Shown here piece after piece: positions 1 to 64,000 of a DNA stretch of 64,000 nucleotides (position 1 is its first letter; each line of letters begins with the position of its first letter). Origin of the DNA: Synechococcus sp. GTDB taxonomy: Bacteria > Cyanobacteriota > Cyanobacteriia > PCC-6307 > Cyanobiaceae. The DNA lies in the NCBI GenBank assembly GCA_047284725.1, contig JBJBEO010000001.1:1816203-1880202 (forward strand), read 5' to 3'. A program made the translations under genes and the position numbers. The notes under the pieces are model-generated. The model saw nothing but the letters and a program-made list of their open reading frames with translations, searched no databases and was not told the origin of the DNA.

Positions 1-1
1 C

Positions 2-313
2 GGTGATCGCGTGCAGCTTCCCCACACGCTGTCGCGAATTGATCGCTATGAGCTGCCCGATCTCGATGCGATCCGCACCTTTGTGGAGCACTACGACGAC
101 AGCATCGCCGAACTGCGCATTGGAAGCCTGCTGCCGATTGGGGAGCTGTGCGACCTCGACACCCTCTGGGCTGAAGTGGAAACGGAAGTGCGCTCCCTCT
201 GCCTGGCCAAGGTGGGGCAGGACGCCAAGGACCTCGAACCCGAACCCGGATTCATCCTCGGATTGCGGGCACTCACCAACACGCTCGGCCGGCTCTGGGC
301 CGAACGCTTCTGA
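2..313 (+). CDS. hypothetical protein, 3' end only (runs in from before the window)
   Basis: Frame is open from base 2 to TGA at 311-313; GC3-rich codon usage; stops 8 nt before the next ATG. Confidence 0.7.
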   Translation, partial: GDRVQLPHTLSRIDRYELPDLDAIRTFVEHYDDSIAELRIGSLLPIGELCDLDTLWAEVETEVRSLCLAKVGQDAKDLEPEPGFILGLRALTNTLGRLWAERF

Positions 314-321
314 GCAGAACC

Positions 322-1257
322 ATGATCACTCCATCACGCAAACTGACGCTGTCGGCACTGGCGCTCACCGGCCTGATTGGTGCGTTGTCGTGCTCCGCCG
401 TCGTTCATGCCGAACCGCCGACGGCCACAGGAACACCAAACCAGGAGACAGCAGCCCCCGCAGAAGTCTCGCCCCAGCAACCGAGCCAACAAGAAGGCCA
501 GCAACATCAGTCTCCACGCATGGACGCACAACCGACACCTCGGTCGGTTCCATTTGTCGGAACAGGTGGGATCCTTCTCCTCGCTGGAGGAGGGTTGGTG
601 GTGGCCCTCGGCAGCCTGGCCACGGGGATCACCGCCCACCTGCAGCTGCGGCGCAGCCATCAGCGCCTGCGCCAGCAATCCGACACGCTGCAGACCCGGC
701 TCAGCGAACTGGAGCTGCAAGTGGAGCAAGACCGGATTGCCCAGCTGGCGCGACGGACACCCCGCGCCGCCACACCCATGGCTCCACGCCCGGCACCTTT
801 TGCCGCGAAACCGGTGCCTGCCGCCGCGCCACCACCACCGGCGCCACCGGCACCACAACCCGCGGTTCCAGCACCGGCTCCAGTGCCGGTCAGCAAGGCC
901 GGCTTGATCGCAGCCCTGAACAGCGGCGATCGCCAGCCCCTGCGTGAGGCCGCCACCGCCGAACTGAACATCACCAGCGACTCGGAAAACGCCATCGCCA
1001 CCGGCAGAGCCGTGTCGACCGAACTGGAGGCGGTGGCCGGGGGGGGAAGCTACTGGTTGATTGCCATCGACCAGCACCATTGGCTGTTTCCAACGGATCG
1101 CACCCTGAAGGGGTTTGCCGCTGCGCAGCCCTCGAAAGGCCTGTTTCACTACGAGAAGCAGACCATCGCCCAACCGCAGCTGCTGGAGCCTGCACAGCTC
1201 AACCCCAATGGTGACCGCTGGATCGTGACCTCCATGGGCCGCATCGGCACACCCTGA
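322..1257 (+). CDS. membrane-anchored protein with coiled coil, Pro/Ala linker and C-terminal beta-rich domain of unknown function
   Basis: Signal-like N-terminus, TM segment (GILLLAGGGLVVALG), heptad region, PAPP linker, C-terminal GSYWLI..WLFP..LF..PA..RW..G.I. Confidence 0.8.
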   Translation: MITPSRKLTLSALALTGLIGALSCSAVVHAEPPTATGTPNQETAAPAEVSPQQPSQQEGQQHQSPRMDAQPTPRSVPFVGTGGILLLAGGGLVVALGSLATGITAHLQLRRSHQRLRQQSDTLQTRLSELELQVEQDRIAQLARRTPRAATPMAPRPAPFAAKPVPAAAPPPPAPPAPQPAVPAPAPVPVSKAGLIAALNSGDRQPLREAATAELNITSDSENAIATGRAVSTELEAVAGGGSYWLIAIDQHHWLFPTDRTLKGFAAAQPSKGLFHYEKQTIAQPQLLEPAQLNPNGDRWIVTSMGRIGTP

Positions 1258-1282
1258 AGGCGGGGCGGGCCGGGGCGGAGCG

Positions 1283-1987
1283 TCAGTCCAAGGCCTGAAG
1301 CCGCCGTTCCAGTGCTCGCAGCCGGGTTTCCAGGCTGTGCTGCAGTGGATCGGCAAGCAGGCCGATGCTGCCTTTCTGCTCGAGGTACCAACGACGACCG
1401 TGTTCAACCACGGTGGCGGTGCCGGCAGCCAGCAATTCCATCTCAGCTGGTAGCGGTGCCTCACAGGCGAGCTCAAACAAGCGCCCAAGGCTCTCCACCT
1501 GAGTCTGGCGTTGAAGCATTCCCGGTCGGGGCAGGAGAACCGAGCTGCCATCCTGCAGTTCCACCATCCATGTGGTGCCCTGAGCGAACACTTCGAGTTC
1601 GATCTCAGCGATCGCTCCACTCAAGGTGCGGCCACTCACACTGCAAGGACGGGCAAAGGGCTGCAGCAGGGCAGGGTTGTTGCGATAAACGTCCAGCAAC
1701 CCCTCCAGGGGAAGATTGAGCGCAGGGATGAGGGCTTCAGCAGAGTCTGGCCGCACCGGCAGCTCAGTCTCACGACGTGGCGCATCAGCACCAATCAGCT
1801 TTTGATCCCGCAGGATCTGCAACTCTTGTTCAATGCTTTCCAGGCGATCAGAAAGATCGGAAACGTCTTGCTTGACGCTCTCAAAGCTGCGAGAAATATT
1901 GTCATTCGTTTCAACGAAATGATCACTCAACTGCCGAACACTCTTCAGCAGAAACTTCACTGATTCAACAAGTTTTCGATCATCCAT
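1283..1987 (-). CDS. coiled-coil protein whose C-terminal domain appears paralogous to that of 322..1257
   Basis: 234-aa ORF; N-terminal heptads; C-terminal GTTWMV..LLP..LF..RW..G.I pattern. Confidence 0.8.
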   Translation of the reverse strand: MDDRKLVESVKFLLKSVRQLSDHFVETNDNISRSFESVKQDVSDLSDRLESIEQELQILRDQKLIGADAPRRETELPVRPDSAEALIPALNLPLEGLLDVYRNNPALLQPFARPCSVSGRTLSGAIAEIELEVFAQGTTWMVELQDGSSVLLPRPGMLQRQTQVESLGRLFELACEAPLPAEMELLAAGTATVVEHGRRWYLEQKGSIGLLADPLQHSLETRLRALERRLQALD

Positions 1988-2002
1988 CGATCCGTCTCCT
2001 GA

Positions 2003-2368
2003 TTATTGCTGGGTGCGCTTCACTGACTCCTGCGCTGCCCGCAGCAGCTGATCGAGCTCACCATCATCACTGGGCTCAGAGGGGGAAGATCCCCGCAGCG
2101 AAGCGGCACGATGCCCTGGTTCGTCAACGTCATCAAAGGAAGGCTGATCGGCAGGCAACAGGCCCCGATTCGCCTCCCTGACGGCATCAGGCAAGAGCAC
2201 AAGATCCAGCAACTGACCGAATCCGCAAAGGCCAAACGTGAAGAGCATCACCACGCCATACCCCACCTGCCCGAGATACATGCGTTGCACACCACAAACG
2301 CCAACAAACGAGAGGCACCAGAGCAGGTAGCCCAGGGATAACTCTTTTTGCTCTCGAGAGGGCTCCAA
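2003..2368 (-). CDS. TM2 (NINE) domain protein
   Basis: YLLWCLSFVGVCGVQRMYLGQ..G..MLFTFGLCGFGQLLDLVLLP matches the TM2 motif; start uncertain (TTG). Confidence 0.85.
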   Translation of the reverse strand: MEPSREQKELSLGYLLWCLSFVGVCGVQRMYLGQVGYGVVMLFTFGLCGFGQLLDLVLLPDAVREANRGLLPADQPSFDDVDEPGHRAASLRGSSPSEPSDDGELDQLLRAAQESVKRTQQ

Positions 2369-2445
2369 TTAACGGCATCAATTTCCGATGTATTCTATCG
2401 CAAATCAACCAAAGCCCCCGAGCAGGCTCACGTCACACCACACCC

Positions 2446-3636
2446 ATGCTGGAGAGCTGGTCGGTCGTCATCAACGTGCTTTTGGTGGCATGGTCAGTGC
2501 GGACGTTGATCATCCTTCAACTGGCATTTCGGAACAGAACAGGCGACATCAAGTACAGCAAGGGCGAGCCAACCACAGCCACCAGATCCGACGATGCTCC
2601 GCTGGTCAGCATCATCATCCCTGCCTTCAACGAAGCAGCATCAATCAGCAAGACCGTGTTGTCTTGCCTTCAATCAATGGATGCCAACAAGGAACTCATC
2701 GTTGTTGACGATGGCTCAACCGACGGCACGCGAGCCGTTGCATTCAGCCTGCAACGCCAGCATCCAGAGCACAGGATTCAGGTCATCACCAGCGACCGCA
2801 ATCAAGGCAAGGCCAATGCTCTCAACCTTGGCCTGAACCGGGCCTCCGGTGACATCATCGTGACCGTTGATGCCGACACCCAATTCGAATCGGCCGACAC
2901 CCTCACAGCGTTAGTGCAGCCACTGATCACACAACCAGAGATTGGGGCAACCACAGCCAACCTGAAAATCGCCAACCCAACAACAATGCTGGGCACATTT
3001 CAGGCGATTGAATACGCGAAAATCATTCAGACCCACAAACGCGCGCAAAGCCAGACGCATGCGATTCTGATTCTCCCCGGCGCCTTGAGCTCCTTCAGGC
3101 TACACCTGCTTCGGGCGATCGGAGGGTTCTCCAAGGCGACGCTGGCGGAAGATGCCGATGCCACCATGGCCCTGCTGAAGCAGGGTCATCACGCCTGCCT
3201 CCAAACCCGCGCCTGCGGATTCACCACCGTGCCAACATCCGTTGCGGGCTTCATCAAACAGCGCATCCGCTGGCGTGTTGGTCAATGGCAATGCCTGTGG
3301 AAGCATCGTGCCCTTGCCAGACACTCCTGGGCGACGGGATTTTTCTATCTGGATGTTGTTGCCACGAATGGCATCACCGCTGCAACACCGGCCTTTGTTG
3401 TGATCTCACTCTGGCAAATCATCCATGCAGGCGATGGGCAATCCTGCATCTGGGCCCTCAGCGGATTCGTGGCCACCGACATCCTGGTGACAACCGCAAC
3501 CGCACAACTCGACAGAACCTTCAGGCCCAGCCCGAAGCACTATGCCAACAGCCTGCTCTTCTTTGTGGCCATCAACCCTGTGATCACCTGGCTCTGCCTG
3601 TTCAAATTCTTCACCCAGCGGCCCATTCACTGGTAA
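2446..3636 (+). CDS. processive glycosyltransferase family 2 (PgaC/IcaA/cellulose-synthase-like)
   Basis: VSIIIPAFNE, DDGSTD, GKANALN, DAD, AED and QRIRW motifs; N- and C-terminal TM helices. Confidence 0.92.
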   Translation: MLESWSVVINVLLVAWSVRTLIILQLAFRNRTGDIKYSKGEPTTATRSDDAPLVSIIIPAFNEAASISKTVLSCLQSMDANKELIVVDDGSTDGTRAVAFSLQRQHPEHRIQVITSDRNQGKANALNLGLNRASGDIIVTVDADTQFESADTLTALVQPLITQPEIGATTANLKIANPTTMLGTFQAIEYAKIIQTHKRAQSQTHAILILPGALSSFRLHLLRAIGGFSKATLAEDADATMALLKQGHHACLQTRACGFTTVPTSVAGFIKQRIRWRVGQWQCLWKHRALARHSWATGFFYLDVVATNGITAATPAFVVISLWQIIHAGDGQSCIWALSGFVATDILVTTATAQLDRTFRPSPKHYANSLLFFVAINPVITWLCLFKFFTQRPIHW

Positions 3637-3685
3637 AAGCTCCGAAAGTGATCACGCCACCGTCACAAGATGCCCGAAGGCACCA

Positions 3686-4075
3686 TCACGATGCACCGTC
3701 AATCCAACGGCAGGCCGTATCGGAATCAGAGCTGTAGGAAATCGAGCCATCGCTGTCCTTCCGCCCCGCAAGATTGATGCACCCCTGCTTGCCGCGCACA
3801 TCTTCAATCACGGCCATGAAATCGCAATAGTAATTATTGTTGTAGCTTCCACAACTGTGCGGATTGGAGAAGGTCACCTTGGTGCCGGTATCCCATTCCC
3901 CCTCGTTCAATTCCTTCGTCAGGCTGAAACCAAACTCCTCATAGTCAGCCAGCTCCTTGTAATTGACCGGCAGAGAGAATGTGCCACCCTCCAGCACGGA
4001 ACAGCCCGAAAGGATCAAGCCACAGAGAGCGCCACCAATCGCCAATCGCTTCATCTTCCTGTTGGAAAGACGCAC
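3686..4075 (-). CDS. putative lipoprotein
   Basis: Basic N-terminus, hydrophobic stretch and LSGC lipobox; four further Cys; start probably MKRLAI. Confidence 0.7.
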   Translation of the reverse strand: MRLSNRKMKRLAIGGALCGLILSGCSVLEGGTFSLPVNYKELADYEEFGFSLTKELNEGEWDTGTKVTFSNPHSCGSYNNNYYCDFMAVIEDVRGKQGCINLAGRKDSDGSISYSSDSDTACRWIDGAS

Positions 4076-4155
4076 AAAACTAGCAAACAGCAGTGATCAT
4101 CTTCCCTGTCGCGATTGGGATCTCACGTCCGGTCGGCGATGCGCAACGCAAGGGA

Positions 4156-4305
4156 TCACCGCCGTGCCAGCACCTGCCACACCAACCAGATGATCAGCCC
4201 CAACACCACCCAGGGGATCAGAGAGCGCAACACCAGCGCAGCCAGCAGCAACACGCCAACACTGATCACCGAGCGCGTGACCAGAGCCTTGCCCTGATCC
4301 GTCAT
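4156..4305 (-). CDS. small membrane protein (49 aa)
   Basis: MTDQGKALVTRSVISVGVLLLAALVLRSLIPWVVLGLIIWLVWQVLARR, two hydrophobic segments. Confidence 0.6.
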   Translation of the reverse strand: MTDQGKALVTRSVISVGVLLLAALVLRSLIPWVVLGLIIWLVWQVLARR

Positions 4306-4402
4306 GAACTGCCAGCGGGGCAACAGAGGCATGGAGGGAAGCGACGTGATCAATGCCGCCAGCATGTGGCAGAACCACCCCAGCCGCCACTGCCGCGCCG
4401 GC

Positions 4403-4573
4403 TCAACCGCCTCGAGGCAGGCACTGATGGCGGTCCACCGCAAATTCCACGTACAAACTGCGGGCATCCTGCGGTCGCTTCTGCGCCAGCAAAGCGCGAA
4501 CGCGATCGCGCCACCAGGCACTCACGGCGGCGCACTGACGGGGATCCGGCGCTCCGCTCAGAGAACACCCCAT
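4403..4573 (-). CDS. small hypothetical protein
   Basis: MGCSLSG..WWRDRVRALLAQKRPQDARSLYVEF resembles small picocyanobacterial hypotheticals. Confidence 0.5.
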   Translation of the reverse strand: MGCSLSGAPDPRQCAAVSAWWRDRVRALLAQKRPQDARSLYVEFAVDRHQCLPRGG

Positions 4574-4667
4574 GGCGCTTCCTCCGACTCGCTTCAAGCT
4601 ATGCAGCCCGCCTTAGGCTACTCAGCCAAATGCTGCACAGTGAGCTGATTCCCCTGCAGCCCGGTCC

Positions 4668-5102
4668 ATGTCTTCGCAGCTGCTCCAACTCTCCACCACG
4701 GGCTCCTTTCAGTGCCTGTCCGTCACTGAGGCGGTGCGCCGCTTCCTTCGCTCCCATGGCGAACAGGACGGGGCCGTGGTGATCGCCAGCCGCCACACCA
4801 CCACGGCGGTGATCGTGAATGAACTGGAGGAGAGACTGCTGCTCGACCTTGAACAGTGGCTGCAACAGCTGGCCCCACCCGCAGGCCCGTGGAAGCACAA
4901 CGACCTGGAGCTGCGTCCCAACATTCCCGCCGACGAGCCGCGCAATGCCCATGCCCACCTGCAGGCTCTGCTGCTGGGCAATCAAGTGGTGGTACCTGTG
5001 AGCAACGGCACACTGCAGCTCGGCCGCTACCAGGATGTGATCCTTGTGGAACTGGATGGTCCGCGGCAGCGCCAGGTGTCGCTGCAGTGGCTGTCCGCCT
5101 GA
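4668..5102 (+). CDS. yjbQ: secondary thiamine-phosphate synthase family protein (UPF0047)
   Basis: HTTTAVIVNE, HND, NAHAHL, LGRYQ..VELDGPR motifs. Confidence 0.92.
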   Translation: MSSQLLQLSTTGSFQCLSVTEAVRRFLRSHGEQDGAVVIASRHTTTAVIVNELEERLLLDLEQWLQQLAPPAGPWKHNDLELRPNIPADEPRNAHAHLQALLLGNQVVVPVSNGTLQLGRYQDVILVELDGPRQRQVSLQWLSA

Positions 5103-5211
5103 TCAAACACCCCGACAGATCCGCAAACGCTCAAAAAGAGCGAGGGGTGTTGCGTTCACCACTGCCGCAACAAAACGAGAGCAGAACAATGGGCACAACG
5201 GCGTGAATCCC

Positions 5212-5400
5212 ATGACCACAGAAGAAGCGATGGCCCTGATCGAAGGCGCCGTGGATTACTGCACCCATCGCAGCAAGCTGCTGATCCACGCCCAGCGAAG
5301 CGCCGACGCCTCAGCCATTGATCACGAATTCGAGGAATGGCTGAACCCGCGCGGAGGGGTCTTGCCCTTGATGCCCTGCCCGAAACCGGAAGGCAGTTGA
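5212..5400 (+). CDS. small hypothetical protein
   Basis: MTTEEAMALIEGAVDYC..ADASAIDHEFEEWL, 62 aa with typical codon usage. Confidence 0.55.
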   Translation: MTTEEAMALIEGAVDYCTHRSKLLIHAQRSADASAIDHEFEEWLNPRGGVLPLMPCPKPEGS

Positions 5401-5492
5401 TCGAGCATGCCTGCCCCCTGGCGCTCTGCCTGACGCATCAACGCCAGCAGCGAACGACGATCACCGAACACCCGCACCACAACCTGTCTTGC

Positions 5493-5547
5493 TGAGAACA
5501 AGTCTCAATTAACCACGGATCGCGGCCTGATGCAAGTGATTCTCAAT
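5493..5547. promoter_or_regulatory. two Fur-box-like inverted repeats
   Basis: TGAGAACAAGTCTCA (5493-5507) and TGCAAGTGATTCTCA (5531-5545) resemble the 7-1-7 Fur box TGAGAATnATTCTCA and the boxes before futA. Confidence 0.5.
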
Positions 5548-5624
5548 TGCTTCGAATTGCCCTGACCTTCTTGGCCGCTGCAGGCGAGCTAGAAGAGGCT
5601 CAGAGCCTGATCGATGCGGACTGG

Positions 5625-5762
5625 ATGGAGACCTTCCCCCTCAGAACAGTCCTCGGAGCCGGTGCCGTGTTGATCCTGGCCCAGATGTATTGCTCCTTCA
5701 TGACCCCATGGATCCTTCTGCTCTTCCTTGCATGGGTGATCGGCGGCAGCCGATTGACTTAA
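5625..5762 (+). CDS. small membrane protein (45 aa)
   Basis: METFPLRTVLGAGAVLILAQMYCSFMTPWILLLFLAWVIGGSRLT, hydrophobic. Confidence 0.55.
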   Translation: METFPLRTVLGAGAVLILAQMYCSFMTPWILLLFLAWVIGGSRLT

Positions 5763-6003
5763 TCAGCTTGAAACGGGGCCGTCTTCAGCGCTTGTGATCA
5801 ATGAATGGAGAATGCCTCTTCTCAGGGGCATGTCGTGCTGCAAAAGCTGCGTGGACGCAATCATCCATCAGCAACCTTGATCAATTAGCTTTGTCGACAA
5901 AACTGCAGGATTATTTCTTTTATTAGCCAAGAATAAATACCAGAAGGCAGCGGTTAGAAGCGAGCCAAAAAGCTCATTAAGGGACCTTTATCACTTAGGC
6001 AGC

Positions 6004-6027
6004 CAGAAGCCCTGCCGAAGCAGGGCA
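6004..6027 (-). terminator. stem-loop downstream of the RTX-like gene
   Basis: Minus strand GCCCTGC-TTCG-GCAGGGC-TTCT with a C(UUCG)G tetraloop. Confidence 0.6.
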
Positions 6028-6061
6028 TTGACCATTTACTTAGCAGCCTTTGACATTCTTT

Positions 6062-7096
6062 TTATACTACAGTCACAATGCCATCTGTAATCATAAAGGT
6101 ATCTGCAACTAAGCCTATGGTAGTACCTCCAATACCACCGATAAGCTCAAAACTATCAAGATTCATAGAACCTGGACTTGGATCACCAGCAGCTGTCAAA
6201 ACACCAGTGCCATCACCATTATCATCATAGACATACGTACCATCGGAAAGAAGAATCGTGTCAACACCCATGCCACCCTTGAAAACAATGGTGGATCCGA
6301 ATCCGCCACCGATCAGGGTGTCATTATCTTCACCCAAGTCGATTAGCCCAGCACCAGCAAATCCACCCTTTTCTGCATTAACTGTATCTTCTCCAGCACC
6401 GGTCGATAGTTCTGAACCAACGGAGACAGAAATTCCAGCATTAACCCCATCGCCTGCTACAGAGTCATTTCCGTCACCCGTATAAATGAAGCCAGAATTC
6501 AAAAGACCACCAAGTTGGATACCAATTCCTCCACTAAAATTACCCGGGTCAAGAGGATTGGGAACGCCTAGGGAGGTTCCCGTAATGGAATCATTACCAG
6601 ACCCATCGTCAGAATCAGTATAAATTGCGCTTCCAAACAAAACAGCAATACCAGCTTGGCCTCCGGATCCATTAATTGTGTCGTTATCGGGGCCAGTATC
6701 AGAGCCAGTATTGATCAAGGCACCACTCAAAAAGATGCCATAGCCGGTATTCTCACCCCCAGTTCCATTTAAGGTATCGTTACCCCCATTCGTAGAGATA
6801 GACGTGCCTTCACCTAAGGCAATCCCGGTTAAATTACCAGAACCGATGATGGTGTCACTTTTATCACCAGTTGTTAGGCTTCCAGTCGTGAGCTCAATAC
6901 CAACACCAGCTGGAACGGGACCCAGGAGAGTGCTGGAAAATTCCTCCGATTCTCCAATCAGGGTGACTTTCTGACTTGCTCTTTGGCCTACGGCAGTGTT
7001 AACTTCAGCATCAATCAGCCAACCACTGCTGGATTTGAGAGACTTTCTCTGCTTCGGAGTCAGCTCATCGTAAACAGATTGATTAAGGACAGCCAT
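6062..7096 (-). CDS. Gly/Asp-rich RTX-like (hemolysin-type Ca-binding repeat) protein
   Basis: Repeated GxGxD/GNDT(I/L)xG motifs (GGNDTLNG, GSGNDSITG, GDGNDSVAG, GAGEDTVNA, GEDNDTLIG, GMGVDTILL); no signal peptide; AT-rich. Confidence 0.8.
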   Translation of the reverse strand: MAVLNQSVYDELTPKQRKSLKSSSGWLIDAEVNTAVGQRASQKVTLIGESEEFSSTLLGPVPAGVGIELTTGSLTTGDKSDTIIGSGNLTGIALGEGTSISTNGGNDTLNGTGGENTGYGIFLSGALINTGSDTGPDNDTINGSGGQAGIAVLFGSAIYTDSDDGSGNDSITGTSLGVPNPLDPGNFSGGIGIQLGGLLNSGFIYTGDGNDSVAGDGVNAGISVSVGSELSTGAGEDTVNAEKGGFAGAGLIDLGEDNDTLIGGGFGSTIVFKGGMGVDTILLSDGTYVYDDNGDGTGVLTAAGDPSPGSMNLDSFELIGGIGGTTIGLVADTFMITDGIVTVV

Positions 7097-7523
7097 TGCA
7101 CCAAAGACGTGATGTCGCCTTTATCAATAGGCACGCCACACAGCAATGGTTCCATAGGAACATGAGCCCTTGGTGAGAGAACGCGAAGAAATAAATGAAC
7201 GCCCTGCCGGCTGAGCGCATCGAAAGACCGGCATCTTCCAGTCATCTCAGGCTGTCTGGCCACTGCCCAGGCATTGGGATCGAGCGAACACTGCAGGGGG
7301 TGATCCGTGGATCAAGGGCTCAAGGGATGAGGGCAGAGCAGCGACGACTGGTCAGACGCAAGGGCAAGCCAGGCAAAAGTCCCCCATGCCAACGATCACC
7401 TGTGGTGCTTGTGAAAACGCTCGGCCAGGCCGAGCACTCTTTGTTGAGGCAGTGCTACAGAGCCGCTTGATAGTGCGATGGGGGGCTGGCCTTGGGTTTT
7501 CGCGAGGCTGGGCCAATGAAGCA

Positions 7524-7667
7524 TTACTTGGCGATCAGCCTGAAGTAGATCAACAGGATCAACTGCACGGCCACCATCGTCCACAGGGTCTCTGCCTGCC
7601 GGTTGATGAGGAAGGCGGTGAGGCCGATCACCAGAACAACCAGTTGAAGCAGGTCACAAAGTCTCAT
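7524..7667 (-). CDS. small membrane protein (47 aa, below the ORF-track cutoff)
   Basis: MRLCDLLQLVVLVIGLTAFLINRQAETLWTMVAVQLILLIYFRLIAK*, two TM helices. Confidence 0.6.
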   Translation of the reverse strand: MRLCDLLQLVVLVIGLTAFLINRQAETLWTMVAVQLILLIYFRLIAK

Positions 7668-7690
7668 GGCGAGCGGTTGAAACGGCAGCG

Positions 7691-7861
7691 CTAGGGCGAC
7701 GGGAGATCGCCACCATCACCGATCCGGCCCACCACCACAAAGGCACGCCCAGGGTGCGCTTCTGCCGCCTGCCGGCAGGCATCACTCCGACTGGAAGCGC
7801 GCACCACAAAACGCTGCAGGCCACGGGGAGACTCCAGTCTCACTTCATAGGTAGAACGCAT
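7691..7861 (-). CDS. small hypothetical protein
   Basis: MRSTYEVRLESPRGLQRFVVRASSRSDACRQAAEAHPG.., compact beta-beta-alpha pattern. Confidence 0.55.
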   Translation of the reverse strand: MRSTYEVRLESPRGLQRFVVRASSRSDACRQAAEAHPGRAFVVVGRIGDGGDLPSP

Positions 7862-7989
7862 CGCAACCGAGCAGTCCCTCTGTTCTGGCCCAACTGCCCC
7901 TGGAATCTCCAGTGTTGAAACGCTGATCGGCCCCACGATCCGTAGCAATGCTCACTTCGAAGCGCGTCTGGGCAAGGGATAACTGGTTC

Positions 7990-8056
7990 ACCGAAGCGAA
8001 GAGCGTCGGTACTCCTGTTGGGGGGACGAGGCGGGCCTGGAGACCCCGCCTTTTTT
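7990..8056 (+). ncRNA. candidate small RNA with Yfr1-like architecture
   Basis: 5' hairpin ACCGA..TCGGT, then ACTCCT (anti-SD-like), then terminator GGCGGG..CCCGCC-T6; no + strand gene lies immediately upstream. Confidence 0.45.
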
Positions 8057-8143
8057 ATGGCCCGGTTTGATGGCGCGATGCCTGGGGCTGCCAGATCCCA
8101 GCCTTTCGGCCAGGTTGGGTGCAGACGATGGGAGACCTCCGGC

Positions 8144-9646
8144 ATGGGGAGCACCACAGGCCGCCCCGAGGGGGTGAGGCCAGCGATCGCCGGTGGGGAG
8201 GAAGCGCTGCGCCACCTGATGCAAACCGACGATCCGGTGTGGCTGGAGCACACCGACCGGGATCTGGCGACGCTCCGCTCCGGCTTTGCCTGTGCCCTGC
8301 ACATGCATCAGCCCACCATCCCCGCGGGCCGCGACGGCGCGTTGATCTCCCATCTCCAGTTCATGCTGGAGCACCCCGATGAGGGCGACAACCACAACGC
8401 CGAACCGTTTGCGCAGTGCTACCGCCGCATGGCGGATCTGATCCCGCGCCTGATCCACGACGGCTGCAGTCCGCGGATCATGCTCGATTACTCCGGCACC
8501 CTGCTGTGGGGGGTCGAGCAGATGAGGCGCCACGACATCACCGGCGCCCTCCGGTTTCTGGCCTGTGATCCCACCATGCAACGGCATGTGGAGTGGCTCG
8601 GCAGTTTCTGGGGCCATGCCGTGGCCCCCTCCACGCCGATCCCCGATCTGATCCTGCAGATCCAGGCCTGGCAGCACCAGTTCGCGGCCCTGGCCGGCGA
8701 GGCAGCCCTGCAGCGGGTGCGCGGCTTCTCCCTGCCGGAGATGCATCTGCCCAACCATCCCGACACGCTCTACACCCTGATCCAGGCCCTGAAGCAGTGC
8801 GGCTACCGCTGGCTCCTGGTGCAGGAGCACAGCGTCGAAACCCTGCGGGGTGAACCGTTACCGCGCCCGCACACCCTGCTGCCCAACACCCTGATGGCCC
8901 GCAATGCCGATGGCGACACCATCAGCATGCCGGCACTGATCAAGACCCAAGGCTCCGACACCAAACTGGTGGGCCAGATGCAGCCCTGCTACGAAGCGCT
9001 CTCGCTCGACCGCCAACGCCTGGCCGGCACCACCGTGCCGGCTCTGGTGAGCCAGATCGCCGACGGTGAAAACGGCGGCGTGATGATGAATGAATTCCCC
9101 GCGGCGTTCGAGCAGGCCCATCGGCGGATCCAGGCCGATGGCTCAGCCACCGTGGCCATCAACGGCAGCGAATACCTTGAGCTGATCGCTGCGGCAGGCA
9201 TCGATGAAGCCGACCTGCCGAGGATTCAGGCCTCTGGCCAGCACCGGCTCTGGCAACAGCTGGGGGCCGACCGCGGAGCAGACGCCGTCCATGCCGCCAT
9301 CGAGGCGTTGCAGCAAAGCGATCCCGGCTTTGCCATGGAAGGTGCGTCCTGGACCAACAACCTCAGCTGGGTGAAGGGGTACGACAACGTTCTGCAGCCG
9401 ATGCAGCAGCTCAGCGCCCGCTTTCACCAACGCTTCGACGCGGAGCTGCTCGCCAACCCCCTGCGCAGCCGCGATGACGACTATCAGCAGGCTCTCCTCC
9501 ACCTGCTGCTGCTGGAAACCAGTTGCTTCCGCTACTGGGGGCAGGGCACCTGGACCGACTACGCCCGCACCATTCACCAACGCGGAGAGGCCCTGCTGGA
9601 GATGCCTCCACCCTTTGAGGCATGCGCCAGCGATCAAGCCGGTTGA
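8144..9646 (+). CDS. glycoside hydrolase family 57-like protein
   Basis: ALHMHQP N-terminal motif, DYSGTLL, GFSLPEM, DGENGGVMMNEF, ETSCFRYWG. Confidence 0.85.
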   Translation: MGSTTGRPEGVRPAIAGGEEALRHLMQTDDPVWLEHTDRDLATLRSGFACALHMHQPTIPAGRDGALISHLQFMLEHPDEGDNHNAEPFAQCYRRMADLIPRLIHDGCSPRIMLDYSGTLLWGVEQMRRHDITGALRFLACDPTMQRHVEWLGSFWGHAVAPSTPIPDLILQIQAWQHQFAALAGEAALQRVRGFSLPEMHLPNHPDTLYTLIQALKQCGYRWLLVQEHSVETLRGEPLPRPHTLLPNTLMARNADGDTISMPALIKTQGSDTKLVGQMQPCYEALSLDRQRLAGTTVPALVSQIADGENGGVMMNEFPAAFEQAHRRIQADGSATVAINGSEYLELIAAAGIDEADLPRIQASGQHRLWQQLGADRGADAVHAAIEALQQSDPGFAMEGASWTNNLSWVKGYDNVLQPMQQLSARFHQRFDAELLANPLRSRDDDYQQALLHLLLLETSCFRYWGQGTWTDYARTIHQRGEALLEMPPPFEACASDQAG

Positions 9647-9885
9647 AACCAGCTGCGCAGGCGCGTGATCAGCATCTGCAACAGCTCCACCAGCCCCAGA
9701 CGCGGGCGCGGCGGCCTGGGCCGAGCCAGCACGGCATGGTCAGGATGCTGAAGCGGCGCGGCGTACCCCTCAAAAGCGCGCGTCACCGACACCTCCCCCT
9801 GAAGTTCCTCCGCCAGGGTGCGGGCGTTGATGCGTGACCCACAGCCGGGGGAATGCCGGCCGGGCTGTGGTGATGGTCTCGTCAT
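9634..9885 (-). CDS. hypothetical protein
   Basis: 83-aa ORF preceded by a GGAGG SD-like sequence. Confidence 0.55.
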   Translation of the reverse strand: MTRPSPQPGRHSPGCGSRINARTLAEELQGEVSVTRAFEGYAAPLQHPDHAVLARPRPPRPRLGLVELLQMLITRLRSWFQPA

Positions 9886-9934
9886 CGTTCAGTCCTCCCG
9901 AATGCAACAAGCAAGCCTGGGGCTGCAACCCCTC

Positions 9935-10174
9935 TCAGTCGGCCACCGACTCCCCATCGTCTCGCTGACGACAGGATTTCTCCCGCCATGCTGACGCCGC
10001 CAACAGGATCACTAGCACCGTGGGTTCTGCCGCACGGCCTGGATCGGCGAGCACCGTCTCCATCAGAGCGAAGGAGCCGACAGCAACGCCACCACCCATC
10101 ACTGTCGCGGTCAGCACCGAGGCGATGCCGCAGGCAATCGGGTTGGTCTTCAGCACGGTGTTCATCACAGCCAC
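9935..10174 (-). CDS. small membrane protein
   Basis: Hydrophobic ORF (NPIACGIASVLTATVMGGGVAVGSFAL..VLVILLAAS). Confidence 0.5.
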   Translation of the reverse strand: MAVMNTVLKTNPIACGIASVLTATVMGGGVAVGSFALMETVLADPGRAAEPTVLVILLAASAWREKSCRQRDDGESVAD

Positions 10175-10331
10175 GCCGCTGCCTTCACCATGGCCTCAGT
10201 CCCGCGCAAAGAACAGGTCTTTGGCGGAGAAGGACGGAATCTCTTCCGGTTCTCCACACCCGATCCTCCGCTCTGGGTAGAACTCCTGCTGCGATTGTCC
10301 GTGCGAGACAGCCGCTGTCTGCACTGAGTTG

Positions 10332-11654
10332 ATGGCCTCCCCCTCCCAAGTCCAGCCCCTACCGAGCACAGGCGCCCGCTTGGGCTTGCTTGAGGGACTG
10401 GCCTTTTTTCGCGATCCCCTCTTCGCCCAGACACGCTTCGCGCGGTTCGGTGATGTGTTTGAAACATCGCTCATGGGCCAGCGCTTGGTGTTCATCCGTG
10501 GTGATGCCGCCATCAGCGAGCTGCTCAGCCAGTCCGACGCCCTGGAGGGCTGGTGGCCCGACAGCGTTCGTCGCCTGCTGGGCAGCCATTCGCTCGCGAA
10601 CCGCAGCGGTGCTGCCCACAAAGCGCGGCGCAGGGTGGTGGGGCAACTGTTTTCAGCCGCAGCCCTTCAGCGCTACAGCCCGGCGATCATTGCGCTGGTG
10701 AACGAACTGGCCGCCGAACTCAACGCCAGCCCGTTGCCGATCCCTCTGGCGGATCGGATGCGTCGGTTCGCCTTCTCCGTGATTGCGTCGGTTGTGCTGG
10801 GGCTCGACGACCACGACCGCGACGCTCTCTTCGGCGACTTTGAGATCTGGACCAAGGCCCTCTTTTCAGTGCCTGTGGCCATCCCTGGCAGCCCCTTCGC
10901 CAGAGCCCTGAAAGCCCGCAGTCGTCTACTGAAGCGCCTCAAAGGCGTCCTTCAGCGTGCCGACTGCAGCCGTGGCGGCCTCGATCTCCTCGCCGGCGGA
11001 CTCGACGAAGCCGGCATTCCCCTCAGCGATGACGATCTGGTGGAACAGCTGCTGCTGCTGCTGTTTGCGGGCTACGAAACAACGGCATCATCGCTGAGCT
11101 GCCTGATGCTGGAGCTGTTGCAGCAACCAGCCCTCGCCACCTGGTTGCGCGAGGAAACCGATCCGCTGCCATGGCCCCCAGCTGGCGATCAGGCCCCAGG
11201 GGCCTACGACCGCAACCGAGCTCCCCGGCTCGAGGCCCTCGTGCAGGAGGTGATGCGGATGACGCCTCCGGTGGGCGGCTTTTTCCGGCGCACCACCAGG
11301 CCCATCACCCTGGCCGGTGTGACCGTGCCCACCGATCGGGTGATCCAGGTCTCCCTCGCGGCCTCCAACCGCCACGGCCCAGGCGACCTGGAGGTCTTCC
11401 GTCCCCAACGCCATCTGGAGACCACGGGCGATCTGCCGATGCTGATGCCCTTTGGAAGTGGCGAACGGATCTGCCTGGGTAAGGCTCTGGCCGAACTGGA
11501 AATCCGCCTGATGGTGGTGGGGCTCTTGCATCAGGTGGATCCAACCCTCACGCCCGATCAGGATGTAACGCTGCAACTGATTCCCAGCCCCATCCCCCGG
11601 GACGGATTGAAAGTGCAAGCATCTACGGGTGGTTCGGGGCGAGCGGATGCATGA
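10332..11654 (+). CDS. cytochrome P450
   Basis: I-helix FAGYETT, K-helix EVMR, heme motif FGSGERICLG. Confidence 0.96.
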   Translation: MASPSQVQPLPSTGARLGLLEGLAFFRDPLFAQTRFARFGDVFETSLMGQRLVFIRGDAAISELLSQSDALEGWWPDSVRRLLGSHSLANRSGAAHKARRRVVGQLFSAAALQRYSPAIIALVNELAAELNASPLPIPLADRMRRFAFSVIASVVLGLDDHDRDALFGDFEIWTKALFSVPVAIPGSPFARALKARSRLLKRLKGVLQRADCSRGGLDLLAGGLDEAGIPLSDDDLVEQLLLLLFAGYETTASSLSCLMLELLQQPALATWLREETDPLPWPPAGDQAPGAYDRNRAPRLEALVQEVMRMTPPVGGFFRRTTRPITLAGVTVPTDRVIQVSLAASNRHGPGDLEVFRPQRHLETTGDLPMLMPFGSGERICLGKALAELEIRLMVVGLLHQVDPTLTPDQDVTLQLIPSPIPRDGLKVQASTGGSGRADA

Positions 11655-11838
11655 CCTGCGCTGGTTGCTGCTGGCCTGGGGTGTCCTGGCCCTGGCAGCG
11701 GCCGTGAAATTTGCCCGTTTGGCTCGGCAGATGCGCGGCAGCCTCGGAGCCGGCGCCACCGGTCTCCGTCCAGACCGCCCGCTCGAAGACAGCCAGAAGG
11801 TGAGGGAACAGCTGGAAAGGGCCTGGCTGCGCAAGTGA
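11647..11838 (+). CDS. small membrane protein
   Basis: MHDLRWLLLAWGVLALAAAVKF..REQLERAW; overlaps the P450 stop, suggesting translational coupling. Confidence 0.65.
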   Translation: MHDLRWLLLAWGVLALAAAVKFARLARQMRGSLGAGATGLRPDRPLEDSQKVREQLERAWLRK

Positions 11839-12227
11839 TGCCCTGGAAGGGAGACGAGTGAAGCGGCACTGACGGCTGCAACCCGTGGTCTGACCCCAAC
11901 CCAGGCCGCGATCCTTCTGCCGTGATCTCAAGACATGGTGGTCAGTTCCCCTTACTGCTCTTAACTTGATCTTTACCTGCTGTTGTCCTGGATGGACGGA
12001 GCCCACAGCCGACTCGTCAAGCTTGAAGCCAAGGCCTATCGCTGCCTCTCGCGCCAGGAAGCCCAGCGCATCCTGCGTGAAGCCGACCAGCTCAGGGGCT
12101 CCCTCAGCGCGAGCACTGGCCACGCGAACGCAAACGACGTCGCCTGAGGCGCTTCACCAACAACGTTGACAAAGGTCTGACAAGGCTGCCGTCGTTGTCT
12201 ATTGCTGGGATCAGCACGACCAAGCCC

Positions 12228-12995
12228 ATGCGCCGCACCGTTTCCTCCCTCGCCGTTGCGGGTTTGCTACCCGTTGCCTTGGGAGTTCAGTCGCCCGCTC
12301 TGGCGCAGGTGGGTGGCGTGGCCCCCCGCCAGCCCGTCACGGTCGCCGTCAAAGAGATCACCAATTCTGCGTCAGGCGTGTGGTGGTGGAGCCCGTCGGT
12401 GTCGAAAAAACTCACCGACATGCTCGCCAATGAGCTGAAGTCGAGCGGCAATTTCACCCTAGTGGAGCGACAGAGGCTCAATCAGGTGCTGAGCGAGCAG
12501 GAACTGGCGGAGCTGGGAATCACCCGCCAGAGCACAGCCCCGAAGCGAGGCATGATGACCGGCGCCAAGTACTACGTACTGGGCAGCGTCAGTGACTACC
12601 AGGAGAACGTCGAAACCAAGAGCGGTGGCGGCGGCTTCAACATCATGGGCTTCGGTCAGCGCAAGACCTCGAATCAGAGCAAGGCCTACGTGGCCCTTGA
12701 TATCCGCGTGGTCGACACCACAACAGGAGAGATTGCCTATGCCCGCACCATCGAGGGCAAAGCCACATCAACGTCCACCTCCACCTCGTCCAGCGGCGGC
12801 CTCTACGGCCTTTCCTTCAGCGATTCCCAGTCTTCATCCAACAAAGTGCCAGCATCCAAGGCCGTACGTGCCGCGATGATCGAAGTGGGCGACTATCTCA
12901 ATTGCGTGCTCTATCTGCGCAACAGCTGCATCGCTGACTACGACCGCAAGGAACGCAACCGCCGGGAGGCCACCAGAGACGTTCTCGAATTCTGA
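12228..12995 (+). CDS. CsgG/HfaB family protein
   Basis: Signal peptide; LTDMLANEL..GNFTLVER..L..VLSEQEL, GAKYYVLGSVSDY, VALDIRVVDTTTGEI motifs. Confidence 0.88.
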   Translation: MRRTVSSLAVAGLLPVALGVQSPALAQVGGVAPRQPVTVAVKEITNSASGVWWWSPSVSKKLTDMLANELKSSGNFTLVERQRLNQVLSEQELAELGITRQSTAPKRGMMTGAKYYVLGSVSDYQENVETKSGGGGFNIMGFGQRKTSNQSKAYVALDIRVVDTTTGEIAYARTIEGKATSTSTSTSSSGGLYGLSFSDSQSSSNKVPASKAVRAAMIEVGDYLNCVLYLRNSCIADYDRKERNRREATRDVLEF

Positions 12996-13552
12996 TGGCG
13001 CCCTCACCACGCCTGAAACTCAGGCCACTGCTGATGGCCCTGCTGTTGCCTCTGCTTTGCCATGGCGGCAACGGTGCTCCCGGACGACCGGCGTCCGCAT
13101 CAGCCTTGCTGACGGAGGCCCCAGCAGCACCGTCCGTCAGGAGCCAAGAGGCCCTGCAGGACTTCCTGCGTCAGCTCGATCGAGCTGAAGATCTCTACAA
13201 CCTCCTGATGATTGAGGAGGCCGACCGCGTCAGCGACCTCACCGTGATGCGCATCAACGCCTTCCTCGAGAGCCATCGCCATCTCAAGGGAGTGGAGGAC
13301 ATCGAGGCGGTGCTGCAGGCCCGCACCAGCCAGCTGCGCGACCTGCGGGCACTGAAGCAGGTCGATCGGAGGCTGGAGGAAGTTCAAGCAGCCGACCGCT
13401 ATGACCGGCTCCAGCCTGAACGGCTCAGGCGACAGAGAGAACGACAGGAACAGGCCTATCGCCTGGCGGTGGAGCTGCGTCGTGCCGCGGAAGCCAGAGC
13501 AGCCCGCTGGTGGCCGCTCTGGTATGGCAGTCCTCTGCTTCGGATGCGCTGA
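12995..13552 (+). CDS. secreted helical hypothetical protein, coupled to the CsgG-like gene
   Basis: TGATG overlap; signal-like N-terminus; charged helical C-terminus. Confidence 0.7.
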   Translation: MAPSPRLKLRPLLMALLLPLLCHGGNGAPGRPASASALLTEAPAAPSVRSQEALQDFLRQLDRAEDLYNLLMIEEADRVSDLTVMRINAFLESHRHLKGVEDIEAVLQARTSQLRDLRALKQVDRRLEEVQAADRYDRLQPERLRRQRERQEQAYRLAVELRRAAEARAARWWPLWYGSPLLRMR

Positions 13553-13732
13553 CACTGCCGATAAGCATGAATACCTGTTGCCACGGCTGCCGGGCCTCAC
13601 AACAGTGAATGCAACCGCACGCTGGCCATGCAAGTCCGCAAGCCCGGATTGCCCAGGATCGCCAGACCCCACACCAGCAGCCAGCCATCAACGCTGCCAG
13701 CGGTCGACGGCCTCGCTGGCCATGAGTGTCGG

Positions 13733-13969
13733 ATGCGCAACGACCGGCAGAGCTACTTCAAGCTGGTGCGCGCTCTGGTGCATGCCCAGTTCAATCTGGA
13801 AGACCAGGAACTCAGCTCCCGCCTCTGGCAGGACGTGGCCGATCGAGACCTGGATCGCGGACGCATCCTTCATCTCCTCTACAGCTGCCACGACCTCCAT
13901 GACGATGACGAGATGATGCGGTGCAGCGACGAAGCGTATGTAGCCCTCGTGGATCCGAGAGACCCCTAG
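13733..13969 (+). CDS. hypothetical protein
   Basis: MRNDRQSYFKLVRALVHAQF..LWQDVADRDLDRGRI; start uncertain. Confidence 0.65.
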   Translation: MRNDRQSYFKLVRALVHAQFNLEDQELSSRLWQDVADRDLDRGRILHLLYSCHDLHDDDEMMRCSDEAYVALVDPRDP

Positions 13970-13987
13970 GTCTGTCTCTACTGACCG

Positions 13988-14266
13988 TCACCATCGCCGT
14001 ACGTTGTTGCGGAGTCGTTGAACCCAGGGCGTGGCATTGCGCATCGAGCCTGAGGAGTGGCGATGCTGGCCCTGCGACTGCTCGATCGCTTCCAAATCGC
14101 GGCGAAGTTGTCGTAACACAGGCAGCAGCAACAGGCCGGCGATCAGTGCCACCAGCAACAGCACGGGCAGCAGTGTGAGCATCCAGATGGTGGCCACCAC
14201 TGCAGCCACGCCAGTGGCGAGCTGCTGACGCCAACGCCGTGGCCGCCCCCCGGGAAGTTGTTTCAC
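13988..14266 (-). CDS. membrane hypothetical protein
   Basis: GTG start after GAGGA; long hydrophobic segment. Confidence 0.65.
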   Translation of the reverse strand: MKQLPGGRPRRWRQQLATGVAAVVATIWMLTLLPVLLLVALIAGLLLLPVLRQLRRDLEAIEQSQGQHRHSSGSMRNATPWVQRLRNNVRRW

Positions 14267-14269
14267 TCC

Positions 14270-14425
14270 TCAGAGTTCGAACACCGTGCCCAACAGGCTG
14301 GCCGGATGCGCGAAGTCTTCGACCCGCCGGCGCTCAAGCTGAAAAAGCATGGCCGCATTCGCCATGAAACGCACCGCCGACAGCACAGCCAGACCGATGC
14401 AGAGAGGGCAGTGTGTGATTCCCAT
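14270..14425 (-). CDS. small protein with a CxxC motif (51 aa, not in the ORF track)
   Basis: MGITHCPLCIGLAVLSAVRFMANAAMLFQLERRRVEDFAHPASLLGTVFEL*. Confidence 0.6.
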   Translation of the reverse strand: MGITHCPLCIGLAVLSAVRFMANAAMLFQLERRRVEDFAHPASLLGTVFEL

Positions 14426-14537
14426 CCAACGAGCATCTCCGCTCCTTCGCGGCTGCGATCACGCCCGTTCCATTTCTTGATCATCCAGGGATGAAGACGA
14501 CCCGAGGCCGGGGCCCCGAATCGCCACTTCATTGGGG

Positions 14538-14711
14538 CTACTGATGCTCCCGTTGCCAGCGGGTGAGATTGGCCGGCGAAAACTTATGGCCATGGCGCAT
14601 GGCCACTTTGGCCACGCAGGTGTTGTCTTTGCCGCAGGCCTCCACTTCGCGGCGAAGGGAATCGTTGCTCTGGGCTTTGGAGAGGAACGTCTCCAGTTGC
14701 TTCATCGACAT
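14538..14711 (-). CDS. Nif11-like leader-domain protein (57 aa)
   Basis: MSMKQLETFLSKAQSNDSLRREVEA..VAKVAMRHGHKFS matches the Nif11 leader pattern. Confidence 0.8.
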   Translation of the reverse strand: MSMKQLETFLSKAQSNDSLRREVEACGKDNTCVAKVAMRHGHKFSPANLTRWQREHQ

Positions 14712-14818
14712 GGGTGAAACCTCGCGATGGGTTACTGCACCGCTAAACAGCACATCACCGAGCCCCCTGCAGCCATCCGCTTTTCTTCCACATCCGCCTG
14801 CATTGGGGCAGGCGATGC

Positions 14819-15211
14819 TCAAGCACCGGTGGCGGGTGGAGCATCCGGATCCGGCGACAACCCCTGACATCCGAGGGCCCAACGGCGCGCCAGCAACAGC
14901 CCGGGGTAGAGCCTTCGTGCCCGACGACGGTCGCGAAACAGCAGCTGAAGCAGCTGGAGCAAGGGCTCACTGGCACGCATCCGTCGGCTCAGTTCGGCAA
15001 TGGCGGCGCTGCCATGCCAGGCCTTATCACCGTCCAACAGCACTGCACCATCCGTCAGGTCAAGACCCCTTTGCCGCAGCTGATGGCGCAGTTGATGCGC
15101 TTCGCGGCCATCCACGATGCAGAGGTCCGGCAACCCGGCGGCCACCTCGCTGCGCAGCGCGAAGTGTCTGCAAAACGGGCAGCCTCCGTCGTACACGAGC
15201 GTGAGGGGCAT
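14819..15211 (-). CDS. DCC1-like thiol-disulfide oxidoreductase (DUF393)
   Basis: LVYDGGCPFC (DxxCxxC) at the N-terminus. Confidence 0.88.
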   Translation of the reverse strand: MPLTLVYDGGCPFCRHFALRSEVAAGLPDLCIVDGREAHQLRHQLRQRGLDLTDGAVLLDGDKAWHGSAAIAELSRRMRASEPLLQLLQLLFRDRRRARRLYPGLLLARRWALGCQGLSPDPDAPPATGA

Positions 15212-15258
15212 CAGTCAGCACGTTCCGGTGCCGATAGGCTGGCCCAGGACACGTCAGC

Positions 15259-15729
15259 ATGCAGGCGTTGACCTCCGCCACATGGCGTTTCGATTCGATG
15301 CAGCACTGGTATCGCGGGTTGATCCAACAACTGGCCAGGCGTGCGGTGCGACAAGGCTGGAAAGGTTTGATCAGCCTGGTGATGATTCTTGCCCTGGGAG
15401 GTGCCGCCTGCGCCTCCACGGAGATGGATGCGCAATGGAGCTGTGATGGCGAGCCCCTCAGCGTCAGCCTCACGTCCGGAGCCGTTGATCTGCGCGGCCT
15501 GCCGCCAAACGTGCCCAACACGGAAGGCAATACCGCACCAGGCGATGGCGTGCTGATCAAGTGGGGAGGGCAGACCTTGCAACTCCCCCGCACCAACAAT
15601 GCCGGCACCCCCAGCTACACCGATGGCCACTGGTGGTGGCGTGTCCTCACCCCAGGCCAAGCCGAATGGAAAGAACGACGAGGACAGATCATCAGCTACA
15701 CATGCCAAGCGATGGAGACGGAGCCATGA
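15259..15729 (+). CDS. secreted hypothetical protein
   Basis: Signal-like segment, WSCDG..LQLPRTNNAGTPSYTDGHWWW; start probably downstream. Confidence 0.7.
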   Translation: MQALTSATWRFDSMQHWYRGLIQQLARRAVRQGWKGLISLVMILALGGAACASTEMDAQWSCDGEPLSVSLTSGAVDLRGLPPNVPNTEGNTAPGDGVLIKWGGQTLQLPRTNNAGTPSYTDGHWWWRVLTPGQAEWKERRGQIISYTCQAMETEP

Positions 15730-16202
15730 CCCCACCCATGCTCTCCGCACTAACGTTGCGCCAGTGCGATTTTGACCGCTTCGGCACCGCGCTTCTGCCG
15801 GTGGACGACATGGTTCCCCACAGTGATCGGGATGCCGAGCTGCAGTTCGCAGGAGACAACCTGCGGTACTACGTGATGCGTCTCAAACGACGACCTGCCG
15901 TGGTTGGCAGCATGACCCGCCATCTCAAAGCCACGCAATGCCTGGGTTCAGCCGATGCCAACCCCTGGTGGCTCGCGGTTGCCAGTGCAACCCTGCTGCC
16001 TGAGCAACTCGATGCCTCCAGCGTGAAGCTGGTGAAAGTGATGCCAGGCGAAGGCGTGAAACTGCATCCAGGCACCTGGCATGCCGGTCCCTTTTTTGCA
16101 GCCGACACCGCCCTGTTCTTCAATCTGGAACTGAGCGACACCAACCTCAACGACCACAACTGCCAACAGCTGGGTACACCGCTCAGACTGCGTCTGGACT
16201 GA
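15726..16202 (+). CDS. ureidoglycolate lyase-like cupin
   Basis: FDRFG, MTRHLKATQCLG, GVKLHPGTWHAGP, FFNLELSDTN. Confidence 0.8.
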   Translation: MTPPMLSALTLRQCDFDRFGTALLPVDDMVPHSDRDAELQFAGDNLRYYVMRLKRRPAVVGSMTRHLKATQCLGSADANPWWLAVASATLLPEQLDASSVKLVKVMPGEGVKLHPGTWHAGPFFAADTALFFNLELSDTNLNDHNCQQLGTPLRLRLD

Positions 16203-16429
16203 TTGGCAACTGACACGCCAGACGAGACCAAAATTCGGATTGGTGTGTGTTGTGAGAACGACGCGTTGCGATCAGCGTCGGTGGCGCCTGGAACGATGAC
16301 GCAAGGCTTTGATCATGCGCCTTGGTTTCGAGAGAACACGCTCCACCTCGATCCGGTTCGACGCCCACAGCAGCACGGAGCACAACAGGATGACGCCAAC
16401 AAGACCGATGTAAAACCCGAGCACTGAGC

Positions 16430-16618
16430 TCAGGCCGCCAGAGAGATCGCATCGTGATCGTCCACGTTTGTCTGCAGATCGGCGAACGTTTCACCCTCGT
16501 CGATGGCATAAAGCTTGAACAAGGCCATGGCGGCTTCATCCCAGCGCTCAGCCTCCACCGCCTCCAACATCTGCTGGAAGCACATCACATTCACCACTTC
16601 CAGATCGAGCGCGTCCAT
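16430..16618 (-). CDS. small acidic hypothetical protein
   Basis: 62-aa ORF MDALDLEVVNVMCFQQMLEAVEAERWDEA.. Confidence 0.6.
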   Translation of the reverse strand: MDALDLEVVNVMCFQQMLEAVEAERWDEAAMALFKLYAIDEGETFADLQTNVDDHDAISLAA

Positions 16619-16822
16619 CTCAGCCAGGCAGCTGGGTGAAAGCTATCAACCCCCAGCACGAAAAACAACGACAACCACAAACAATCGATGCGTTTGGCTT
16701 GAGGCAAGTCGACTGACAAGGGCCATGGCGAACCATGGCCCCAGAGATGAGCAATGCAACAAAGGAAGGTTGGCGGTGGATCATCGGGCTGCTAAGACGT
16801 CCAGGGAGACCTCGAACAATCA

Positions 16823-17020
16823 ATGACACCAACCACGCGCATGCACGTGTTGCGCCGTTCTCGCGAGATCGTCAACGACATTCTCACAGAACAGGAAAAA
16901 CAGGAGTATCAGATCATCAGCCAGCTGGACGAGGTAATTGCTAAAATCTCATCTGGAGTAGAAGAAGCCAACAAAAAAGAAAGCACAAGCAGCGCCAAAG
17001 CAGACGGGTCGAATTCATAA
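16823..17020 (+). CDS. small hypothetical protein at the edge of the AT-rich islet
   Basis: 65-aa helical ORF. Confidence 0.4.
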   Translation: MTPTTRMHVLRRSREIVNDILTEQEKQEYQIISQLDEVIAKISSGVEEANKKESTSSAKADGSNS

Positions 17021-17581
17021 GACTGCAATTCCACAAACAACAATGCCATGCGCCGATATTTCATCCATCGCAATGTGTCATCAAATCGCCAAAGACAAAA
17101 CCAATTCCAAAGCAGAGTAAAGACGACACGAAAAAGTAAGAAGTCACCCAACTTTACCCAAATGACTTCGATTCATTTAAAACAATCAGCCTGAAAAAAA
17201 TATTCAAGCGAAAATGTAAATTCGAACAGACAAAGGTCAGCGAAGAGGCCAATCCCATTAACTACGACTTACCACAGAAACGAAGCCTATCTCCTTAGCA
17301 ATTCCTAAAGCGACTGGGCCAAGAGACTCTCAAGCGAAATATTAAATCATTCGCCAAAACCAGGAAAATTTAGAAACTTGCATTAAAATTATTTTTTAAT
17401 TTAGGTGCAGCTTAATCCAAAATCGATAAATTCACTATAACAAAATGACCAGGGGTTGATGGCACAAGCTCAAGAAGCGGATGACAGAGGCGGGCACGGC
17501 TACACTGGGTCCGATAAACCATGAAAATCTCAGAAGACGCTTGGACTGCTCTCCATGCAATGCAAATAAAAATTCAAAATC

Positions 17582-19387
17582 ATGCCCAGATACGTTAATA
17601 ACATTTTTAAAGTGTTTTCTGGTAGCCATCGCCAGGAAAGCGTATCCAGGTCCAAGGCGATTGTATCCTTGTCTCCGATCATTCTAGTTATGTCAGCAGG
17701 GATGTTATCGGTAGATAGCCTACATAAACAATATGTTTTTACCTCCAAGGAGATTCAAGGGACCTACGACATTGAATACTTAATTCATCTAAGGACAGTG
17801 CTTAAAGAAACTCGTGGCCTTAGACAGTTTCCCAATGAATACTTATCTAAAAACATCAAGTTGCATTGGGATTTTGGCACACACTTTGCAGAAAAAGAGA
17901 CGCATGGAGAGCATCATCCACAGCATGAGCATGAGCATGAGCATGAGCATGAGCATGAGCAGAATACTCAAACTGAGAACGCAGAATCCGACAAAATTGC
18001 ATCGACCATTATCGAAAAAAATAGAGATGACATTACCTCGTCTCTCTCACATCGCAAATGGCTCGAAATCAAGAAGCGTTATGGATTTCACTTGGGTGAC
18101 ATCAAGATAGATCTCGTAAGGCCGCCTTCGTCTGGGATCCCTTTTGACTATAAAAGCGACTACGAACGTTACACTGAGCGTCTTGATGAATTAAATGAAT
18201 ACTTTGCTCTTGTTGCCGACAACTCAAATCTCATTCTAGATCCTGAGATTAGCACTTATTATTTGATGGACTTAACGGCCTCGACGTTGCCCATAATCAT
18301 TGACTTGATTGCAGAAAGTCGGGGCAGGCGCATAGCTCTTGAGACAGGAAGAGAAGAAAGGGATATCAGTAAAAACAAAAATGATACATCAGAGGAACTG
18401 GAAAAATTAGCCACATTAATCGACTTTAATCTAAGAAAACTAAATCGGACAATCAATATTCTAAGCTTCTCCAGTCCCTCCGCATACGAAAGCCTAGGGA
18501 TTGATCGCCTTGAGCTAGTTGACAAGATTGACCAACTAAAAAATGTTCTTACCGCCGAACCTATCGGCAACAAAGAAGCAACGATAAAAGACTGGAATAA
18601 AACCACTATGCTAATTGCATTTTTGCAAGAGATTCAAAACAAAGGCCTACAAATATTAAGGACAAAACTAGAGGAGAGACGTGATAAAATAGCTATGCAA
18701 ATTGCTATCATAACAAGCCTGTTGATATCAGGCTCTGTTCTGATCTACTATATCAATAATCGGCTTTTTGGAAGACTCTCAAGAGCTCTTGACGATATTA
18801 AAGAGTTAGCTAATACAGACTCGCTGACCAAATTATTATCCAGGAGAAGTCTGCCTTACTTATACAGGAGGGCTGTCAATGAATCCAGCAACTTTGGTGG
18901 CCTTGCGGTGTGCCTCCTTGACATTGATTTTTTTAAAGCCTTTAATGATACGTATGGGCATGCTCAAGGTGATGACGCGCTCGTTAAAGTTTCGGCGTTG
19001 TTAAAAGAATCACTCCTGAGAGATACTGATTACGCATTTCGCTATGGGGGCGAGGAATTCCTTCTCATTTTTGCCGCTTCTGAACTAAATAAAATGGACT
19101 ACTTTTTGCAGTCAATTCGCAGAGGTGTTGAAAATCTAAAAATTCCACATCATGCAAGCGATGTTGCTGATCATTTAACAATATCGATGGGAGCAGTCTT
19201 TATTCCTGAGTCCATCATGCCCATTGAATTAGAGACAGCTCTCTTGCAAGCAGATCGAGAGCTTTACAAAGTGAAAAAGAAATCCAGGAATGCTGTCTCC
19301 GTTGTCACGCTATCAACTCAAATGAAAGTTACTCTACGCGAAGAAATAAATTCAAAAAAAGATCGTCGGGTAAGCGACATAAATTAA
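17582..19387 (+). CDS. membrane-bound diguanylate cyclase (extracytoplasmic sensor + GGEEF)
   Basis: Two TMs flank a sensor with ADNSNLILDPEISTYYL; TDSLTKL, DIDFFKAFNDTYGHAQGD, RDTD I-site, RYGGEEF. Confidence 0.93.
   Translation: MPRYVNNIFKVFSGSHRQESVSRSKAIVSLSPIILVMSAGMLSVDSLHKQYVFTSKEIQGTYDIEYLIHLRTVLKETRGLRQFPNEYLSKNIKLHWDFGTHFAEKETHGEHHPQHEHEHEHEHEHEQNTQTENAESDKIASTIIEKNRDDITSSLSHRKWLEIKKRYGFHLGDIKIDLVRPPSSGIPFDYKSDYERYTERLDELNEYFALVADNSNLILDPEISTYYLMDLTASTLPIIIDLIAESRGRRIALETGREERDISKNKNDTSEELEKLATLIDFNLRKLNRTINILSFSSPSAYESLGIDRLELVDKIDQLKNVLTAEPIGNKEATIKDWNKTTMLIAFLQEIQNKGLQILRTKLEERRDKIAMQIAIITSLLISGSVLIYYINNRLFGRLSRALDDIKELANTDSLTKLLSRRSLPYLYRRAVNESSNFGGLAVCLLDIDFFKAFNDTYGHAQGDDALVKVSALLKESLLRDTDYAFRYGGEEFLLIFAASELNKMDYFLQSIRRGVENLKIPHHASDVADHLTISMGAVFIPESIMPIELETALLQADRELYKVKKKSRNAVSVVTLSTQMKVTLREEINSKKDRRVSDIN
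17924..17959 (+). repeat. (CATGAG)6 hexamer microsatellite encoding (HE)6
   Basis: Six perfect CATGAG units in frame. Confidence 0.95.
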
Positions 19388-19542
19388 TTATTGAGCCCCT
19401 AGAGTCACAGAAGAAGAATAAACACTTGAAAAAGATTCAAGAATCAAACCAGAAGAATGCAGATACGCTTGGACGCCAAACAATAGTTTTTAGCCAAGAA
19501 TAAAGCACGAAAATGCCACACCTCGCACTTAGAGTACATTAT

Positions 19543-21210
19543 CTATTTGATTAACACTTTTGTCATTATTTCCTTCTTGCTTAAAGGCGCTGATTTATGG
19601 AATCCCTGAAAATACTTGCAGCCATGAGAGTCTAAATAATCAATCTGATCATCACTTTCCACGCACTCTGCGCAGACCTCTAGGCCTAATTCGGTAGCCA
19701 TGGAGATCGTGCCATTGGTGATGGCAGTATTAGAAATATTTGCGGGAATATCTTTAATAAAACTCCCGTCGATTTTGATAGTTTTTATGGGTAATGCTTG
19801 CATAATTGACAATGAGGAAAAGCCAGTACCGAAATCATCAATGCAGAGAGCCACCCCTAACTTAGAAAGATCTTCAAACAACTCTTTCGCAGCCAGGAGA
19901 TCCTTTAGGAAAGAAGTCTCGGTCAGCTCAATTTTAAGCAGGCTAGGTGAGACATTATAGTGCTGACAAGCCGTTTTGATTTGCTGAGTATATGAAAAAT
20001 GTGTATTCATATAATATTCAATTTGTACAGCTGAAAAATTAATAGAGATGGGAACAGGGTTGATACCATCATTTTTCCAATCGTGAAGTGTCTTCAATAC
20101 TTCATCAAGAGACCAGTCCCAAATGCGATGAATTAAGTCAGTAGTTTCAGCAAGGGGGATAAAAGTAGAAGGGGAGATGTGTTTGTCATCATGTGTCCAG
20201 CGACTCAACGCTTCAATCCATGCGATGGCACCTTTATGATCAAAAATTGGTTGATAAGCCAGACTAAGCTCATTTTTTTTTATTGCGACAGCGAGATCGG
20301 CCATCATCTCGATCTCTTGATCAGTCTTGGTCTTCCGCAAGACCTTTGGAAAAGACTGGTGAATAAAGCTATCTTTATTTCGTTGCATTTTTTTCGAAGC
20401 CAACATCATAGCGTCCGCTTTTCTATAAACATCGAGCAACCGATCTCCGCTCTTTGACATGCAAACGCCGATAGAGGCATTGAGTCCGGATGCTATCAGC
20501 TCATTACTTAGCCGATAGGAAATGCCTGGAGCAATATCAATGTCACTATTAGATTCAAAAATCATGCAAAATTCATCACCACCAGTTCGAAAAATACTGT
20601 CTTGTTCACTGCGAATCAACCTTTGAAGGGTCTCACCAACTCTTTTGAGAACACGATCGCCAGCTTCATGACCAAAATCATCATTGATGATTTTAAAATC
20701 ATTGAGGTCGACAACAGCTACACAATAGAAGCATGACCGATAAAGAGAATTCTGATCGTTTTCTATCTTTGCATCCCATTCTCTTCTGTTCAAACATCCA
20801 GTAAGGCTATCTAAGTTATGATTTTTTTCTTTTGTAATGTCCCGAAAGATCCATGCCCGCGAACGTAATTCTGACGGGCCATCTGTTGCGAGACTAGATC
20901 GTGCAAACAAACGACCATCATTAAAATGGATTTCATCCTTTAATGAAAGATCTGTCCCATGGAGGGATTCAACTTTTTCGATAAACTCTTGCGGATCCTT
21001 AACTTGAGACAACACGCTATTTAAGAGCTCATGATCGTCACCTCGCTCAACGATGCTAAGAGGAATATTCCACATTTTAATAAATTTCTTATTGCAATAA
21101 GCTACTTTTCGAGTTTGATCATTAACGATCAGGATTCCATCCACCAGCTGATCCATAACGAGATCAAGAAGCTCGGCCAACCTTTCCTTCGTGTGGGATA
21201 TAAAATGCAT
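19543..21210 (-). CDS. PAS-GGDEF-EAL protein (c-di-GMP cyclase/phosphodiesterase)
   Basis: PAS (DGILIVN..YCNKKFIKMWNIP..WIFRDIT), DLNDFKIINDDFGHEAGD, RTGGDEF, YQPI..EALSRW, IELTE, DDFGTGFSSL, KIDGSF, QGF. Confidence 0.95.
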   Translation of the reverse strand: MHFISHTKERLAELLDLVMDQLVDGILIVNDQTRKVAYCNKKFIKMWNIPLSIVERGDDHELLNSVLSQVKDPQEFIEKVESLHGTDLSLKDEIHFNDGRLFARSSLATDGPSELRSRAWIFRDITKEKNHNLDSLTGCLNRREWDAKIENDQNSLYRSCFYCVAVVDLNDFKIINDDFGHEAGDRVLKRVGETLQRLIRSEQDSIFRTGGDEFCMIFESNSDIDIAPGISYRLSNELIASGLNASIGVCMSKSGDRLLDVYRKADAMMLASKKMQRNKDSFIHQSFPKVLRKTKTDQEIEMMADLAVAIKKNELSLAYQPIFDHKGAIAWIEALSRWTHDDKHISPSTFIPLAETTDLIHRIWDWSLDEVLKTLHDWKNDGINPVPISINFSAVQIEYYMNTHFSYTQQIKTACQHYNVSPSLLKIELTETSFLKDLLAAKELFEDLSKLGVALCIDDFGTGFSSLSIMQALPIKTIKIDGSFIKDIPANISNTAITNGTISMATELGLEVCAECVESDDQIDYLDSHGCKYFQGFHKSAPLSKKEIMTKVLIK

Positions 21211-21756
21211 CGCTTTCGGAGGAGTTGCAGCTCTACACACCCAACTGAATATTAGCCACCAAAAGAGAGTTAAATCCTTCAGGAAACACTCAGAATGATT
21301 AATTTACGTATCAACGACTACCAAAAAAGCAAGGGTGAAGAGCCTTGCATCGTTGGTGTGGATGACTCAAGCGACCAGTGGAGTGAATCCTGGTTCCTGC
21401 CTTGATACGTCCCAGCGACCTTCTGGTGAGGTTGAAGCCATAAGGCGCAAACACTGAAGGGCCTATGCGGATTGAAACGGGAGAAGCTCAGTATTGGCAG
21501 ACACGACATCCATTCAGATGACTGATGTTCAGCAAAAGTACGATGATGCACGAATTTAAAACGAACGTAGCCATCTGGATACCGAAAACAAGACGAATCA
21601 ACGTATCAATCGAGAGCGCATTAGAGAGGGACATTGACAATAAAACAAATTCAACCCTGGTTGTTGCGATGAGGATTCAATCCATCCAAGTAATCTGGAT
21701 GTAGGAGTCGCAAGCTTTCACCATGGATCAAGAGGCAATGACAGATAGCACGAGTA

Positions 21757-22776
21757 TTGCCAGAATGTACCAGACACTGGGGCAAATCTCCAAAGATGCA
21801 GAAAGCTAAGAGTACCTTCGGGAAGATTTTTAGTGAGCTACCGGCCATAAGCCTGATGATTTATCCTTTAATTGTATTACTTTTAGGCCACCTATTATTT
21901 GATAAACTTGGTTCTCTTTTTGCGGTCCATGGGTTGAGAGCATCTGAATCTCTCCTCTCGAGAGAAAACCACCACGAAGCGATTTCAAGCGGACATGTCT
22001 GGGCAGCAACTGCACATGCCTATATACTCGTTCAATTGTTTACGATGCTGATCCTGTTCATGTGGATCCGGTCGAAAACAAAAGGGCTTCAAACCACTTT
22101 TTACTTTTTTGCCGTAGGGATACTGATCGCTTCAGGATTGGCACACTTGCATTATGTAATCATCCATAGTCGACCTTTGAGCGCAATCTTCCAGATTACA
22201 TTCCAAAGTTTACAGCTTAATGATCACCTAGAGGTAAGACCAATACTCCCATCGATCTTTAGCGCATTGGTGATCATCAATGTGCTGAGTATAGTTGTCA
22301 TTGCTACTCTTATTCCATTCTTACCACTGATAGTGCGGGAACCAAACGGTGGTTGGAGAGAAAAAGACCTGTTAAATCGAGTCCAGGATTTGCGTCTGTT
22401 TACCGTCTTGGCATCCGTCTTTTTGATCGCGGGCACACTGCATATGTACGCCTGGATGACATGGGCGACAGAGCTTCTGAACAAAACGGCGTTGGAAGAT
22501 GTTGTGGGAAGCGTCTGCTTCTATTGGGGTTCCGTTTGGACAATCACGCTGGCGGCTTGTTATCTGCCAGTTCTCCTAACACTGAAGAATCGAGCCGAGA
22601 TCGTGATGGAAGCTCAGCATGTGCAACTGATCGATCGAGACGAATGGTTGAAGAGGCGTGGGCTTTCATTGCGAGTGGTCGATCAAATGCCCCAGGTCAT
22701 CGGGATTCTGGCCCCTCTTGCCGCGGCTCCTGTCGGACAGTTTCTGACCAGTCTCAGCACCCTGGTACCGAGCTGA
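21757..22776 (+). CDS. multi-pass membrane protein of unknown function
   Basis: About 7 hydrophobic segments; start uncertain. Confidence 0.75.
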   Translation: MPECTRHWGKSPKMQKAKSTFGKIFSELPAISLMIYPLIVLLLGHLLFDKLGSLFAVHGLRASESLLSRENHHEAISSGHVWAATAHAYILVQLFTMLILFMWIRSKTKGLQTTFYFFAVGILIASGLAHLHYVIIHSRPLSAIFQITFQSLQLNDHLEVRPILPSIFSALVIINVLSIVVIATLIPFLPLIVREPNGGWREKDLLNRVQDLRLFTVLASVFLIAGTLHMYAWMTWATELLNKTALEDVVGSVCFYWGSVWTITLAACYLPVLLTLKNRAEIVMEAQHVQLIDRDEWLKRRGLSLRVVDQMPQVIGILAPLAAAPVGQFLTSLSTLVPS

Positions 22777-22893
22777 TTGATCGTGTGAATGCTCAGTGGC
22801 TCAAGCAATGTGATAGCCGGTGATAAGAGATTGATTTTGAAGCGATCAAAATCAATCAAAAACACAAAGAAGAAAGAAACTCACATCACTCTC

Positions 22894-22907
22894 GTAGTCT
22901 TTGTTAC
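22894..22907. promoter_or_regulatory. NtcA-box-like site GTA-N8-TAC
   Basis: GTAGTCTTTGTTAC, 112 nt upstream of the NarX-like DGC start; no clear canonical -10 at the usual spacing. Confidence 0.35.
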
Positions 22908-23019
22908 TTTTCAGTGGTCTTTAGAGCTCTCTCTCGGCTTCGTCTTTCCACAGCATGAAAAAATATAGCCAGATCACTTAGAACTCTTACAATCAGATAG
23001 TTGACGCTGCTTCGCTTGA

Positions 23020-24282
23020 GTGGAAACATCACAAGATCACTTAATCAGAACGATTAGACGGAGATACAAAACAGCTCTTCTTCTCATTGGACTATCGACA
23101 TTTGCAGCATGCTTATGCTTACGATTTTCTCTAGCCAGGTCTGAAAGTACTGCGTTGATTGTGAATATCTCAGGGAGACAACGAATGCTTAGTCAGCGGA
23201 TTGGCCTTGACGCATTAAAGGTCAACAATCTTTTGCAAGACTCAGACATACGCTTAGCTCGTGAAGCATCAAAGAGTTTACTTAAACACTCTGAAGAGAT
23301 GCAGGCTGCCAACAAGAAACTCTCGTCAGGTAATTTATCCAGTTCTCGTTTTGTTGTTCTTTCAAGCAAAATACGCGCTCTCTACTTTGGGCCAAAAAAC
23401 TTATCGCAGCGAGTGAATGACTACACAGAACTTGGAAGCCGTCTTTCAAAAATCTCTGATAGCGATCAAGCCACTCCCCTGGCCATGGAGATTATTGCAC
23501 TTGCTCCAGGTCTATTAAGTGATTTAAACGATGCAGTCGCCGTATACCAAACAGAAGGTGAACAAAATATTGAATTTTCTGAATACGTTGCCTGGGCAGC
23601 CATTTCGATTATTATCATTCTCCTGTTTATTGAAGCTAGATTTATTTTTAGGCCGATACTACGCATTGTAGAAGAAAGCAGAATGATGGAGGAGAAGCGA
23701 ATTGATGAGTTATCAGAACAGGTTGAGCTGCGAACGATCAAGCTGGAAAAAGCGAATCTAAGACTGCGAGAGATGGCGACTTGTGATCCGTTGACGGGGT
23801 TAAAAAATAGAACAACACTCTTCGATGAGATTGCGTTGCTGATTGGAATGTATCGAAAAAATCAAGTGCACTTTGCTCTTGCCTACCTCGACATTGATTT
23901 TTTCAAGAGCATCAATGATTGCCATGGCCACGCCTTCGGCGACTTTATCTTGAAAGAATTTTCTAGAATTATTCAAAGCAATCTAAGAGAATCTGACGAC
24001 TTTTATCGTGTTGGAGGAGAAGAGTTTGTGATTCTATTCAAGCGTGGCCCCCTGAGTGGAGTCGTCTCAAAGCTTGAGTATTTACAGCAATACTTAAGGG
24101 ATCACCTATTCTCAAAAGATACAACCAGCGCGAAAATAACTTTCAGTTGTGGAGTATTCCACACCAGCCAGTTTGAAAAGTTTGATATTGATCAGGCTTT
24201 GAATCTGGCCGACCAAGCCTTGTATGTGTCAAAAACATCTGGTCGTGACAAGATCACTATTGCAGAGAACAATAGAGGCTGA
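23020..24282 (+). CDS. membrane-bound diguanylate cyclase with a PilJ/NarX-like sensor
   Basis: TM, IVNISGRQRMLSQRI (P/N-box), TM, coiled coil, DPLTGLKNR, DIDFFKSINDCHGH, RESD I-site, RVGGEEF. Confidence 0.93.
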   Translation: METSQDHLIRTIRRRYKTALLLIGLSTFAACLCLRFSLARSESTALIVNISGRQRMLSQRIGLDALKVNNLLQDSDIRLAREASKSLLKHSEEMQAANKKLSSGNLSSSRFVVLSSKIRALYFGPKNLSQRVNDYTELGSRLSKISDSDQATPLAMEIIALAPGLLSDLNDAVAVYQTEGEQNIEFSEYVAWAAISIIIILLFIEARFIFRPILRIVEESRMMEEKRIDELSEQVELRTIKLEKANLRLREMATCDPLTGLKNRTTLFDEIALLIGMYRKNQVHFALAYLDIDFFKSINDCHGHAFGDFILKEFSRIIQSNLRESDDFYRVGGEEFVILFKRGPLSGVVSKLEYLQQYLRDHLFSKDTTSAKITFSCGVFHTSQFEKFDIDQALNLADQALYVSKTSGRDKITIAENNRG

Positions 24283-24650
24283 AGCCCCAAATGCTTGCTG
24301 CCAGCACATTTCTTCTACTCAATCGAGCCGAGGTATTAAAGCACAGATTATCTTTTTTATATTTTAAATTAGAGAAGCATTTCCCCAACCTCTTGCGATT
24401 GAGTTGAAAATTCAGCAACGCAATCGATTCGATCGCCATTTTAATCGAATGCCAATAGCGACATGTTGCAGGTTCTAGTGCCTTAATCTCTATGGGATGA
24501 ATCGATCACTGTTTGAACAATATGAAATTACATGTCCCATGAATTGTCCCATTTTCCTACTGTGATCATTCAGGTTGTACCCAACGGAGCGATAGCAATC
24601 GCATGTCGACAACAATCGCTGTCATTGCTTGATCGATCCTGAGCCTTCAC

Positions 24651-24905
24651 TCATCGACCCTCACAGTGCTTCACAGCCTTGAGATAAATCAACTTCCCGG
24701 GCCCGTCCTGGCCTTCGAGTACAGCTCTGCGTAACTCCACTTGCTGATCGATACAACGGTTGTAGCGATGGTCTTTAACAGCCGTAGGGATCTGGAGCAC
24801 CGCAATCATCACAAGACTGCAACTTCCCATCAACGCCAGCACGGGATAAGCATGCGCTCTAACCATGTCGCGGGCTGTGAGCGATTGCTTGTTGTGGTCA
24901 ACCAT
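24651..24905 (-). CDS. small membrane-anchored hypothetical protein
   Basis: MVRAHAYPVLAL..YNRCID..AVKHCEG; one TM and a Cys pair. Confidence 0.65.
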   Translation of the reverse strand: MVDHNKQSLTARDMVRAHAYPVLALMGSCSLVMIAVLQIPTAVKDHRYNRCIDQQVELRRAVLEGQDGPGKLIYLKAVKHCEGR

Positions 24906-24982
24906 CAGCACTGTCCCCAGCCATATGTCACTGCATGAATCATGCAGGGTCGGAGGCACGATTCGCCACCAACGACACGCCG

Positions 24983-25225
24983 TTAGTGGTGCTGCGCCCT
25001 GAACCCCTTCAACTTGTCGAGATCCTTGGACTGATCCAGCTTGAAATCGGTGAGGATCAGCGCCTTGCCAATCGTTCCGATGGCATCCTCCATGCGTTGC
25101 ATCGCTGCAGCACCTGCCTCCGATTGACGTGCTGAGCGAATCACAGCGGGTGTCAAAGCCGCCGCCCCCTCTTCCATCGAGGCTGCGATCTGCTCGACCA
25201 AGACCAACGCTTCATCGTTGCCCAT
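24983..25225 (-). CDS. hypothetical protein
   Basis: 80-aa helical ORF with typical codon usage. Confidence 0.6.
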   Translation of the reverse strand: MGNDEALVLVEQIAASMEEGAAALTPAVIRSARQSEAGAAAMQRMEDAIGTIGKALILTDFKLDQSKDLDKLKGFRAQHH

Positions 25226-25267
25226 GACATTGCTGCACCTTGTCATCCAGTGTGCAACGCAAACACT

Positions 25268-25489
25268 TCAGCGAAGGCCCGTTTCACCAAAGGTGACTTC
25301 CAGAATCGCCGCCTTCAGCAGCGTCTGCATGCGCTGCAGGTCGGCTTGCTCACCGGGGTCACCCCCAGGCCAGCGCTCGAGCCTGTAGCTGACCGAGTCG
25401 AGCAGCAGTCGCAGACCGCCTGCATCGAGGGAGAACTCAACGGTTGGCTCGGAAGGATGCGTGCCATCGCCATGATCGACGTCAGCCAT
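25268..25489 (-). CDS. small picocyanobacterial hypothetical protein
   Basis: LRLLLDSVSYRLERWPGGDPGEQADL..LKAAILE. Confidence 0.7.
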   Translation of the reverse strand: MADVDHGDGTHPSEPTVEFSLDAGGLRLLLDSVSYRLERWPGGDPGEQADLQRMQTLLKAAILEVTFGETGLR

Positions 25490-25613
25490 CGACAGAAACA
25501 ACCGCTGCCAACAGTCTGGCTAAGGTGCCGTTAGACGACAGCCATGGCTCAGGGGCTCACGCGCTGGTGCAGATCGCCGAGCCGTTCGTCTTAAGACAAG
25601 TGAGAAGACCGCC

Positions 25614-26063
25614 TTGACGCATCGACGTTTCACCACTGTTGCCCTGTTGTTCATGGCCATCACCTCCGTCACACGACCTGGATACAGCGCTGAGTGGAAA
25701 CCGCCGCAGGAGCCTGAGATGTGGCAACAGATCAGGCAGACCCTGCAAACCAAGGGCATAATCGCCGAGTCCGCCTGGATCTTTTTCGGCTCGCTCGAAA
25801 ACGACACCAAGTTGGCCGCTGAGTACCTCAGCAACCCCAGAGCGACCGACAACGGCACCGCCTTCGATGGGCTACTGCTGCTCAAGCGCAGTCAGACCAA
25901 GGAAGGAACACCCCCTGGGTGGACTACGCGCCCCCTAAGCATGCGCGCCATCTGCTCCGAGGGTCGTCTGGAACGACAGGGAGCCGATGGTGCCTGGACT
26001 GACTATTCAGGCCGACCGGACACGGCCGCCAAAGTGAGCTGGATCTGTCAGCAAGCCCTTTGA
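25614..26063 (+). CDS. secreted hypothetical protein
   Basis: Signal peptide; AAEYLSNPR..MRAICSEGRLER..WIC. Confidence 0.7.
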   Translation: MTHRRFTTVALLFMAITSVTRPGYSAEWKPPQEPEMWQQIRQTLQTKGIIAESAWIFFGSLENDTKLAAEYLSNPRATDNGTAFDGLLLLKRSQTKEGTPPGWTTRPLSMRAICSEGRLERQGADGAWTDYSGRPDTAAKVSWICQQAL

Positions 26064-26066
26064 CCT

Positions 26067-26336
26067 TCAGCCTGAAGGTTGATGGTCACCCGCTTCATCG
26101 CTGGCAGGAGCATGGCCTGAGCGTTTAATCAATTCGGCCAGCATGTTGAGCTTGGCATTTTCAGAATCAGAGGCCCGTGCTGCCAACCAAGAGCTGGCCG
26201 TTTTTTGCTGATCCAGTTGTTGGACCAGCGCCAACGCTGCTTGGCGCAACTCCTCGATGTTCTGGCAGTCACGAATCCAGCGAGACAACCGCTCACTTTC
26301 AAAAGACTGCTCAAGGCCTTTCTGCAATGGATCCAT
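26067..26336 (-). CDS. hypothetical protein
   Basis: LEQSFESERLSRWIRDCQNIEELRQAALALVQQL; helical. Confidence 0.65.
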   Translation of the reverse strand: MDPLQKGLEQSFESERLSRWIRDCQNIEELRQAALALVQQLDQQKTASSWLAARASDSENAKLNMLAELIKRSGHAPASDEAGDHQPSG

Positions 26337-27909
26337 CCAAGCTCTCGCTCACAGTGTTCAGTCTGTCGAGTTTGGCCTCGAGATACGCCAGAAACGCAGC
26401 GCTGCTCAACGGCTCACCACTCACCCGTTCCACCAGTTGTTCCGCATTCAAGGCACGCCCGATCGGATGCACATGCTCGCGCAACCAGGTCAGCAGGGGG
26501 GCAACATCCCCGGCTGCTACATGCTCTTCCGGAGATCCAATCGCCGCCGCCATGGCCTCACTGAGCTGAGCACTCACCAGATGCCCCAGCAGATAGGAAG
26601 GGAAATACCCGAAGAGCCCCTCCGACCAGTGCACATCCTGAAGGCAGCCCTCAGCATCATTGGCAGGCACCACGCCGAGCAACTCCCGGTAGCGGCGGTT
26701 CCATTCCTGGGGAAGATCATCCACGCCGAGTCCCTGTTCCAGCAGAGCGAGCTCCAGATCCGTGCGGATCATGATGTGCAGGCCGTAGCTGAGCTCATCG
26801 GATTCCACCCGATTCGTGCCCGGGGCAATCGGGTTCATCGCTTGCCAGAGCATGCCGGCGGAGTCAATCGCAGCGCCTTCAGACTGGAAACGCTGCCACC
26901 ACTGTTGGGCGAATGGCTGACTGCGGGCCACACGGTTTTCCCAGAACAAGGACTGGCTTTCATGCACCGCCATGGACGTGGCCTGCCCCAGGGGCCAGGC
27001 AAACCACTGATGGCTGGCGTCAGGCAATCCCTGCTCATAAAGGGAATGCCCCCATTCGTGGGCTGTCGCCAGAAAACAGGACAGGGGCTGTCCTGGCACC
27101 ACCCTGGTGGTGAGCCTGAAGTCGTGAGGACCGAGCGTGATCGAGAACGGATGGGGTGACTCCGCCACACAGGTGATCGCCTCATCCCGTCCCCAGGCCT
27201 GAAGCAACTGATCGCAGAGCCGCTGCTGCTGAGCAGGGCTGAGATCCCAGCTGAGCCGGCGTGGACGCGGAACGGTCTGGACCTGATCAAGCAGTTCAGG
27301 CAGACGCTGGCGAAGGGGCGCAAACAGAGCCTGGAGGCGGTCAAGGCGGAGATCAGGCTCGAAGGGTTGCGCCAGGGTTTCCCAACAACTGCGACCTTCA
27401 TCCAGCTGCCGGGCCTGCTCCTGCCGCAGGCTGATCAAACGACGAAGGGCGGGAGCAAACAGTGAAAAATCACTGGCAGCACGCGCTTGCTGCCAGACGT
27501 CGTACCCCTCGGCCTTCGCCGTGGCCAGGGCAGCGACCAACTCAGGATCCTGCCGTCGCTGGCGCCTCAGTTCCTGCTCCAGCAGATCGAGATTGCGACC
27601 GTGCGCATCGATCAACGCAGGAGCACGATCGGCGCGATCTCTCTGCTGCTGCCACTCGGAACGGGCCTCAGCGACAAGCTCTGCATAGACATCAGAACTC
27701 TGGCGCTGATGCAGCTGTCTGGCCAGCAGCGTCAGCTGCTCGCCACGCCAGGGAGCGCCACCTGAAGGCATCCGGGTGTTCTGATCCCAGTAAAGGGTGC
27801 TTTGAACACTGCCCAGCAGCTTCGTCTCCCTGAGATAGCTACCGAGCCGGGACCAGGCCTGTTCACCGCTCACTCCAGATTCCACGTACCGGATACACCA
27901 CGATCGCAA
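26311..27909 (-). CDS. carboxypeptidase Taq-like (M32)
   Basis: HPF, HEWGH zinc motif, HESQS, NRVESDE, GCLQDVHWSEGLFGYFPSY; true start probably near 27873. Confidence 0.95.
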   Translation of the reverse strand: MRSWCIRYVESGVSGEQAWSRLGSYLRETKLLGSVQSTLYWDQNTRMPSGGAPWRGEQLTLLARQLHQRQSSDVYAELVAEARSEWQQQRDRADRAPALIDAHGRNLDLLEQELRRQRRQDPELVAALATAKAEGYDVWQQARAASDFSLFAPALRRLISLRQEQARQLDEGRSCWETLAQPFEPDLRLDRLQALFAPLRQRLPELLDQVQTVPRPRRLSWDLSPAQQQRLCDQLLQAWGRDEAITCVAESPHPFSITLGPHDFRLTTRVVPGQPLSCFLATAHEWGHSLYEQGLPDASHQWFAWPLGQATSMAVHESQSLFWENRVARSQPFAQQWWQRFQSEGAAIDSAGMLWQAMNPIAPGTNRVESDELSYGLHIMIRTDLELALLEQGLGVDDLPQEWNRRYRELLGVVPANDAEGCLQDVHWSEGLFGYFPSYLLGHLVSAQLSEAMAAAIGSPEEHVAAGDVAPLLTWLREHVHPIGRALNAEQLVERVSGEPLSSAAFLAYLEAKLDRLNTVSESLDGSIAERP

Positions 27910-28156
27910 ACCTCAAAACGCAGCGCGAGCTCAAGCCAAGACCTTCAGGACCCTAACGACAGCCGCCAAGCCAACTACCATCCAACGGCCAACCAACCTT
28001 GATCGAATGACTGACAATCAGAAAGCCCACATCCGGCTCAACACCCGGTTGCAACGCATCATCACGTTGTGGGCGCACAACGAACAGACATCGCACTCCA
28101 AGGCCTCTTTAAAACGAGTGAATAAGACCTAGAATCAGCACATCCGCGCCGCAAAA

Positions 28157-28738
28157 GTGCAAGAAGCCGACTACAGCAAGAGCGCGAAGATCGGAGAGAT
28201 TGATCGACTGCTAACTAAACCCGGAGAAATCGACCGACTCCTTGACCACATCGATCAAGACATCGTCAAATCCAAAGCCAGAAAAAAGACTCGGACCACA
28301 AACCAGCCAATCAAACAGCGCCATCATGCCCGGAGCGATCGAACAAACCTCCTCAAGATCGGCAGCCTCTCCTTCCTCCTCGGAGGAGTGATCGCAACAG
28401 GGCACTTCTACAGTCAAAACTCGTCCGCCAGTTCCGAGCCTGCACAACTGAAAAACCGCGAATTGGAAGCGAGTCTGCAACCAACAACCCCTGTCATCAT
28501 CGAGGCCACTGACGACTGTTGGATCTCAGTTCGCAGTGCCTCCAGGTCAATCCTTTATGAAGATGTTCTTCAAGAGGGCAAATCCTTACGTTTGATCCTT
28601 CCCAGTGGCTTTGAGATCTACGCAGGCCGGCCGGAGTCCCTGACGGTCAAGATCAACGGAACCGAAAGCAGCCTCAGTCCTCAGCTGCGCTGGCATCCAT
28701 TTCCAGGACAGGAATCAGAAGAGCATTCACGCCTCTAA
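28157..28738 (+). CDS. membrane protein with a C-terminal RodZ-like (DUF4115) domain
   Basis: TM followed by IEATDDCWISVR..ILYEDVL..EIYAGRPESLTVKING. Confidence 0.75.
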   Translation: MQEADYSKSAKIGEIDRLLTKPGEIDRLLDHIDQDIVKSKARKKTRTTNQPIKQRHHARSDRTNLLKIGSLSFLLGGVIATGHFYSQNSSASSEPAQLKNRELEASLQPTTPVIIEATDDCWISVRSASRSILYEDVLQEGKSLRLILPSGFEIYAGRPESLTVKINGTESSLSPQLRWHPFPGQESEEHSRL

Positions 28739-28992
28739 CAGCAGCGTCGCGCAGATCCCATCCAGGCCCTCTCACTGAGCACAAGAACTCATCACAGAAC
28801 GTCGATCTGCGCTTAGACCATCAGTACGACCGAGGGGGCGACACCAGCCGTCAGGTCGCAGGTGGGGCTGTCGAGCGGCCTCACTGTCAGGTCATTTCTC
28901 CTGGGAGTAGGACCGGGGGAAATGACCCCTGTTGATCAGTCAGGGGAACTGACGGATGCACACGCACCCAAACCTGGCAAAGCCGGTCCGGA

Positions 28993-29151
28993 TCAGTCGA
29001 GCTTGAAAAACAACTTCGACTCGATCGCAAGCTCATCGTGTTCGTCCACACCGTCACCTTCGACGAGCTCAATCGCAAAGTCTTTGTCGGTGAGCTCGTG
29101 GACGATTTTCTGACCTTCGAGAAGGTTATGAACAATCAGAATGCGTTTCAT
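28993..29151 (-). CDS. small acidic hypothetical protein (52 aa, not in the ORF track)
   Basis: MKRILIVHNLLEGQKIVHELTDKDFAIELVEGDGVDEHDELAIESKLFFKLD*; GGAGG not assigned to this strand, call rests on codon usage. Confidence 0.55.
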   Translation of the reverse strand: MKRILIVHNLLEGQKIVHELTDKDFAIELVEGDGVDEHDELAIESKLFFKLD

Positions 29152-29187
29152 TGCAAACATGTGGAGGTTGACCAGGCCAGCAACGCC

Positions 29188-29502
29188 TCAGCCTCCTGAA
29201 TCTTCCACATCGGAGCCGGAACCAACAGAGCCCTCCATCTCCTGACCAGGCCGCCATCCCTGCGACCAGAGTCCTCGACACTTGGCGTTGAGGGCGTCGC
29301 GGTCAAGCCCCCAGTGCTTCATCGCGCGTTCGATGTCGTCCTGAATATCGGGCGATCCCGGGAAGCCTTCGTAACGCATCAGCAGCCTTGCAGCGTGCGT
29401 GAGTTGTTCAGGTCCCGGTTTACCATCATGCCCGAGCAGAGAGTCAACAACCTCTCGATCCGTCGCGTACAGGGGATGGGTCTGAGAGGTGTCGTCTGCC
29501 AT
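29188..29502 (-). CDS. DUF3288 family protein
   Basis: QTHPLYATDREVVDSLL..ARLLMRYEGFPG..DIQDD..WGLDR. Confidence 0.85.
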   Translation of the reverse strand: MADDTSQTHPLYATDREVVDSLLGHDGKPGPEQLTHAARLLMRYEGFPGSPDIQDDIERAMKHWGLDRDALNAKCRGLWSQGWRPGQEMEGSVGSGSDVEDSGG

Positions 29503-29553
29503 GGGGAAAGTGTGCCACCAGACAACGTCCCTCGCCGCCAGGTGGACGGCTGC

Positions 29554-29859
29554 TCAGCCCCCATCCACCTGGCACCCGATCAGCACACCGGCCGCACCAC
29601 CGATCGGAACACCGATCCAGCGACCGTTTCCCCGAGACAGCATCGCTCCGAGGCCTGCCCCCAGCAAGCCCCCGATCACACTGCCTTCGATGCAGCTGTT
29701 GGTGTCAGCGGGCGCCGCAGGTCCACGCTCACGCACAAAACCCACTTCGGCATCATCACCCCGGTCAAGCCAAACAGGGTCGTAGCGATGATCAGCCAAC
29801 ACGGGTGGCATTCCCCAGGCACCGACAACCAGAGATGCAGCAACAATCCTTGTGAACAT
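29554..29859 (-). CDS. glycine-zipper 2TM domain protein
   Basis: DTNSCIEGSVIGGLLGAGLGAMLSRGNGRWIGVPIGGAAGVLIGCQVDGG. Confidence 0.85.
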   Translation of the reverse strand: MFTRIVAASLVVGAWGMPPVLADHRYDPVWLDRGDDAEVGFVRERGPAAPADTNSCIEGSVIGGLLGAGLGAMLSRGNGRWIGVPIGGAAGVLIGCQVDGG

Positions 29860-30120
29860 GGCAGGGCCAGCAACACATCAAGGCTGCTGGGCTTTGGTGC
29901 CGCCAGATGACTGAACGACGATGCAACTCTGAGCAGATGTGACTGCCCCGTCCATCGTCTTCGCCACCGGTCGATGGTCAGGACCTCACAATCTTCCCTG
30001 TCATGCACCACCCACCGCAGGACGCAAACGCTCGACCGCTGCCACGTGAAGAAGCGCGAAGCGTGCTCCCAGTTGCTCCCAGCATTGTCAGACTTTGTTG
30101 ACATAAACGGAGGGTGTGGG

Positions 30121-30342
30121 ATGAGCAACCCGATCAAGGCACCGGCTTGCCATTTGAGCTGGACTGTGACCAAGGTGTCTCGCCAGCTCTTTGCCGTTGC
30201 CGCCACCTTGAACGGTGCTGACTATGACTTCGTTGGCAACTTCCGGTCTTTGCGGGAAGCCCATGCCGCTGGAAGGCTTTATGCCCACAACCTTGCCCAT
30301 CAGCAGGTGAGTGCCACCCGTGAGAGGGTGCAGGCGGCTTGA
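30121..30342 (+). CDS. small hypothetical protein
   Basis: GGAGG upstream; DYDFVGNFRSLREAHAAGRLYA. Confidence 0.55.
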   Translation: MSNPIKAPACHLSWTVTKVSRQLFAVAATLNGADYDFVGNFRSLREAHAAGRLYAHNLAHQQVSATRERVQAA

Positions 30343-30354
30343 TTCAGGTCGGCT

Positions 30355-31266
30355 GTGCTGCCGCTGGTCTATCACCCCCTCTATTCCGCCCCACTCCCCA
30401 GCAGCCATCGCTTTCCGATGGCGAAGTTCAAGCTGCTGCATCAACTCCTACAGGCGCGGAACCTGGTTCAAGATCAGCAGATCCATCGCCCTTTGAGCAT
30501 CAGTCGACGGGATCTGGAAACCATCCACCGCCCTGATTATCACCGCGACTTCTGCCGAGGAAGCCTCAGCCGCGAGGCCCAGCGCCGCATCGGACTGCCG
30601 GCCACACGTCCCTTGGTCCACCGCACCTGGCTTGCGGTCGGAGGCACCTTACTCACGGCGCAGTTGGCCCTGAAGACAGGTCTTGCCTGTCACCTCGCCG
30701 GTGGGACCCACCACGCGCATCCAGGCTTCGGAAGCGGCTTCTGCATCTTCAACGACTGCGCCGTCGCAGCAGCCGTCCTGCTGATGCAGACCAGCGTGCA
30801 GCAGGTGCTGATCATCGACCTCGACGTGCATCAGGGAGACGGAACAGCGGCCTGCTTCAACGCCGACCCACGGGTCTTCACGCTGTCGGTGCATGCCCAG
30901 AGCAATTTCCCCCTGCGCAAGGTGAGCAGTGATCTCGACATCCCCCTAGCGGATCAAACGGGTGATGCCGCCTACATGGCAGCCATCGGCGATCAGCTCC
31001 CGGATCTGCTCGACCGTTTGCAACCGGATTTAGTGCTCTACAACGCGGGGGTGGATCCGCACCGTGATGACCGACTGGGAAGGCTGTGCCTCACCGACCA
31101 CGGCCTCCTGCAGCGCGATCGGCTTGTGCTGGATGCCTGCCTTCGCCGCAACATTCCTGTTGCCACCGTGATCGGCGGCGGCTACGACGACCTCCTTCCT
31201 CTCGTTGAGCGCCATGCCCTGGTGTTTCGCGCTGCGCTGGAACAGGCTCGGCTCTATGGAATCTGA
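30355..31266 (+). CDS. histone deacetylase/AcuC family protein
   Basis: HRFPMAKF, GGTHHA, GFCIFND, DLDVHQGDGTA, AGVDPH, GGGY. Confidence 0.95.
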   Translation: MLPLVYHPLYSAPLPSSHRFPMAKFKLLHQLLQARNLVQDQQIHRPLSISRRDLETIHRPDYHRDFCRGSLSREAQRRIGLPATRPLVHRTWLAVGGTLLTAQLALKTGLACHLAGGTHHAHPGFGSGFCIFNDCAVAAAVLLMQTSVQQVLIIDLDVHQGDGTAACFNADPRVFTLSVHAQSNFPLRKVSSDLDIPLADQTGDAAYMAAIGDQLPDLLDRLQPDLVLYNAGVDPHRDDRLGRLCLTDHGLLQRDRLVLDACLRRNIPVATVIGGGYDDLLPLVERHALVFRAALEQARLYGI

Positions 31267-31297
31267 AGCCAGAACAGTGCGGACAGCGCCGAGACGG

Positions 31298-31543
31298 TCA
31301 GAAACCGCGGCTGTCGTTTTGACGCATCTCCAGACGCAGACGCTGATAGCGGAGCACGGCGCGCTCCCGGTCAAGGTGGGGAAACAGCCAACAGGCCTCC
31401 TCAGCGTTCACAGGCTCGAGCAACCAGTCGTGAGCTGGATCCGGTGCCACCTGCTGGGGCGAGCGATCCCAGATCCGTTGGAGCGGAGAGGAGCAACTGA
31501 ACCAGACACGCCTGAAGCGATCAAACAAATCGAGAGGGTGCAC
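31298..31543 (-). CDS. small hypothetical protein
   Basis: WLLEPVNAEEACWLFPHLDRERAVLRYQRLRLEM. Confidence 0.55.
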   Translation of the reverse strand: MHPLDLFDRFRRVWFSCSSPLQRIWDRSPQQVAPDPAHDWLLEPVNAEEACWLFPHLDRERAVLRYQRLRLEMRQNDSRGF

Positions 31544-31552
31544 GGCGTCGGC

Positions 31553-31861
31553 TCAGTGTTTGCGGCAATAGCCGCCATCGGCATTGACCCATCCGGTGGG
31601 ACAGGGCGCGCCCCGAGAAGGACGCAGCGTGTACGTCATCAACCCCAGGGTGCTGCACTCCCTCTGGGCGACTGCGACGTAGCCGCGAGGACACGTGTCC
31701 TCCAGCTTGGGCACGACGCGTTGAGCCCAGGCGGCCGGGGCTCCGACCCAACCTGCAAGAGCACCGATCAACCCCACCGCCACGGCACTGCAAGCATTCC
31801 TCCCAGGCTGAAGCACCACTGCGGCATGGCAACACGGTCTCAAGATAGGAAGCGCGTTCAA
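31553..31861 (-). CDS. small secreted Cys-rich protein
   Basis: Signal segment followed by CPRGYV..C..PCPTGWV..GGYC; start probably downstream. Confidence 0.6.
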   Translation of the reverse strand: MNALPILRPCCHAAVVLQPGRNACSAVAVGLIGALAGWVGAPAAWAQRVVPKLEDTCPRGYVAVAQRECSTLGLMTYTLRPSRGAPCPTGWVNADGGYCRKH

Positions 31862-31905
31862 GTCCGTTCAACACCCACCACACTGGAGCCACCAGGATCC
31901 CGACC

Positions 31906-32190
31906 ATGGCCGCCACCCTGCTCAGCACAGACGAACTGAACAACCTTCACCAGACCCTTCCCCACTGGCAGTTGGTCAATGGCCAACTGGAGCGCCGCTG
32001 CCAGTTCGCTGATTTCGTCGGTGCGTGGGGATTCATGAGTCAGGTGGCACTGATGGCTGAAGCCATGAATCACCATCCCGACTGGAGCAATGTCTATGCG
32101 AGCGTCACCATTCGCCTCAGCACCCATGATCTTGGAGGCATCTCCACGCTCGATCGAACCCTTGCCCAGGCGATCGACCGCTTGCTTTGA
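31906..32190 (+). CDS. phhB: pterin-4-alpha-carbinolamine dehydratase
   Basis: FADFVGAWGFM..AEAMNHHPDWSNVY..LSTHDLGGIS. Confidence 0.93.
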   Translation: MAATLLSTDELNNLHQTLPHWQLVNGQLERRCQFADFVGAWGFMSQVALMAEAMNHHPDWSNVYASVTIRLSTHDLGGISTLDRTLAQAIDRLL

Positions 32191-33350
32191 AGCCTGCCAG
32201 CATGAAGAGTCCCCCTTGCAACGCCATGACCGCCACCCCCACCAGCGCAGTGATGCCGACCAGTGGCGTGCCGGTCACGATTCTCACTGGGTTTCTCGGT
32301 GCAGGCAAAACCACACTGCTCAACCACATCCTCACCAACCAGAACGGAGTGAAAACAGCCGTTCTGGTGAATGAATTCGGCGAGATCGGCATCGATAACG
32401 ACCTGGTGATCAGCACCGGGGAAGACATGGTGGAGCTGAGCAACGGCTGCATCTGCTGTTCGATCAACGGCGAGCTGCTCGAGGCCGTCGACCGAATCCT
32501 GACCCGTCCGGACCCCGTTGACTATCTCGTGGTGGAGACCACAGGCCTGGCAGACCCCTTGCCAGTGGCCATGACGTTCCTGGGGAGTGAGCTGCGCGAT
32601 CAGACGCGCCTCGACTCGATCATCACCCTGATCGATGCCGAAAACTTCAGCCCTGATCTGCTGGAGAGTGAAGTGGGACGCTCTCAGGTGGTCTATGGCG
32701 ACATCCTGCTGCTCAACAAGACGGATCTGGTCAATGAGGAGCGTTTGCAGGCCATCGAAACGACCTTGAGAGAGGTCAAAAAGGACGCGCGCATCCTGCG
32801 TTCTGAAAAGGGCAATGTCCCCCTGCCACTGCTCATGAGTGTGGGTCTGTTTGAAAGCGACAAGGTGGTGAGTGCAGCCGATGACCCCACCCTCGACCAC
32901 AGCGACTGTGACCATGACCATGGGCACTGCAGTCACGACCATCACGACCACGGCGACCACAGCCATGACCATGACCACAGCCACAGCCACAGCCACAGCC
33001 ATGACCACAGTCACAGCCACGGCCAAGGCACCGACCATCTAGCGATTGAGGGCTACACCTCTCTCTCCTTCAGCAGCGATGGCCCCTTCGCCCTGCGCAA
33101 ATTTCAAAACTTTCTCGACAATCAGCTGCCCGCCACAGTGTTCAGGGCCAAGGGAATCCTGTGGTTCAACGAAAGCGAACGCCGCCACGTGTTCCATCTG
33201 GCAGGCAAGCGCTTCTCCATCGACGACAGCGATTGGCCCGGAGAACGCAAGAACCAGCTGGTGATCATCGGTCGGGACCTCGACCACAACACCCTGCGGA
33301 AACAGCTGCGGGCCTGCGTGGCCAAGGACGCCGGCACAGGTTTCGGTTGA
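32187..33350 (+). CDS. COG0523/CobW-family G3E GTPase (metallochaperone) with His-rich linker
   Basis: GFLGAGKTT, NEFGE, GCICC, ETTG, NKTD, His-rich tract, FRAKG; start probably near 32226. Confidence 0.95.
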   Translation: MKPASMKSPPCNAMTATPTSAVMPTSGVPVTILTGFLGAGKTTLLNHILTNQNGVKTAVLVNEFGEIGIDNDLVISTGEDMVELSNGCICCSINGELLEAVDRILTRPDPVDYLVVETTGLADPLPVAMTFLGSELRDQTRLDSIITLIDAENFSPDLLESEVGRSQVVYGDILLLNKTDLVNEERLQAIETTLREVKKDARILRSEKGNVPLPLLMSVGLFESDKVVSAADDPTLDHSDCDHDHGHCSHDHHDHGDHSHDHDHSHSHSHSHDHSHSHGQGTDHLAIEGYTSLSFSSDGPFALRKFQNFLDNQLPATVFRAKGILWFNESERRHVFHLAGKRFSIDDSDWPGERKNQLVIIGRDLDHNTLRKQLRACVAKDAGTGFG

Positions 33351-33422
33351 TGCAATCGGACGCAATCCCTACAAGCAGGATTGGCACAGCTTGCTTAGGG
33401 TGTCTGAATCTCAGGAGATGCC

Positions 33423-33569
33423 ATGATTGAACTCCTCACCGCAACACTGGCTCTGACAGCCCTTGGTGTTGCTCTGTGGATGATGGCTGACTCTGACGAC
33501 GACAATTCCGGTGGCGGCCTGATGGAACCTGTGCTGGTACCCATTCCGGTCCGCAACACCCGCCGCTGA
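33423..33569 (+). CDS. small single-TM protein (48 aa, not in the ORF track)
   Basis: AGGAG SD; MIELLTATLALTALGVALWMMADSDDDNSGGGLMEPVLVPIPVRNTRR*; followed by a terminator. Confidence 0.75.
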   Translation: MIELLTATLALTALGVALWMMADSDDDNSGGGLMEPVLVPIPVRNTRR

Positions 33570-33586
33570 AACGGTCTTCGTGTTCC

Positions 33587-33622
33587 AAAAACCATCGCTC
33601 CCCAGGGAGCGGTGGTTTTTTT
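33587..33622 (+). terminator. intrinsic terminator
   Basis: AAAACCATCGCTCC-CCAG-GGAGCGGTGGTTTTTTT. Confidence 0.85.
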
Positions 33623-33653
33623 GTGTCCGAGCCAGCCAGGCGAATAACGCTAT

Positions 33654-33704
33654 TGCGTATCATTCGCACCTTGCGAGCCAAGGCTAATGCGTATCACTCT
33701 CAAT
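33654..33704. promoter_or_regulatory. tandem Fur-box-like sites upstream of futA
   Basis: TGCGTATCATTCGCA (33654-33668) and TGCGTATCACTCTCA (33688-33702). Confidence 0.65.
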
Positions 33705-34727
33705 AAGCGGCCAGTGCTGCGAATGGTTTCGCTCGGGCTGTTGCTGTCCGGAGCAGGCCTGCTGCAGGCCTGTGGTGCCAGCAAAGACAAGAGCATCGGG
33801 GTCTACTCCGGACGTCACTACAACACGGATCAGGAGCTGTATAAGCGGTTCACCCAAGAGACGGGAATCCGCGTTGAACTGCTGGAAGCCAAAGATGATG
33901 CACTGATCCAACGCCTGCGTTCCGAAGGTGACAACAGCCCCGCTGATGTGTTGATCCTGGCCGACGCTGCCCGACTGGATCGCGCCGCAGGCCTGAATCT
34001 CTTCCAGCCGGTGTCCTCGAAAACCTTGAGCCAGGCGATCCCCGCGACGCTGCGCGACCCAGAGAACCGCTGGTTTGGCCTCACCCGCCGCATGCGCGTG
34101 CCCATGGTCAACCCCAGCCAGGTCAAGCCCGATCAGGTGGGTCGCTACAGCAAGCTCTCCGATCCGTCTCTGGCCGGCAAACTCTGCCTACGCAACCGCC
34201 GCAGCGTCTACAACCAATCGTTGGTCGCCTTCATGATCGACCGAACCGGCGAGGAGTCCACGGCCCGTTGGATCAAGGGAATGGTCGCCAACCTGGCCCA
34301 ACCCGTGTTCAGCAGCGACACCCCGATGATCCGCGCAGTCGCCCAGGGCCAGTGTGGGGTGGCTTTAGCCAACACGTATTACCTGGCCCGCTTGCAGGCA
34401 GGCGATAAAGGGGCCGCCGATCAAACGCTGAGCCAATCGGTTGAGGTGGCATGGCCTGACCCCGTGCACGTCAACATCACGGGCGCTGGGGTCACCCGCG
34501 CCAGCAGCAATCCTGCTGCAGCCCAGCGCTTCGTGGAGTTCCTGGCCTCCAACCAGGCGCAGGGTGGCTATGCGGCCGCCAACCATGAATATCCAATCAA
34601 AGGGGTCGGCAACGATCCAGTGCTCAAGGCCTGGGGGACCTTCCGCCAAGCTGATGTCTCGGCCGCCAGGCTGGGCGACTTGAATGGCAAAGCACTACAA
34701 CTGATGACTGCGAACGGCTGGCAATGA
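33687..34727 (+). CDS. futA: Fe(III) ABC transporter substrate-binding protein FutA/IdiA
   Basis: LQAC lipobox, VYSGRHYNTD, SPADVL, VYNQSL, ANTYY, HVNITG; true start probably 33714-33724. Confidence 0.93.
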   Translation: MRITLNKRPVLRMVSLGLLLSGAGLLQACGASKDKSIGVYSGRHYNTDQELYKRFTQETGIRVELLEAKDDALIQRLRSEGDNSPADVLILADAARLDRAAGLNLFQPVSSKTLSQAIPATLRDPENRWFGLTRRMRVPMVNPSQVKPDQVGRYSKLSDPSLAGKLCLRNRRSVYNQSLVAFMIDRTGEESTARWIKGMVANLAQPVFSSDTPMIRAVAQGQCGVALANTYYLARLQAGDKGAADQTLSQSVEVAWPDPVHVNITGAGVTRASSNPAAAQRFVEFLASNQAQGGYAAANHEYPIKGVGNDPVLKAWGTFRQADVSAARLGDLNGKALQLMTANGWQ

Positions 34728-36286
34728 TCCAGGCGCCCCTGGCACCGACTGCCGGGCACCGCAGCTTCTGGCAACCCGGTCGACGCTGGCTGAGCATCTT
34801 GGCGGTGGTGCTGGCCGTGATGGCCCTGCTGCCGCTGGCAGGGCTCATCCAGGCTGGCCTCCAAGGACTGGGGGATGGAAGCGCCAGCCTTGGCGCTGAT
34901 GGTGGCCAGCAGATCGCCGGCACCATCACCCTGCTGCTCGGCACCACAGGCCTGGGCGCAGTGCTGGGGACCGCCAATGGTTGGTTGCTCGCCAATTGCC
35001 GCTTCCCAGGAAGGCGATTGCTGCGGGTCGCCCAGTTGTTGCCCCTTGCCACACCCTCCTACGTGCTGGCCGCCACACTGATCGATCTCGGGAGCCGCCA
35101 GGGCATCCGCATTCATGGCCTGAGCTGGGGAGTGCTGGTGATGGCGCTCTGCACCTATCCCTACGTTTTTCTGCTCAGCACCGAGAGTTTCACCATCTGC
35201 GGACGGCGCCAGCTCGAGGCCTGCCGATGCCTGGGCGTGGGGCCCTGGAACAGCTTTCGTCGGATTGCACTGCCGATGGCAATGCCAGCGATCGGCGCCG
35301 GCATCGCCCTGATGGGCATGGAAGTGGTGAATGAACTTGGAGCAGTGCAGTTACTCGGGATTCCAAGCCTGTCAGGCGGAATCCTTCAGGCATGGCAAGC
35401 GGAAGGGAATCCAGCCGGAGCGGTCGGGCTAGCCCTGATCACTCTCTGCATCGTGATGGTGCTCCTCATCGGAGAGCGTCGGCTTCGTCGACGCAGTCGA
35501 CGCTGGGCGGAAGGAGTGGCAGGCGGTGAATCACCGGCCTGGCCGCTCAACGGTGGGCGGGCGCTGATTGCACAGATCCTGGGAGCCATGCCGCCACTGC
35601 TGAGTCTGGGCACGCCCCTGCTGTGGGCCAGTGTCAACATCGATCAACTCAGCCAGAGCATCAGCCCTGAACTTCTGCTGCTCACAGGGCGCAGCCTGGG
35701 TCTAGCGCTCGCAGCCGCAGGCCTTGCCGTTGTGGCTGCCCTGCTTCTGTCCATCGCCAAACGATGGAGTCAATCGACGGGACTGCGAGGACTCACATTT
35801 CTGGCAGGCATGGGCTACGCCGTGCCTGGGGCCGTCCTCGCCCTTGCCCTGCAATTAATCGGGGGTCCTTGGCAGCTCGCACCGCTCGGCCTGCTGCTCT
35901 GGGGATACAGCGATCGTTTTCTCGCGGTCGCCAAAGGAGGCCTGGATGCCGCCCTTGAACGCCTGTCTCCAAGCCTTGATGAGGCTGCGACAGGTCTGGG
36001 GTGCCGCTGGCCAACGGTGCTGAAGCGCGTGCACCTCCCCCTGCTGCGAGGCCCTTTGGCGGTCGGTGGACTGCTGGTCTTTGTCGACACGGTGAAAGAA
36101 CTGCCGCTCACCTTCGCCCTGCGCCCCTTCAACTTCGACACCTTGTCGGTGCGGGTGTTCCAGTACGCCAGCGACGAACGCCTGGCAGCCGCCCTCCTGC
36201 CCACGATGATGATCCTCAGCCTCGGCTTAATCGCGTCTCTGGCACTCGTCCCAGGCCTTGAACAGGGTCCAAGCGTCGACGACTGA
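34724..36286 (+). CDS. futB: Fe(III) ABC transporter permease
   Basis: Two EAA-type loops (LEACRCLG, LDEAATGLG), PLATPSYV, VKELPLT..LRPFNFDTLSVRV. Confidence 0.93.
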   Translation: MIQAPLAPTAGHRSFWQPGRRWLSILAVVLAVMALLPLAGLIQAGLQGLGDGSASLGADGGQQIAGTITLLLGTTGLGAVLGTANGWLLANCRFPGRRLLRVAQLLPLATPSYVLAATLIDLGSRQGIRIHGLSWGVLVMALCTYPYVFLLSTESFTICGRRQLEACRCLGVGPWNSFRRIALPMAMPAIGAGIALMGMEVVNELGAVQLLGIPSLSGGILQAWQAEGNPAGAVGLALITLCIVMVLLIGERRLRRRSRRWAEGVAGGESPAWPLNGGRALIAQILGAMPPLLSLGTPLLWASVNIDQLSQSISPELLLLTGRSLGLALAAAGLAVVAALLLSIAKRWSQSTGLRGLTFLAGMGYAVPGAVLALALQLIGGPWQLAPLGLLLWGYSDRFLAVAKGGLDAALERLSPSLDEAATGLGCRWPTVLKRVHLPLLRGPLAVGGLLVFVDTVKELPLTFALRPFNFDTLSVRVFQYASDERLAAALLPTMMILSLGLIASLALVPGLEQGPSVDD

Positions 36287-37307
36287 GGCAGGCCTTGCCC
36301 CTTCGAGGTGCCAGGACGGCCAACCAATTCATCTGCAACGGACTGAAATTGTCATCGCTGGCCAGCACCAGCGTGAATCGACCATCAGCCAGCTGGGGAC
36401 CAAGGGTCAGCGCTTCCCAGTTGTCGGCAGGCAGACCGGCCGTGTGAAGGTCCCATTGCATCAAAGGGCGATGCGCATCCCGCGTTGAAGGCGACAACGG
36501 GAAAGCCACCAACCAGGCTTGCCAACCAAACGGAAACGACACCTGCCTGACCAATGCAAGCAATCGTTGAGCGGCTGGCACAGCGAGCAGATCCGTAAGA
36601 CCGGCGTCTGCGCCCAGAGAGGCAAGACGCAACCATGCGTAAGGTTCAGCCTGGCCGCCGGGATGGCTTCTGGCCAAAGGGATCCCTCCGTGCATCCGCT
36701 CTTGCAACAAAGGGGCTTCCGCTGCCATCAGCAGATCTCCCGGCGCCAGTGTGGTCAAGGATTCCGGACCCAGATTCACCGCCAGACCACGTCCCCTCGT
36801 CGCAGCCCAACTGGCAGGAAGCGGCCGTCGCTGCATCAGGCGCCCCGTCGCAAGATCGAAACGGATCAGGCTGGCCTGCCGCCGCTGCGTCCGTCGCCCC
36901 TCGCTCACGATCCAGGCCTGATTGCCCTGGAGCACCAGCCCCTCGCCATCCAATCCAACGGGCAACGCATCGCCCTGGGCTGTGCGCAGCCGTAAACGGG
37001 GCCCGGGCGTCAGGGCTGAAGCCTCTCCCCGCAGCAACCGCGCCAGGCCGCCCCATGGCATCAAGTAACTCCGAGGTGAATCGCTCAGCAACCACAAGCG
37101 ATCCTGTTCGGGCTGATAACCCGCAGCAGAGAACCCTCCAACCGGTTGACCATCAAGGCCCTTGCGGGGGAGTTTCACCGTGCGCACAACGTCCCAGCCT
37201 GCCGAAAGCGGGCAAGGGAACACCTGGGGGGAAGGTGGTAGCGCAGCAGCGAGCATCAAACCCATCATGGTCCGACGTCCCGCCATGCCACACAGCTCTG
37301 CGCTCAA
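36216..37307 (-). CDS. esterase-like activity of phytase family protein
   Basis: GGFSA, LLSD, DGEGL, NLGPESLT, NWEALTLGP, LASDDNF. Confidence 0.85.
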   Translation of the reverse strand: MSAELCGMAGRRTMMGLMLAAALPPSPQVFPCPLSAGWDVVRTVKLPRKGLDGQPVGGFSAAGYQPEQDRLWLLSDSPRSYLMPWGGLARLLRGEASALTPGPRLRLRTAQGDALPVGLDGEGLVLQGNQAWIVSEGRRTQRRQASLIRFDLATGRLMQRRPLPASWAATRGRGLAVNLGPESLTTLAPGDLLMAAEAPLLQERMHGGIPLARSHPGGQAEPYAWLRLASLGADAGLTDLLAVPAAQRLLALVRQVSFPFGWQAWLVAFPLSPSTRDAHRPLMQWDLHTAGLPADNWEALTLGPQLADGRFTLVLASDDNFSPLQMNWLAVLAPRRGKACLSRRRLDPVQGLGRVPETRLSRG

Positions 37308-38233
37308 GCCTGATGGTGGGCCGAAACGCGCTGATCGAGCACCGAAGCACCAGCCGCCATCACATCAGCCAAGGTGACAACCAGGCGATAGCTGAGGGCA
37401 ATCGCCAGCAACGGCGCCTCCGCCACCACGCCATGAAGCCTGAGCAGCAAAACGGTTTCAAACACGCCAAGGCCACCCGGTGCCCCGGGGACCACCAGGC
37501 CCACCGTCCAGGCCAGGGCAAAGCCTGAGAGCCACACACCGAGTGGATGACCGTCGCCAAGCCCGAAACTCTGCACACAGCACCAGAAACCAGCAAAGCG
37601 GCAGAGCACAAACACCATTTCCATCGCCAACGGAGCCCAGGGATAGCCGCCGCGGCCACTGCCGAGCTGCGTTGGATCAAACGAGGCCAAGCTCTCGCCC
37701 TCGACCCGGTTGAGTTGCTTCCACTTCGCCTGCTCCAGGCGGGTCAGCAAGGGTTCACGCCAGCGCGGCATCAGCACCAGCAAAGGCAACACACACACCA
37801 AGGCCAGACCCGACTGCCAACCGCCCAACGGGACCCAGAGCAGTGCCGCCACCGCCATCACCAGAGGCTCCAGCAGCACGGAAACCAGGGCTTGATTGGC
37901 CCCGATGAACGGTTGAAGCGTGCGCAGGCGATCGACGAAATGCCAGATACCACCAGGCAGATACTTGAGCAGGTTGGTCCGTAGATAAAGCTGCACCAGG
38001 GCCAGGTCTGCAACGCCATGGCCGAGCCAATCCATCAGCACCCGCCAGGCCAGACCATTCACCACCAAGCTCAACCAACTGAGGTTCAATCCCAACAGCA
38101 ACCACCACCAGCCGCGGGCCGTGAGGGTGAGATCGCGCAAGCCCGTCACATGCCCAGCCAGAGCCCAGGCAATGAAGCCAAGACTGGCCAGGGTGACCCA
38201 GAGCCGCAATCCACCGGGGAGCTTGAACGTCAT
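37304..38233 (-). CDS. lysylphosphatidylglycerol synthase TM/flippase-like (UPF0104) protein
   Basis: TNLLKYLPGGIWH, PGAPGGLGVFE, YRLV; ATGA overlap with larC. Confidence 0.85.
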   Translation of the reverse strand: MTFKLPGGLRLWVTLASLGFIAWALAGHVTGLRDLTLTARGWWWLLLGLNLSWLSLVVNGLAWRVLMDWLGHGVADLALVQLYLRTNLLKYLPGGIWHFVDRLRTLQPFIGANQALVSVLLEPLVMAVAALLWVPLGGWQSGLALVCVLPLLVLMPRWREPLLTRLEQAKWKQLNRVEGESLASFDPTQLGSGRGGYPWAPLAMEMVFVLCRFAGFWCCVQSFGLGDGHPLGVWLSGFALAWTVGLVVPGAPGGLGVFETVLLLRLHGVVAEAPLLAIALSYRLVVTLADVMAAGASVLDQRVSAHHQA

Positions 38234-39450
38234 AACGACCAGTCGTCGAGAGGAGTGAAACGGTCCGCCTCGGCCAACACCACCTGCCGCACATGATCCA
38301 CCGAGACAGCGTCCTGAAGGCTGATTCGGCGCAGCTCGTCGTGTTCCACCTTGAGCGTGGTCTGACCACCGGGGCGGCGCACCTGTTTCACACGGATCTC
38401 GCCCCATGGAGAAGGACAGAGTCCAGAACGCCGCCACAGCAGCCAACGGCCCTGGCGGCGTTCACGCACCCCAAGGCTGGAGCTAGTCCGCAACCAGACC
38501 TGGCGCAGAGCCAAAGCGTGTTCGGGCAACAGCAAAGCCGTGAGGGCATGGCCCTGGCGTCCCTTCTGCATCACTGCAGGGGTCGTCGCCACCTCCAGGG
38601 CACCGGCCTGGCGCAGGCTCTCAGCCAGGTGAGCGATGTCTTCCGCAGACGCATCATCAATCCAGGCCTCCTGCACCACCAGGTCCTGCCATCCGATCAA
38701 GTCATCTCCTCGGGAGATCTCCTCCACCTGCAACAGCCGCAACAGGTTGGGACGATCAAGCTGACGATGACCCAGGCCGATGCCCACCGCGTCCACCACC
38801 AGATCCTGCGGTTCGGCAAAGGCGTCCGCCAGCACAGCCATCAAAGCCAGGCCTGTGGGGGTGGTGAGTTCTCCACCAGGGAGATGCGACCCGGAACGCA
38901 GGGGCACGCGATAGCGACGCGCCAGTTCCAACACCGCTGGAACGGGCACCGGCAGGCAGCCGTGAGCCGTGTCCACGGTTCCTCGACCCGCAGGAGGCGG
39001 CTGACACAGGAGACGCTCTGGGGCCAGATGGGTCACGGCGGCACAGACCCCCACCACATCCACAAGGCTGTCCAGGGCACCCACCTCATGAAAATGCACG
39101 TCGTCAGGGACGGTGCCATGCACGGCGGCCTCGGCTTCCGCCAATGCACTGAACACCGCCAGCACCTTCGTCTTCAGCAAGGGAACGATGGGTGCTGCAC
39201 GGATCCGCCCGCGCAGATCACGCCAGTGGCGATGGTGCTCACTAGGAATGGTGGGCTCCACATCCAGCTGAAGACCCCGCAGACCGCCGTTGGTGCTTTC
39301 CTCAACCACCAGGCGATAGGCGTCGCCCAGACCAAGGGCATCCAGCGGCTCGGTGATCACCTGGCGAGGAACGCCCAGATCCAGACTGGCGGCCAGCAAC
39401 ATGTCGCCTGCGAGCCCGGTCGGACAGTCGACCACCAGAGTTTGCATCAC
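38230..39450 (-). CDS. larC: nickel-pincer cofactor biosynthesis protein LarC
   Basis: DCPTGLAGDM, AEAAVHG..VHFHEVGALDSLVD, AHGCLPVPVPA, ELTTPTG, QKGR. Confidence 0.92.
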   Translation of the reverse strand: MMQTLVVDCPTGLAGDMLLAASLDLGVPRQVITEPLDALGLGDAYRLVVEESTNGGLRGLQLDVEPTIPSEHHRHWRDLRGRIRAAPIVPLLKTKVLAVFSALAEAEAAVHGTVPDDVHFHEVGALDSLVDVVGVCAAVTHLAPERLLCQPPPAGRGTVDTAHGCLPVPVPAVLELARRYRVPLRSGSHLPGGELTTPTGLALMAVLADAFAEPQDLVVDAVGIGLGHRQLDRPNLLRLLQVEEISRGDDLIGWQDLVVQEAWIDDASAEDIAHLAESLRQAGALEVATTPAVMQKGRQGHALTALLLPEHALALRQVWLRTSSSLGVRERRQGRWLLWRRSGLCPSPWGEIRVKQVRRPGGQTTLKVEHDELRRISLQDAVSVDHVRQVVLAEADRFTPLDDWSL

Positions 39451-40121
39451 ACCTCAGGCGGTTGAGACGACGGGGAGGACAGCAACTGGTCGGTGAGCTG
39501 CTCGAGCTGAGGCTGCTGCCGCCGCAGCCACTGGTCCACTTCGCGTCTGGCTCGCCGCTGCTCCCTCTGGGCCGTGTCCACGTCATGGCCCGAGAGGCCC
39601 CAGAGGCGACCGAGCAGAGCCCGGTCGTCGGCACCGCCTCGAGCGGCGCCGTACATCAGGGACTCGGCAGCGATGCCGGCCTGGAGAACACGGCTCCAGC
39701 GCCGCAGATCTTCAAGCGACATCCGCACGCTGGGAAGACGTTCGAACTCGGTGGCGCCATTGCTGCGCACCCCTGCCTGCAGGCAAGCCCTGGTGCCAAC
39801 GAGCACCCGTTGCACCTGGAGTTTGTTGTCTCGCGCCAGAAGGAGATGACCGGCCTCATGGCAAGCGATCCGACGCAGCCTGGCCTGCCCCCCTGGCAAG
39901 GATTCCGCCAGTAGGTGACCACCAAGCCCCTGCCATTGCGAAGCATCCACGGTGAGACCGACCAGCAGGCCGCCGACACCCACTGCGATCCACGCGGGTG
40001 AGATCCCCACCAGGGGACCAAAGACCGCAACGAGCGTGGCACCGGCAACAGCAGCGCCTGCGGTGATGCTGGCGACCGATCCTCTGGACTCGCCGCCGCT
40101 GCCGGAAGGGGACGACGGCAT
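39447..40121 (-). CDS. cyanobacterial M41-peptidase-like membrane protein
   Basis: RRIACHEAGHLL, AGIAAE, GGADD. Confidence 0.8.
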   Translation of the reverse strand: MPSSPSGSGGESRGSVASITAGAAVAGATLVAVFGPLVGISPAWIAVGVGGLLVGLTVDASQWQGLGGHLLAESLPGGQARLRRIACHEAGHLLLARDNKLQVQRVLVGTRACLQAGVRSNGATEFERLPSVRMSLEDLRRWSRVLQAGIAAESLMYGAARGGADDRALLGRLWGLSGHDVDTAQREQRRARREVDQWLRRQQPQLEQLTDQLLSSPSSQPPEV

Positions 40122-40762
40122 CAGGCCTGGGGCTGACGACTGCGACCCTTGCCACCACGGCCTTTCCCTGCACGGGTTGGCATTGGGGCGATCACGTCAT
40201 GGCGTTCCACCTGAAGGTCCTGGCCTTCACGCCGCACGTCAAGGCTGACGAAATGGCGCAGATGATCGATGGAGACCTCACCTCTGAGCTGAAGCTTGAA
40301 CGGCAGCGGACGGCTGCCATCTGGTCTGGGTTGCTGCCGAATCTTGATCACCAGCTCACCGCTTTCAGGGCGGGTGTAGATCAGCTCACCACGGATGGAG
40401 AAGTAATCATCACCTTCAGGCAGGGTGTCGTGCACCTCGGCGGCCGATGCCGTATCGGCTTCAGCATCGACCCGATCGAGGGTGCTCGGCTCCCAGACGC
40501 CTGCGATTTGCAGATGAAGAAGACCTCCCTCCCGGCTGCGGGGATACACCACCCAGAGATGGGGGTGGTCCATGGCCAGGTGACGGCGCATCAGCGTGAG
40601 CATGCGGCCCAAGACGACGGCCTCGAGCTCCTGGCCCTGGTCGTCAACCAGAACGCCTCGCGTGAGCTGGTCGTCGGACTCAGGCCGGTAGGTACCGCGG
40701 ACAATGCCGATGGCCCGGTATTGCAGCGGTTCGGTGACCGGGGGAATCGGATGGTCGCGCAT
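40121..40762 (-). CDS. conserved cyanobacterial hypothetical protein
   Basis: PIPPVTEPLQYRAIGIVRG, HLWVVYPR, GVWEPSTL, YFSIRGE. Confidence 0.85.
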   Translation of the reverse strand: MRDHPIPPVTEPLQYRAIGIVRGTYRPESDDQLTRGVLVDDQGQELEAVVLGRMLTLMRRHLAMDHPHLWVVYPRSREGGLLHLQIAGVWEPSTLDRVDAEADTASAAEVHDTLPEGDDYFSIRGELIYTRPESGELVIKIRQQPRPDGSRPLPFKLQLRGEVSIDHLRHFVSLDVRREGQDLQVERHDVIAPMPTRAGKGRGGKGRSRQPQA

Positions 40763-40858
40763 CAGTCAGTAAGGGCATGCAGTGGCCCTCACAAACTTTA
40801 GCCAGCACTGGCGATCCGCCTCAGACTGATCGGCGTTGGCATGGGCTGAGCAAACGCG

Positions 40859-41677
40859 GTGGCAGGAGAGAATCGCTGGTGGTTAGGAGGGGGTCTCGTC
40901 GTGGCCCTCGGGCTGGGCTGGCTGCTGAGTGCCGTGATTCATGACCACCAGGCCACGGCATCGCCCAGCCGCCTGGAAGTGGATCGTCAGGTGAAGGAAC
41001 TGTTGCAGAAACGAACTCAGCAGCCCCTCAGCCCTTCGGATGAGCGCCGCTTGATCGAACGCCTCTTGGCACTGGGGAGGCTGCCGGAAAGCATCGTGCT
41101 CGTGGAAGAACAGGTGAAGGCCCAGCCCAAGGTCTGGCGGTGGCGCCTCCTCCTCACCCAGCTGCATCTCCGTAACGGCAACAACAGAGCTGCTGACGCT
41201 CAGATCCAGCACCTGATGCGCCTGCATCCTCACCAGGTGGATGTGCTGCAAACGTTGTCCCAGCTTCGACTGGAGCAAGGGCGAGCCAAGGACGCCCTTG
41301 CCCTTGTTCAATCAGCCCTTGCGTCTGCGCCAGCCGATCAACGGATCGTGATCGGCCTACTGCTGGCTGATCTGCAACGCCAGAGCGGCCAAACAGCCGC
41401 TGCACTGAGCACCTACGGACAACTCGGCACCCAAGCGCCGAAGGACCCCAGACCCGTCATGGCCCAGGCCCTGCTCATGAAGGAGCAGGGAAAGGACAAG
41501 GAAGCAGAGCAGCTGCTCAGCATTGCCCGCCAACGCCAGGTCACGGCCAATGTGGACACACAGGCCATTGACAGCCTCGCGGCCAGCTGGGGGCTGCACA
41601 CCAGTCGAGAGGCAAAGGCTCAATCCGAACCAACGCCTACTGCCCCGGCTCCGTCGTCTGTGCGTCCCAACCCTTGA
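40859..41677 (+). CDS. TPR-repeat membrane-anchored protein
   Basis: N-terminal TM and helical TPR-like repeats (PKDPRPVMAQALL). Confidence 0.8.
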   Translation: MAGENRWWLGGGLVVALGLGWLLSAVIHDHQATASPSRLEVDRQVKELLQKRTQQPLSPSDERRLIERLLALGRLPESIVLVEEQVKAQPKVWRWRLLLTQLHLRNGNNRAADAQIQHLMRLHPHQVDVLQTLSQLRLEQGRAKDALALVQSALASAPADQRIVIGLLLADLQRQSGQTAAALSTYGQLGTQAPKDPRPVMAQALLMKEQGKDKEAEQLLSIARQRQVTANVDTQAIDSLAASWGLHTSREAKAQSEPTPTAPAPSSVRPNP

Positions 41678-41930
41678 GGGCCGCATCAATCGCATCCACA
41701 GGGTCGGTGGCATCGTCCATCGCGGTGGCCTGACGTAAACGGTTGATCAGGTCCATGGGATTGGTCGCATCCAGCACAGTCCCTTTGGGCTGACCTGGGC
41801 TGGTGTTGTAAAGCTCCTGCTCCGCGGGCGTCTGATAGCCAGACATCGTGCTCTGCGCCTGGGCGATCCCTGAGCCAGACACCACCAAGACAGCCACTGC
41901 AAGTGCGGTGCGGCGATAAAGCAACTGCAT
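41637..41930 (-). CDS. secreted hypothetical protein
   Basis: Signal peptide; LDATNPMDLINRLRQATAMDDAT. Confidence 0.75.
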   Translation of the reverse strand: MQLLYRRTALAVAVLVVSGSGIAQAQSTMSGYQTPAEQELYNTSPGQPKGTVLDATNPMDLINRLRQATAMDDATDPVDAIDAALKGWDAQTTEPGQ

Positions 41931-41987
41931 CAGACGACTGCCTAGGGAGGGCCAATGCTAAGGGTCTCCAGCAGTGGCAGAAAGTCT

Positions 41988-42836
41988 GTGCTGATCGTCA
42001 GTTGGAACGTCAACTCCGTGCGCACCCGGCTCGAGCATGTGCTGGCCTGGCTGAAGAACGTCCAACCGGATCTGCTCTGCCTGCAGGAGACCAAGGTGGA
42101 TGACCCGCTGTTCCCGGCAGCAGCCTTTGAAGCGATCGGCTACCGGGTGCACGTCCACGGTCAGAAGGCTTACAACGGCGTGGCCCTCGTGAGCCGTGAA
42201 CCGCTCGAGGATGTACGCATGGGATTCAGCGGCGAACTCCCAGGCGATGCAGAGGCCATCGAGCTCGGCGAACAGAAACGGGTGATCAGTGGCGTGCTTC
42301 AGGGGGTGCGCGTCGTGAATCTCTACGTTCCAAACGGCTCCAGCTTGAGCTCAGACAAATACACCTACAAATTGCGCTGGCTGGACTGCCTCAGGCGCTA
42401 TCTGGAGGCAGCCCGGGAACGGGATGAACCGTTGTGTGTGGTCGGAGATTTCAACATCGGCCTGGAAGCCCGCGACATCCACGATCCGGAGCGGCTGACC
42501 GGCGGGATCATGGCCACAGAAGCCGAGCGCAGCGCTCTTCGGCTCGCCCTCGGAGATGACATGGACGACGTCTTCCGCGTCTTCGAGCCCGATGCAGGCC
42601 ACTGGAGCTGGTGGGACTACCGCAGTGGGGCCTGGAACCGCGACAGCGGCTGGCGCATCGATCACATCTATCTCTCTGACGAGCTCCTGGGCTCAGCCCG
42701 CAGCTGCGTGATTGACAAGCAGGAGCGGGGCCGGGAGCAACCCAGCGACCATGCTCCCGTGGTGGTCGACCTCTGCTGGCCACCCGACGATGACGATGAC
42801 GGCTGGCGTGATCAATCCTGGGGCGACGAGGATTGA
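41988..42836 (+). CDS. xth: exodeoxyribonuclease III
   Basis: SWNVNS, LQETK, YNGVA, YVPNG, GDFN, WWDYR, RIDH, SDHAPV. Confidence 0.96.
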   Translation: MLIVSWNVNSVRTRLEHVLAWLKNVQPDLLCLQETKVDDPLFPAAAFEAIGYRVHVHGQKAYNGVALVSREPLEDVRMGFSGELPGDAEAIELGEQKRVISGVLQGVRVVNLYVPNGSSLSSDKYTYKLRWLDCLRRYLEAARERDEPLCVVGDFNIGLEARDIHDPERLTGGIMATEAERSALRLALGDDMDDVFRVFEPDAGHWSWWDYRSGAWNRDSGWRIDHIYLSDELLGSARSCVIDKQERGREQPSDHAPVVVDLCWPPDDDDDGWRDQSWGDED

Positions 42837-42858
42837 TGCAACGCCTCAGGCCATCACG

Positions 42859-44316
42859 TCAGTACGCAATCACAGAAGGATCAGACTGGAGGGTGACGGC
42901 ACGCCTTGACGATTCCCCACAGCTTTTAGGCGTGGGGAAGATCTTGCCGGGATTGGCAACGCCATCCGGATCAAACGCCAAACGCAGGCGTCGCATCGTG
43001 GCCAGGTCCTCCGGGGCGAACATCCAATCGAGGTAGCAGCGTTTGTCGGAACCGACGCCGTGTTCCCCCGTGATGCTGCCTCCCACCGCCAGGCATTCCC
43101 GCAGGATCGCAGCGCCGAGATCCTTCACCCGCTGGTCAACGTCAGGATCATCACGTCGATACAGGATGAGCGGATGGAGATTGCCGTCACCGGCATGAAA
43201 CACATTGGCCACCGGCAATCCAAACTCCCCGCTCAGCCTCTCGATGGCCGCCAACACCCTGGGCAGGCTGCTCCGGGGCACCACGCCGTCTTGCACGTAA
43301 TACGTGGGTGAAATCTGGCCTACAGCGGCAAACGCTGATTTGCGTCCCTTCCAGAGCATCGCGCGATCGGCGGCGTCATCAGCGCGGCGTACCCCCCGCG
43401 CTCCGGCATCTCGGCACAATTGAGCAGCACGGTCGGCGGCGACGGCCACCTCCGCTGCCTGACCATCCAGTTCCACCAGCAGAACAGCAGCCGCATCCCT
43501 GGGGTACTCGTCATGGCCGAACAGGTCATTGACGGCATTGATCATGAAGTTGTCCATGATCTCCATCCCCGCGGGCAGCACCCCTGCCGCTGTCACCAGG
43601 CGCACCGCCTCCCCGGCCGACTCCATGGTGGGGAAATCAGCAAGAAGCACACTCACCGTTTCCGGCGCCCGCAACAAGCGAAGCGTGATTGCTGTGGCCA
43701 CACCGAGGGTGCCCTCGCTGCCAATGAACGCTCCGCGCAGATCCAGGGCAGCGCACTCGGCCAGATCAGCCCCAAGGCTCGTCACCGTGCCATCAGGCAG
43801 CACCACCTCCATCCCGAGAACGTGATTGCTCGTGACCCCGTATTTGAGGCAATGCACGCCGCCCGAATTCTCAGCGACGTTGCCACCGATGCTGCACACC
43901 ACCTGGCTGGAAGGATCAGGGGCGTAATAGAAGCCATCCCCTGCAACAGCGCGGGTGACCCAGCTGTTGATCACCCCGGGCTGGACAGTGACGGTCTGAT
44001 TCGGGAGGTCGATGGCCAGGATCTGGCGCATGCGACTGGTGATCAACAGCAGCGCCTCCTGCTCCGTCACGGCACCACCTGAGAGTCCCGTCCCACTGCC
44101 ACGCGCCACAAACGGCACTCCGTGATCACGACAACATTGCAGGGTGATTGCCACCTCCTCGGTCGTCCGCGGCAAGACCGCCAGGGGTGGTTCGTGACGG
44201 TCAATCGTCAAACCATCACAGTCGTAGGTAAGCAGTTCCTGCCGCTTTCGCACCAGGGCGTCAGACGGGAGCAACCGGCTGAGATCTCTGTCCAGGGCTG
44301 CCCAGTCGTGGATCAA
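42859..44316 (-). CDS. glcD: glycolate oxidase FAD-linked subunit
   Basis: [60 protein letters not shown]. Confidence 0.93.
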
Positions 44317-44453
44317 GGACCGTCCGTTCGGAAGCCTCAACTCTGGCAGAAGCGACCGCGAACCAGTGGGGCTTCGGTCACAGTTCAGTCGCAGGTGACC
44401 GTTTTGGGTCAGGATGTCGGACGGTTTGCATCTGCCCCTTGGCATCCGTCCCC

Positions 44454-45755
44454 GTGACAGCTCCCACCCTGAACACCAGCCATTCCCAGGCCATTTTCAG
44501 TGCGGCCCAGAGCCTGATGCCCGGCGGGGTGAGCTCCCCGGTGAGGGCTTTCAAGTCGGTGGGCGGTCAGCCGATCGTCTTTGACAGGGTCAAAGGTCCC
44601 TATGCCTGGGACGTTGATGGCAACAAATACATCGACTACATCGGCAGCTGGGGACCGGCCATCTGCGGCCATGCCCATCCTGAGGTGATCAGCGCTCTCC
44701 AGGAAGCGATCGAGAAGGGAACCAGCTTCGGTGCACCGTGCGCTCTCGAGAACACCCTCGCGGAGATGGTGATCGAGGCCGTTCCCAGCGTGGAAATGGT
44801 GCGCTTTGTGAACAGCGGCACCGAGGCCTGCATGGCTGTTCTGCGCTTGATCCGTGCCTACACAGGCCGTGACAAGGTGATCAAGTTCGAAGGCTGCTAC
44901 CACGGACATGCCGACATGTTCCTGGTCAAGGCCGGCTCCGGAGTCGCCACTCTGGGCCTTCCTGATTCCCCCGGTGTGCCGCGAAGCACCACCGCCAACA
45001 CGCTCACAGCCCCCTACAACGACCTTGAAGCCGTCAAACAGCTGTTTGCAGAGAATCCGGACGCCATCGCCGGGGTGATTCTTGAACCGATCGTTGGCAA
45101 CGCCGGCTTCATCACTCCGGAGCCTGGATTCCTTGAGGGATTGCGCGAAATCACCAAGGAGCATGGCGCTCTACTCGTCTTCGATGAAGTGATGACCGGC
45201 TTCCGCATCAGCTACGGAGGAGCCCAAGCCCATTTCGGAGTCACCCCTGACCTCACCACGATGGGCAAGGTCATCGGAGGCGGCCTGCCTGTGGGCGCCT
45301 ATGGCGGCCGCAGAGAAATCATGGAGATGGTGGCCCCTGCAGGTCCGATGTACCAGGCAGGCACCCTGAGCGGCAATCCCCTGGCGATGACCGCAGGCAT
45401 CAAGACCCTCGAACTGCTCAAACAACCAGGCAGCTACGAGAAACTCACGGCAACGACCGAAACGCTGATCTCGGGCATCAGAGAAGCTGCCAAGGCCGCT
45501 GGCCTTCCATTCACCGGCGGCAGTGTCAGTGCGATGTTCGGCTTCTTCCTCTGCGAAGGCCCAGTCCGCAACTTCGAGGAAGCCAAGCAAACGGATTCAG
45601 AGCGGTTCGGAAAACTGCATCGGGCGATGCTTGAACGTGGGGTTTACCTGGCTCCGAGCGCCTTTGAAGCCGGTTTCACCTCCTTGGCACATTCCGACGC
45701 AGACATCGAGGCGACATTGCAGGCATTCCGCGAAAGCTTCGCGGAAATCGCCTGA
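44454..45755 (+). CDS. hemL: glutamate-1-semialdehyde 2,1-aminomutase
   Basis: [50 protein letters not shown]. Confidence 0.98.
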
Positions 45756-45779
45756 CCCCACCCTTCAGGTTCCCTCTTC

Positions 45780-45810
45780 AAGCCCCGCTGCCGAGGCAGC
45801 GGGGCTTTTT
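45780..45810 (+). terminator. intrinsic terminator after hemL
   Basis: AAGCCCCGCTGCC-GA-GGCAGCGGGGCTTTTT. Confidence 0.85.
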
Positions 45811-46146
45811 GCTGGCGAAAATCCTACGAATCAACAGCGTTCGCATGCGCTGCCAAAGGGCAGACGCATTGAGGCCGCGACAAAACACTGACGACTCGAA
45901 TCCAACTGAAGCAGGCACGGAAGAGAACCGTGATTTCAATCGGATCCAGAGACGTTCAACGATGTTTCCTATGAAAGAACTGAATCTGACCAATACGCTG
46001 AGTGCAACCTTAACGATCTGCTATCAGTCTTCTATCAACAACTGTGCACCAATTCAATGTAGCGGCGAGCCAAACCGACCACAACGCAGTCAGCAAAAAC
46101 TGTTCAGCGCAGTCCCTGCTCACACGAACCCATCAAAAATCATTCT

Positions 46147-46335
46147 TCAGGATGACTTTTTCTTGCCATCCAGAAGATCAATCAACGCCTGCAGCTTCTC
46201 AATCGCTTCTCTCACCGCAACAGCTTCGGGCATGGTGCCCTCGTCCATCACCGCAAGGTGCATGTCTTTACACATATTGCGCAGCTGCTGAATTCTTTGC
46301 TTGACATCTGCCTTTTTTTCAGCTGCTGTTGCCAT
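46147..46335 (-). CDS. small helical hypothetical protein
   Basis: 62-aa helical-hairpin ORF. Confidence 0.55.
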   Translation of the reverse strand: MATAAEKKADVKQRIQQLRNMCKDMHLAVMDEGTMPEAVAVREAIEKLQALIDLLDGKKKSS

Positions 46336-46432
46336 TGAAATCCAGTCAATTTCAGCAGCCTACCATTCGCTACAGCATCAACATGCTGCCCCCAAGCATG
46401 GGAAGCAACAGACCTCTGGAGGCCTCACCGAC

Positions 46433-46693
46433 ATGCCATCCGACGTTCCAGCCCAAGAACAAACGAGGAAATGGTTCCGCAGCCACCTCCTCAACCGTGA
46501 AATCGAATTGCAGGAGCTGTACGAGCTCGGGGGCGATGAGCTGGATTTGATCATGGCTGAAACAGCTGAGATCCGATCCGATCCCGACAACAAAGCGCGT
46601 AGCCACGGTCGTTGGTGCACAGCGGGTTATGTGCTGGAGCTGGCGCGCATCATCGACAGACGGCGAAGTGACGATTGCGACCCGCACCTGTGA
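46433..46693 (+). CDS. small picocyanobacterial hypothetical protein
   Basis: RKWFRSHLLNREIELQELYEL..MAETAEIRSD..GRWCTAGYVLELARIID. Confidence 0.75.
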   Translation: MPSDVPAQEQTRKWFRSHLLNREIELQELYELGGDELDLIMAETAEIRSDPDNKARSHGRWCTAGYVLELARIIDRRRSDDCDPHL

Positions 46694-47121
46694 TGCCTCC
46701 ACTCGCTGACCAGCTGCTCGCCATGGGGATGCGAGAGCTCGAGATCGGTCATGTCTTGGCACGTCTGATCGATGAGCACTACGAACTCGACACCACCCAC
46801 TTCCTTGCCGAGGTAGAGGCCCCCAACCGCATTAAAGCGATTGAAACATTTCTCTGGGCCCATCTTCAGCCCCGTTTTCAGGGCCAGTCTTTCGCCCTAG
46901 ACCCCGCCTTCCTCCGAAGCCACGTCGACTGGGGCGGCGCCTGGCGTCAACTCCGCCAGCAACACGGCATGAGTTGCATTCAGATGCCCAAGGAATCACA
47001 GCAAGCGATGGTGCATTTCCTGTTCGTTGCAGGTCCTAATCCTCTCTGTCGAGGTGATCTGAACCTGCGTCAAACCCAGGGCGATCCCCAGCTCGGCAAC
47101 CAGTTCATCTGGACGCCATGA
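46693..47121 (+). CDS. hypothetical protein
   Basis: TGATG coupling with the previous gene; 142 aa. Confidence 0.65.
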   Translation: MPPLADQLLAMGMRELEIGHVLARLIDEHYELDTTHFLAEVEAPNRIKAIETFLWAHLQPRFQGQSFALDPAFLRSHVDWGGAWRQLRQQHGMSCIQMPKESQQAMVHFLFVAGPNPLCRGDLNLRQTQGDPQLGNQFIWTP

Positions 47122-47141
47122 CGGCTGATCATGGCCGCTGA

Positions 47142-47639
47142 TCAGCGGTAGTTCTCGAACTGAAGGGGCACCTCAAGGTCCTCCTCCTTGGTTTTCAGCA
47201 GCTGAATGGCCTGCTGGAGATCATCCTTGCTTTTGCCAGTGACGCGCAGACTCTCGCCCTGAATGGCCACTGTCACTTTCTTGAGCTCATCCCTCACCAT
47301 CTTGCTGAGCTTCTTGGCATTGTCCTGACTGAGCCCTTTGCGCAGTTTCACGACCTGTTTGACCCGGTTCCCACCCACGGTTTCAGGGGTCTGAAAATCG
47401 AAAATCTTCAACGACAGATTGCGCTTGGTCGCCTTGGCGCGCAACACATCCTCGACTGCTTGAAGCGTCATGTCGCTGGCCGTGGTGATCACAACCTCGG
47501 TTTCCTCCAGCTCAATCTCCGTGCCGGAATCCTTGAGGTCGTAACGGTTGCCCACATCGCGACGCACCTGGTCAAGGGTATTCACCAGCTCCTGACGGTC
47601 GAAATCGGAGACCACATCAAAGGAGTAGGTGCTGGCCAT
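47142..47639 (-). CDS. yajQ: YajQ family nucleotide/c-di-GMP-binding protein
   Basis: SFDVVSDFDRQE, RYDLKD, IQGESLRVTGKSKDDLQ, LQFENYR. Confidence 0.95.
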   Translation of the reverse strand: MASTYSFDVVSDFDRQELVNTLDQVRRDVGNRYDLKDSGTEIELEETEVVITTASDMTLQAVEDVLRAKATKRNLSLKIFDFQTPETVGGNRVKQVVKLRKGLSQDNAKKLSKMVRDELKKVTVAIQGESLRVTGKSKDDLQQAIQLLKTKEEDLEVPLQFENYR

Positions 47640-47756
47640 GACCCTCATTCAGTCGTTTGAGACCACCCTATCGGTGGTGCGGGCGCAGGAGGCCCACAAA
47701 GGAGGCTCACAAGAGAAGACCTGCCTCCCTTGAATAGGGAGATCCCTCAAGGTTCG

Positions 47757-48212
47757 ATGTCACTCACCAGCTTGTTCACCGCCACCGCCGCGGCTCCCTT
47801 CGCCTGGTCACTTGTGCTCGCCGGAGCGGTGGTGATCGCCAGCATTGTTCCTCTGGGGGCCGCCCGTTCCCAGGCCGACTTCACCATGACCGACATGGGT
47901 GCCCCCAGGGCCATGTTTGACCGACTGCCAGCCTGGGGGAAGCGCGCCAGCTGGGCCCATCAGAACAGTTTTGAAGCCTTCAGCCTCCATGCGCCGGCAG
48001 CCCTGCTCGCCCTGATCGCAGCACTTCAGACAGGACCTTTACCAGTCATCGCCGTCGGAGCCGCACTGGTTCAACCCCTGTTGCGACTTCTCTACATCGC
48101 TGCCTATGTGGGCAATGTGCCCCCAGCCCGTGGCCTCTGCTGGGCAACGGCTCTGTTCTGCACCGGTCTTCTCTACACCGAAGCGCTCAGAGCCCTGCTT
48201 CAGGCCGCCTGA
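47757..48212 (+). CDS. MAPEG family membrane protein
   Basis: PRAMFDRLPAWGKRASWAHQNSFEAF, R.LYIAAY. Confidence 0.9.
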   Translation: MSLTSLFTATAAAPFAWSLVLAGAVVIASIVPLGAARSQADFTMTDMGAPRAMFDRLPAWGKRASWAHQNSFEAFSLHAPAALLALIAALQTGPLPVIAVGAALVQPLLRLLYIAAYVGNVPPARGLCWATALFCTGLLYTEALRALLQAA

Positions 48213-48667
48213 GCCCAAGCGGCCAGAGCCTTGTCGGCTGAGGTGATCGACGCCAGAGAATCGTGCCAGTAGGCCTGCCATCCCAGCCGAGGCAGGCCTG
48301 CAAACACCATCAGATTCAGTGGATAGTGATCGGAATCCGTGCAGCGACGAAAATCATCGCGATACAGGAACACAGGCTTCTCCAACGCAAAGGCCGCTCC
48401 CAGCTCAACCATCACCCCCTCATCCGGGGGAGTGCCATTGACGATGGCGAACACGGCGTCAGCCTCGCCCACATCGTTCAGACACTGCTGCGCCACCCGA
48501 TAGACGCCGTCTGACCGGCTCAGATCAACGCCCTGGTTGCGGGCAAAGGGCTCCCAGACCACCAGGCCAAGCGACTCCAGCGCCTGCACAAAACGCGGCA
48601 GCAATGTGGCCCTGCTCTCTGAGGAAAAACCCAGGGGGGAGGCGAGATAGATCGTCTTCGCAGCCAT
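48200..48667 (-). CDS. nucleoside 2-deoxyribosyltransferase family protein
   Basis: IYLASPLGFS, DEGVMVELGAAFALEKP, NLM. Confidence 0.9.
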   Translation of the reverse strand: MAAKTIYLASPLGFSSESRATLLPRFVQALESLGLVVWEPFARNQGVDLSRSDGVYRVAQQCLNDVGEADAVFAIVNGTPPDEGVMVELGAAFALEKPVFLYRDDFRRCTDSDHYPLNLMVFAGLPRLGWQAYWHDSLASITSADKALAAWAQAA

Positions 48668-49581
48668 CAGCCCTGGGGGGCTTGGAACTGTTTCAGCGCC
48701 GCCAGCAACGCAGCGGGCGACTGGGGGTCAACCATCAGGACACTGCCGCCCGGTGCATCCGCCAGCTGTTCACCCATGGTCATCCACTCTTTGGCGAGCA
48801 TCAGACGCATCGCTTCAGCGGTGTGGGGGTTGGATTGCAGAGCTTCCGCCATCACCAGGCCGGCTTTCGCCTTGGCATCAGCGAGCACCTGCTGTTGCTG
48901 TGACTGGGCTTCCGCCTCCAGCAGCAAGGCCTCCTTCTGCGCTCTGGCATCCAGGACCAAGGCTTCAGCACGACCTCGAGCCTCGTTCAACTGAGATTCC
49001 TTCTCACCCTCCGAGCGCAGGATGGCAGCCCGCTTCTCGCGTTCCGCGGTCATCTGCTGTTCCATCGCCTGCTGAACCCCGGGCGATGGCACAATGTCGC
49101 GCATCTCAACCCGGGTGACTTTCACCCCCCAGGGATCGGTGGCCTGATCCAATTCCCGCAAGAGCAATTCGTTCACTTCACTGCGGGTGGTGAACGTCTG
49201 ATCCAGATCCAGCTTTCCCATCTCAGCACGAATCTGGGTCAACACGAGATTGACCATGGCCGCCTGCAGATTGTCGACCGCGTAGTAGGCGCGGGAGTGC
49301 TCGAGCAACTGCCAGTACACAACGGCATCGACTTCGATCGAGACGTTGTCGCGGGTGATGCATTGTTGCGGAGGAATGTCGAGAACGCGCTCCTTGAGCG
49401 ATTCATGGCTGACCACCTTCTCCACCACGGGAATCACCAACGACAACCCCGGCTGCAACTCGCGGTCAAACTTGCCCAGGCGCTCCACCAGGCGAGACCG
49501 TCCGCCACTGGTGACTTTGACGCTACCGGTACCGAGAACCGCCAGCAGCAGCAAAGCCGGCAGACTGAAAAGCGCTTCCAA
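48667..49581 (-). CDS. SPFH/stomatin (band 7) protein
   Basis: LVERLGKF, PPQQCITRDNV, WGVKVTRVE, QMTAEREKRA. Confidence 0.95.
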   Translation of the reverse strand: MEALFSLPALLLLAVLGTGSVKVTSGGRSRLVERLGKFDRELQPGLSLVIPVVEKVVSHESLKERVLDIPPQQCITRDNVSIEVDAVVYWQLLEHSRAYYAVDNLQAAMVNLVLTQIRAEMGKLDLDQTFTTRSEVNELLLRELDQATDPWGVKVTRVEMRDIVPSPGVQQAMEQQMTAEREKRAAILRSEGEKESQLNEARGRAEALVLDARAQKEALLLEAEAQSQQQQVLADAKAKAGLVMAEALQSNPHTAEAMRLMLAKEWMTMGEQLADAPGGSVLMVDPQSPAALLAALKQFQAPQG

Positions 49582-49688
49582 GGCATCAAGGCGTCTGTGG
49601 CGACCTTAAGGACCTTGACCAATGCCCACAAGGGCCATGCCACAGCCATGCAGGGGCATCAGAGTGAACTGAACTGGCGCAAGCGGTG

Positions 49689-50147
49689 ATGCCCTCGATC
49701 TGGGTTCCATTGATCTGGCTGGCGGTGGCTGCAGTCCTGCTGACCCTGGAGCTGTCACAGCCCAGTTTTGATGGCTTGATGTTTGCCGCCATCGCCGCCC
49801 TGCTGGTCTCAGCCGTCACGGCCATCGGCCCGCTGCCATTGGTGCTGCAACTGAGTGCGTTCGTCGTCATCACTGTCGTTGGCACCGTGTGGTTGATGCG
49901 TTGGTCAGCGCACCGCAATCCCGATCCCGACAGCCAACGACAGCGCCAGGATCTGGCCGAAGTGATCAGTCCCATTCCCCCTGGAGGTGAAGGCCGGGTT
50001 CGCTGGCATGGTCAGAGCTGGGCAGCGGCCTCTCTGGAACTGGAGCGCCCCCTCACCGATGGAGAGAAAGTGCTGGTGGTGGGGCGAGACGGAACGCAGC
50101 TGCAGGTGATGGCAGCAAGCCCTCTCAGTCGAAGTAGAGAAGACTGA
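49689..50147 (+). CDS. NfeD family protein
   Basis: TMs and OB-fold GRVRWHGQSWAA..GEKVLVVGRDGTQLQV; divergent from the SPFH gene. Confidence 0.9.
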   Translation: MPSIWVPLIWLAVAAVLLTLELSQPSFDGLMFAAIAALLVSAVTAIGPLPLVLQLSAFVVITVVGTVWLMRWSAHRNPDPDSQRQRQDLAEVISPIPPGGEGRVRWHGQSWAAASLELERPLTDGEKVLVVGRDGTQLQVMAASPLSRSRED

Positions 50148-50655
50148 CAACTTTTCCCATATCTTCGGCGCTGCGACAGCTGTTCAGCAGCGTTTCACTG
50201 TCATGGAAGGCCAGACAGATCAGCTGATCACAACGGCTGATGATGTCTTGATTGCAGAGACTGCTCGCCAGAGGCAGGGGCAAATCATCCTGTTCAGGCT
50301 TTTCGATCAGGTGAAGCACCCGATCCAGACTCTCACGAATCTCAGGGAGCTGCCTTTCCAGACTTTGGGGCAACAGCACCGTGAGACGCGCGGGATCCAC
50401 ATCCAACACTCCCCGGATGACAGCGGCGTTGACACCCTGGGCACCCGACGTGATCAAGGAGTGTCCTTCCTGGGCCAGGGAACGGGCGATCAATTCAACG
50501 AGATGAATGGCCACAATCGGCACATGACGGCTGCCGAGAATCGCAATTCTGCGCTTGCCTTTGTCCTGAAGCAGTGCCAACTCCTGGGCCAGGGTGTCAA
50601 CCCTGTCAAGAGACGGAAGATCTAGGGAGCGGCTCAAGGACATCCCACCGGTCAC
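50125..50655 (-). CDS. DprA/SMF-like (SLOG) cyanobacterial protein
   Basis: IAILGSRH, LITSGAQGVNAAVIRG, FHDSETL. Confidence 0.85.
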   Translation of the reverse strand: MTGGMSLSRSLDLPSLDRVDTLAQELALLQDKGKRRIAILGSRHVPIVAIHLVELIARSLAQEGHSLITSGAQGVNAAVIRGVLDVDPARLTVLLPQSLERQLPEIRESLDRVLHLIEKPEQDDLPLPLASSLCNQDIISRCDQLICLAFHDSETLLNSCRSAEDMGKVVSLLYFD

Positions 50656-50740
50656 AGTCAGAAATTAGCAGTAATTCTGATGCGTATGAGAGAACGAAAC
50701 ACGCTCGCGTCAGGATGATTGAACCGTCGGGATGGGAGCT

Positions 50741-51832
50741 TCAGAGCGAGACGCCCAGAACGGAGAACAACCGGTCGAGTTGGCAGTGATCTTCGACCAG
50801 ACGGAAGGCGTAGGTGGCTTTGACTGCCTCGTGCAGGCGCACATGACCAAAGGCCTGTTCAATCACTTCCACGGTGGCGAGGGTGTCGTGCTCCACTTTC
50901 AACAGAGGGACCTCAAGTTCGTCGGCCCGGCTGATCAATTGAGGCAGAGGCTCGCCAGCACCGGTGAGAATCAGACATTGTGTGGAAGCCTCAAGGGCTG
51001 CCAACTGAATATCGGTTCGATCAGCACCGGTCACAACCGCCATATTGCGGCGACGACGGAAGAACTCCATCGCTGAGTTCACGTTCATGGCACCGATACT
51101 CAGCGTCTCAACCAGCAATTCCAGACGCTCTTCACAGCAGATCACCCGAGCATCAAGACGACGCACCAGTTCTCCGACCGTGACACTGCGCAACAGGGGA
51201 GAACGCGGCATCACACCAAACACAGCCAGGCCAAGCGCCTCCAGAGCCGGTACCACCTGACGCTGAATCACGCCCACTTCTTTGGGCGTCACGGCATTGA
51301 GCACGATGCCGGCCAAACGGTCACCCAGCTGATCGCGGGCCTCCAGCAGCGCATCCACACTTGTGCTGTTCTGCCACAAATGCAACAACACCACCTTGGC
51401 GTCGAGGCCGCGGGCCAGCTGGCCGAGGCTGAGCCCATATAAGAGGCCTTCATGCAGGCTTCCCGCCGCCTCCAGCAGGGTGAACGCGTCATCGTCCTGT
51501 TGAAGCTGCTGTTGCAGTCGCGTGAATCCATCGCCGGGATCAAGTCGACCTTCGGACAGACGCTGATCGGCAGAGGCGGGAGCGAGAAGGTGAAGCGATG
51601 GAATCAACTGGTCCTCGCTGAGGCCCAGGGTGTCTCCGACGAAACGAACGTCGTCGTCAATCAAGGGATCTGGCAGCTCACCACCATCAGCAGACCACTC
51701 AAGACTGGTGGCCAAGGGTTTCCCGAAGCGGACGGGTCGACCAGACGTCGCGAGTTGACGCGCCAGACCCAACACAAAAGCTGATTTCCCACTGAAAGGT
51801 TCACACGATCCGATCAGCAAGGTCGATCCCAT
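50741..51832 (-). CDS. phosphotransacetylase-family protein (BioD-like N-terminus + DRTGG)
   Basis: FSGKS, FGKPL, VTGADRTDIQLAALE, CLILTG. Confidence 0.9.
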   Translation of the reverse strand: MGSTLLIGSCEPFSGKSAFVLGLARQLATSGRPVRFGKPLATSLEWSADGGELPDPLIDDDVRFVGDTLGLSEDQLIPSLHLLAPASADQRLSEGRLDPGDGFTRLQQQLQQDDDAFTLLEAAGSLHEGLLYGLSLGQLARGLDAKVVLLHLWQNSTSVDALLEARDQLGDRLAGIVLNAVTPKEVGVIQRQVVPALEALGLAVFGVMPRSPLLRSVTVGELVRRLDARVICCEERLELLVETLSIGAMNVNSAMEFFRRRRNMAVVTGADRTDIQLAALEASTQCLILTGAGEPLPQLISRADELEVPLLKVEHDTLATVEVIEQAFGHVRLHEAVKATYAFRLVEDHCQLDRLFSVLGVSL

Positions 51833-51872
51833 CAGAGGCTCCAGGTTTCCCTTCTTGCAAATAATTTAAGGG

Positions 51873-52250
51873 TCATCCCGCATCCGAGACGAGCGGATCC
51901 TGCTCCAGCAGAATCCACCGCCAACATTGCTCCGGCAAATCGATGGCTTCCGCCTCCAGGGGGCACTCCATCAACCACTGCACGAGTTGATGCGCTGGCA
52001 CTTCAAAGCTGTAGCGCAACGAGGGCTCATCAGGAAACGACAAGTCACAGCGGCAGGGATTGAGGGGTGCTCGCACCGGATCCCAACTGAGCCGATAGGC
52101 ATGCGATTGTCCCCCCTCCAGCTGGCGTCGCCCCTCCAGAAATCCCCTGTCAAAGAACGGCAGCACGTTCAGCAAGGCCTGTTCCTGCGGCAAACCTCCG
52201 CAGTAGGGAGCGAAGAGTGCAATCTGAGCTGCGTCGGCTGGGGGGGTCAC
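51873..52250 (-). CDS. ebsA: type IV pilus/biofilm-suppression protein EbsA-like
   Basis: LFAPYC, GRRQLEGG, C.LSF..L.YSFE, DLPE..WRW; next to the PTA-family gene. Confidence 0.7.
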   Translation of the reverse strand: MTPPADAAQIALFAPYCGGLPQEQALLNVLPFFDRGFLEGRRQLEGGQSHAYRLSWDPVRAPLNPCRCDLSFPDEPSLRYSFEVPAHQLVQWLMECPLEAEAIDLPEQCWRWILLEQDPLVSDAG

Positions 52251-52292
52251 TGGCCTGATTTTGTTAGTCCCAGGATGCCCCAAGCTGGGGCG

Positions 52293-53033
52293 ATGGCCCA
52301 ACATTCATCCAAATCTCCCTGGAAGGGAAAGCGAGTCGGCATCACCGGGGCCCGTGGTGCGCTGGGCCAGGCCCTCTGCCGGCAGTTTCAACAACGCGGA
52401 GCCAAGGTGGTGGGCTTCAGCCATGGCCCGCGTCCCGACACGGCTGATCCCCGGTCCATCCCCCAGGAATGGGTGCAATGGAGCTGCGGGCAGGAACACC
52501 AACTGGATCCCGTGCTCGCAACTCTTGACCTGTTGGTGCTGAACCATGGCATCAATCCTGGAGGTGATCAGCGACCCGAAACGATCACAACCGCTCTCCA
52601 GGTCAATGCTTTGAGCAGCTGGGCTTTGATCAATCGGTATGAAGCGATCGCCGCGGCCGCCCCTCTCGACGATGGCCGTCGCGACCTCTGGGTGAACACC
52701 TCCGAAGCGGAGATTCAACCAGCCTTAAGCCCTGGCTATGAACTGAGCAAACGCCTGATCGGTCAGCTGGTGAGCTTGCGATGGAGCCAACGCAGCCCCA
52801 GGGATCAGGCCTCATTGCGCCTCAGGAAGCTGGTGCTTGGCCCATTCAAGTCGGACCTCAATCCAATCGGGCTGATGTCGGCGGATTTTGTGGCGCAACA
52901 AGTGATCACTCAGGCGTCGTGGGGCCTCAGCCTGATCGTCGTCACGCCGAATCCACTGACGTATGTGTTTCTCCCCCTGAACGAACTGGGGCGTTCGCTG
53001 TACAACCGCTGCTTCAATCGCCCCGATCGGTGA
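52293..53033 (+). CDS. short-chain dehydrogenase/reductase
   Basis: [26 protein letters not shown]. Confidence 0.9.
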
Positions 53034-53853
53034 GGATGTCGCAGCCATCGGAAGTGACCACGATGGTGTGTTCCCACTGGGCCGACAAGCTGCCGTCCTT
53101 GGTGACGACGGTCCAGCGGTCTTTGAGGGTGCGGCAATGCTTGCTGCCTGCATTGAGGATGGGTTCCACAGCCAAGGTCATGCCCGGACGCAGGATGACA
53201 TTGGGAAGGTCGTCGGTGCGGAAGTTGAAGACCGAAGGCTCTTCGTGCAAATTACGGCCCACCCCATGACCGGTGTAATCCTCCACCACACTGAAACCAT
53301 TGGCGACAACGTGATCTTCCACAGCACCGGCGATATCCAGCAGCGTGTTGCCGGCCTTGATTTTTGAGAGACCAGCCATCAATGACTCACGAGCCACACG
53401 ACTGAGGGTCTGCGCCTCTTCAGAGGCGTCACCGACGCAGATGGTGACGCAGCTGTCACCGTGGTACCCGTCGAAATAAGCACCCGTATCCACTTTGAGT
53501 AAGTCGCCGTTGCGAATCACACGCTTGGCATTCGGGATGCCATGCACCACCTCGTTGTTGATGCTGGCGCAGATACTGGCCGGGAATCCGTGATAGCCCT
53601 TGAAACTGGGAGTCGCGCCCATCTCTCGGATGCGGCGTTCAGCGATGGCATCCAGATCACCTGTGGTCATGCCGGCCTGAACAGAGCCCATGATTTCGCG
53701 AAGCACCGTCGCGACGATCCGACTCGCCTCGGCCATGATTTTGAGTTCACGGGCTGATTTCACCTCCACACCACGACGCTGCTGGATGCGGGGCCCCGTG
53801 GCCGTGGCCCTGCCGCCATTGGAGGCAGCAAGAAGATCAGCAAAAAGATTCAT
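53014..53853 (-). CDS. map: methionine aminopeptidase type I
   Basis: [46 protein letters not shown]. Confidence 0.97.
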
Positions 53854-53969
53854 CGCATCGCGTGGGGTGAGGATGACCGGTGGAGAACGGCAGGGCTGGC
53901 GTGATCTCCGCAGTCATGTCGGCATGGCTGGTTTCACGCTATCAATAGCTGCATCATCTGGAGGGTTCG

Positions 53970-54284
53970 ATGGCTTGGCTGCGACGGATCCGCCAGCTGC
54001 ATCGCTGGGTAGCGCCCTTCGTCCTGCTCCCGCTCCTGATCACGTTGACAACAGGCATGGCCTATCGCCTGCTCAAGGACTGGGCAGGCCTTGAACGGGA
54101 TCAGGTGCACTGGCTAATGGCGCTGCATGAAGGGGAATGGCTGGGTCCCCAGCTGGAACCGGCGGTCGTTCTGCTCAATGGCATAGGACTGCTATGGATG
54201 CTGATCACAGGTGGAGCCATGGTCTGGCAGCAGTTCCGCCTTGCTCGCCCTGCTTCAACAGATCAGGGGCAGGCGAAAGGGTAA
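53970..54284 (+). CDS. PepSY-associated TM helix protein
   Basis: RQLHRWVAP..PLLITLTTG..WLMALHEG..ITG. Confidence 0.8.
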   Translation: MAWLRRIRQLHRWVAPFVLLPLLITLTTGMAYRLLKDWAGLERDQVHWLMALHEGEWLGPQLEPAVVLLNGIGLLWMLITGGAMVWQQFRLARPASTDQGQAKG

Positions 54285-54317
54285 GCTGGTTGTTTGGCGT
54301 GATTACCCGGAGCTGGG

Positions 54318-54791
54318 ATGGCAGCGGATCCGAAAGAGACTTCCTCAACGGAAGAGACCACTGACGTGGCAACCAGCGATGTGGCCGTTGCAGACGCACC
54401 CGCCAAGGTCAACAGTGCTGCTTCAGGGGTGAAACTCAGCGCACAGCAGCTGATTCACGAATTTGAAGCAGCTCAGCAGAAATCCGAGCTCCCAGATATT
54501 TACGTGGGTGACACCGTCAAGGTGGGTGTTCGCATCAGCGAGGGCAATAAGGAGCGAGTCCAACCCTACGAAGGTGTGGTGATTGCCAAGCGCCATGGAG
54601 GCATCAATGCCACCATCACGGTGCGTCGCATTTTCCAGGGAATCGGCGTTGAGCGTGTGTTCATGCTTCACAGCCCCCAGGTGGCCTCCATCAAGGTCGA
54701 GCGTCGCGGTAAAGTACGTCGGGCGAAGCTTTTCTACCTGCGAGACCGAGTGGGCAAGGCCACTCGTGTGAAGCAGCGCTTCGACCGCTGA
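54318..54791 (+). CDS. rplS: 50S ribosomal protein L19
   Basis: [44 protein letters not shown]. Confidence 0.98.
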
Positions 54792-54853
54792 GGCCACGGC
54801 CTCACCCCGTCCAACAATCGTTGCTTTGCAATGGTCGAGGGGATCATCGCCTT

Positions 54854-54926
54854 GCGCCGTTAGTTCAGTTGGTAGAACGCAGGTCTCCAAAACCTGATGT
54901 CGGGGGTTCGAGTCCTCCACGGCGCG
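54854..54926 (+). tRNA. trnW: tRNA-Trp (CCA)
   Basis: Acceptor GCGCCGT/ACGGCGC, anticodon arm CAGGT-CTCCAAA-ACCTG, GGTTCGAGTCC T-arm. Confidence 0.98.
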
Positions 54927-54962
54927 TCCGATGACCCCTCATGCACTTTCCTGAGTTCGAGC

Positions 54963-55151
54963 ATGGAGTTAGATCTTCAACCTGGTGATGTTGTGAAGGT
55001 GCTCGAATCAGCCGCCCTCGGCTGGGTTCGGGCCCGTGTGATTCGTGTCAAATCAGGCGGCAGGGTCGTTGTTCAAAGCGATCAAGGCCGTGAGTTCACA
55101 GCCCGCGGCAATCAGGTACGCCTGATTGAGCCAGCAGGGTTCCGTCCCTGA
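54963..55151 (+). CDS. Prochlorococcus/marine Synechococcus hyper-conserved protein (PSHCP/HCP)
   Basis: MELDLQPGDVVKVLESAALGWVRARVIRVKSGGRVVVQSDQGREFTARGNQVRLIEPAGFRP, in the known position after rplS-tRNA-Trp. Confidence 0.95.
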   Translation: MELDLQPGDVVKVLESAALGWVRARVIRVKSGGRVVVQSDQGREFTARGNQVRLIEPAGFRP

Positions 55152-55173
55152 CAGTTCTCATTGATGGACTGTG

Positions 55174-55198
55174 ACCTCGCCCAAGGGCGGGGTTTTTT
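55174..55198 (+). terminator. intrinsic terminator after HCP
   Basis: ACCTCGCCC-AA-GGGCGGGGT-TTTTT. Confidence 0.8.
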
Positions 55199-55560
55199 CA
55201 TGCCTGCATCTGCCCATGCGCTTCGGCCGTGGCCTGGCCCATGTTTTGCGAGCACAGGTGGAGTCCAGCTGGTTGACCTGATGCAACCACAACAGATCGA
55301 ACATGCCGCCGAAAACCGGCAGCTCTCAGGAAATTCACAGACATGCCTCAGCAGCCATTCATTGGCGGCACCCTTTTCTGAGCGATGGTGTGGTGGAGAG
55401 AAAGGCAGCCCTGAGAGCAGGTTCCACGCTGCCGACCAGAGGCCAATTATTAAGAAAGTGTCAAGCCCTTGCGCAAGGCTTTGTAGCGTGCCATCATGAG
55501 TTCAAGGGAGGGAACACTCCCCCCTCATGCACAGCTCCTTTCTCTCACCCGAGCTTTCAA

Positions 55561-56019
55561 ATGAAAAACTTCAAAGCACTCGTTGCCGGTCTTGTTGCGC
55601 TGGGCGCCTTTGCTCCTGCAGCTTTCGCCGACACTTCTGATAGCACCAAGTTCCAGTATACTCGTTCATTCGCTTGTGACATTGCAGCCGACGATTCGAC
55701 GGTCGCGATGACCAAGACTGGCGACCAACTTGATGGTAGCACTGGTTTGACTGTCACTGGTGACACAAGTCTCGCCAAAGTGACTGTCCAAGTTGGAGAC
55801 ACTTCAGCCAGCGAAAATGTCACCCTCCAAGCGGGCTCGGCAATTGTGACACTTGACGGCGTTTCTTCGGAAGCAGTCACTGGATCTGGCGGCAGCAAGT
55901 CTGACAATTTCGTGCACACCTCCGTCGCGAGCGCTATGACCCTTAGCGCTCAAGTCACGGGTGCTACTGCTCTTGGCTTGTATGAAATCCCAGTCGAGGT
56001 GACCTGCGCCGAAGCTTGA
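55561..56019 (+). CDS. secreted beta-rich, fimbrial major subunit-like protein (152 aa)
   Basis: Sec signal (..APAAFA|D), Thr/Ser/Gly/Val-rich, Cys near the mature N-terminus and C-terminal GLYEIPVEVTC. Confidence 0.75.
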   Translation: MKNFKALVAGLVALGAFAPAAFADTSDSTKFQYTRSFACDIAADDSTVAMTKTGDQLDGSTGLTVTGDTSLAKVTVQVGDTSASENVTLQAGSAIVTLDGVSSEAVTGSGGSKSDNFVHTSVASAMTLSAQVTGATALGLYEIPVEVTCAEA

Positions 56020-56068
56020 TTGATTTTCATCAGCTAACCAAAGGGAACACAGTCTCTTTGCAACTATT

Positions 56069-56099
56069 AAAAGAGAGGGGCTTTACACCCCTCTTTTTT
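56069..56099 (+). terminator. intrinsic terminator between the subunit-like and chaperone-like genes
   Basis: AAAAGAGAGGGG-CTTTACA-CCCCTCTTTTTT. Confidence 0.85.
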
Positions 56100-56130
56100 A
56101 TGCTACTTTTCAAATATCTAGGCTCTTAAC

Positions 56131-56511
56131 ATGATCCTTGAAGGTGCTCTTCTTGCTGCAGCATTGCAAATCAAAGGCCCCGACGTTTTAACGCGCAATA
56201 TAAAAAATGAATCCCAAGTGAGAGGCTATGCCGAAGCCGACCAAGGTAAACCTGGTGTTTACACCATCACCATTCACACTGCAGATGGAGAAGGAGTTGG
56301 AGAAGAGATCATTCCTATCACCATCCTCCCGAAAAAGCTAATACTTAAGGAAAAGAGACCGAGAACATTTTCTATGAAATTTTCACTCTCCGAAAACTAC
56401 GAAGGTCCGGTTTACTTTTGCATTAAACGAAAAAATGATCCCGGCGAAAAAGCCGGAGGACTCAGAATTAGAACTCGCACATGCTATAAGAGATCGATAC
56501 TTGCCAAATAG
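56131..56511 (+). CDS. small basic beta-rich protein, possibly a single Ig-like fimbrial chaperone-like domain
   Basis: ILPKKLILKEKRPRTFSM resembles the PapD_N 'P..f.L.pg....v.v' segment; C-terminal YFC..RTC Cys pair. Confidence 0.65.
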   Translation: MILEGALLAAALQIKGPDVLTRNIKNESQVRGYAEADQGKPGVYTITIHTADGEGVGEEIIPITILPKKLILKEKRPRTFSMKFSLSENYEGPVYFCIKRKNDPGEKAGGLRIRTRTCYKRSILAK

Positions 56512-56516
56512 ACCGC

Positions 56517-57047
56517 ATGACTCACTGCAACATCAAAATGTTTCGCCCCAAGGCAATTAATTTCAGATTATTTTTCCTGCTATTTGCTTATTGCTTTTTT
56601 CCTGCAAATGCCTTCTCTCAAATAACAACTTTTGAGCCAGTCACTGGCACGTCCAACGAACTTCTTCTCGATGATTTGGGGCTCTCCTCCATACAACAAC
56701 CAGAAGGAAGAACATTTACTCTTGAACTGCCTGATGGATTAGTTTGCGAATCAACTGATGGAACTCCACCTTCACTGAATCTCTATGCAGGCACATCAGA
56801 TCGAACCAATTCATTTCAACGCTCCAGCGATTATTACACGGGAGGCATTGGTGCAGGTGCTGTAGTTTCAATACCTTTGAACACAAAAGAAAAAAGAAAC
56901 TGTGATGCAGCTTACAAAAGCTATTTAAATTCGAAGCAACTTGAAACAGCCCAATTGCTCTACGAGCTCGGGGTCATGAATGACGACGAACTTCAAGAAT
57001 TCGCAAACCGCATCAAAGATTTGCTTATTAATTCAAGCCAAAATTAA
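56517..57047 (+). CDS. secreted hypothetical protein (beta hairpin + C-terminal helices)
   Basis: Signal peptide (..PANAFS); GLVC..SLNLYAG..GIGAGAVVSIPL..RNC..Y; start may be 56538. Confidence 0.75.
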   Translation: MTHCNIKMFRPKAINFRLFFLLFAYCFFPANAFSQITTFEPVTGTSNELLLDDLGLSSIQQPEGRTFTLELPDGLVCESTDGTPPSLNLYAGTSDRTNSFQRSSDYYTGGIGAGAVVSIPLNTKEKRNCDAAYKSYLNSKQLETAQLLYELGVMNDDELQEFANRIKDLLINSSQN

Positions 57048-57056
57048 AATATCTGG

Positions 57057-57302
57057 CTACCGATCGTTAACTTTACAACCAATAAGGTCTTCGCCTCCCA
57101 AATCAGAAACGAAATAGCGACAAGTTTCCACAATAGTTTCCTCAACCTTAAAACGAAATATTACCCGAACGCTTTTTTTTTCGATACCTGCTACTCGATG
57201 CCTCTCACTATTTATGCCATTTTGTATGAGTACAAAAGAAAAAATCAGCACAAGAACCACAAGAGTGCAATAATATACTGATTTTTTTTGCATCATTCTC
57301 AA
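57057..57302 (-). CDS. small membrane-anchored protein with a Cys pair
   Basis: N-terminal TM; ETC..GC; AT-rich. Confidence 0.5.
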   Translation of the reverse strand: MRMMQKKSVYYCTLVVLVLIFSFVLIQNGINSERHRVAGIEKKSVRVIFRFKVEETIVETCRYFVSDLGGEDLIGCKVNDR

Positions 57303-57315
57303 GCCTTAAACTTTG

Positions 57316-57603
57316 CTATTGCAACTTTTTATGCAAGGTCTCTGTTGAAACTCTCCCGTTAGTCAAATCAATACAAGAGACAGAAGTCACTGTATCTAAA
57401 GGTTGATTGGCTAAGAAATTACTTGCAGCATTTAGGCAAATGCTATGTCTTTGAAATTGAAAAGCGACGGCATCTATTGTACTAGAGCCTTGAGTTCTCA
57501 CCTGAATAACCATTTGCGACCGCGCCATCACTGGCGCAGAGGCAAAGGCTAAAAGCATCAATTGTGAGAGTGGAGCCCAAGCGAAAAGCCGCAACCGTTT
57601 CAT
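57316..57603 (-). CDS. small secreted protein with a Cys pair
   Basis: Signal peptide (..SAPVMA); FQRHSICLNAA..VSCID. Confidence 0.6.
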   Translation of the reverse strand: MKRLRLFAWAPLSQLMLLAFASAPVMARSQMVIQVRTQGSSTIDAVAFQFQRHSICLNAASNFLANQPLDTVTSVSCIDLTNGRVSTETLHKKLQ

Positions 57604-57772
57604 AAAATCGATCTAATTAGAATTGAACGCGAACTGGTCAGGATGCCAGCGAAAAACCAATTTCGCCCATAACGACAAACAATTGAGAAATTGAGAGGCT
57701 TCAGAGCAAACAGGGAAATCCCTTTTCCTTCTTAGCTTGAGAACAAACAATTCACAAGGCTGCATGAAGTTT

Positions 57773-57952
57773 CTATGCAAAGTTTTGCTCTCCAAACGAC
57801 TCAATCTCCATCATGATTGAACTCATGGCAGGCGTAGCAACTTGAATGCTGCGGCCAAACCCTTGACGCAACCTTTGATCCAAGTCAAGCAAGCTGACAG
57901 CCTCTTGCGACTTTAGAGATCCATACACCTCAAACTGCTTGATCCCCGCCAT
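57773..57952 (-). pseudogene. possible degenerate MntA-type minimal nucleotidyltransferase
   Basis: GIKQFEVYGSL..EA and SLLDL..L..FGRSIQVATP resemble MNT segments, but the DxD catalytic segment is absent. Confidence 0.3.
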
Positions 57953-59346
57953 GCACGGATCAAGCCCGTGATTGACCGACAAAGCATGGAGCGGCAGCGC
58001 AGCCCGGCGACCTGACCCACGCCATCACCATCAGGGCCTGTTCCTTGATGGGCCTGAATCGGGCAGCAAGCAATAAAAAAGGCGCCCATGCAGGCGCCCC
58101 TTTCTCTCAAGACCAACATCGCGCACATCGATGCCCGGTCAATGGGTGGCCACTGAGAGCTATCTGTGAATTACCTGAGAGTCCTGGTGGACGGTTGCAG
58201 AGGCGGCCCCTGCTATCGCCGTCCCGCCCCCGCCATGCACGGATCAAGCCCGTGATTGACCGACAAAGCATGGAGCGGCAGCGCAGCCCGGCGACCTGAC
58301 CCACGCCATCACCATCAGGGCCTGTTCCTTGATGGGCCTGAATCGGGCAGCAAGCAATAAAAAAGGCGCCCATGCAGGCGCCCCTTTCTCTCAAGACCAA
58401 CATCGCGCACATCGATGCCCGGTCAATGGGTGGCCACTGAGAGCTATCTGTGAATTACCTGAGAGTCCTGGTGGACGGTTGCAGAGGCGGCCCCTGCTAT
58501 CGCCGTCCCGCCCCCGCCATGCACGGATCAAGCCCGTGATTGACCGACAAAGCATGGAGCGGCAGCGCAGCCCGGCGACCTGACCCACGCCATCACCATC
58601 AGGGCCTGTTCCTTGATGGGCCTGAATCGGGCAGCAAGCAATAAAAAAGGCGCCCATGCAGGCGCCCCTTTCTCTCAAGACCAACATCGCGCACATCGAT
58701 GCCCGGTCAATGGGTGGCCACTGAGAGCTATCTGTGAATTACCTGAGAGTCCTGGTGGACGGTTGCAGAGGCGGCCCCTGCTATCGCCGTCCCGCCCCCG
58801 CCATGCACGGATCAAGCCCGTGATTGACCGACAAAGCATGGAGCGGCAGCGCAGCCCGGCGACCTGACCCACGCCATCACCATCAGGGCCTGTTCCTTGA
58901 TGGGCCTGAATCGGGCAGCAAGCAATAAAAAAGGCGCCCATGCAGGCGCCCCTTTCTCTCAAGACCAACATCGCGCACATCGATGCCCGGTCAATGGGTG
59001 GCCACTGAGAGCTATCTGTGAATTACCTGAGAGTCCTGGTGGACGGTTGCAGAGGCGACCCCTGCTATCGCCGTCCCGCCCCCGCCATGCACGGATCAAG
59101 CCCGTGATTGACCGACAAAGCATGGAGCGGCAGCGCAGCCCGGCGACCTGACCCACGCCATCACCATCAGGGCCTGTTCCTTGATGGGCCTGAATCGGGC
59201 AGCAAGCAATAAAAAAGGCGCCCATGCAGGCGCCCCTTTCTCTCAAGACCAACATCGCGCACATCGATGCCCGGTCAATGGGTGGCCACTGAGAGCTATC
59301 TGTGAATTACCTGAGAGTCCTGGTGGACGGTTGCAGAGGCGGCCCC
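57944..59346. repeat. tandem array with a 284-bp period, about 4.94 copies (five 267-bp cores + four 17-bp linkers)
   Basis: Cores start at 57944, 58228, 58512, 58796, 59080; linker TGCTATCGCCGTCCCGC; only difference noticed is G>A at 59058. Confidence 0.97.
58075..58103 (-). terminator. terminator inside each repeat unit (recurs every 284 bp)
   Basis: Minus strand AAAGGGGCGCC-TGCATG-GGCGCC-TTTTTT. Confidence 0.75.
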
Positions 59347-59716
59347 GAAACAAGCCTTCGCGAAAAGCCTCGCAAGACGGTCATGTTTCCGGGTTATTGA
59401 CAGACACCCTGTCTTCGGCGGAATAGCGCCACGTTGACGCTTGCTGATCGAAGTCCGATCCCAGGCGATTCTGCCGGCCTGCGTCCGTCTCCGGTTCCGC
59501 TTCATGGGCACAAAGCCTTGGACTGGCCTCGCCTCGAGTCGACCAGACCAGCCAGAACACGGGTGAACACTTCGCGTCACTGACAACCGTTTGAGGCATC
59601 CACCAGCTGATTCAGGCAGTTGGTTGACGGAGGGCAGGGCTGAGGTCGATACTTTCTGAGTCGCGCAAGCGATGCAGGGCAATCGCAGGTGAAGTCGCAC
59701 CTGACGATGCATGCCT

Positions 59717-59790
59717 GGGACCGTAGTTCAATTGGTTAGAGCACCGCCCTGTCACGGCGGAAGTTGCGGGTTCGAGCCCCGTCGGTCCCG
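59717..59790 (+). tRNA. trnD: tRNA-Asp (GTC)
   Basis: Acceptor GGGACCG/CGGTCCC, anticodon arm CCGCC-CTGTCAC-GGCGG, GGTTCGAGCCC T-arm. Confidence 0.98.
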
Positions 59791-59810
59791 TTCCAAACCT
59801 CCACACCACC

Positions 59811-61244
59811 GTGTCGGTTCGCGTTCGTCTGGCTCCAAGCCCTACAGGAACCCTCCATATTGGAACGGCTCGAACAGCGGTTTTCAACTGGTTGTTTGCG
59901 CGCAACAGCGGCGGATCCTTCCTCCTTCGCATCGAAGATACCGACCGCGAACGATCCAAGGACGCCTTTACCGCCAACATCCTCGAAGGCTTGCAGTGGC
60001 TTGGCATCAACTGGGACGAAGAGCCCGTCATCCAAAGCAAGCGGATTGCCGATCACCGTGCGGCGATCCAGACGCTGCTTGATCGGGGCTTGGCCTACCG
60101 CTGCTACGCCAACGAACGTGAGCTTGAGGCCATGCGCAAGGCCCAGAAAGCCGCCAATCAGGCCCCCCGCTACGACAACCGCCACCGTGATCTAACCCCT
60201 GAGCAGGAAGCGGCTTTCCAACAGGAAGGCAGAGATGCAGTGATCCGTTTCCGCATCGATGACAACGCCGAAATCCGCTGGACCGACCTCGTCAGAGGCC
60301 CCATGAGCTGGCGGGGTGCGGATCTCGGTGGCGACATGGTGGTGGCCCGCAGGGCTCCAGCCGATCAGATCGGAGATCCCCTCTACAACCTTGTGGTGGT
60401 GGTGGATGACGCGGCGATGGCGATCACCCATGTGATTCGAGGCGAAGACCACATCGCCAACACCGCCAAGCAACTGCTGCTCTACGAAGCACTAGGCCTC
60501 TCCAAACCGACTTTCGCCCACACACCGCTGATCCTGAACTCCGAAGGGCGCAAATTGTCCAAGCGTGATGGAGTCACCTCCATCAGCGACTTCCGCTCGA
60601 TGGGCTACACCGCTGATGCGATCGCCAACTACATGACGTTGTTGGGCTGGTCTGTACCGGAAGGAATGGAGGAGCGCTTCACCCTGGCTCAAGCGGCTGA
60701 GGTCTTCAGTTTCGATCGTGTCAATAAAGCGGGTGCCCGCTTCGACTGGGACAAACTCAACTGGCTCAATGCCCAGGTTCTCCACGAGCAGACTCCCGAG
60801 CAGCTCTTGGCTGCACTCGAACCGCTCTGGTCTGAACAGGGCTGGACGCTCCCCAACGACCGCAACTGGTCGCTTGCGCTGTGTGAACTGCTTGGCCCCT
60901 CCCTGACCCTGATCAAAGACGGAATCGATCAAGCGGCTCCGTTCTTTGCAGAACCGCCCCTCGAAGACGATGCCGTCAAACAACTGGAGCAGGAAGGGGC
61001 CCGCAACGCCCTGAAGGCGCTGCTCTCAAACCTCGACGCCAGCCCTTGGGATGGCATCAACCGTGACGAGGGCCAAGAGCTGCTGGCCAACGCAGTCAAA
61101 ACCGCTGGTGTGAAGAAAGGGGTGTTGATGAAGTCCCTGAGGGCCGCCTTGCTCGGACGACTGCAAGGTCCTGACCTGATGACCACCTGGGGGCTACTGG
61201 CCAGACTCGGGGCTGACCGTCAACGCATTCACCGCAGCGTCTGA
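59811..61244 (+). CDS. gltX: glutamate--tRNA ligase
   Basis: [13 protein letters not shown] (HIGH-like), [21 protein letters not shown] (KMSKS-like). Confidence 0.98.
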
Positions 61245-62462
61245 GCCTCCCTCCTCCATGCCTGCTGGCTCCGGCTCCACCAAACCGAGCATCTGGGCCA
61301 AGGGTTGAGCCGTCAATCCCTGCAGGCCAACGGTCATCAGGATCGTGAGAAAGACCAGACCCTGAAGACGACCAGCACCCAACACCCCTGCCTGCTCCAG
61401 GCGAATGGCGAAAAGGGAGGCCACTGCCGCCGTGACGATGCCGCGGGGAGCGAGCCAGCCCATGAACAAGCGCTGCCGCCAGTCCAGGGGAAGACCAATC
61501 GTGGCGAGTCCCACAGCTGCCGGGCGCACCACCAGCATCAAGAGAAGCACACAGCTCACACCTCCCCAACCGAGCGGACTGAGCTCTGCCCAGGACACAT
61601 CAGCGGCAAGCAAAGGGAACAACATCGTGATCGCCAAACGCGCCAACTCACGGATCAGCTCATCCAGCTGAGCCGCCTCCGTGAAGGGCCTGCGGCCAAC
61701 AACGAAACCAGCGGCCACGGAGGCCGGCAGCCCAGATTCCGGCAACAACCATTCACAGGTGCCGAACATCAGAAACAGTGCCCCAAGCGTGATCTGGAGC
61801 CGGAGCCCGACTGCAGGGTCGGGGCGTAAACGGCGCAGCGCTTCCGATAACAGCCAGCCGACGCCGAGACCAATCACCACCCCACCACCGAGCCGAGCCA
61901 TCAAACCGATGGCCAGCTCTCGCCAGCCATGCAGATTGCCCAGCAGCAATTCCAGCAACAGCAGGGCCAACACAGCTCCCACAGGCTCCAACACCAACCC
62001 TTCAGCTTCCAGCACATCTCCGAGGGGAGAAGCGAGGCGTATCTGCTGAATCAACGGTGTGACCACCGTCGGGCCTGTCGCCAGCACGATGGCGCTGTAC
62101 ACCGCTGCCACCGACCAGCTGAGCCCCGCCAACCAGTGCGCGGCACACAAGCCGGCAACAAGAGACAGCAGCAAACGGATCACGGAAATCCGGAGCACGG
62201 TTGCTTTGATCGTGTCTCCGGGAAGACGCAGGTTGAGGCCCCCGTCAAACAAGACAAGGCTGACGAGTAAACCCACCACCGTCGCCAGCCCCTGGCCGAG
62301 ATCCAGAGGCTCCACCAGCCCAAGGCCAGAACGCCCGATCAGCAAGCCCGACAGCAGCAGCAGCACCACGCCCGGTAACCCCGACAACGCTGCCAGCAGG
62401 CGTGCGGAGGCCCCGGCAAACACCGTGACCCCCCACAACAGCCCCAGCCGTTCAGGCGTCAT
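61194..62462 (-). CDS. CPA1/NhaP-type cation:proton antiporter
   Basis: [41 protein letters not shown]. Confidence 0.92.
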
Positions 62463-62697
62463 CGATGGCCGAGAATTGCGGCTCCACCCGAAGCCCGATC
62501 ACCGCCTCGGGACGCAACACCAGATATTCACCATCCAACTCCCCCAGGGGCACATTGACGAACCCGGAGCCCGCCGCAGCACTGACCAAGCCCTGATACC
62601 ACTGCTGAAACTGCTCAAGCGTGGGGAAATGCACCATCTCGGTCTGCCCACCACTCAAATGCAGTGAAACAGCGTATCGGCGGGGAGTGCGAGTCAT
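62452..62697 (-). CDS. conserved cyanobacterial hypothetical protein
   Basis: FQQWYQG..FVNVPLGELDGEYLVLRP..IGLRVEP. Confidence 0.8.
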   Translation of the reverse strand: MTRTPRRYAVSLHLSGGQTEMVHFPTLEQFQQWYQGLVSAAAGSGFVNVPLGELDGEYLVLRPEAVIGLRVEPQFSAIDDA

Positions 62698-63320
62698 CGG
62701 CGAACAGTCAAAGCCTGAACATTGTCACCAGGATGACCAATCCCCAGCCTTGGTGCCGCAGTCCAGGCCTGCAGAGAAGCCGAACCCGCCAGGTACAGAG
62801 GATGCCTGGGATGCCCCGACCGGGTCGTCCCCAGACACAGGGGCCCAGACGCCCCATGCTGTTGTCGCAGGCTTTTCAGCTCCGAGAGACGCTCCAGCAT
62901 CCATTGATCACGGCGACCGAGCCCACCGCCTGCGCCCCACCCCAACCAGAGAGTCCAACCAGGACAACGGCACCAGCGCTGCAACCAGCTGTTCAGCACC
63001 GCATCGTTGGCATCCCCCACCGGCCTGCGATGGCGACGCAACACAGCGGGGGATGGGGTGATCAACGCAAACAGATTGATCACCACCAGGCGTCGGTAGC
63101 CCCAGGTTTGGGCAAAGCCACTCAGCCGCCGCATCGTCGGGTCGTCGGTGTTGGCATCAGCGCGCGAAGGATTCAGTCCGCAGAAAATCAGGGTGTCGCA
63201 GGCACCATCCATCCGTTGACGGGCGCAGGGATCATTCCAGTAACGCTCCAGAAACCAGCGATAGCGACCGCAGCGGCTGAAGGCCGCCCGTCCGTTCACC
63301 CCAGAGGTCGCCACAGGCAC
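62694..63320 (-). CDS. DUF1643 family protein
   Basis: AFSRCGRYRW.L.R.W, GLNPSRAD..DDPT.RRL, NLFA, GWG, G.PRHPLY. Confidence 0.9.
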   Translation of the reverse strand: MPVATSGVNGRAAFSRCGRYRWFLERYWNDPCARQRMDGACDTLIFCGLNPSRADANTDDPTMRRLSGFAQTWGYRRLVVINLFALITPSPAVLRRHRRPVGDANDAVLNSWLQRWCRCPGWTLWLGWGAGGGLGRRDQWMLERLSELKSLRQQHGASGPLCLGTTRSGHPRHPLYLAGSASLQAWTAAPRLGIGHPGDNVQALTVRR

Positions 63321-63322
63321 AA

Positions 63323-64000
63323 TCAGAGCTTGAGAAGGGTGCGAGCCGCTTCAAGAATCCGTGCACTGGCCTGACCATCGCCAAAAGGATTCACAGCCCG
63401 GGCCATGGCGTCATAGGCATTGGGATCGTTGAGGAGGCGACTGGCCTCAGCCGCGATCGCGTTGGCATCCGTTCCCACCAGGCGAGCCGTGCCGGCGTCC
63501 ACGGCCTCGGGGCGTTCGGTGGTGCGACGCAACACCAGAACCGGTTTTCCGAGGGCAGGTGCCTCTTCCTGCAATCCGCCTGAATCGGTGAGCAACAGGG
63601 TGCAGCCCTTCATCGCCGCCACCAGACGGTCGTAATCAAGAGGCTCGGTCAACACCACGCGTGGATGTCCACCCAACAGCTCTTGCAACGGTTCCCGCAC
63701 GGTTGGATTGCGGTGAAGAGGCAACAGCAAAGCCGTGTCGGGATGGTCGTTCAGCACCTTGAGCATGCCCTCGGCAATGGATCGCAGTCGGTCACCCCAG
63801 TTTTCCCGCCGATGCACGGTGGCCAGAATCACGCGTTGGCGCTCCCAGTCGATCGCCACGTCATCGAGATGAGGAGCACGTTCTGCCATGCGGAGCAAGG
63901 CATCAATCACGGTGTTGCCAGTCACCATCACGCGTCCCAGCACCCCTGAGGCCTGAAGGTTGCGCTCCGAGCGTTCCGTGGGGGCGAAATGGAGCTGGGC
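63323..64000 (-). CDS. wecB: UDP-N-acetylglucosamine 2-epimerase (non-hydrolysing), 5' end outside the window
   Basis: HFAPT, VTGNTVIDAL, TVHRRENWG, TDSGGLQEEAP, TERPEA, NPFGDG. Confidence 0.96.
   Translation of the reverse strand, partial: AQLHFAPTERSERNLQASGVLGRVMVTGNTVIDALLRMAERAPHLDDVAIDWERQRVILATVHRRENWGDRLRSIAEGMLKVLNDHPDTALLLPLHRNPTVREPLQELLGGHPRVVLTEPLDYDRLVAAMKGCTLLLTDSGGLQEEAPALGKPVLVLRRTTERPEAVDAGTARLVGTDANAIAAEASRLLNDPNAYDAMARAVNPFGDGQASARILEAARTLLKL

Follow-up and report, generated by a model that had tools for sequence, protein, structure and literature searches.

We report that three adjacent genes of a Synechococcus sp. genome (g1, g2 and g3; Table 1) make up one copy of a conserved, horizontally mobile module that is carried by T4-like cyanophages and by variable islands of picocyanobacteria. 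We tentatively take the trio, with a mechanism that we infer, to be an usher-independent module for a cell-surface structure, a reading to which we give a little under an even chance. The window, i.e., the whole stretch of 64,000 nucleotides that was analysed, had been described in an initial annotation as holding an usher-less, fimbria-like set of a pilin-like subunit, a chaperone-like protein and a small secreted protein. Every feature described there for 55561-57047 is present in its place and the three genes are real, and the interpretation as a whole is partly supported.

Table 1. Features of the module and its insertion, in window coordinates
Feature	Position	Strand	Description	Basis
g1	55561-56019	+	152 aa; exported, acidic, beta-rich subunit	ORF and sequence
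Intrinsic terminator-like stem-loop	56068-56100	+	13-pair stem, 7-nt loop, then T run	
g2	56131-56511	+	126 aa; basic, single-domain, predicted Ig-like (PapD-like/ASH-type fold); two conserved Cys	Family alignment and AF2 model
g3	56517-57047	+	176 aa; exported; two beta-hairpins and helix-turn-helix predicted; Cys77 and Cys129 conserved	Family alignments and AF2 model
Strain-specific insertion, 4.46 kb	55153-59610	.	Situated between the tRNA-Trp side and tRNA-Asp; contains the trio along with a 284-bp tandem array and two small reverse ORFs	

That the three genes belong together is seen in their distribution. Among 401 genomes of the same family, matches were obtained to g3-like genes in 24 (plus one weak and three doubtful), to g2-like genes in 24 and to subunit-like genes in 26. 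The same 24 genomes carry one or more subunit genes, a g2-like gene and a g3-like gene, adjacent, on one strand and in one order, and in all of them (24/24) the g2-like gene is immediately preceded by a subunit gene and immediately followed by a g3-like gene, which bears out the conserved trio first proposed. Genome G216 holds a divergent 25th copy. The arrangement agrees in the ORF maps of all 14 loci that were fetched, and in all 14 other loci there is an overlap of 41-130 nt between the g2 and g3 ORFs. Each protein has exactly two Cys (19/19 subunits, 18/18 g2 and 17/17 g3 members), and the charges are complementary, the subunit and g3 being acidic and g2 basic. Because the three families are conserved and recur together, the association is more than chance. 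Chance ORFs, considered as an explanation, were rejected on family conservation and fixed synteny. No Pfam or NCBIfam family could be assigned to the three window proteins or to those of their relatives that were scanned, and profile searches of the PDB with the three families gave nothing below E 0.2. Scans of metagenome contigs with profiles A6 and P0053 returned no relatives, nor did a scan of genome contigs with A6; profile A7 recovered from genome contigs four Synechococcus MAG or SAG loci and three chance matches, one of which (Pseudoflavitalea) is a FecR-type protein. Searches of an open-access library found no description of the trio.

Gene g1 opens with the N-terminal signal peptide MKNFKALVAGLVALGAFAPAAFA. 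The mature product (129 aa, pI 4.1) is 38% Ser, Thr and Gly, with Cys39 close to the mature N-terminus and C-terminal residues G-L-Y-E-I-P-V-E-V-T-C-A-E-A that match G-x-Y-x3-V-x-V-x-C. Its GC content is 0.54, against 0.41-0.43 for the genes that follow (g2 0.43, g3 0.41). When compared with the family of subunits that stand before g2-like genes elsewhere, g1 scored 95.9% in hhalign (E 5.5e-9, 143 columns), and it was the sole match in its own genome to the profile of that family (E 7.1e-10). Judged by its sequence, g1 is a divergent member of this family, and in the window copy of the trio the subunit gene is both swapped and divergent. Of the three parts the subunit varies most, relatives sharing 16-27% identity with g1; its pI lies below 6 in 15 of 19 members, and each locus has 1-3 subunit paralogues with conserved N- and C-terminal strand motifs. 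A search for homologous proteins with g1 returned nothing besides g1 itself, phmmer with g1 gave no match in 40 relatives, and none of the 19 subunits matches any Pfam family. The link from g1 to pilins, a resemblance to those of the SCPU type, is weakly suggested by the motifs together with a single weak profile match and a single lead from a language model, both given below.

The RNA between g1 and g2 has a folding energy of -27 kcal/mol (z = -2.78), with 1 of 200 shuffles equally stable. A strong stem-loop follows g1 in the window, as first described, but a terminator in this place as a means of setting the stoichiometry of the products does not generalise, as the gap between the subunit gene and g2 is 3-13 nt in GC-rich relatives. 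Contigs from the RNA runs do not cover 55926-56141 (X1, X2) or 55008-55400 (all four runs), and two of the runs, X1 and X2, carry a flag for probable DNA; these data can neither rank expression nor show transcript ends.

The g2 product has a pI of 9.7 over residues 13-126 and carries the motifs YFC (Cys97) and RTC (Cys118); the whole family is basic (pI 9.7-11.1 in 18/18 members). Its AF2 model is all-beta (pLDDT 76.1, pTM 0.71), and in a fold search generic Ig domains and domain 1 of PapD-type chaperones matched this model equally well. The model is an Ig-like sandwich, in line with the fold first suggested, and can be likened to the first domain of the chaperones of chaperone-usher systems as well as to generic Ig domains. 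Weak Pfam matches of the family also point to PapD-like/ASH-type Ig families (Cep192_D3 in 3/18 members, HYDIN_VesB Ig in 2/18), though PF00345 matches 0/18 members at E<=10 and the score of g2 against a true cyanobacterial two-domain chaperone is 7.9%. The protein is a single domain of ~114 mature residues without the second chaperone domain. Because its N-terminus in the window and in AT-rich relatives is short and hydrophobic, with no positive charge, export of g2 is less certain.

Gene g3 starts 5 nt past the g2 stop codon, and its product combines a signal peptide with Cys77, SLNLYAG, GIGAGAVVSIPL and RNC (Cys129). The AF2 model (pLDDT 78.0, pTM 0.50) is a compact and confident alpha+beta domain (core pLDDT 88-98) with a structured part of ~115 aa, in which strands are predicted at 66-70, 76-80, 86-96 and 108-118 and helices at 130-150 and 156-175; the first hairpin is short. 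No solved fold matched it in the fold searches. The long hairpin, with two 11-residue strands (86-96, 108-118), an alternating hydrophobic face and a conserved Gly-rich motif, lends some plausibility to the earlier proposal that a g3 oligomer anchors a g1 fibre in the outer membrane or forms its pore there, as do the Pro-rich C-terminal tail of some g3 relatives, of the kind found in periplasm-spanning proteins, and weak Foldseek rows for OprM/TolC-type channels (E 0.5-0.9, probability 0.1-0.2). However, these channel matches fall well short of significance and, in a second fold search, extend over the helices, g3 is acidic and has no membrane-like segment besides its signal peptide, and the monomer model is already compact; the pore or anchor found no support and we consider it very unlikely. 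The g3 family has 117 representatives (E<=1e-3) out of 1.84 billion, and a cluster look-up for 10 distant g3 relatives gave no names. In a set of 401 genomes from the phylum, profile A4 of the family matches 7, of which 4 belong to the family of the window genome. The A4 match in genome G774 was rejected as a g3 relative, being a different Pro-rich protein, and the subunit profile matches 0/51 genomes in the family of G774.

Curli systems use two small periplasmic accessory proteins of a single domain each, CsgC and CsgE, of which one is an Ig-like sandwich that has a Cys pair and the other a small protein of alpha+beta type; they stop the secreted fibre subunit from polymerising prematurely and pass it to the pore. 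The trio is alike in its predicted pairing of an Ig-like sandwich bearing a Cys pair with a small alpha+beta protein; it differs in having neither a CsgG-like lipoprotein pore nor a repeat-type amyloid subunit, and our searches gave no sequence or fold match to curli.

The description of the module as usher-less stands: PF00577 and PF00345 match 0/5 complete trio-bearing genomes, with positive controls for both (PF00577 in E. coli and Deinococcus; the PF00345 control genomes also matched). The genome from which the window derives is one of the five and has no PF00577 match anywhere, the window locus holds no usher-sized gene, 14 loci share no ORF >600 aa next to the trio, and no outer-membrane pore was assigned in the window's island. 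The SCPU model PF05229 matches 0/19 subunits and nothing in the window's own genome or in 7 other sampled genomes of its family. Against cyanobacterial SCPU proteins the subunit family scores 87.3% in hhalign with signal peptides and 12% (P 0.0024) without them, the alignment being collinear end to end; the 87% match at face value was rejected as inflated by the signal peptides. One ESM neighbour cluster is 50% SCPU (score 0.94). Counting against a surface-structure function for the trio are this low similarity of the mature subunits and their lack of any Pfam match, the low score of g2 against the true chaperone, its missing second domain and its less certain export, and the lack of an assigned pore in the island.

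Archaic (sigma, Csu/SCPU-type) chaperone-usher pili, including CccS-CccP-Slr0019, resemble the trio in their Sec-exported, acidic, beta-rich subunits with 1-3 paralogues, in a conserved subunit N-terminal strand that ends in Cys, in a C-terminal G-x-Y...T motif and in a terminator after the subunit gene, which the trio has in the window. The trio differs from them in that its genomes lack an usher or PapD_N match (0/5), its partner protein has one domain (~114 aa) rather than two (~230 aa), its subunits fail the SCPU model, its obligatory third gene g3 has no counterpart in their operons, and it is phage-borne. A degenerate archaic system with its usher elsewhere in the genome would have a precedent in Synechocystis, where cccS (SCPU) and cccP (PapD_N) are reported to lie in an operon without an usher and slr0019 elsewhere (PMC4390875), and the SCPU-like subunit termini (the match obtained with signal peptides and the one language-model cluster) speak for it. 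We nevertheless regard this explanation as close to refuted, given the missing usher and chaperone matches in the five complete genomes, against matches in E. coli and other controls, the absence of SCPU from the sampled genomes of the family, and the fact that true cyanobacterial SCPU genes adjoin a 260-aa two-domain chaperone and an usher.

A different comparison is offered by the CT pilus. According to its description, the Microcystis aeruginosa CT pilin (MrpC or 'TEK-like protein', PDB 9BTQ; mature mass 12.3 kDa) has two long beta-hairpins and a helix-turn-helix, its gene has those of a porin-like protein and a putative, beta-rich adhesin as neighbours, AlphaFold models of its homologues differ from the solved structure in domain orientation, no homologue is reported in the marine picocyanobacterial strain discussed, and the discoverers call its biogenesis unknown (PMC12397347). 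The predicted g3 model shows the topology described there, its first hairpin being short. It is conceivable, though improbable, that g3 is the polymerising pilin of a CT-pilus-like fibre, with g1-type proteins as adhesins or minor parts and g2 as a chaperone of g3. The size of the structured part of g3, the adhesin and porin-like neighbours of the CT pilin, the translational linkage of g2 and g3 and the barrel-like protein that four AT-rich loci carry in addition (Phenol_MetA_deg at E 0.0014, a weak match below the cut-off) would all fit this. The two systems are also alike in a beta-rich putative adhesin in the cluster, a biogenesis without a known machine and a restriction to cyanobacteria, and some relatives of the trio have the barrel-like, outer-membrane type of protein in addition. 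That protein and an AraC-type regulator, each present in some relatives, are absent from the window's copy. Opposed to a CT-type fibre is the lack of detectable sequence similarity: NCBIfam TEK-like models match 0/66 g3-family members at E<=1, and at E<=10 no 9BTQ chain is recovered with A1 or A4, the profiles of the g3 family. Nor is 9BTQ among the matches listed in three g3 fold searches (Foldseek against the PDB, VIA wide and VIA second look), where the listed matches are helical hairpins. The trio further differs in its extra Ig-like g2 and in lacking glycosyltransferase or methyltransferase genes, no O-GlcNAc transferase or FkbM methyltransferase being recognised among the window ORFs or, at 14 loci, in the 5 kb around the trio (from ORF maps in which a minority of the flanking ORFs were Pfam-scanned).

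The module is mobile, since the window copy lies in an insertion that is absent at the same site in other genomes of the genus and the trio sits elsewhere in genomes G309, G341 and G417. The sequences that flank the insertion (window 53000-55152 and 59611-61300) are 101 to 1,074 bp apart in these other genomes, GC content falls to 0.36-0.43 at 56000-57800, and Rfam identified nothing except two tRNAs.

The suggestion that similar trios occur in marine phages is confirmed in one cyanophage genome and one viral contig, both with the same gene order. For Vibrio, also suggested, the searches, all of them general ones, gave nothing. In Synechococcus phage S-B68 the trio (CDS 2355-2885, 2889-3290 and 3305-3733) lies just after a tail-fibre gene, and in an IMG/VR contig (ORFs 2645-3211, 3208-3666 and 3450-3896; contig L057) it adjoins a plastocyanin-like ORF. 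The host families aligned with the phage pairs in hhalign at 89.7% for the subunit (E 1.8e-6), 67.4% for g2 (E 5e-5) and 99.0% for g3 (E 5e-18), against 0.1-0.4% for four mismatched control pairs. This link was found only through a BFVD fold search and loose tblastn; tblastn of the whole g3 against 50,697 phage records gave nothing at E<=1e-3, a first scan of viral contigs had no match, and tblastn with the phage g3 recovered S-B68 itself only.

Such carriage invites another, rather unlikely explanation, in which the trio is a phage-derived envelope-modifying or exclusion module whose proteins mask or alter receptors without forming a polymer, are active during infection or permanently once on a host island, and protect against other phages or grazers. 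The phage neighbourhoods, the changing sites of the host copies on variable islands, the high variability of the subunit and the GC content of the window g1, unlike that of g2 and g3, agree with this. The paralogous subunits with conserved terminal strand motifs, as in pilin sets, and the resemblance of the Ig-like partner to fimbrial chaperones argue against it, and no known exclusion family was matched (PADLOC lay outside the search). Carriage by lytic phages would fit an infection-time function that does not require a fibre, and in this respect counts against the surface-structure reading. More specific, and unlikely in our estimation, is the idea that the trio is an undescribed usher-independent fibre or coat pathway in which a CT-pilin-like protein is paired with a PapD-like chaperone of one domain, and that it is a cyanophage auxiliary cassette that remodels the host surface during infection and has been repeatedly captured on picocyanobacterial variable islands.

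Under the surface-structure reading that we tentatively prefer, the subunit, g2 and g3 would all pass the Sec system into the periplasm and become disulfide-bonded there, with g2 acting as a periplasmic holdase for the subunit, g3 or both, and with a g2:g3 ratio fixed by the abutting or overlapping genes. One or more subunits, joined by g3 in the role of a base, an assembly factor or a co-polymer, would then form a surface-exposed fibre or coat without a canonical usher, and the structure so built would alter the cell surface.

Marine picocyanobacteria are major primary producers whose sinking, grazing and infection by phages are decided by the cell surface. The type IV pilus is the one pilus that the abstracts consulted name for this group (10.1101/2020.07.09.194837). 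A second surface-structure module would open a way to study the surface variation that islands encode and the reshaping of host envelopes by phages, and the one described here is mobile, shared with cyanophages and made of three protein families without a Pfam or NCBIfam model. The trio may also bear on the assembly of the CT pilus, which its discoverers call unknown (PMC12397347). If true, the pairing of a CT-pilin-like protein and a PapD-like chaperone would connect the biology of chaperone-usher pili with that of tubular pili.

Our findings describe a mobile, conserved module of three genes that encode exported, disulfide-bearing proteins of complementary charge with an Ig-like middle member, carried in a genome without an usher. 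The gene features listed in the initial annotation are all present in the window, namely three forward-strand open reading frames at the positions tabulated here, signal peptides, cysteines and a terminator, for the subunit (g1), the basic Ig-like protein (g2) and the exported hairpin and helix protein (g3). Mature g1 comprises 129 residues (pI 4.1; Ser+Thr+Gly 38%; Cys39 and Cys149) with the C-terminal end G-L-Y-E-I-P-V-E-V-T-C-A-E-A, and the g1-g2 intergenic RNA has a folding energy of -27 kcal/mol (z = -2.78). The GC content of g1, g2 and g3 is 0.54, 0.43 and 0.41, respectively, versus 0.58-0.60 in the flanking housekeeping genes. In this complete genome of 2.58 Mb the flanks lie 4,458 bp apart, whereas the distance is 101 to 1,074 bp in other genomes of the genus, at least one of the two flanks being matched in 29 of 30 and distances being taken only where both lie on one contig; the trio thus lies on an insertion specific to this strain, which also contains a 284-bp tandem array and two small reverse ORFs. 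A related trio is found at different sites in three other genomes of the genus. The array sits immediately upstream of tRNA-Asp, is absent from the rest of the genome and matches no Rfam family, while each unit contains overlapping ORFs of 84 and 101 aa whose meaning is doubtful. Neither reverse ORF has a Pfam or NCBIfam match. RNA-labelled libraries from two studies yielded assembled contigs that contain pieces of g1, g2 and g3. This is a weak indication of expression, since such contigs do not prove transcription and a probable-DNA flag applies to two of the four runs. Contigs of three runs (two studies) start at 56169 or 56170, within g2 codon 13, which may mark a processing site or the 5' end of an RNA; Illumina adapter letters precede this start in one run.

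Features of the trio and its insertion in the window, and related loci carrying additional genes
Feature	Position	Strand	Description
Left flank of insertion	53000-55152		map, rplS, tRNA-Trp
g1	55561-56019	+	ORF, 152 aa; typical Sec signal peptide at N-terminus
Terminator-like hairpin after g1	56068-56100	+	13 pairs and T run
g2	56131-56511	+	ORF, 126 aa; basic, pI 9.7; Cys97, Cys118
g3	56517-57047	+	ORF, 176 aa; signal peptide; Cys77, Cys129; begins 5 nt past g2
AT-rich ORF downstream of g3	57057-57302	-	81 aa; hydrophobic segment
AT-rich ORF downstream of g3	57316-57603	-	95 aa; signal-peptide-like start
Tandem array	57944-59346		4.9 copies of a 284-bp unit; identity 99-100%; GC about 0.61
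Right flank of insertion	59611-61300		tRNA-Asp, gltX
Regulator and barrel-like protein, fetched loci	L014:7512-9539; L015:10086-12092; L016:7799-8827; L017:10358-12242		

Pfam and NCBIfam contain no match to g1, g2 or g3. Across 5.8 billion proteins, a word-based search returned g1 alone for g1, and relatives of g2 and g3 (65-69% identical) together on one 19-kb metagenome contig. In a search of 401 same-family genomes, g3 gave 28 matches at E<=0.01, three of which we treat as doubtful (within frames of 396-479 aa, E 0.005-0.009), and profiles matched g2 in 24 and the subunit family in 26. All three genes occur in the same 24 genomes, on one strand and, by coordinates, in the order subunit, g2-like, g3-like in every one, which bears out the proposal of a conserved trio. 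ORF maps of 14 fetched loci (11-20 kb) concur throughout, with one to three subunit paralogues per locus, variable flanking genes and no conserved large ORF near the trio. One weak g3 match, in genome G216, belongs to a divergent fourth version with the order kept and a Pro-rich tail on g3; this trio lies at L054:3216-5569, the tail is C-terminal, and nearby are two ORFs resembling LuxR-type response regulators and an additional subunit-like ORF without Cys. Another subunit gene (G391:C35:12612-13085) contains an in-frame TGA, which may mark a pseudogene or stem from a sequencing error. At E<=1e-3 the g3 family numbers 117 representatives in a set of 1.84 billion; it is nearly limited to its own family, with seven matches in 401 genomes of the phylum, four of them own-family. 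Searches with g1 by phmmer in 40 relatives and by jackhmmer in the 14 loci gave no match; against a profile of the upstream subunits it scored 95.9% probability (E 5.5e-9, 143 columns), and joint alignment gives g1 and the subunits the invariant Cys, Gly59, Tyr141 and C-terminal T-C in common. In all 14 other loci the longest ORFs for g2 and g3 share 41-130 nt, out of frame (e.g., L019:9420-10225), versus a 5-nt gap in the window (56509-56519), and the g3 signal-peptide n-regions fall within this shared stretch, which argues for coupled translation.

The mature part holds exactly two cysteines in every family member (19/19, 18/18, 17/17); all 18 g2 members are basic (pI 9.7-11.1) and the subunit pI is below 6 in 15 of 19. 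The g2 model (pLDDT 76.1, pTM 0.71) is an all-beta sandwich whose last strand is preceded by a disordered loop (104-114). Its Foldseek list includes MSP and ASH/PapD-like domains and sub-threshold Pfam matches are to Cep192, HYDIN/VesB and TMEM131L Ig domains, which points to a predicted fold that is PapD-like in the broad sense, a fold likeness and not chaperone-family membership. True subunits of the archaic chaperone-usher family (SCPU) were found in four of 251 cyanobacterial genomes, with an usher and a two-domain chaperone of 260 aa as neighbours; the comparators (L044-L053; G539, G490, G636, G510) come from a few non-pico cyanobacteria, have an usher that is a fragment, and served as positive comparator. 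The subunit profile aligned end to end with cyanobacterial SCPU at 87% with signal peptides and 12% (P 0.0024) without them, and an SCPU-bearing cluster ranked eighth in a language-model search with g1. A degenerate chaperone-usher system is nonetheless a very remote prospect, as usher PF00577 and PapD_N PF00345 were found in none of five complete trio genomes, with control genomes positive; the usher absence proposed initially thus holds, and the trio is, on this genomic evidence, apparently not a chaperone-usher system. The same PF00577 count rules out an usher elsewhere in the genome, the arrangement given for Synechocystis cccS and cccP in a review (PMC4390875).

The initially suggested occurrence of such trios in marine phage sequences was confirmed by phage S-B68 and one IMG/VR contig. 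Three BFVD entries, among them one from Synechococcus phage S-CAM7, matched the g3 model at E<=1e-3; weaker matches came from Prochlorococcus phages P-SSP10 and P-SSP3 and uncultured marine phages, with low TM-scores of 0.2-0.3. Loose tblastn with the g3 core reached Synechococcus phage S-B68 (E 0.04), where a tail-fibre gene is followed by three consecutive hypothetical CDS of 176, 133 and 142 aa, the third matching the g3 profile at E 1e-37. The IMG/VR contig (L057) has a plastocyanin-like ORF and also the trio in unchanged order, its g2 and g3 genes overlapping. Profiles of the host families compared with those of the two phage proteins gave 89.7% for the subunit, 67.4% for g2 and 99.0% for g3, against 0.1-0.4% for four mismatched control pairs, so picocyanobacterial islands and T4-like cyanophages have the module in common, though by BLAST it is rare among sequenced phages (1 of 50,697 records). 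A non-polymer role in envelope modification or exclusion, linked to phage carriage, is a less probable reading to which we give some weight.

The g3 model (66 sequences; pLDDT 78.0, pTM 0.50) has strands at 66-70, 76-80, 86-96 and 108-118 and helices at 130-150 and 156-175, with no whole-fold match in the PDB; that g3 forms a pore, as first proposed, seems improbable. The order of its structural elements, in a modelled core of about 115 aa, is like that of the pilin of the Microcystis aeruginosa cyanobacterial tubular (CT) pilus (PDB 9BTQ), but there is no sequence link between them, and we consider it unlikely that g3 is a CT-like pilin. The paper on that pilus (PMC12397347) gives the mature CT pilin as 12.3 kDa, places a porin-like protein and a putative, beta-rich adhesin in its cluster and describes pilus biogenesis as unknown; most rows of its supplement belong to Microcystis and Nostocales, Snowella and Merismopediaceae have one entry each, and Synechococcus does not appear. 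Four AT-rich trio loci add an AraC-type regulator (HTH_18), then a signal-peptide protein of 302-342 aa with a weak, below cut-off outer-membrane-barrel match (Phenol_MetA_deg, E 0.0014) and no match in the window's genome. Our tentatively preferred reading, somewhat short of an even chance, is that the trio is a surface-structure module, in which periplasmic g2 would hold the subunit, g3 or both, and the three proteins together would build or modify a surface structure.

Follow-up and report, generated by a model that had tools for sequence, protein, structure and literature searches.

Here, five near-identical, head-to-tail copies of a 284-bp non-coding unit, each with its own intrinsic terminator on the minus strand, were identified at the right edge of a strain-specific island in Synechococcus sp., within a window of 64,000 nucleotides (the whole stretch of DNA analyzed, to which all coordinates refer). 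As the best explanation we tentatively favor, at somewhat less than an even chance, a young tandem array in which a short leader- or sRNA-like module was amplified together with passenger DNA. The module contains an element that recurs as a diverged inverted copy upstream of a neighboring gene, and the unit was also found with its right flank in two environmental relatives.

Architecture of the array

The array spans 57944–59346 and was scored by Tandem Repeats Finder as a repeat of period 284 with 4.9 copies, 99% matches and 0% indels (score 2799). It is made up of five 267-bp cores and four 17-bp linkers (GC 0.616 overall), with head-to-tail copy starts at 57944, 58228, 58512, 58796 and 59080, and a repeat search of the 64-kb window recovered these five copies at 284-bp spacing and no solitary copies elsewhere. 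The linker, TGCTATCGCCGTCCCGC, occupies 58211–58227, 58495–58511, 58779–58795 and 59063–59079 and was confined to these four internal junctions even at 3 mismatches (chance expectation 0.35); copy 5 lacks it, giving the non-integer copy number of 4.94. Copy-by-copy comparison agreed with the first-pass annotation, which had described five near-identical 267-bp cores, a 17-bp linker missing at both array ends and G>A at 59058 as the sole difference: copies 1–3 and 5 are identical and copy 4 carries this one substitution in 1,403 nt. The array is confirmed as genuine. A single difference over this length points to a recent origin or to ongoing homogenization. Tandem duplications are usually unstable, so that a five-copy array would be either a snapshot of a very recent change or one kept by dosage selection. 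The amplification may be neutral and transient, and there was no sign of an advantage from five copies.

The probability that the array is an assembly artefact, with a real copy number of one or two, is judged to be very small indeed. The contigs of the two relatives, P0001 and P0002, are short (743 and 3,891 bp) and silent on copy number, which leaves room for this explanation, but short-read assemblers would usually be expected to collapse identical 284-bp repeats and not to expand them, one copy has a private base difference, and the outer junctions are clean, the right one being common to the two independent contigs. In the minus-strand MFE structure, the first bases of the linker and the CCCC preceding it pair with the end of the core, forming a 7-bp hairpin (GCAGGGG/CCUCUGC). 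Most likely, a single duplication created this palindrome-forming junction of 17 bp, and the copies then multiplied through unequal homologous recombination with one another.

Terminator and 83-nt element

The first-pass annotation had assigned each unit its own terminator hairpin, and this holds for all five. On the minus strand, AAAGGGGCGCC-UGCA-UGGGCGCCUUUUUU (58075–58103; −17.2 kcal/mol, z −3.24) forms a GC-rich 12-bp stem running directly into U6, the layout of a Rho-independent terminator, and it is repeated, canonical and intact, at 58359–58387, 58643–58671, 58927–58955 and 59211–59239. On the plus strand the same hairpin is followed only by CCUUUCUCUC, a poor tail. The search against Rfam proposed earlier was run with cmscan and no family was matched: beyond tRNAs, neither the whole window at gathering score nor 57700–59800 at E up to 10 yielded more than a weak terminator look-alike, the hits within the array being confined to weak matches to the terminator (STnc40, 19.3 bits; gathering score 45).

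On the minus strand, the terminator is immediately preceded by an 83-nt element (58099–58181, repeated at 58383–58465, 58667–58749, 58951–59033 and 59235–59317), with the 19-mer CTCTCAGGTAATTCACAGA at its 5′ end and GAGAGAAAGG at its 3′ end. A diverged, inverted paralogue of this element is present on the plus strand at 55323–55405, 156–238 nt upstream of the likely start of gene A, with 58/83 identical positions in an ungapped alignment and a GC-rich hairpin downstream that has no U run. The local alignment score of the pair was 47, compared with 19.8 ± 2.3 and a maximum of 31 in 300 shuffles. The 5′ edge of the homology is sharp, with only 1/12 positions identical just upstream of the 58/83 block, and the two ends are well kept (18/19 and 10/10) with a middle of ~56% identity. 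Allowing up to 3 mismatches, the 19-mer occurs at six sites in the window, namely the five units and 55323, where 0.03 would be expected. No further copies of the 83-nt element were found in the window or in 80 syntenic loci, and the rest of the unit and both flanks showed no homology above shuffles to the rest of the island. Differences between element and paralogue are spread across codon positions (7/8/10) and amino-acid identity is 12–13/27 in all six frames, which indicates that the homology is non-coding. By eye, P0001 and P0002 keep the amino-acid reading of the inner 17 nt of the 19-mer, with the bases on both sides altered in P0002. A by-eye comparison of the element with its paralogue revealed no compensatory changes, and in the gene A copy the predicted stem has a broken helix P2.

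A 107-nt module that starts at the motif and includes the U run has an MFE of −43.2 (z −2.57; 4/200 shuffles as good), and when shortened to 61 nt it is laid out like a typical sRNA, with a 5′ hairpin, a single-stranded linker and a terminator. The 19-mer includes a −35-like TTCACA, for which the best −10 candidates at 17-nt spacing are ACCCAT in the unit (2/6) and ATTCAT in the gene A copy (3/6). The 19-mer was compared by eye with the consensuses of NtcA, CRP, Pho-box, Fur, LexA and RpaB; the sole fit was TCACA, a CRP-like half site, and the motif was left unassigned. No sigma-70-like promoter was recognized inside the unit, in that neither strand has a −10-like hexamer (at least 4/6, with A2 and T6) or a TANNNT. 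Little weight can be placed on this, since TANNNT is likewise missing from 77.7% of 260 window tiles of similar GC; the lack of TANNNT, which is seen in 3.3% of shuffles yet is normal for this genome, was dropped as an argument.

The functional-looking part of each unit would amount to ~110 bp, comprising, on the minus strand of copy 1, the 83-nt element (58181 to 58099) and the terminator (58103 to 58075), and the remaining ~170 bp, hairpins i and ii (described below) included, would be passenger DNA. The module may represent a copy of the control or leader region of gene A that is ended early by the terminator, and its output could be either a short minus-strand RNA of ~60–110 nt or a decoy site for a binder of the shared 19-mer. 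A minus-strand RNA of ~60–110 nt ending at the terminator is plausible. It is possible, though unlikely, that each unit has an unconventional, activator-dependent promoter at the 19-mer and makes a ~60-nt minus-strand RNA with a 5′ part that copies the gene A leader, the five copies forming a dosage-tunable decoy. Such a decoy would act either as DNA, on a regulator, or as RNA, on a leader-binding factor, and would set the expression of the island's surface-protein genes.

Folding and coding potential

The first-pass annotation had described almost the whole unit as able to fold and had proposed a highly structured 284-nt RNA, a view that was not borne out. The MFE of the whole unit is −103.3 on the plus strand against −101.3 ± 5.2 for shuffles (z −0.38; 72/200 shuffles equal or better) and −120.6 on the minus strand against −116.4 ± 5.2 (z −0.80; 42/200 equal or better), both in the shuffle range. 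The individual hairpins listed earlier (i, ii and the GGCGCC stem with U6 on the minus strand) are all present, the last in every unit. The best local folds are the terminator, hairpin ii and the terminator-adjacent stem, with z of about −2.4 to −3.4 for regions chosen post hoc. Hairpin i (57946–57994, listed on the plus strand; z −2.02 on the plus and −0.87 on the minus strand) is indistinguishable from chance, given its post hoc selection. Hairpin ii, CCAUCAGGG/CCUUGAUGG (58028–58052, listed on the plus strand), has a plus-strand energy of −13.4 kcal/mol (z −3.37) and a minus-strand energy of −9.3 (z −1.88); on the minus strand it lies downstream of the terminator. In the stem previously called a three-way junction, four substitutions were inferred by eye in P0001, the sole relative covering it, and all of them break predicted pairs. 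The strand preferences of the hairpins are mutually inconsistent.

These results bear on the proposal that the 284-bp units are genes, amplified for dosage, each encoding a long structured ncRNA or a convergent pair of RNAs with a common terminator. The hairpin lies between an A run and a U run and could stop transcription on both strands, local hairpins are present, and tandem sRNA arrays have cyanobacterial precedents in NsiR1 (PMC4030482) and in a Trichodesmium array (reviewed in PMC6596454). Against it stand the whole-unit z values of −0.38 and −0.80, the lack of promoter-like sites on either strand and of any Rfam family up to E 10, the poor plus-strand tail and the conflicting strand preferences, and we regard it as very unlikely. 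The ncRNA-gene reading in the first-pass annotation was supported in part: the non-coding nature of the unit and its terminator stood, with no Rfam family matched, and there was no support for the structured 284-nt RNA, a recognizable promoter per unit or the convergent pair; for the promoter and the convergent pair, the absence of a −10-like hexamer on both strands weighs little. A long structured ncRNA, riboswitch or ribozyme of an Rfam family was likewise rejected, with only the weak terminator match found and whole-unit folds no better than shuffles.

The array is non-coding, in agreement with the earlier remark that no ORF looks coding. Its longest ORFs, of 84 aa on the plus and 101 aa on the minus strand, both traverse the terminator hairpin and gave no family matches; no Pfam family was matched by any stop-free segment of at least 30 aa in the six frames of the unit, and the plus-strand 84-aa reading had 0 matches in the protein database. 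In a by-eye comparison, the relatives read through the stops of the window ORFs, with W and R at these positions in P0001 and P0002.

Genomic context

The array lies at the right-hand end of an island of ~4.4 kb (55235–59610), strain-specific relative to the syntenic loci examined and located between a conserved SH3-like ORF and the promoter of tRNA-Asp/gltX. In addition to the array, the island holds gene A (55561–56019, plus strand), predicted to encode a secreted, possibly SCPU/pilin-like product, gene B (56131–56511, plus), gene C (56517–57047, plus) and gene D (57316–57603, minus). The secreted-protein neighborhood noted earlier was supported, since the small genes adjacent to the array encode predicted signal peptides, one of them with an Atlas lead to SCPU/pilin-like proteins. 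GC falls to 0.36–0.43 across 56000–57900, and the left flank of the array (57604–57943, GC 0.435) is part of this foreign-looking DNA; it closes with the 9-mer GCTTGATCC, which is repeated perfectly in inverted orientation as GGATCAAGC at 57957–57965 in the first copy. The right flank (59347–59616) has a host-like GC of 0.585 and is absent from the 80 syntenic loci. Synteny with relatives resumes at a conserved promoter-like site, TTGACG-18-GATACT (59624–59653, plus), followed by tRNA-Asp (59716–59791, plus) and gltX (59811–61244). In 17 of 18 examined syntenic loci (of the 80) both sides are spanned, and the site there holds 52–1,073 bp compared with ~4.4 kb here. The DNA from which the array grew would be a 284-bp non-coding stretch of host-like GC, placed just inside the right boundary of a small island that a Synechococcus-like picocyanobacterium had acquired.

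For the island ORFs, no match with a useful E-value was obtained from Pfam, NCBIfam, PADLOC or PHROGs, and when the island was compared with the 80 syntenic gltX loci by tblastx and blastn, nothing meaningful emerged. A tRNA-targeting (tycheposon-like) island was considered and rejected: the 14 matches listed for tRNA-Trp as a source of att copies were all tRNA-Trp itself, the longest partial match was 11 nt and none lay in the island, no integrase was found, and the island is upstream of tRNA-Asp and not at the 3′ end of that gene.

The arrangement of the two 83-nt elements raises the alternative that they are imperfect terminal inverted repeats of a non-autonomous, transposon-like cassette that carries genes A–D and reaches from 55323 to one of the unit copies, the array being its multiplied right end. 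The inverted orientation, the sharp and best-conserved 19-nt edges facing outward, the low-GC cargo bracketed by the two elements and the absence of the whole region from the syntenic loci examined are in keeping with such a mobile-element end. However, the bases flanking the two outer edges differ and form no target-site duplication, no transposase, integrase or reverse transcriptase was found among 48 window ORFs scanned, and no additional copy was present in the window or the 80 loci. Furthermore, identity is only 70% over 83 nt, ~390 nt of island-specific DNA lie outside the inverted repeats and the last 29 nt of each unit extend beyond the presumed end. This alternative is considered distinctly unlikely.

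Occurrence in other genomes

An exhaustive protein search with P0001 returned P0002 and three unrelated proteins (P0003–P0005), which are repetitive or of low complexity and were set aside as chance matches. P0001 and P0002 are colinear with the window from the right flank across the identical flank/unit junction. Both are close relatives (~6–12/84 flank codons differ), so that their conservation says little on selection. Compared by eye, codon differences amount to 8/75 in the unit and 12/84 in the flank for P0001, and to 5/24 and 6/84, respectively, for P0002, and by this measure neither relative conserves the unit better than the flank.

In a contig scan of 185,579 species genomes with the 101-aa minus-strand reading, which by our estimate detects close relatives only (roughly at least 90% identity), 598 pattern stretches were obtained and 0 were confirmed. 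The proposed BLASTN of one unit was carried out on 50,697 phage and 72,556 plasmid records (blastn "distant" mode) with no match; two units in tandem, searched in the 80 gltX loci, also gave none (best E 0.17 by blastn and 1.6 by nhmmer). The closest genomes are those of unicellular Synechococcus. Large-unit tandem repeats are rare in these streamlined genomes, with none of period at least 60 in the 1.27 Mb of the 80 related loci.

The conservation data are relevant to a further explanation, a passive and functionless amplification of intergenic DNA with a relic terminator, expanded by unequal crossing-over and due to collapse later. Near-identical copies argue for a young array, no promoter was found in the unit, the whole-unit fold is in the shuffle range, by eye the unit is conserved no better than its flank in P0001 and P0002, and such arrays are not a regular feature of related genomes, all of which suit this explanation. 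On the other hand, the preserved ends of the paralogue (18/19 and 10/10) around a middle of ~56% identity suggest constraint, and the terminator is canonical and intact; on balance, passive amplification is rated as somewhat unlikely. If the array is silent, it would provide a clean natural case of a tRNA-adjacent variable site gaining and reshuffling DNA. If it is expressed, the shared 19-mer would offer a handle for finding the regulator.

Comparison with known systems

In ToxI and CRISPR arrays, the repeats measure tens of bases, derive from a single processed precursor and adjoin a toxN or cas gene. The present array resembles them in having tandem non-coding repeats beside island or defense-type DNA, but its units are of 284 bp with no unique spacers, and a terminator in each unit would block a long precursor. 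A CRISPR or ToxI array was rejected, with no cas-type or toxN-type Pfam family found and no PADLOC match for the four neighboring ORFs; the first-pass annotation had already recognized no CRISPR, ToxI or REP layout, and the 284-bp unit, the absence of variable spacers and the lack of a cas or toxN family agree with this. An integron cassette array was excluded by the absence of RYYYAAC/GTTRRRY core sites from both strands of the unit, and a viroid-like or rolling-circle multimer by the lack of any ribozyme family at E up to 10 over the whole array, including all circular permutations, together with the shuffle-range fold.

With MITEs and transposons the region shares two inverted copies with sharp, conserved outer 19-nt edges around foreign-looking cargo, but it differs from them by having no target-site duplication, transposase or dispersed copies (in the window and 80 loci) and an identity of 70%. 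With ordinary VNTR-like amplification by unequal homologous recombination it has in common the head-to-tail order, the near-identity, the copy number of 4.94 and the location in a variable, strain-specific region. In contrast to such repeats, the 17-bp junction is missing at both ends and pairs with the core end, which suggests that the first duplication was not a simple join, and the unit holds an element with a conserved paralogue. In the openly accessible literature searched, no tandem array of this kind was found described in marine Synechococcus.

Among cyanobacterial systems, the array of Trichodesmium erythraeum is described in a review as having 7 repeats of 736–973 bp extending over >6 kb; its transcription starts have been mapped, and it is very highly expressed and yields abundant ~250-nt sRNAs (PMC6596454). 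Both are large-unit non-coding arrays of near-identical copies in marine cyanobacteria, neither with an assigned function; the Trichodesmium array is expressed, whereas the units here are of 284 bp and are known from sequence alone. NsiR1 is 60 nt long, has 12 copies in Anabaena PCC 7120 with a HetR-dependent promoter each, lies near hetF and is found in all heterocystous genomes (PMC4030482; PMC6596454). The present array likewise consists of tandem direct repeats in a cyanobacterial intergenic region with a short module and an intrinsic terminator per repeat, and the predicted RNA would also be ~60 nt if it started ~30 nt after the 19-mer. The differences are that there is no recognizable promoter and no Rfam match here, that the neighbors are tRNA-Asp/gltX and island ORFs and not hetF, that the unit is known from two other strains only, and that the copies are almost identical, with ~170 of 284 bp having no assigned role. 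A homologue of NsiR1 was rejected, as Rfam gave no match either at gathering score or with E relaxed to 10, the array is not near hetF and the relatives are unicellular. If the 83-nt element and terminator are expressed, this would be an sRNA array of the NsiR1 kind in marine Synechococcus, tied to acquired secreted-protein genes, and if the activator-dependent promoter and decoy also proved true, an NsiR1-like tandem sRNA array would exist in a marine unicellular cyanobacterium with its copy number acting as a rapidly evolving control knob.

Array architecture

The sole long-period tandem repeat in the window was detected at 57944–59346. It repeats 4.9 times at a period of 284 bp, free of indels and with 99% matches. 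It is made up of five 267-bp cores joined by four 17-bp linkers, the linker being absent from both ends of the array and from the rest of the window even at ≤3 mismatches, and the copies differ at one base only (G>A at 59058). Repeat detection and comparison of the copies returned the layout and the lone substitution reported in the first-pass annotation. Judged from the sequences, the near-identity of the copies indicates that the amplification is recent or that the copies are being homogenised; an assembly artefact is the least probable explanation considered here, and a very improbable one.

The core end and the linker form an imperfect palindrome (GGACGGTTGCAGAGGCGG/CCCCTGCTATCGCCGTCC, at 58190–58227 and at the three other internal junctions), and the 17-bp junction can pair with the core end in a 7-bp hairpin of the minus-strand minimum free energy (MFE) structure. 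The palindrome argues that the junction left by the first duplication is not random filler, and the array probably arose by a single duplication followed by unequal recombination among the copies. The GC content of the array (0.616) and of its right flank at 59347–59616 (0.585) is host-like, whereas that of the left flank at 57604–57943 (0.435) is not. Confined to the left boundary, GCTTGATCC (57937–57945, the final 7 nt of the left flank and the opening 2 nt of the array) is in perfect 9-bp inverted repeat with GGATCAAGC (57957–57965, inside the predicted hairpin i), which may reflect chance (an estimated ~0.1 pairs expected in the region) or a trace of boundary formation.

Genomic context of the array

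The array lies between rplS, tRNA-Trp (54853–54929) and a small SH3-like ORF on the left and tRNA-Asp (59716–59791) and gltX (59811–61244) on the right. A GltX scan of 185,579 species genomes gave at least 80 loci from Synechococcus, Cyanobium and Vulcanococcus, with a best GltX identity of 84% among the matches listed. Eighteen of the 80 loci were examined (the closest of those listed and several complete genomes), of which 17 spanned both sides. Each of these 17 loses homology to the window at 55141–55234 and regains it at 59611–59716, with 52–1,073 bp of intervening DNA as compared with ~4.4 kb in the window. In four of these loci (L003, L004, L012 and L040), the position of the window island, bounded by the SH3-like ORF and tRNA-Asp, is taken by a shared stretch of ~1 kb; in L004, the one locus in which ORFs were read, this stretch is a gene for a 293-aa LysR-type regulator (8794–9675, minus strand); the other 13 carry 52–406 bp. 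Since its content differs among loci, the site is a hotspot of variation.

The insert has a core of low GC (0.36–0.43 across 56000–57900) and four small ORFs that match no family, three of which encode signal peptides. For the first of these ORFs the leading Atlas matches were cyanobacterial hypothetical proteins, with SCPU-domain proteins at rank 8. The 48 window ORFs scanned included no integrase, transposase, reverse transcriptase or Cas protein, and none of the tRNA-Trp matches listed was a partial copy within the island.

Downstream of the conserved SH3-like ORF (54897–55151) comes a terminator-like hairpin that ends in a U run (55177–55200; CGCCC-AAG-GGCG, then GGGTTTTTTC), and a counterpart occupies the corresponding place in one related locus (L007). 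On the other side, gltX (plus strand) and a Na+/H+ exchanger gene (61194–62462, minus strand) are convergent, their 3' ends overlapping by ~50 nt (61194–61244). Elsewhere in the window, 17582–24279 looks like another acquired island, with a GC3 of 0.38–0.50 compared with ~0.7 in host genes and three genes for c-di-GMP signalling proteins: GGDEF (17582–19384, plus), GGDEF+EAL (19546–21240, minus) and PilJ+GGDEF (23020–24279, plus). The window also contains a CsgG-family lipoprotein gene at 12195–12992 (Pfam E 8e-47) and, at 6065–7096 on the minus strand, a 344-aa ORF of very low GC3 (0.35) without a Pfam match.

Coding potential and relatives of the unit

The longest ORFs of the unit (84 aa on the plus strand and 101 aa on the minus strand) both pass through a terminator hairpin and matched no NCBIfam model, and no stop-free segment of ≥30 aa in any of the six frames had a Pfam match. 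Two relatives of the unit, each seen once, were present in protein collections that include spurious ORFs from metagenome contigs, namely P0001 (169 aa, from a 743-bp contig) and P0002 (112 aa, from a 3,891-bp contig). Compared by eye, stop codons of the window appear as W and R in these entries. The 284-bp unit is thus non-coding, as had been proposed from the sequence alone.

The start of both entries, within the right flank, resembles that of the window minus-strand ORF at 59599, and both cross an identical flank/unit junction into the unit, which argues that the unit and right flank form one old, contiguous segment common to at least three close strains. P0001 continues gap-free for 160 codons, past the terminator, to ~20 nt from the unit's left end. 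By eye, it differs from the window at 12/84 codons in the flank and 8/75 in the unit, and P0002 at 6/84 and 5/24, diverging thereafter, so that in these two relatives the unit is not conserved above the level of the right flank. An exhaustive protein search also gave P0003 and P0004, which are plainly long translations of further tandem DNA repeats of unrelated origin and a reminder that protein collections hold many spurious ORFs.

Nothing resembling the unit was present in the 80 syntenic loci, and when the whole unit, in its 101-aa minus-strand reading, was scanned against genomes, a search that detects close relatives only, 598 pattern stretches matched, none of them confirmed. The first-pass annotation had pointed to phage as a place to look for relatives; blastn found none in phage or plasmid records.

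Folding of the unit and its terminator

The single-unit MFE was -103.3 kcal/mol on the plus strand (dinucleotide shuffles, -101.3 ± 5.2; z -0.38) and -120.6 kcal/mol on the minus strand (-116.4 ± 5.2; z -0.80), so the earlier impression that almost the whole unit can fold does not exceed chance for DNA of 62% GC. The four elements, whose z-scores are to be read as those of elements picked after inspecting the sequence, gave values on the plus and minus strands of -2.02 and -0.87 (hairpin i), -3.37 and -1.88 (hairpin ii), -2.48 and -3.24 (hairpin iii, the terminator) and -1.16 and -2.35 (stem iv, adjoining the terminator), and their strand preferences conflict with one another. The long structured RNA or convergent RNA pair first proposed for the array is therefore highly improbable.

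The one clear structural signal in the unit is the terminator, which on the minus strand reads AAAGGGGCGCC-UGCA-UGGGCGCCUUUUUU (-17.2 kcal/mol) and on the plus strand has a tail of merely CCUUUCUCUC. The Rfam comparison suggested earlier gave no match within the array at gathering score; with E relaxed to 10, the only match was a weak one of the terminator to STnc40 (19.3 bits; gathering score 45).

An 83-nt element shared with the gene A region

When short words from the unit were searched for elsewhere in the window, an inverted 18/19 match appeared at 55323–55341, upstream of island gene A. It extends to 83 nt, aligning 55323–55405 (plus) with the minus strand of every unit (58181 to 58099 in copy 1), with 58/83 ungapped identities and an alignment score of 47 compared with 19.8 ± 2.3 (maximum 31) in 300 shuffles. 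Directly upstream only 1/12 nt is identical, giving the element a sharp 5' edge. Differences are spread 7/8/10 across codon positions, without periodicity, and amino-acid identity is 12–13/27 in all six frames, which argues that the homology is non-coding. Conservation is highest in the initial 19 nt (CTCTCAGG[A/T]AATTCACAGA) and the final 10 nt (GAGAGAAAGG).

At ≤3 mismatches the 19-mer occurs at six window sites only, the five units and 55323 (0.03 expected); it has no exact match in the 80 gltX loci, and a profile built from both 83-nt copies gave no further matches. By eye, its inner 17 nt are kept at the amino-acid level in P0001 and P0002, the latter altering one base on either side. A transposon-like cassette with inverted 83-nt elements as its ends, one of them multiplied into the array, is improbable, given that there is no target-site duplication, no transposase among the 48 window ORFs scanned and no further copy in the window or the 80 loci.

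In the unit the terminator directly follows the 83-nt element, whereas near gene A the next feature after the element is a GC-rich hairpin that lacks a U run, the likely gene start (55561) lying ~156 nt further on. Within each unit, what looks functional is a minus-strand stretch of ~110 bp comprising the 83-nt element and the terminator; the other ~170 bp is ordinary GC-rich DNA. The 107-nt stretch from motif to U run has a fold z of -2.57, and a 61-nt version shows a 5' hairpin, single-stranded linker and terminator. Comparison of the changes in the gene A copy and P0001 gave no covariation support for this fold, the former breaking one predicted helix and all four changes inferred in the latter breaking pairs. 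The favoured reading is that the module is a truncated version of the control or leader region that serves the first gene of the island, and that it would yield a short terminator-ended RNA or serve as a decoy for whatever binds the 19-mer.

Promoter signals

The promoter is the weakest step of the RNA reading. A promoter consensus scan found no promoter-like site within the array, and a looser -10 scan (≥4/6, with A2 and T6) gave none on either strand of the unit but did give sites in the array flanks. TANNNT is also absent from the array, which is uninformative since 77.7% of 260 window tiles of similar GC lack it too. The 19-mer includes a -35-like TTCACA, with -10 candidates at 17-nt spacing that match just 2–3/6 positions. 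Passive amplification of a unit that is not expressed is a real, if rather unlikely, alternative to the terminator-ended RNA or decoy.

Comparison with known tandem arrays

The nearest analogues in cyanobacteria are two tandem non-coding arrays, judged by likeness of layout. NsiR1 is described as a 60-nt sRNA of which Anabaena PCC 7120 has 12 copies near hetF, every copy under its own promoter (PMC4030482), and a review describes a Trichodesmium array of seven repeats of 736–973 bp giving abundant ~250-nt sRNAs (PMC6596454). The literature searched contained no account of an array of this type in marine Synechococcus. The present array resembles NsiR1 in its tandem repeats with one terminator per repeat but differs from it in sequence, in context and in the demonstrated promoter of NsiR1, which places it outside the NsiR1 family; it is best classed as a tandemly amplified non-coding module, possibly an sRNA array.
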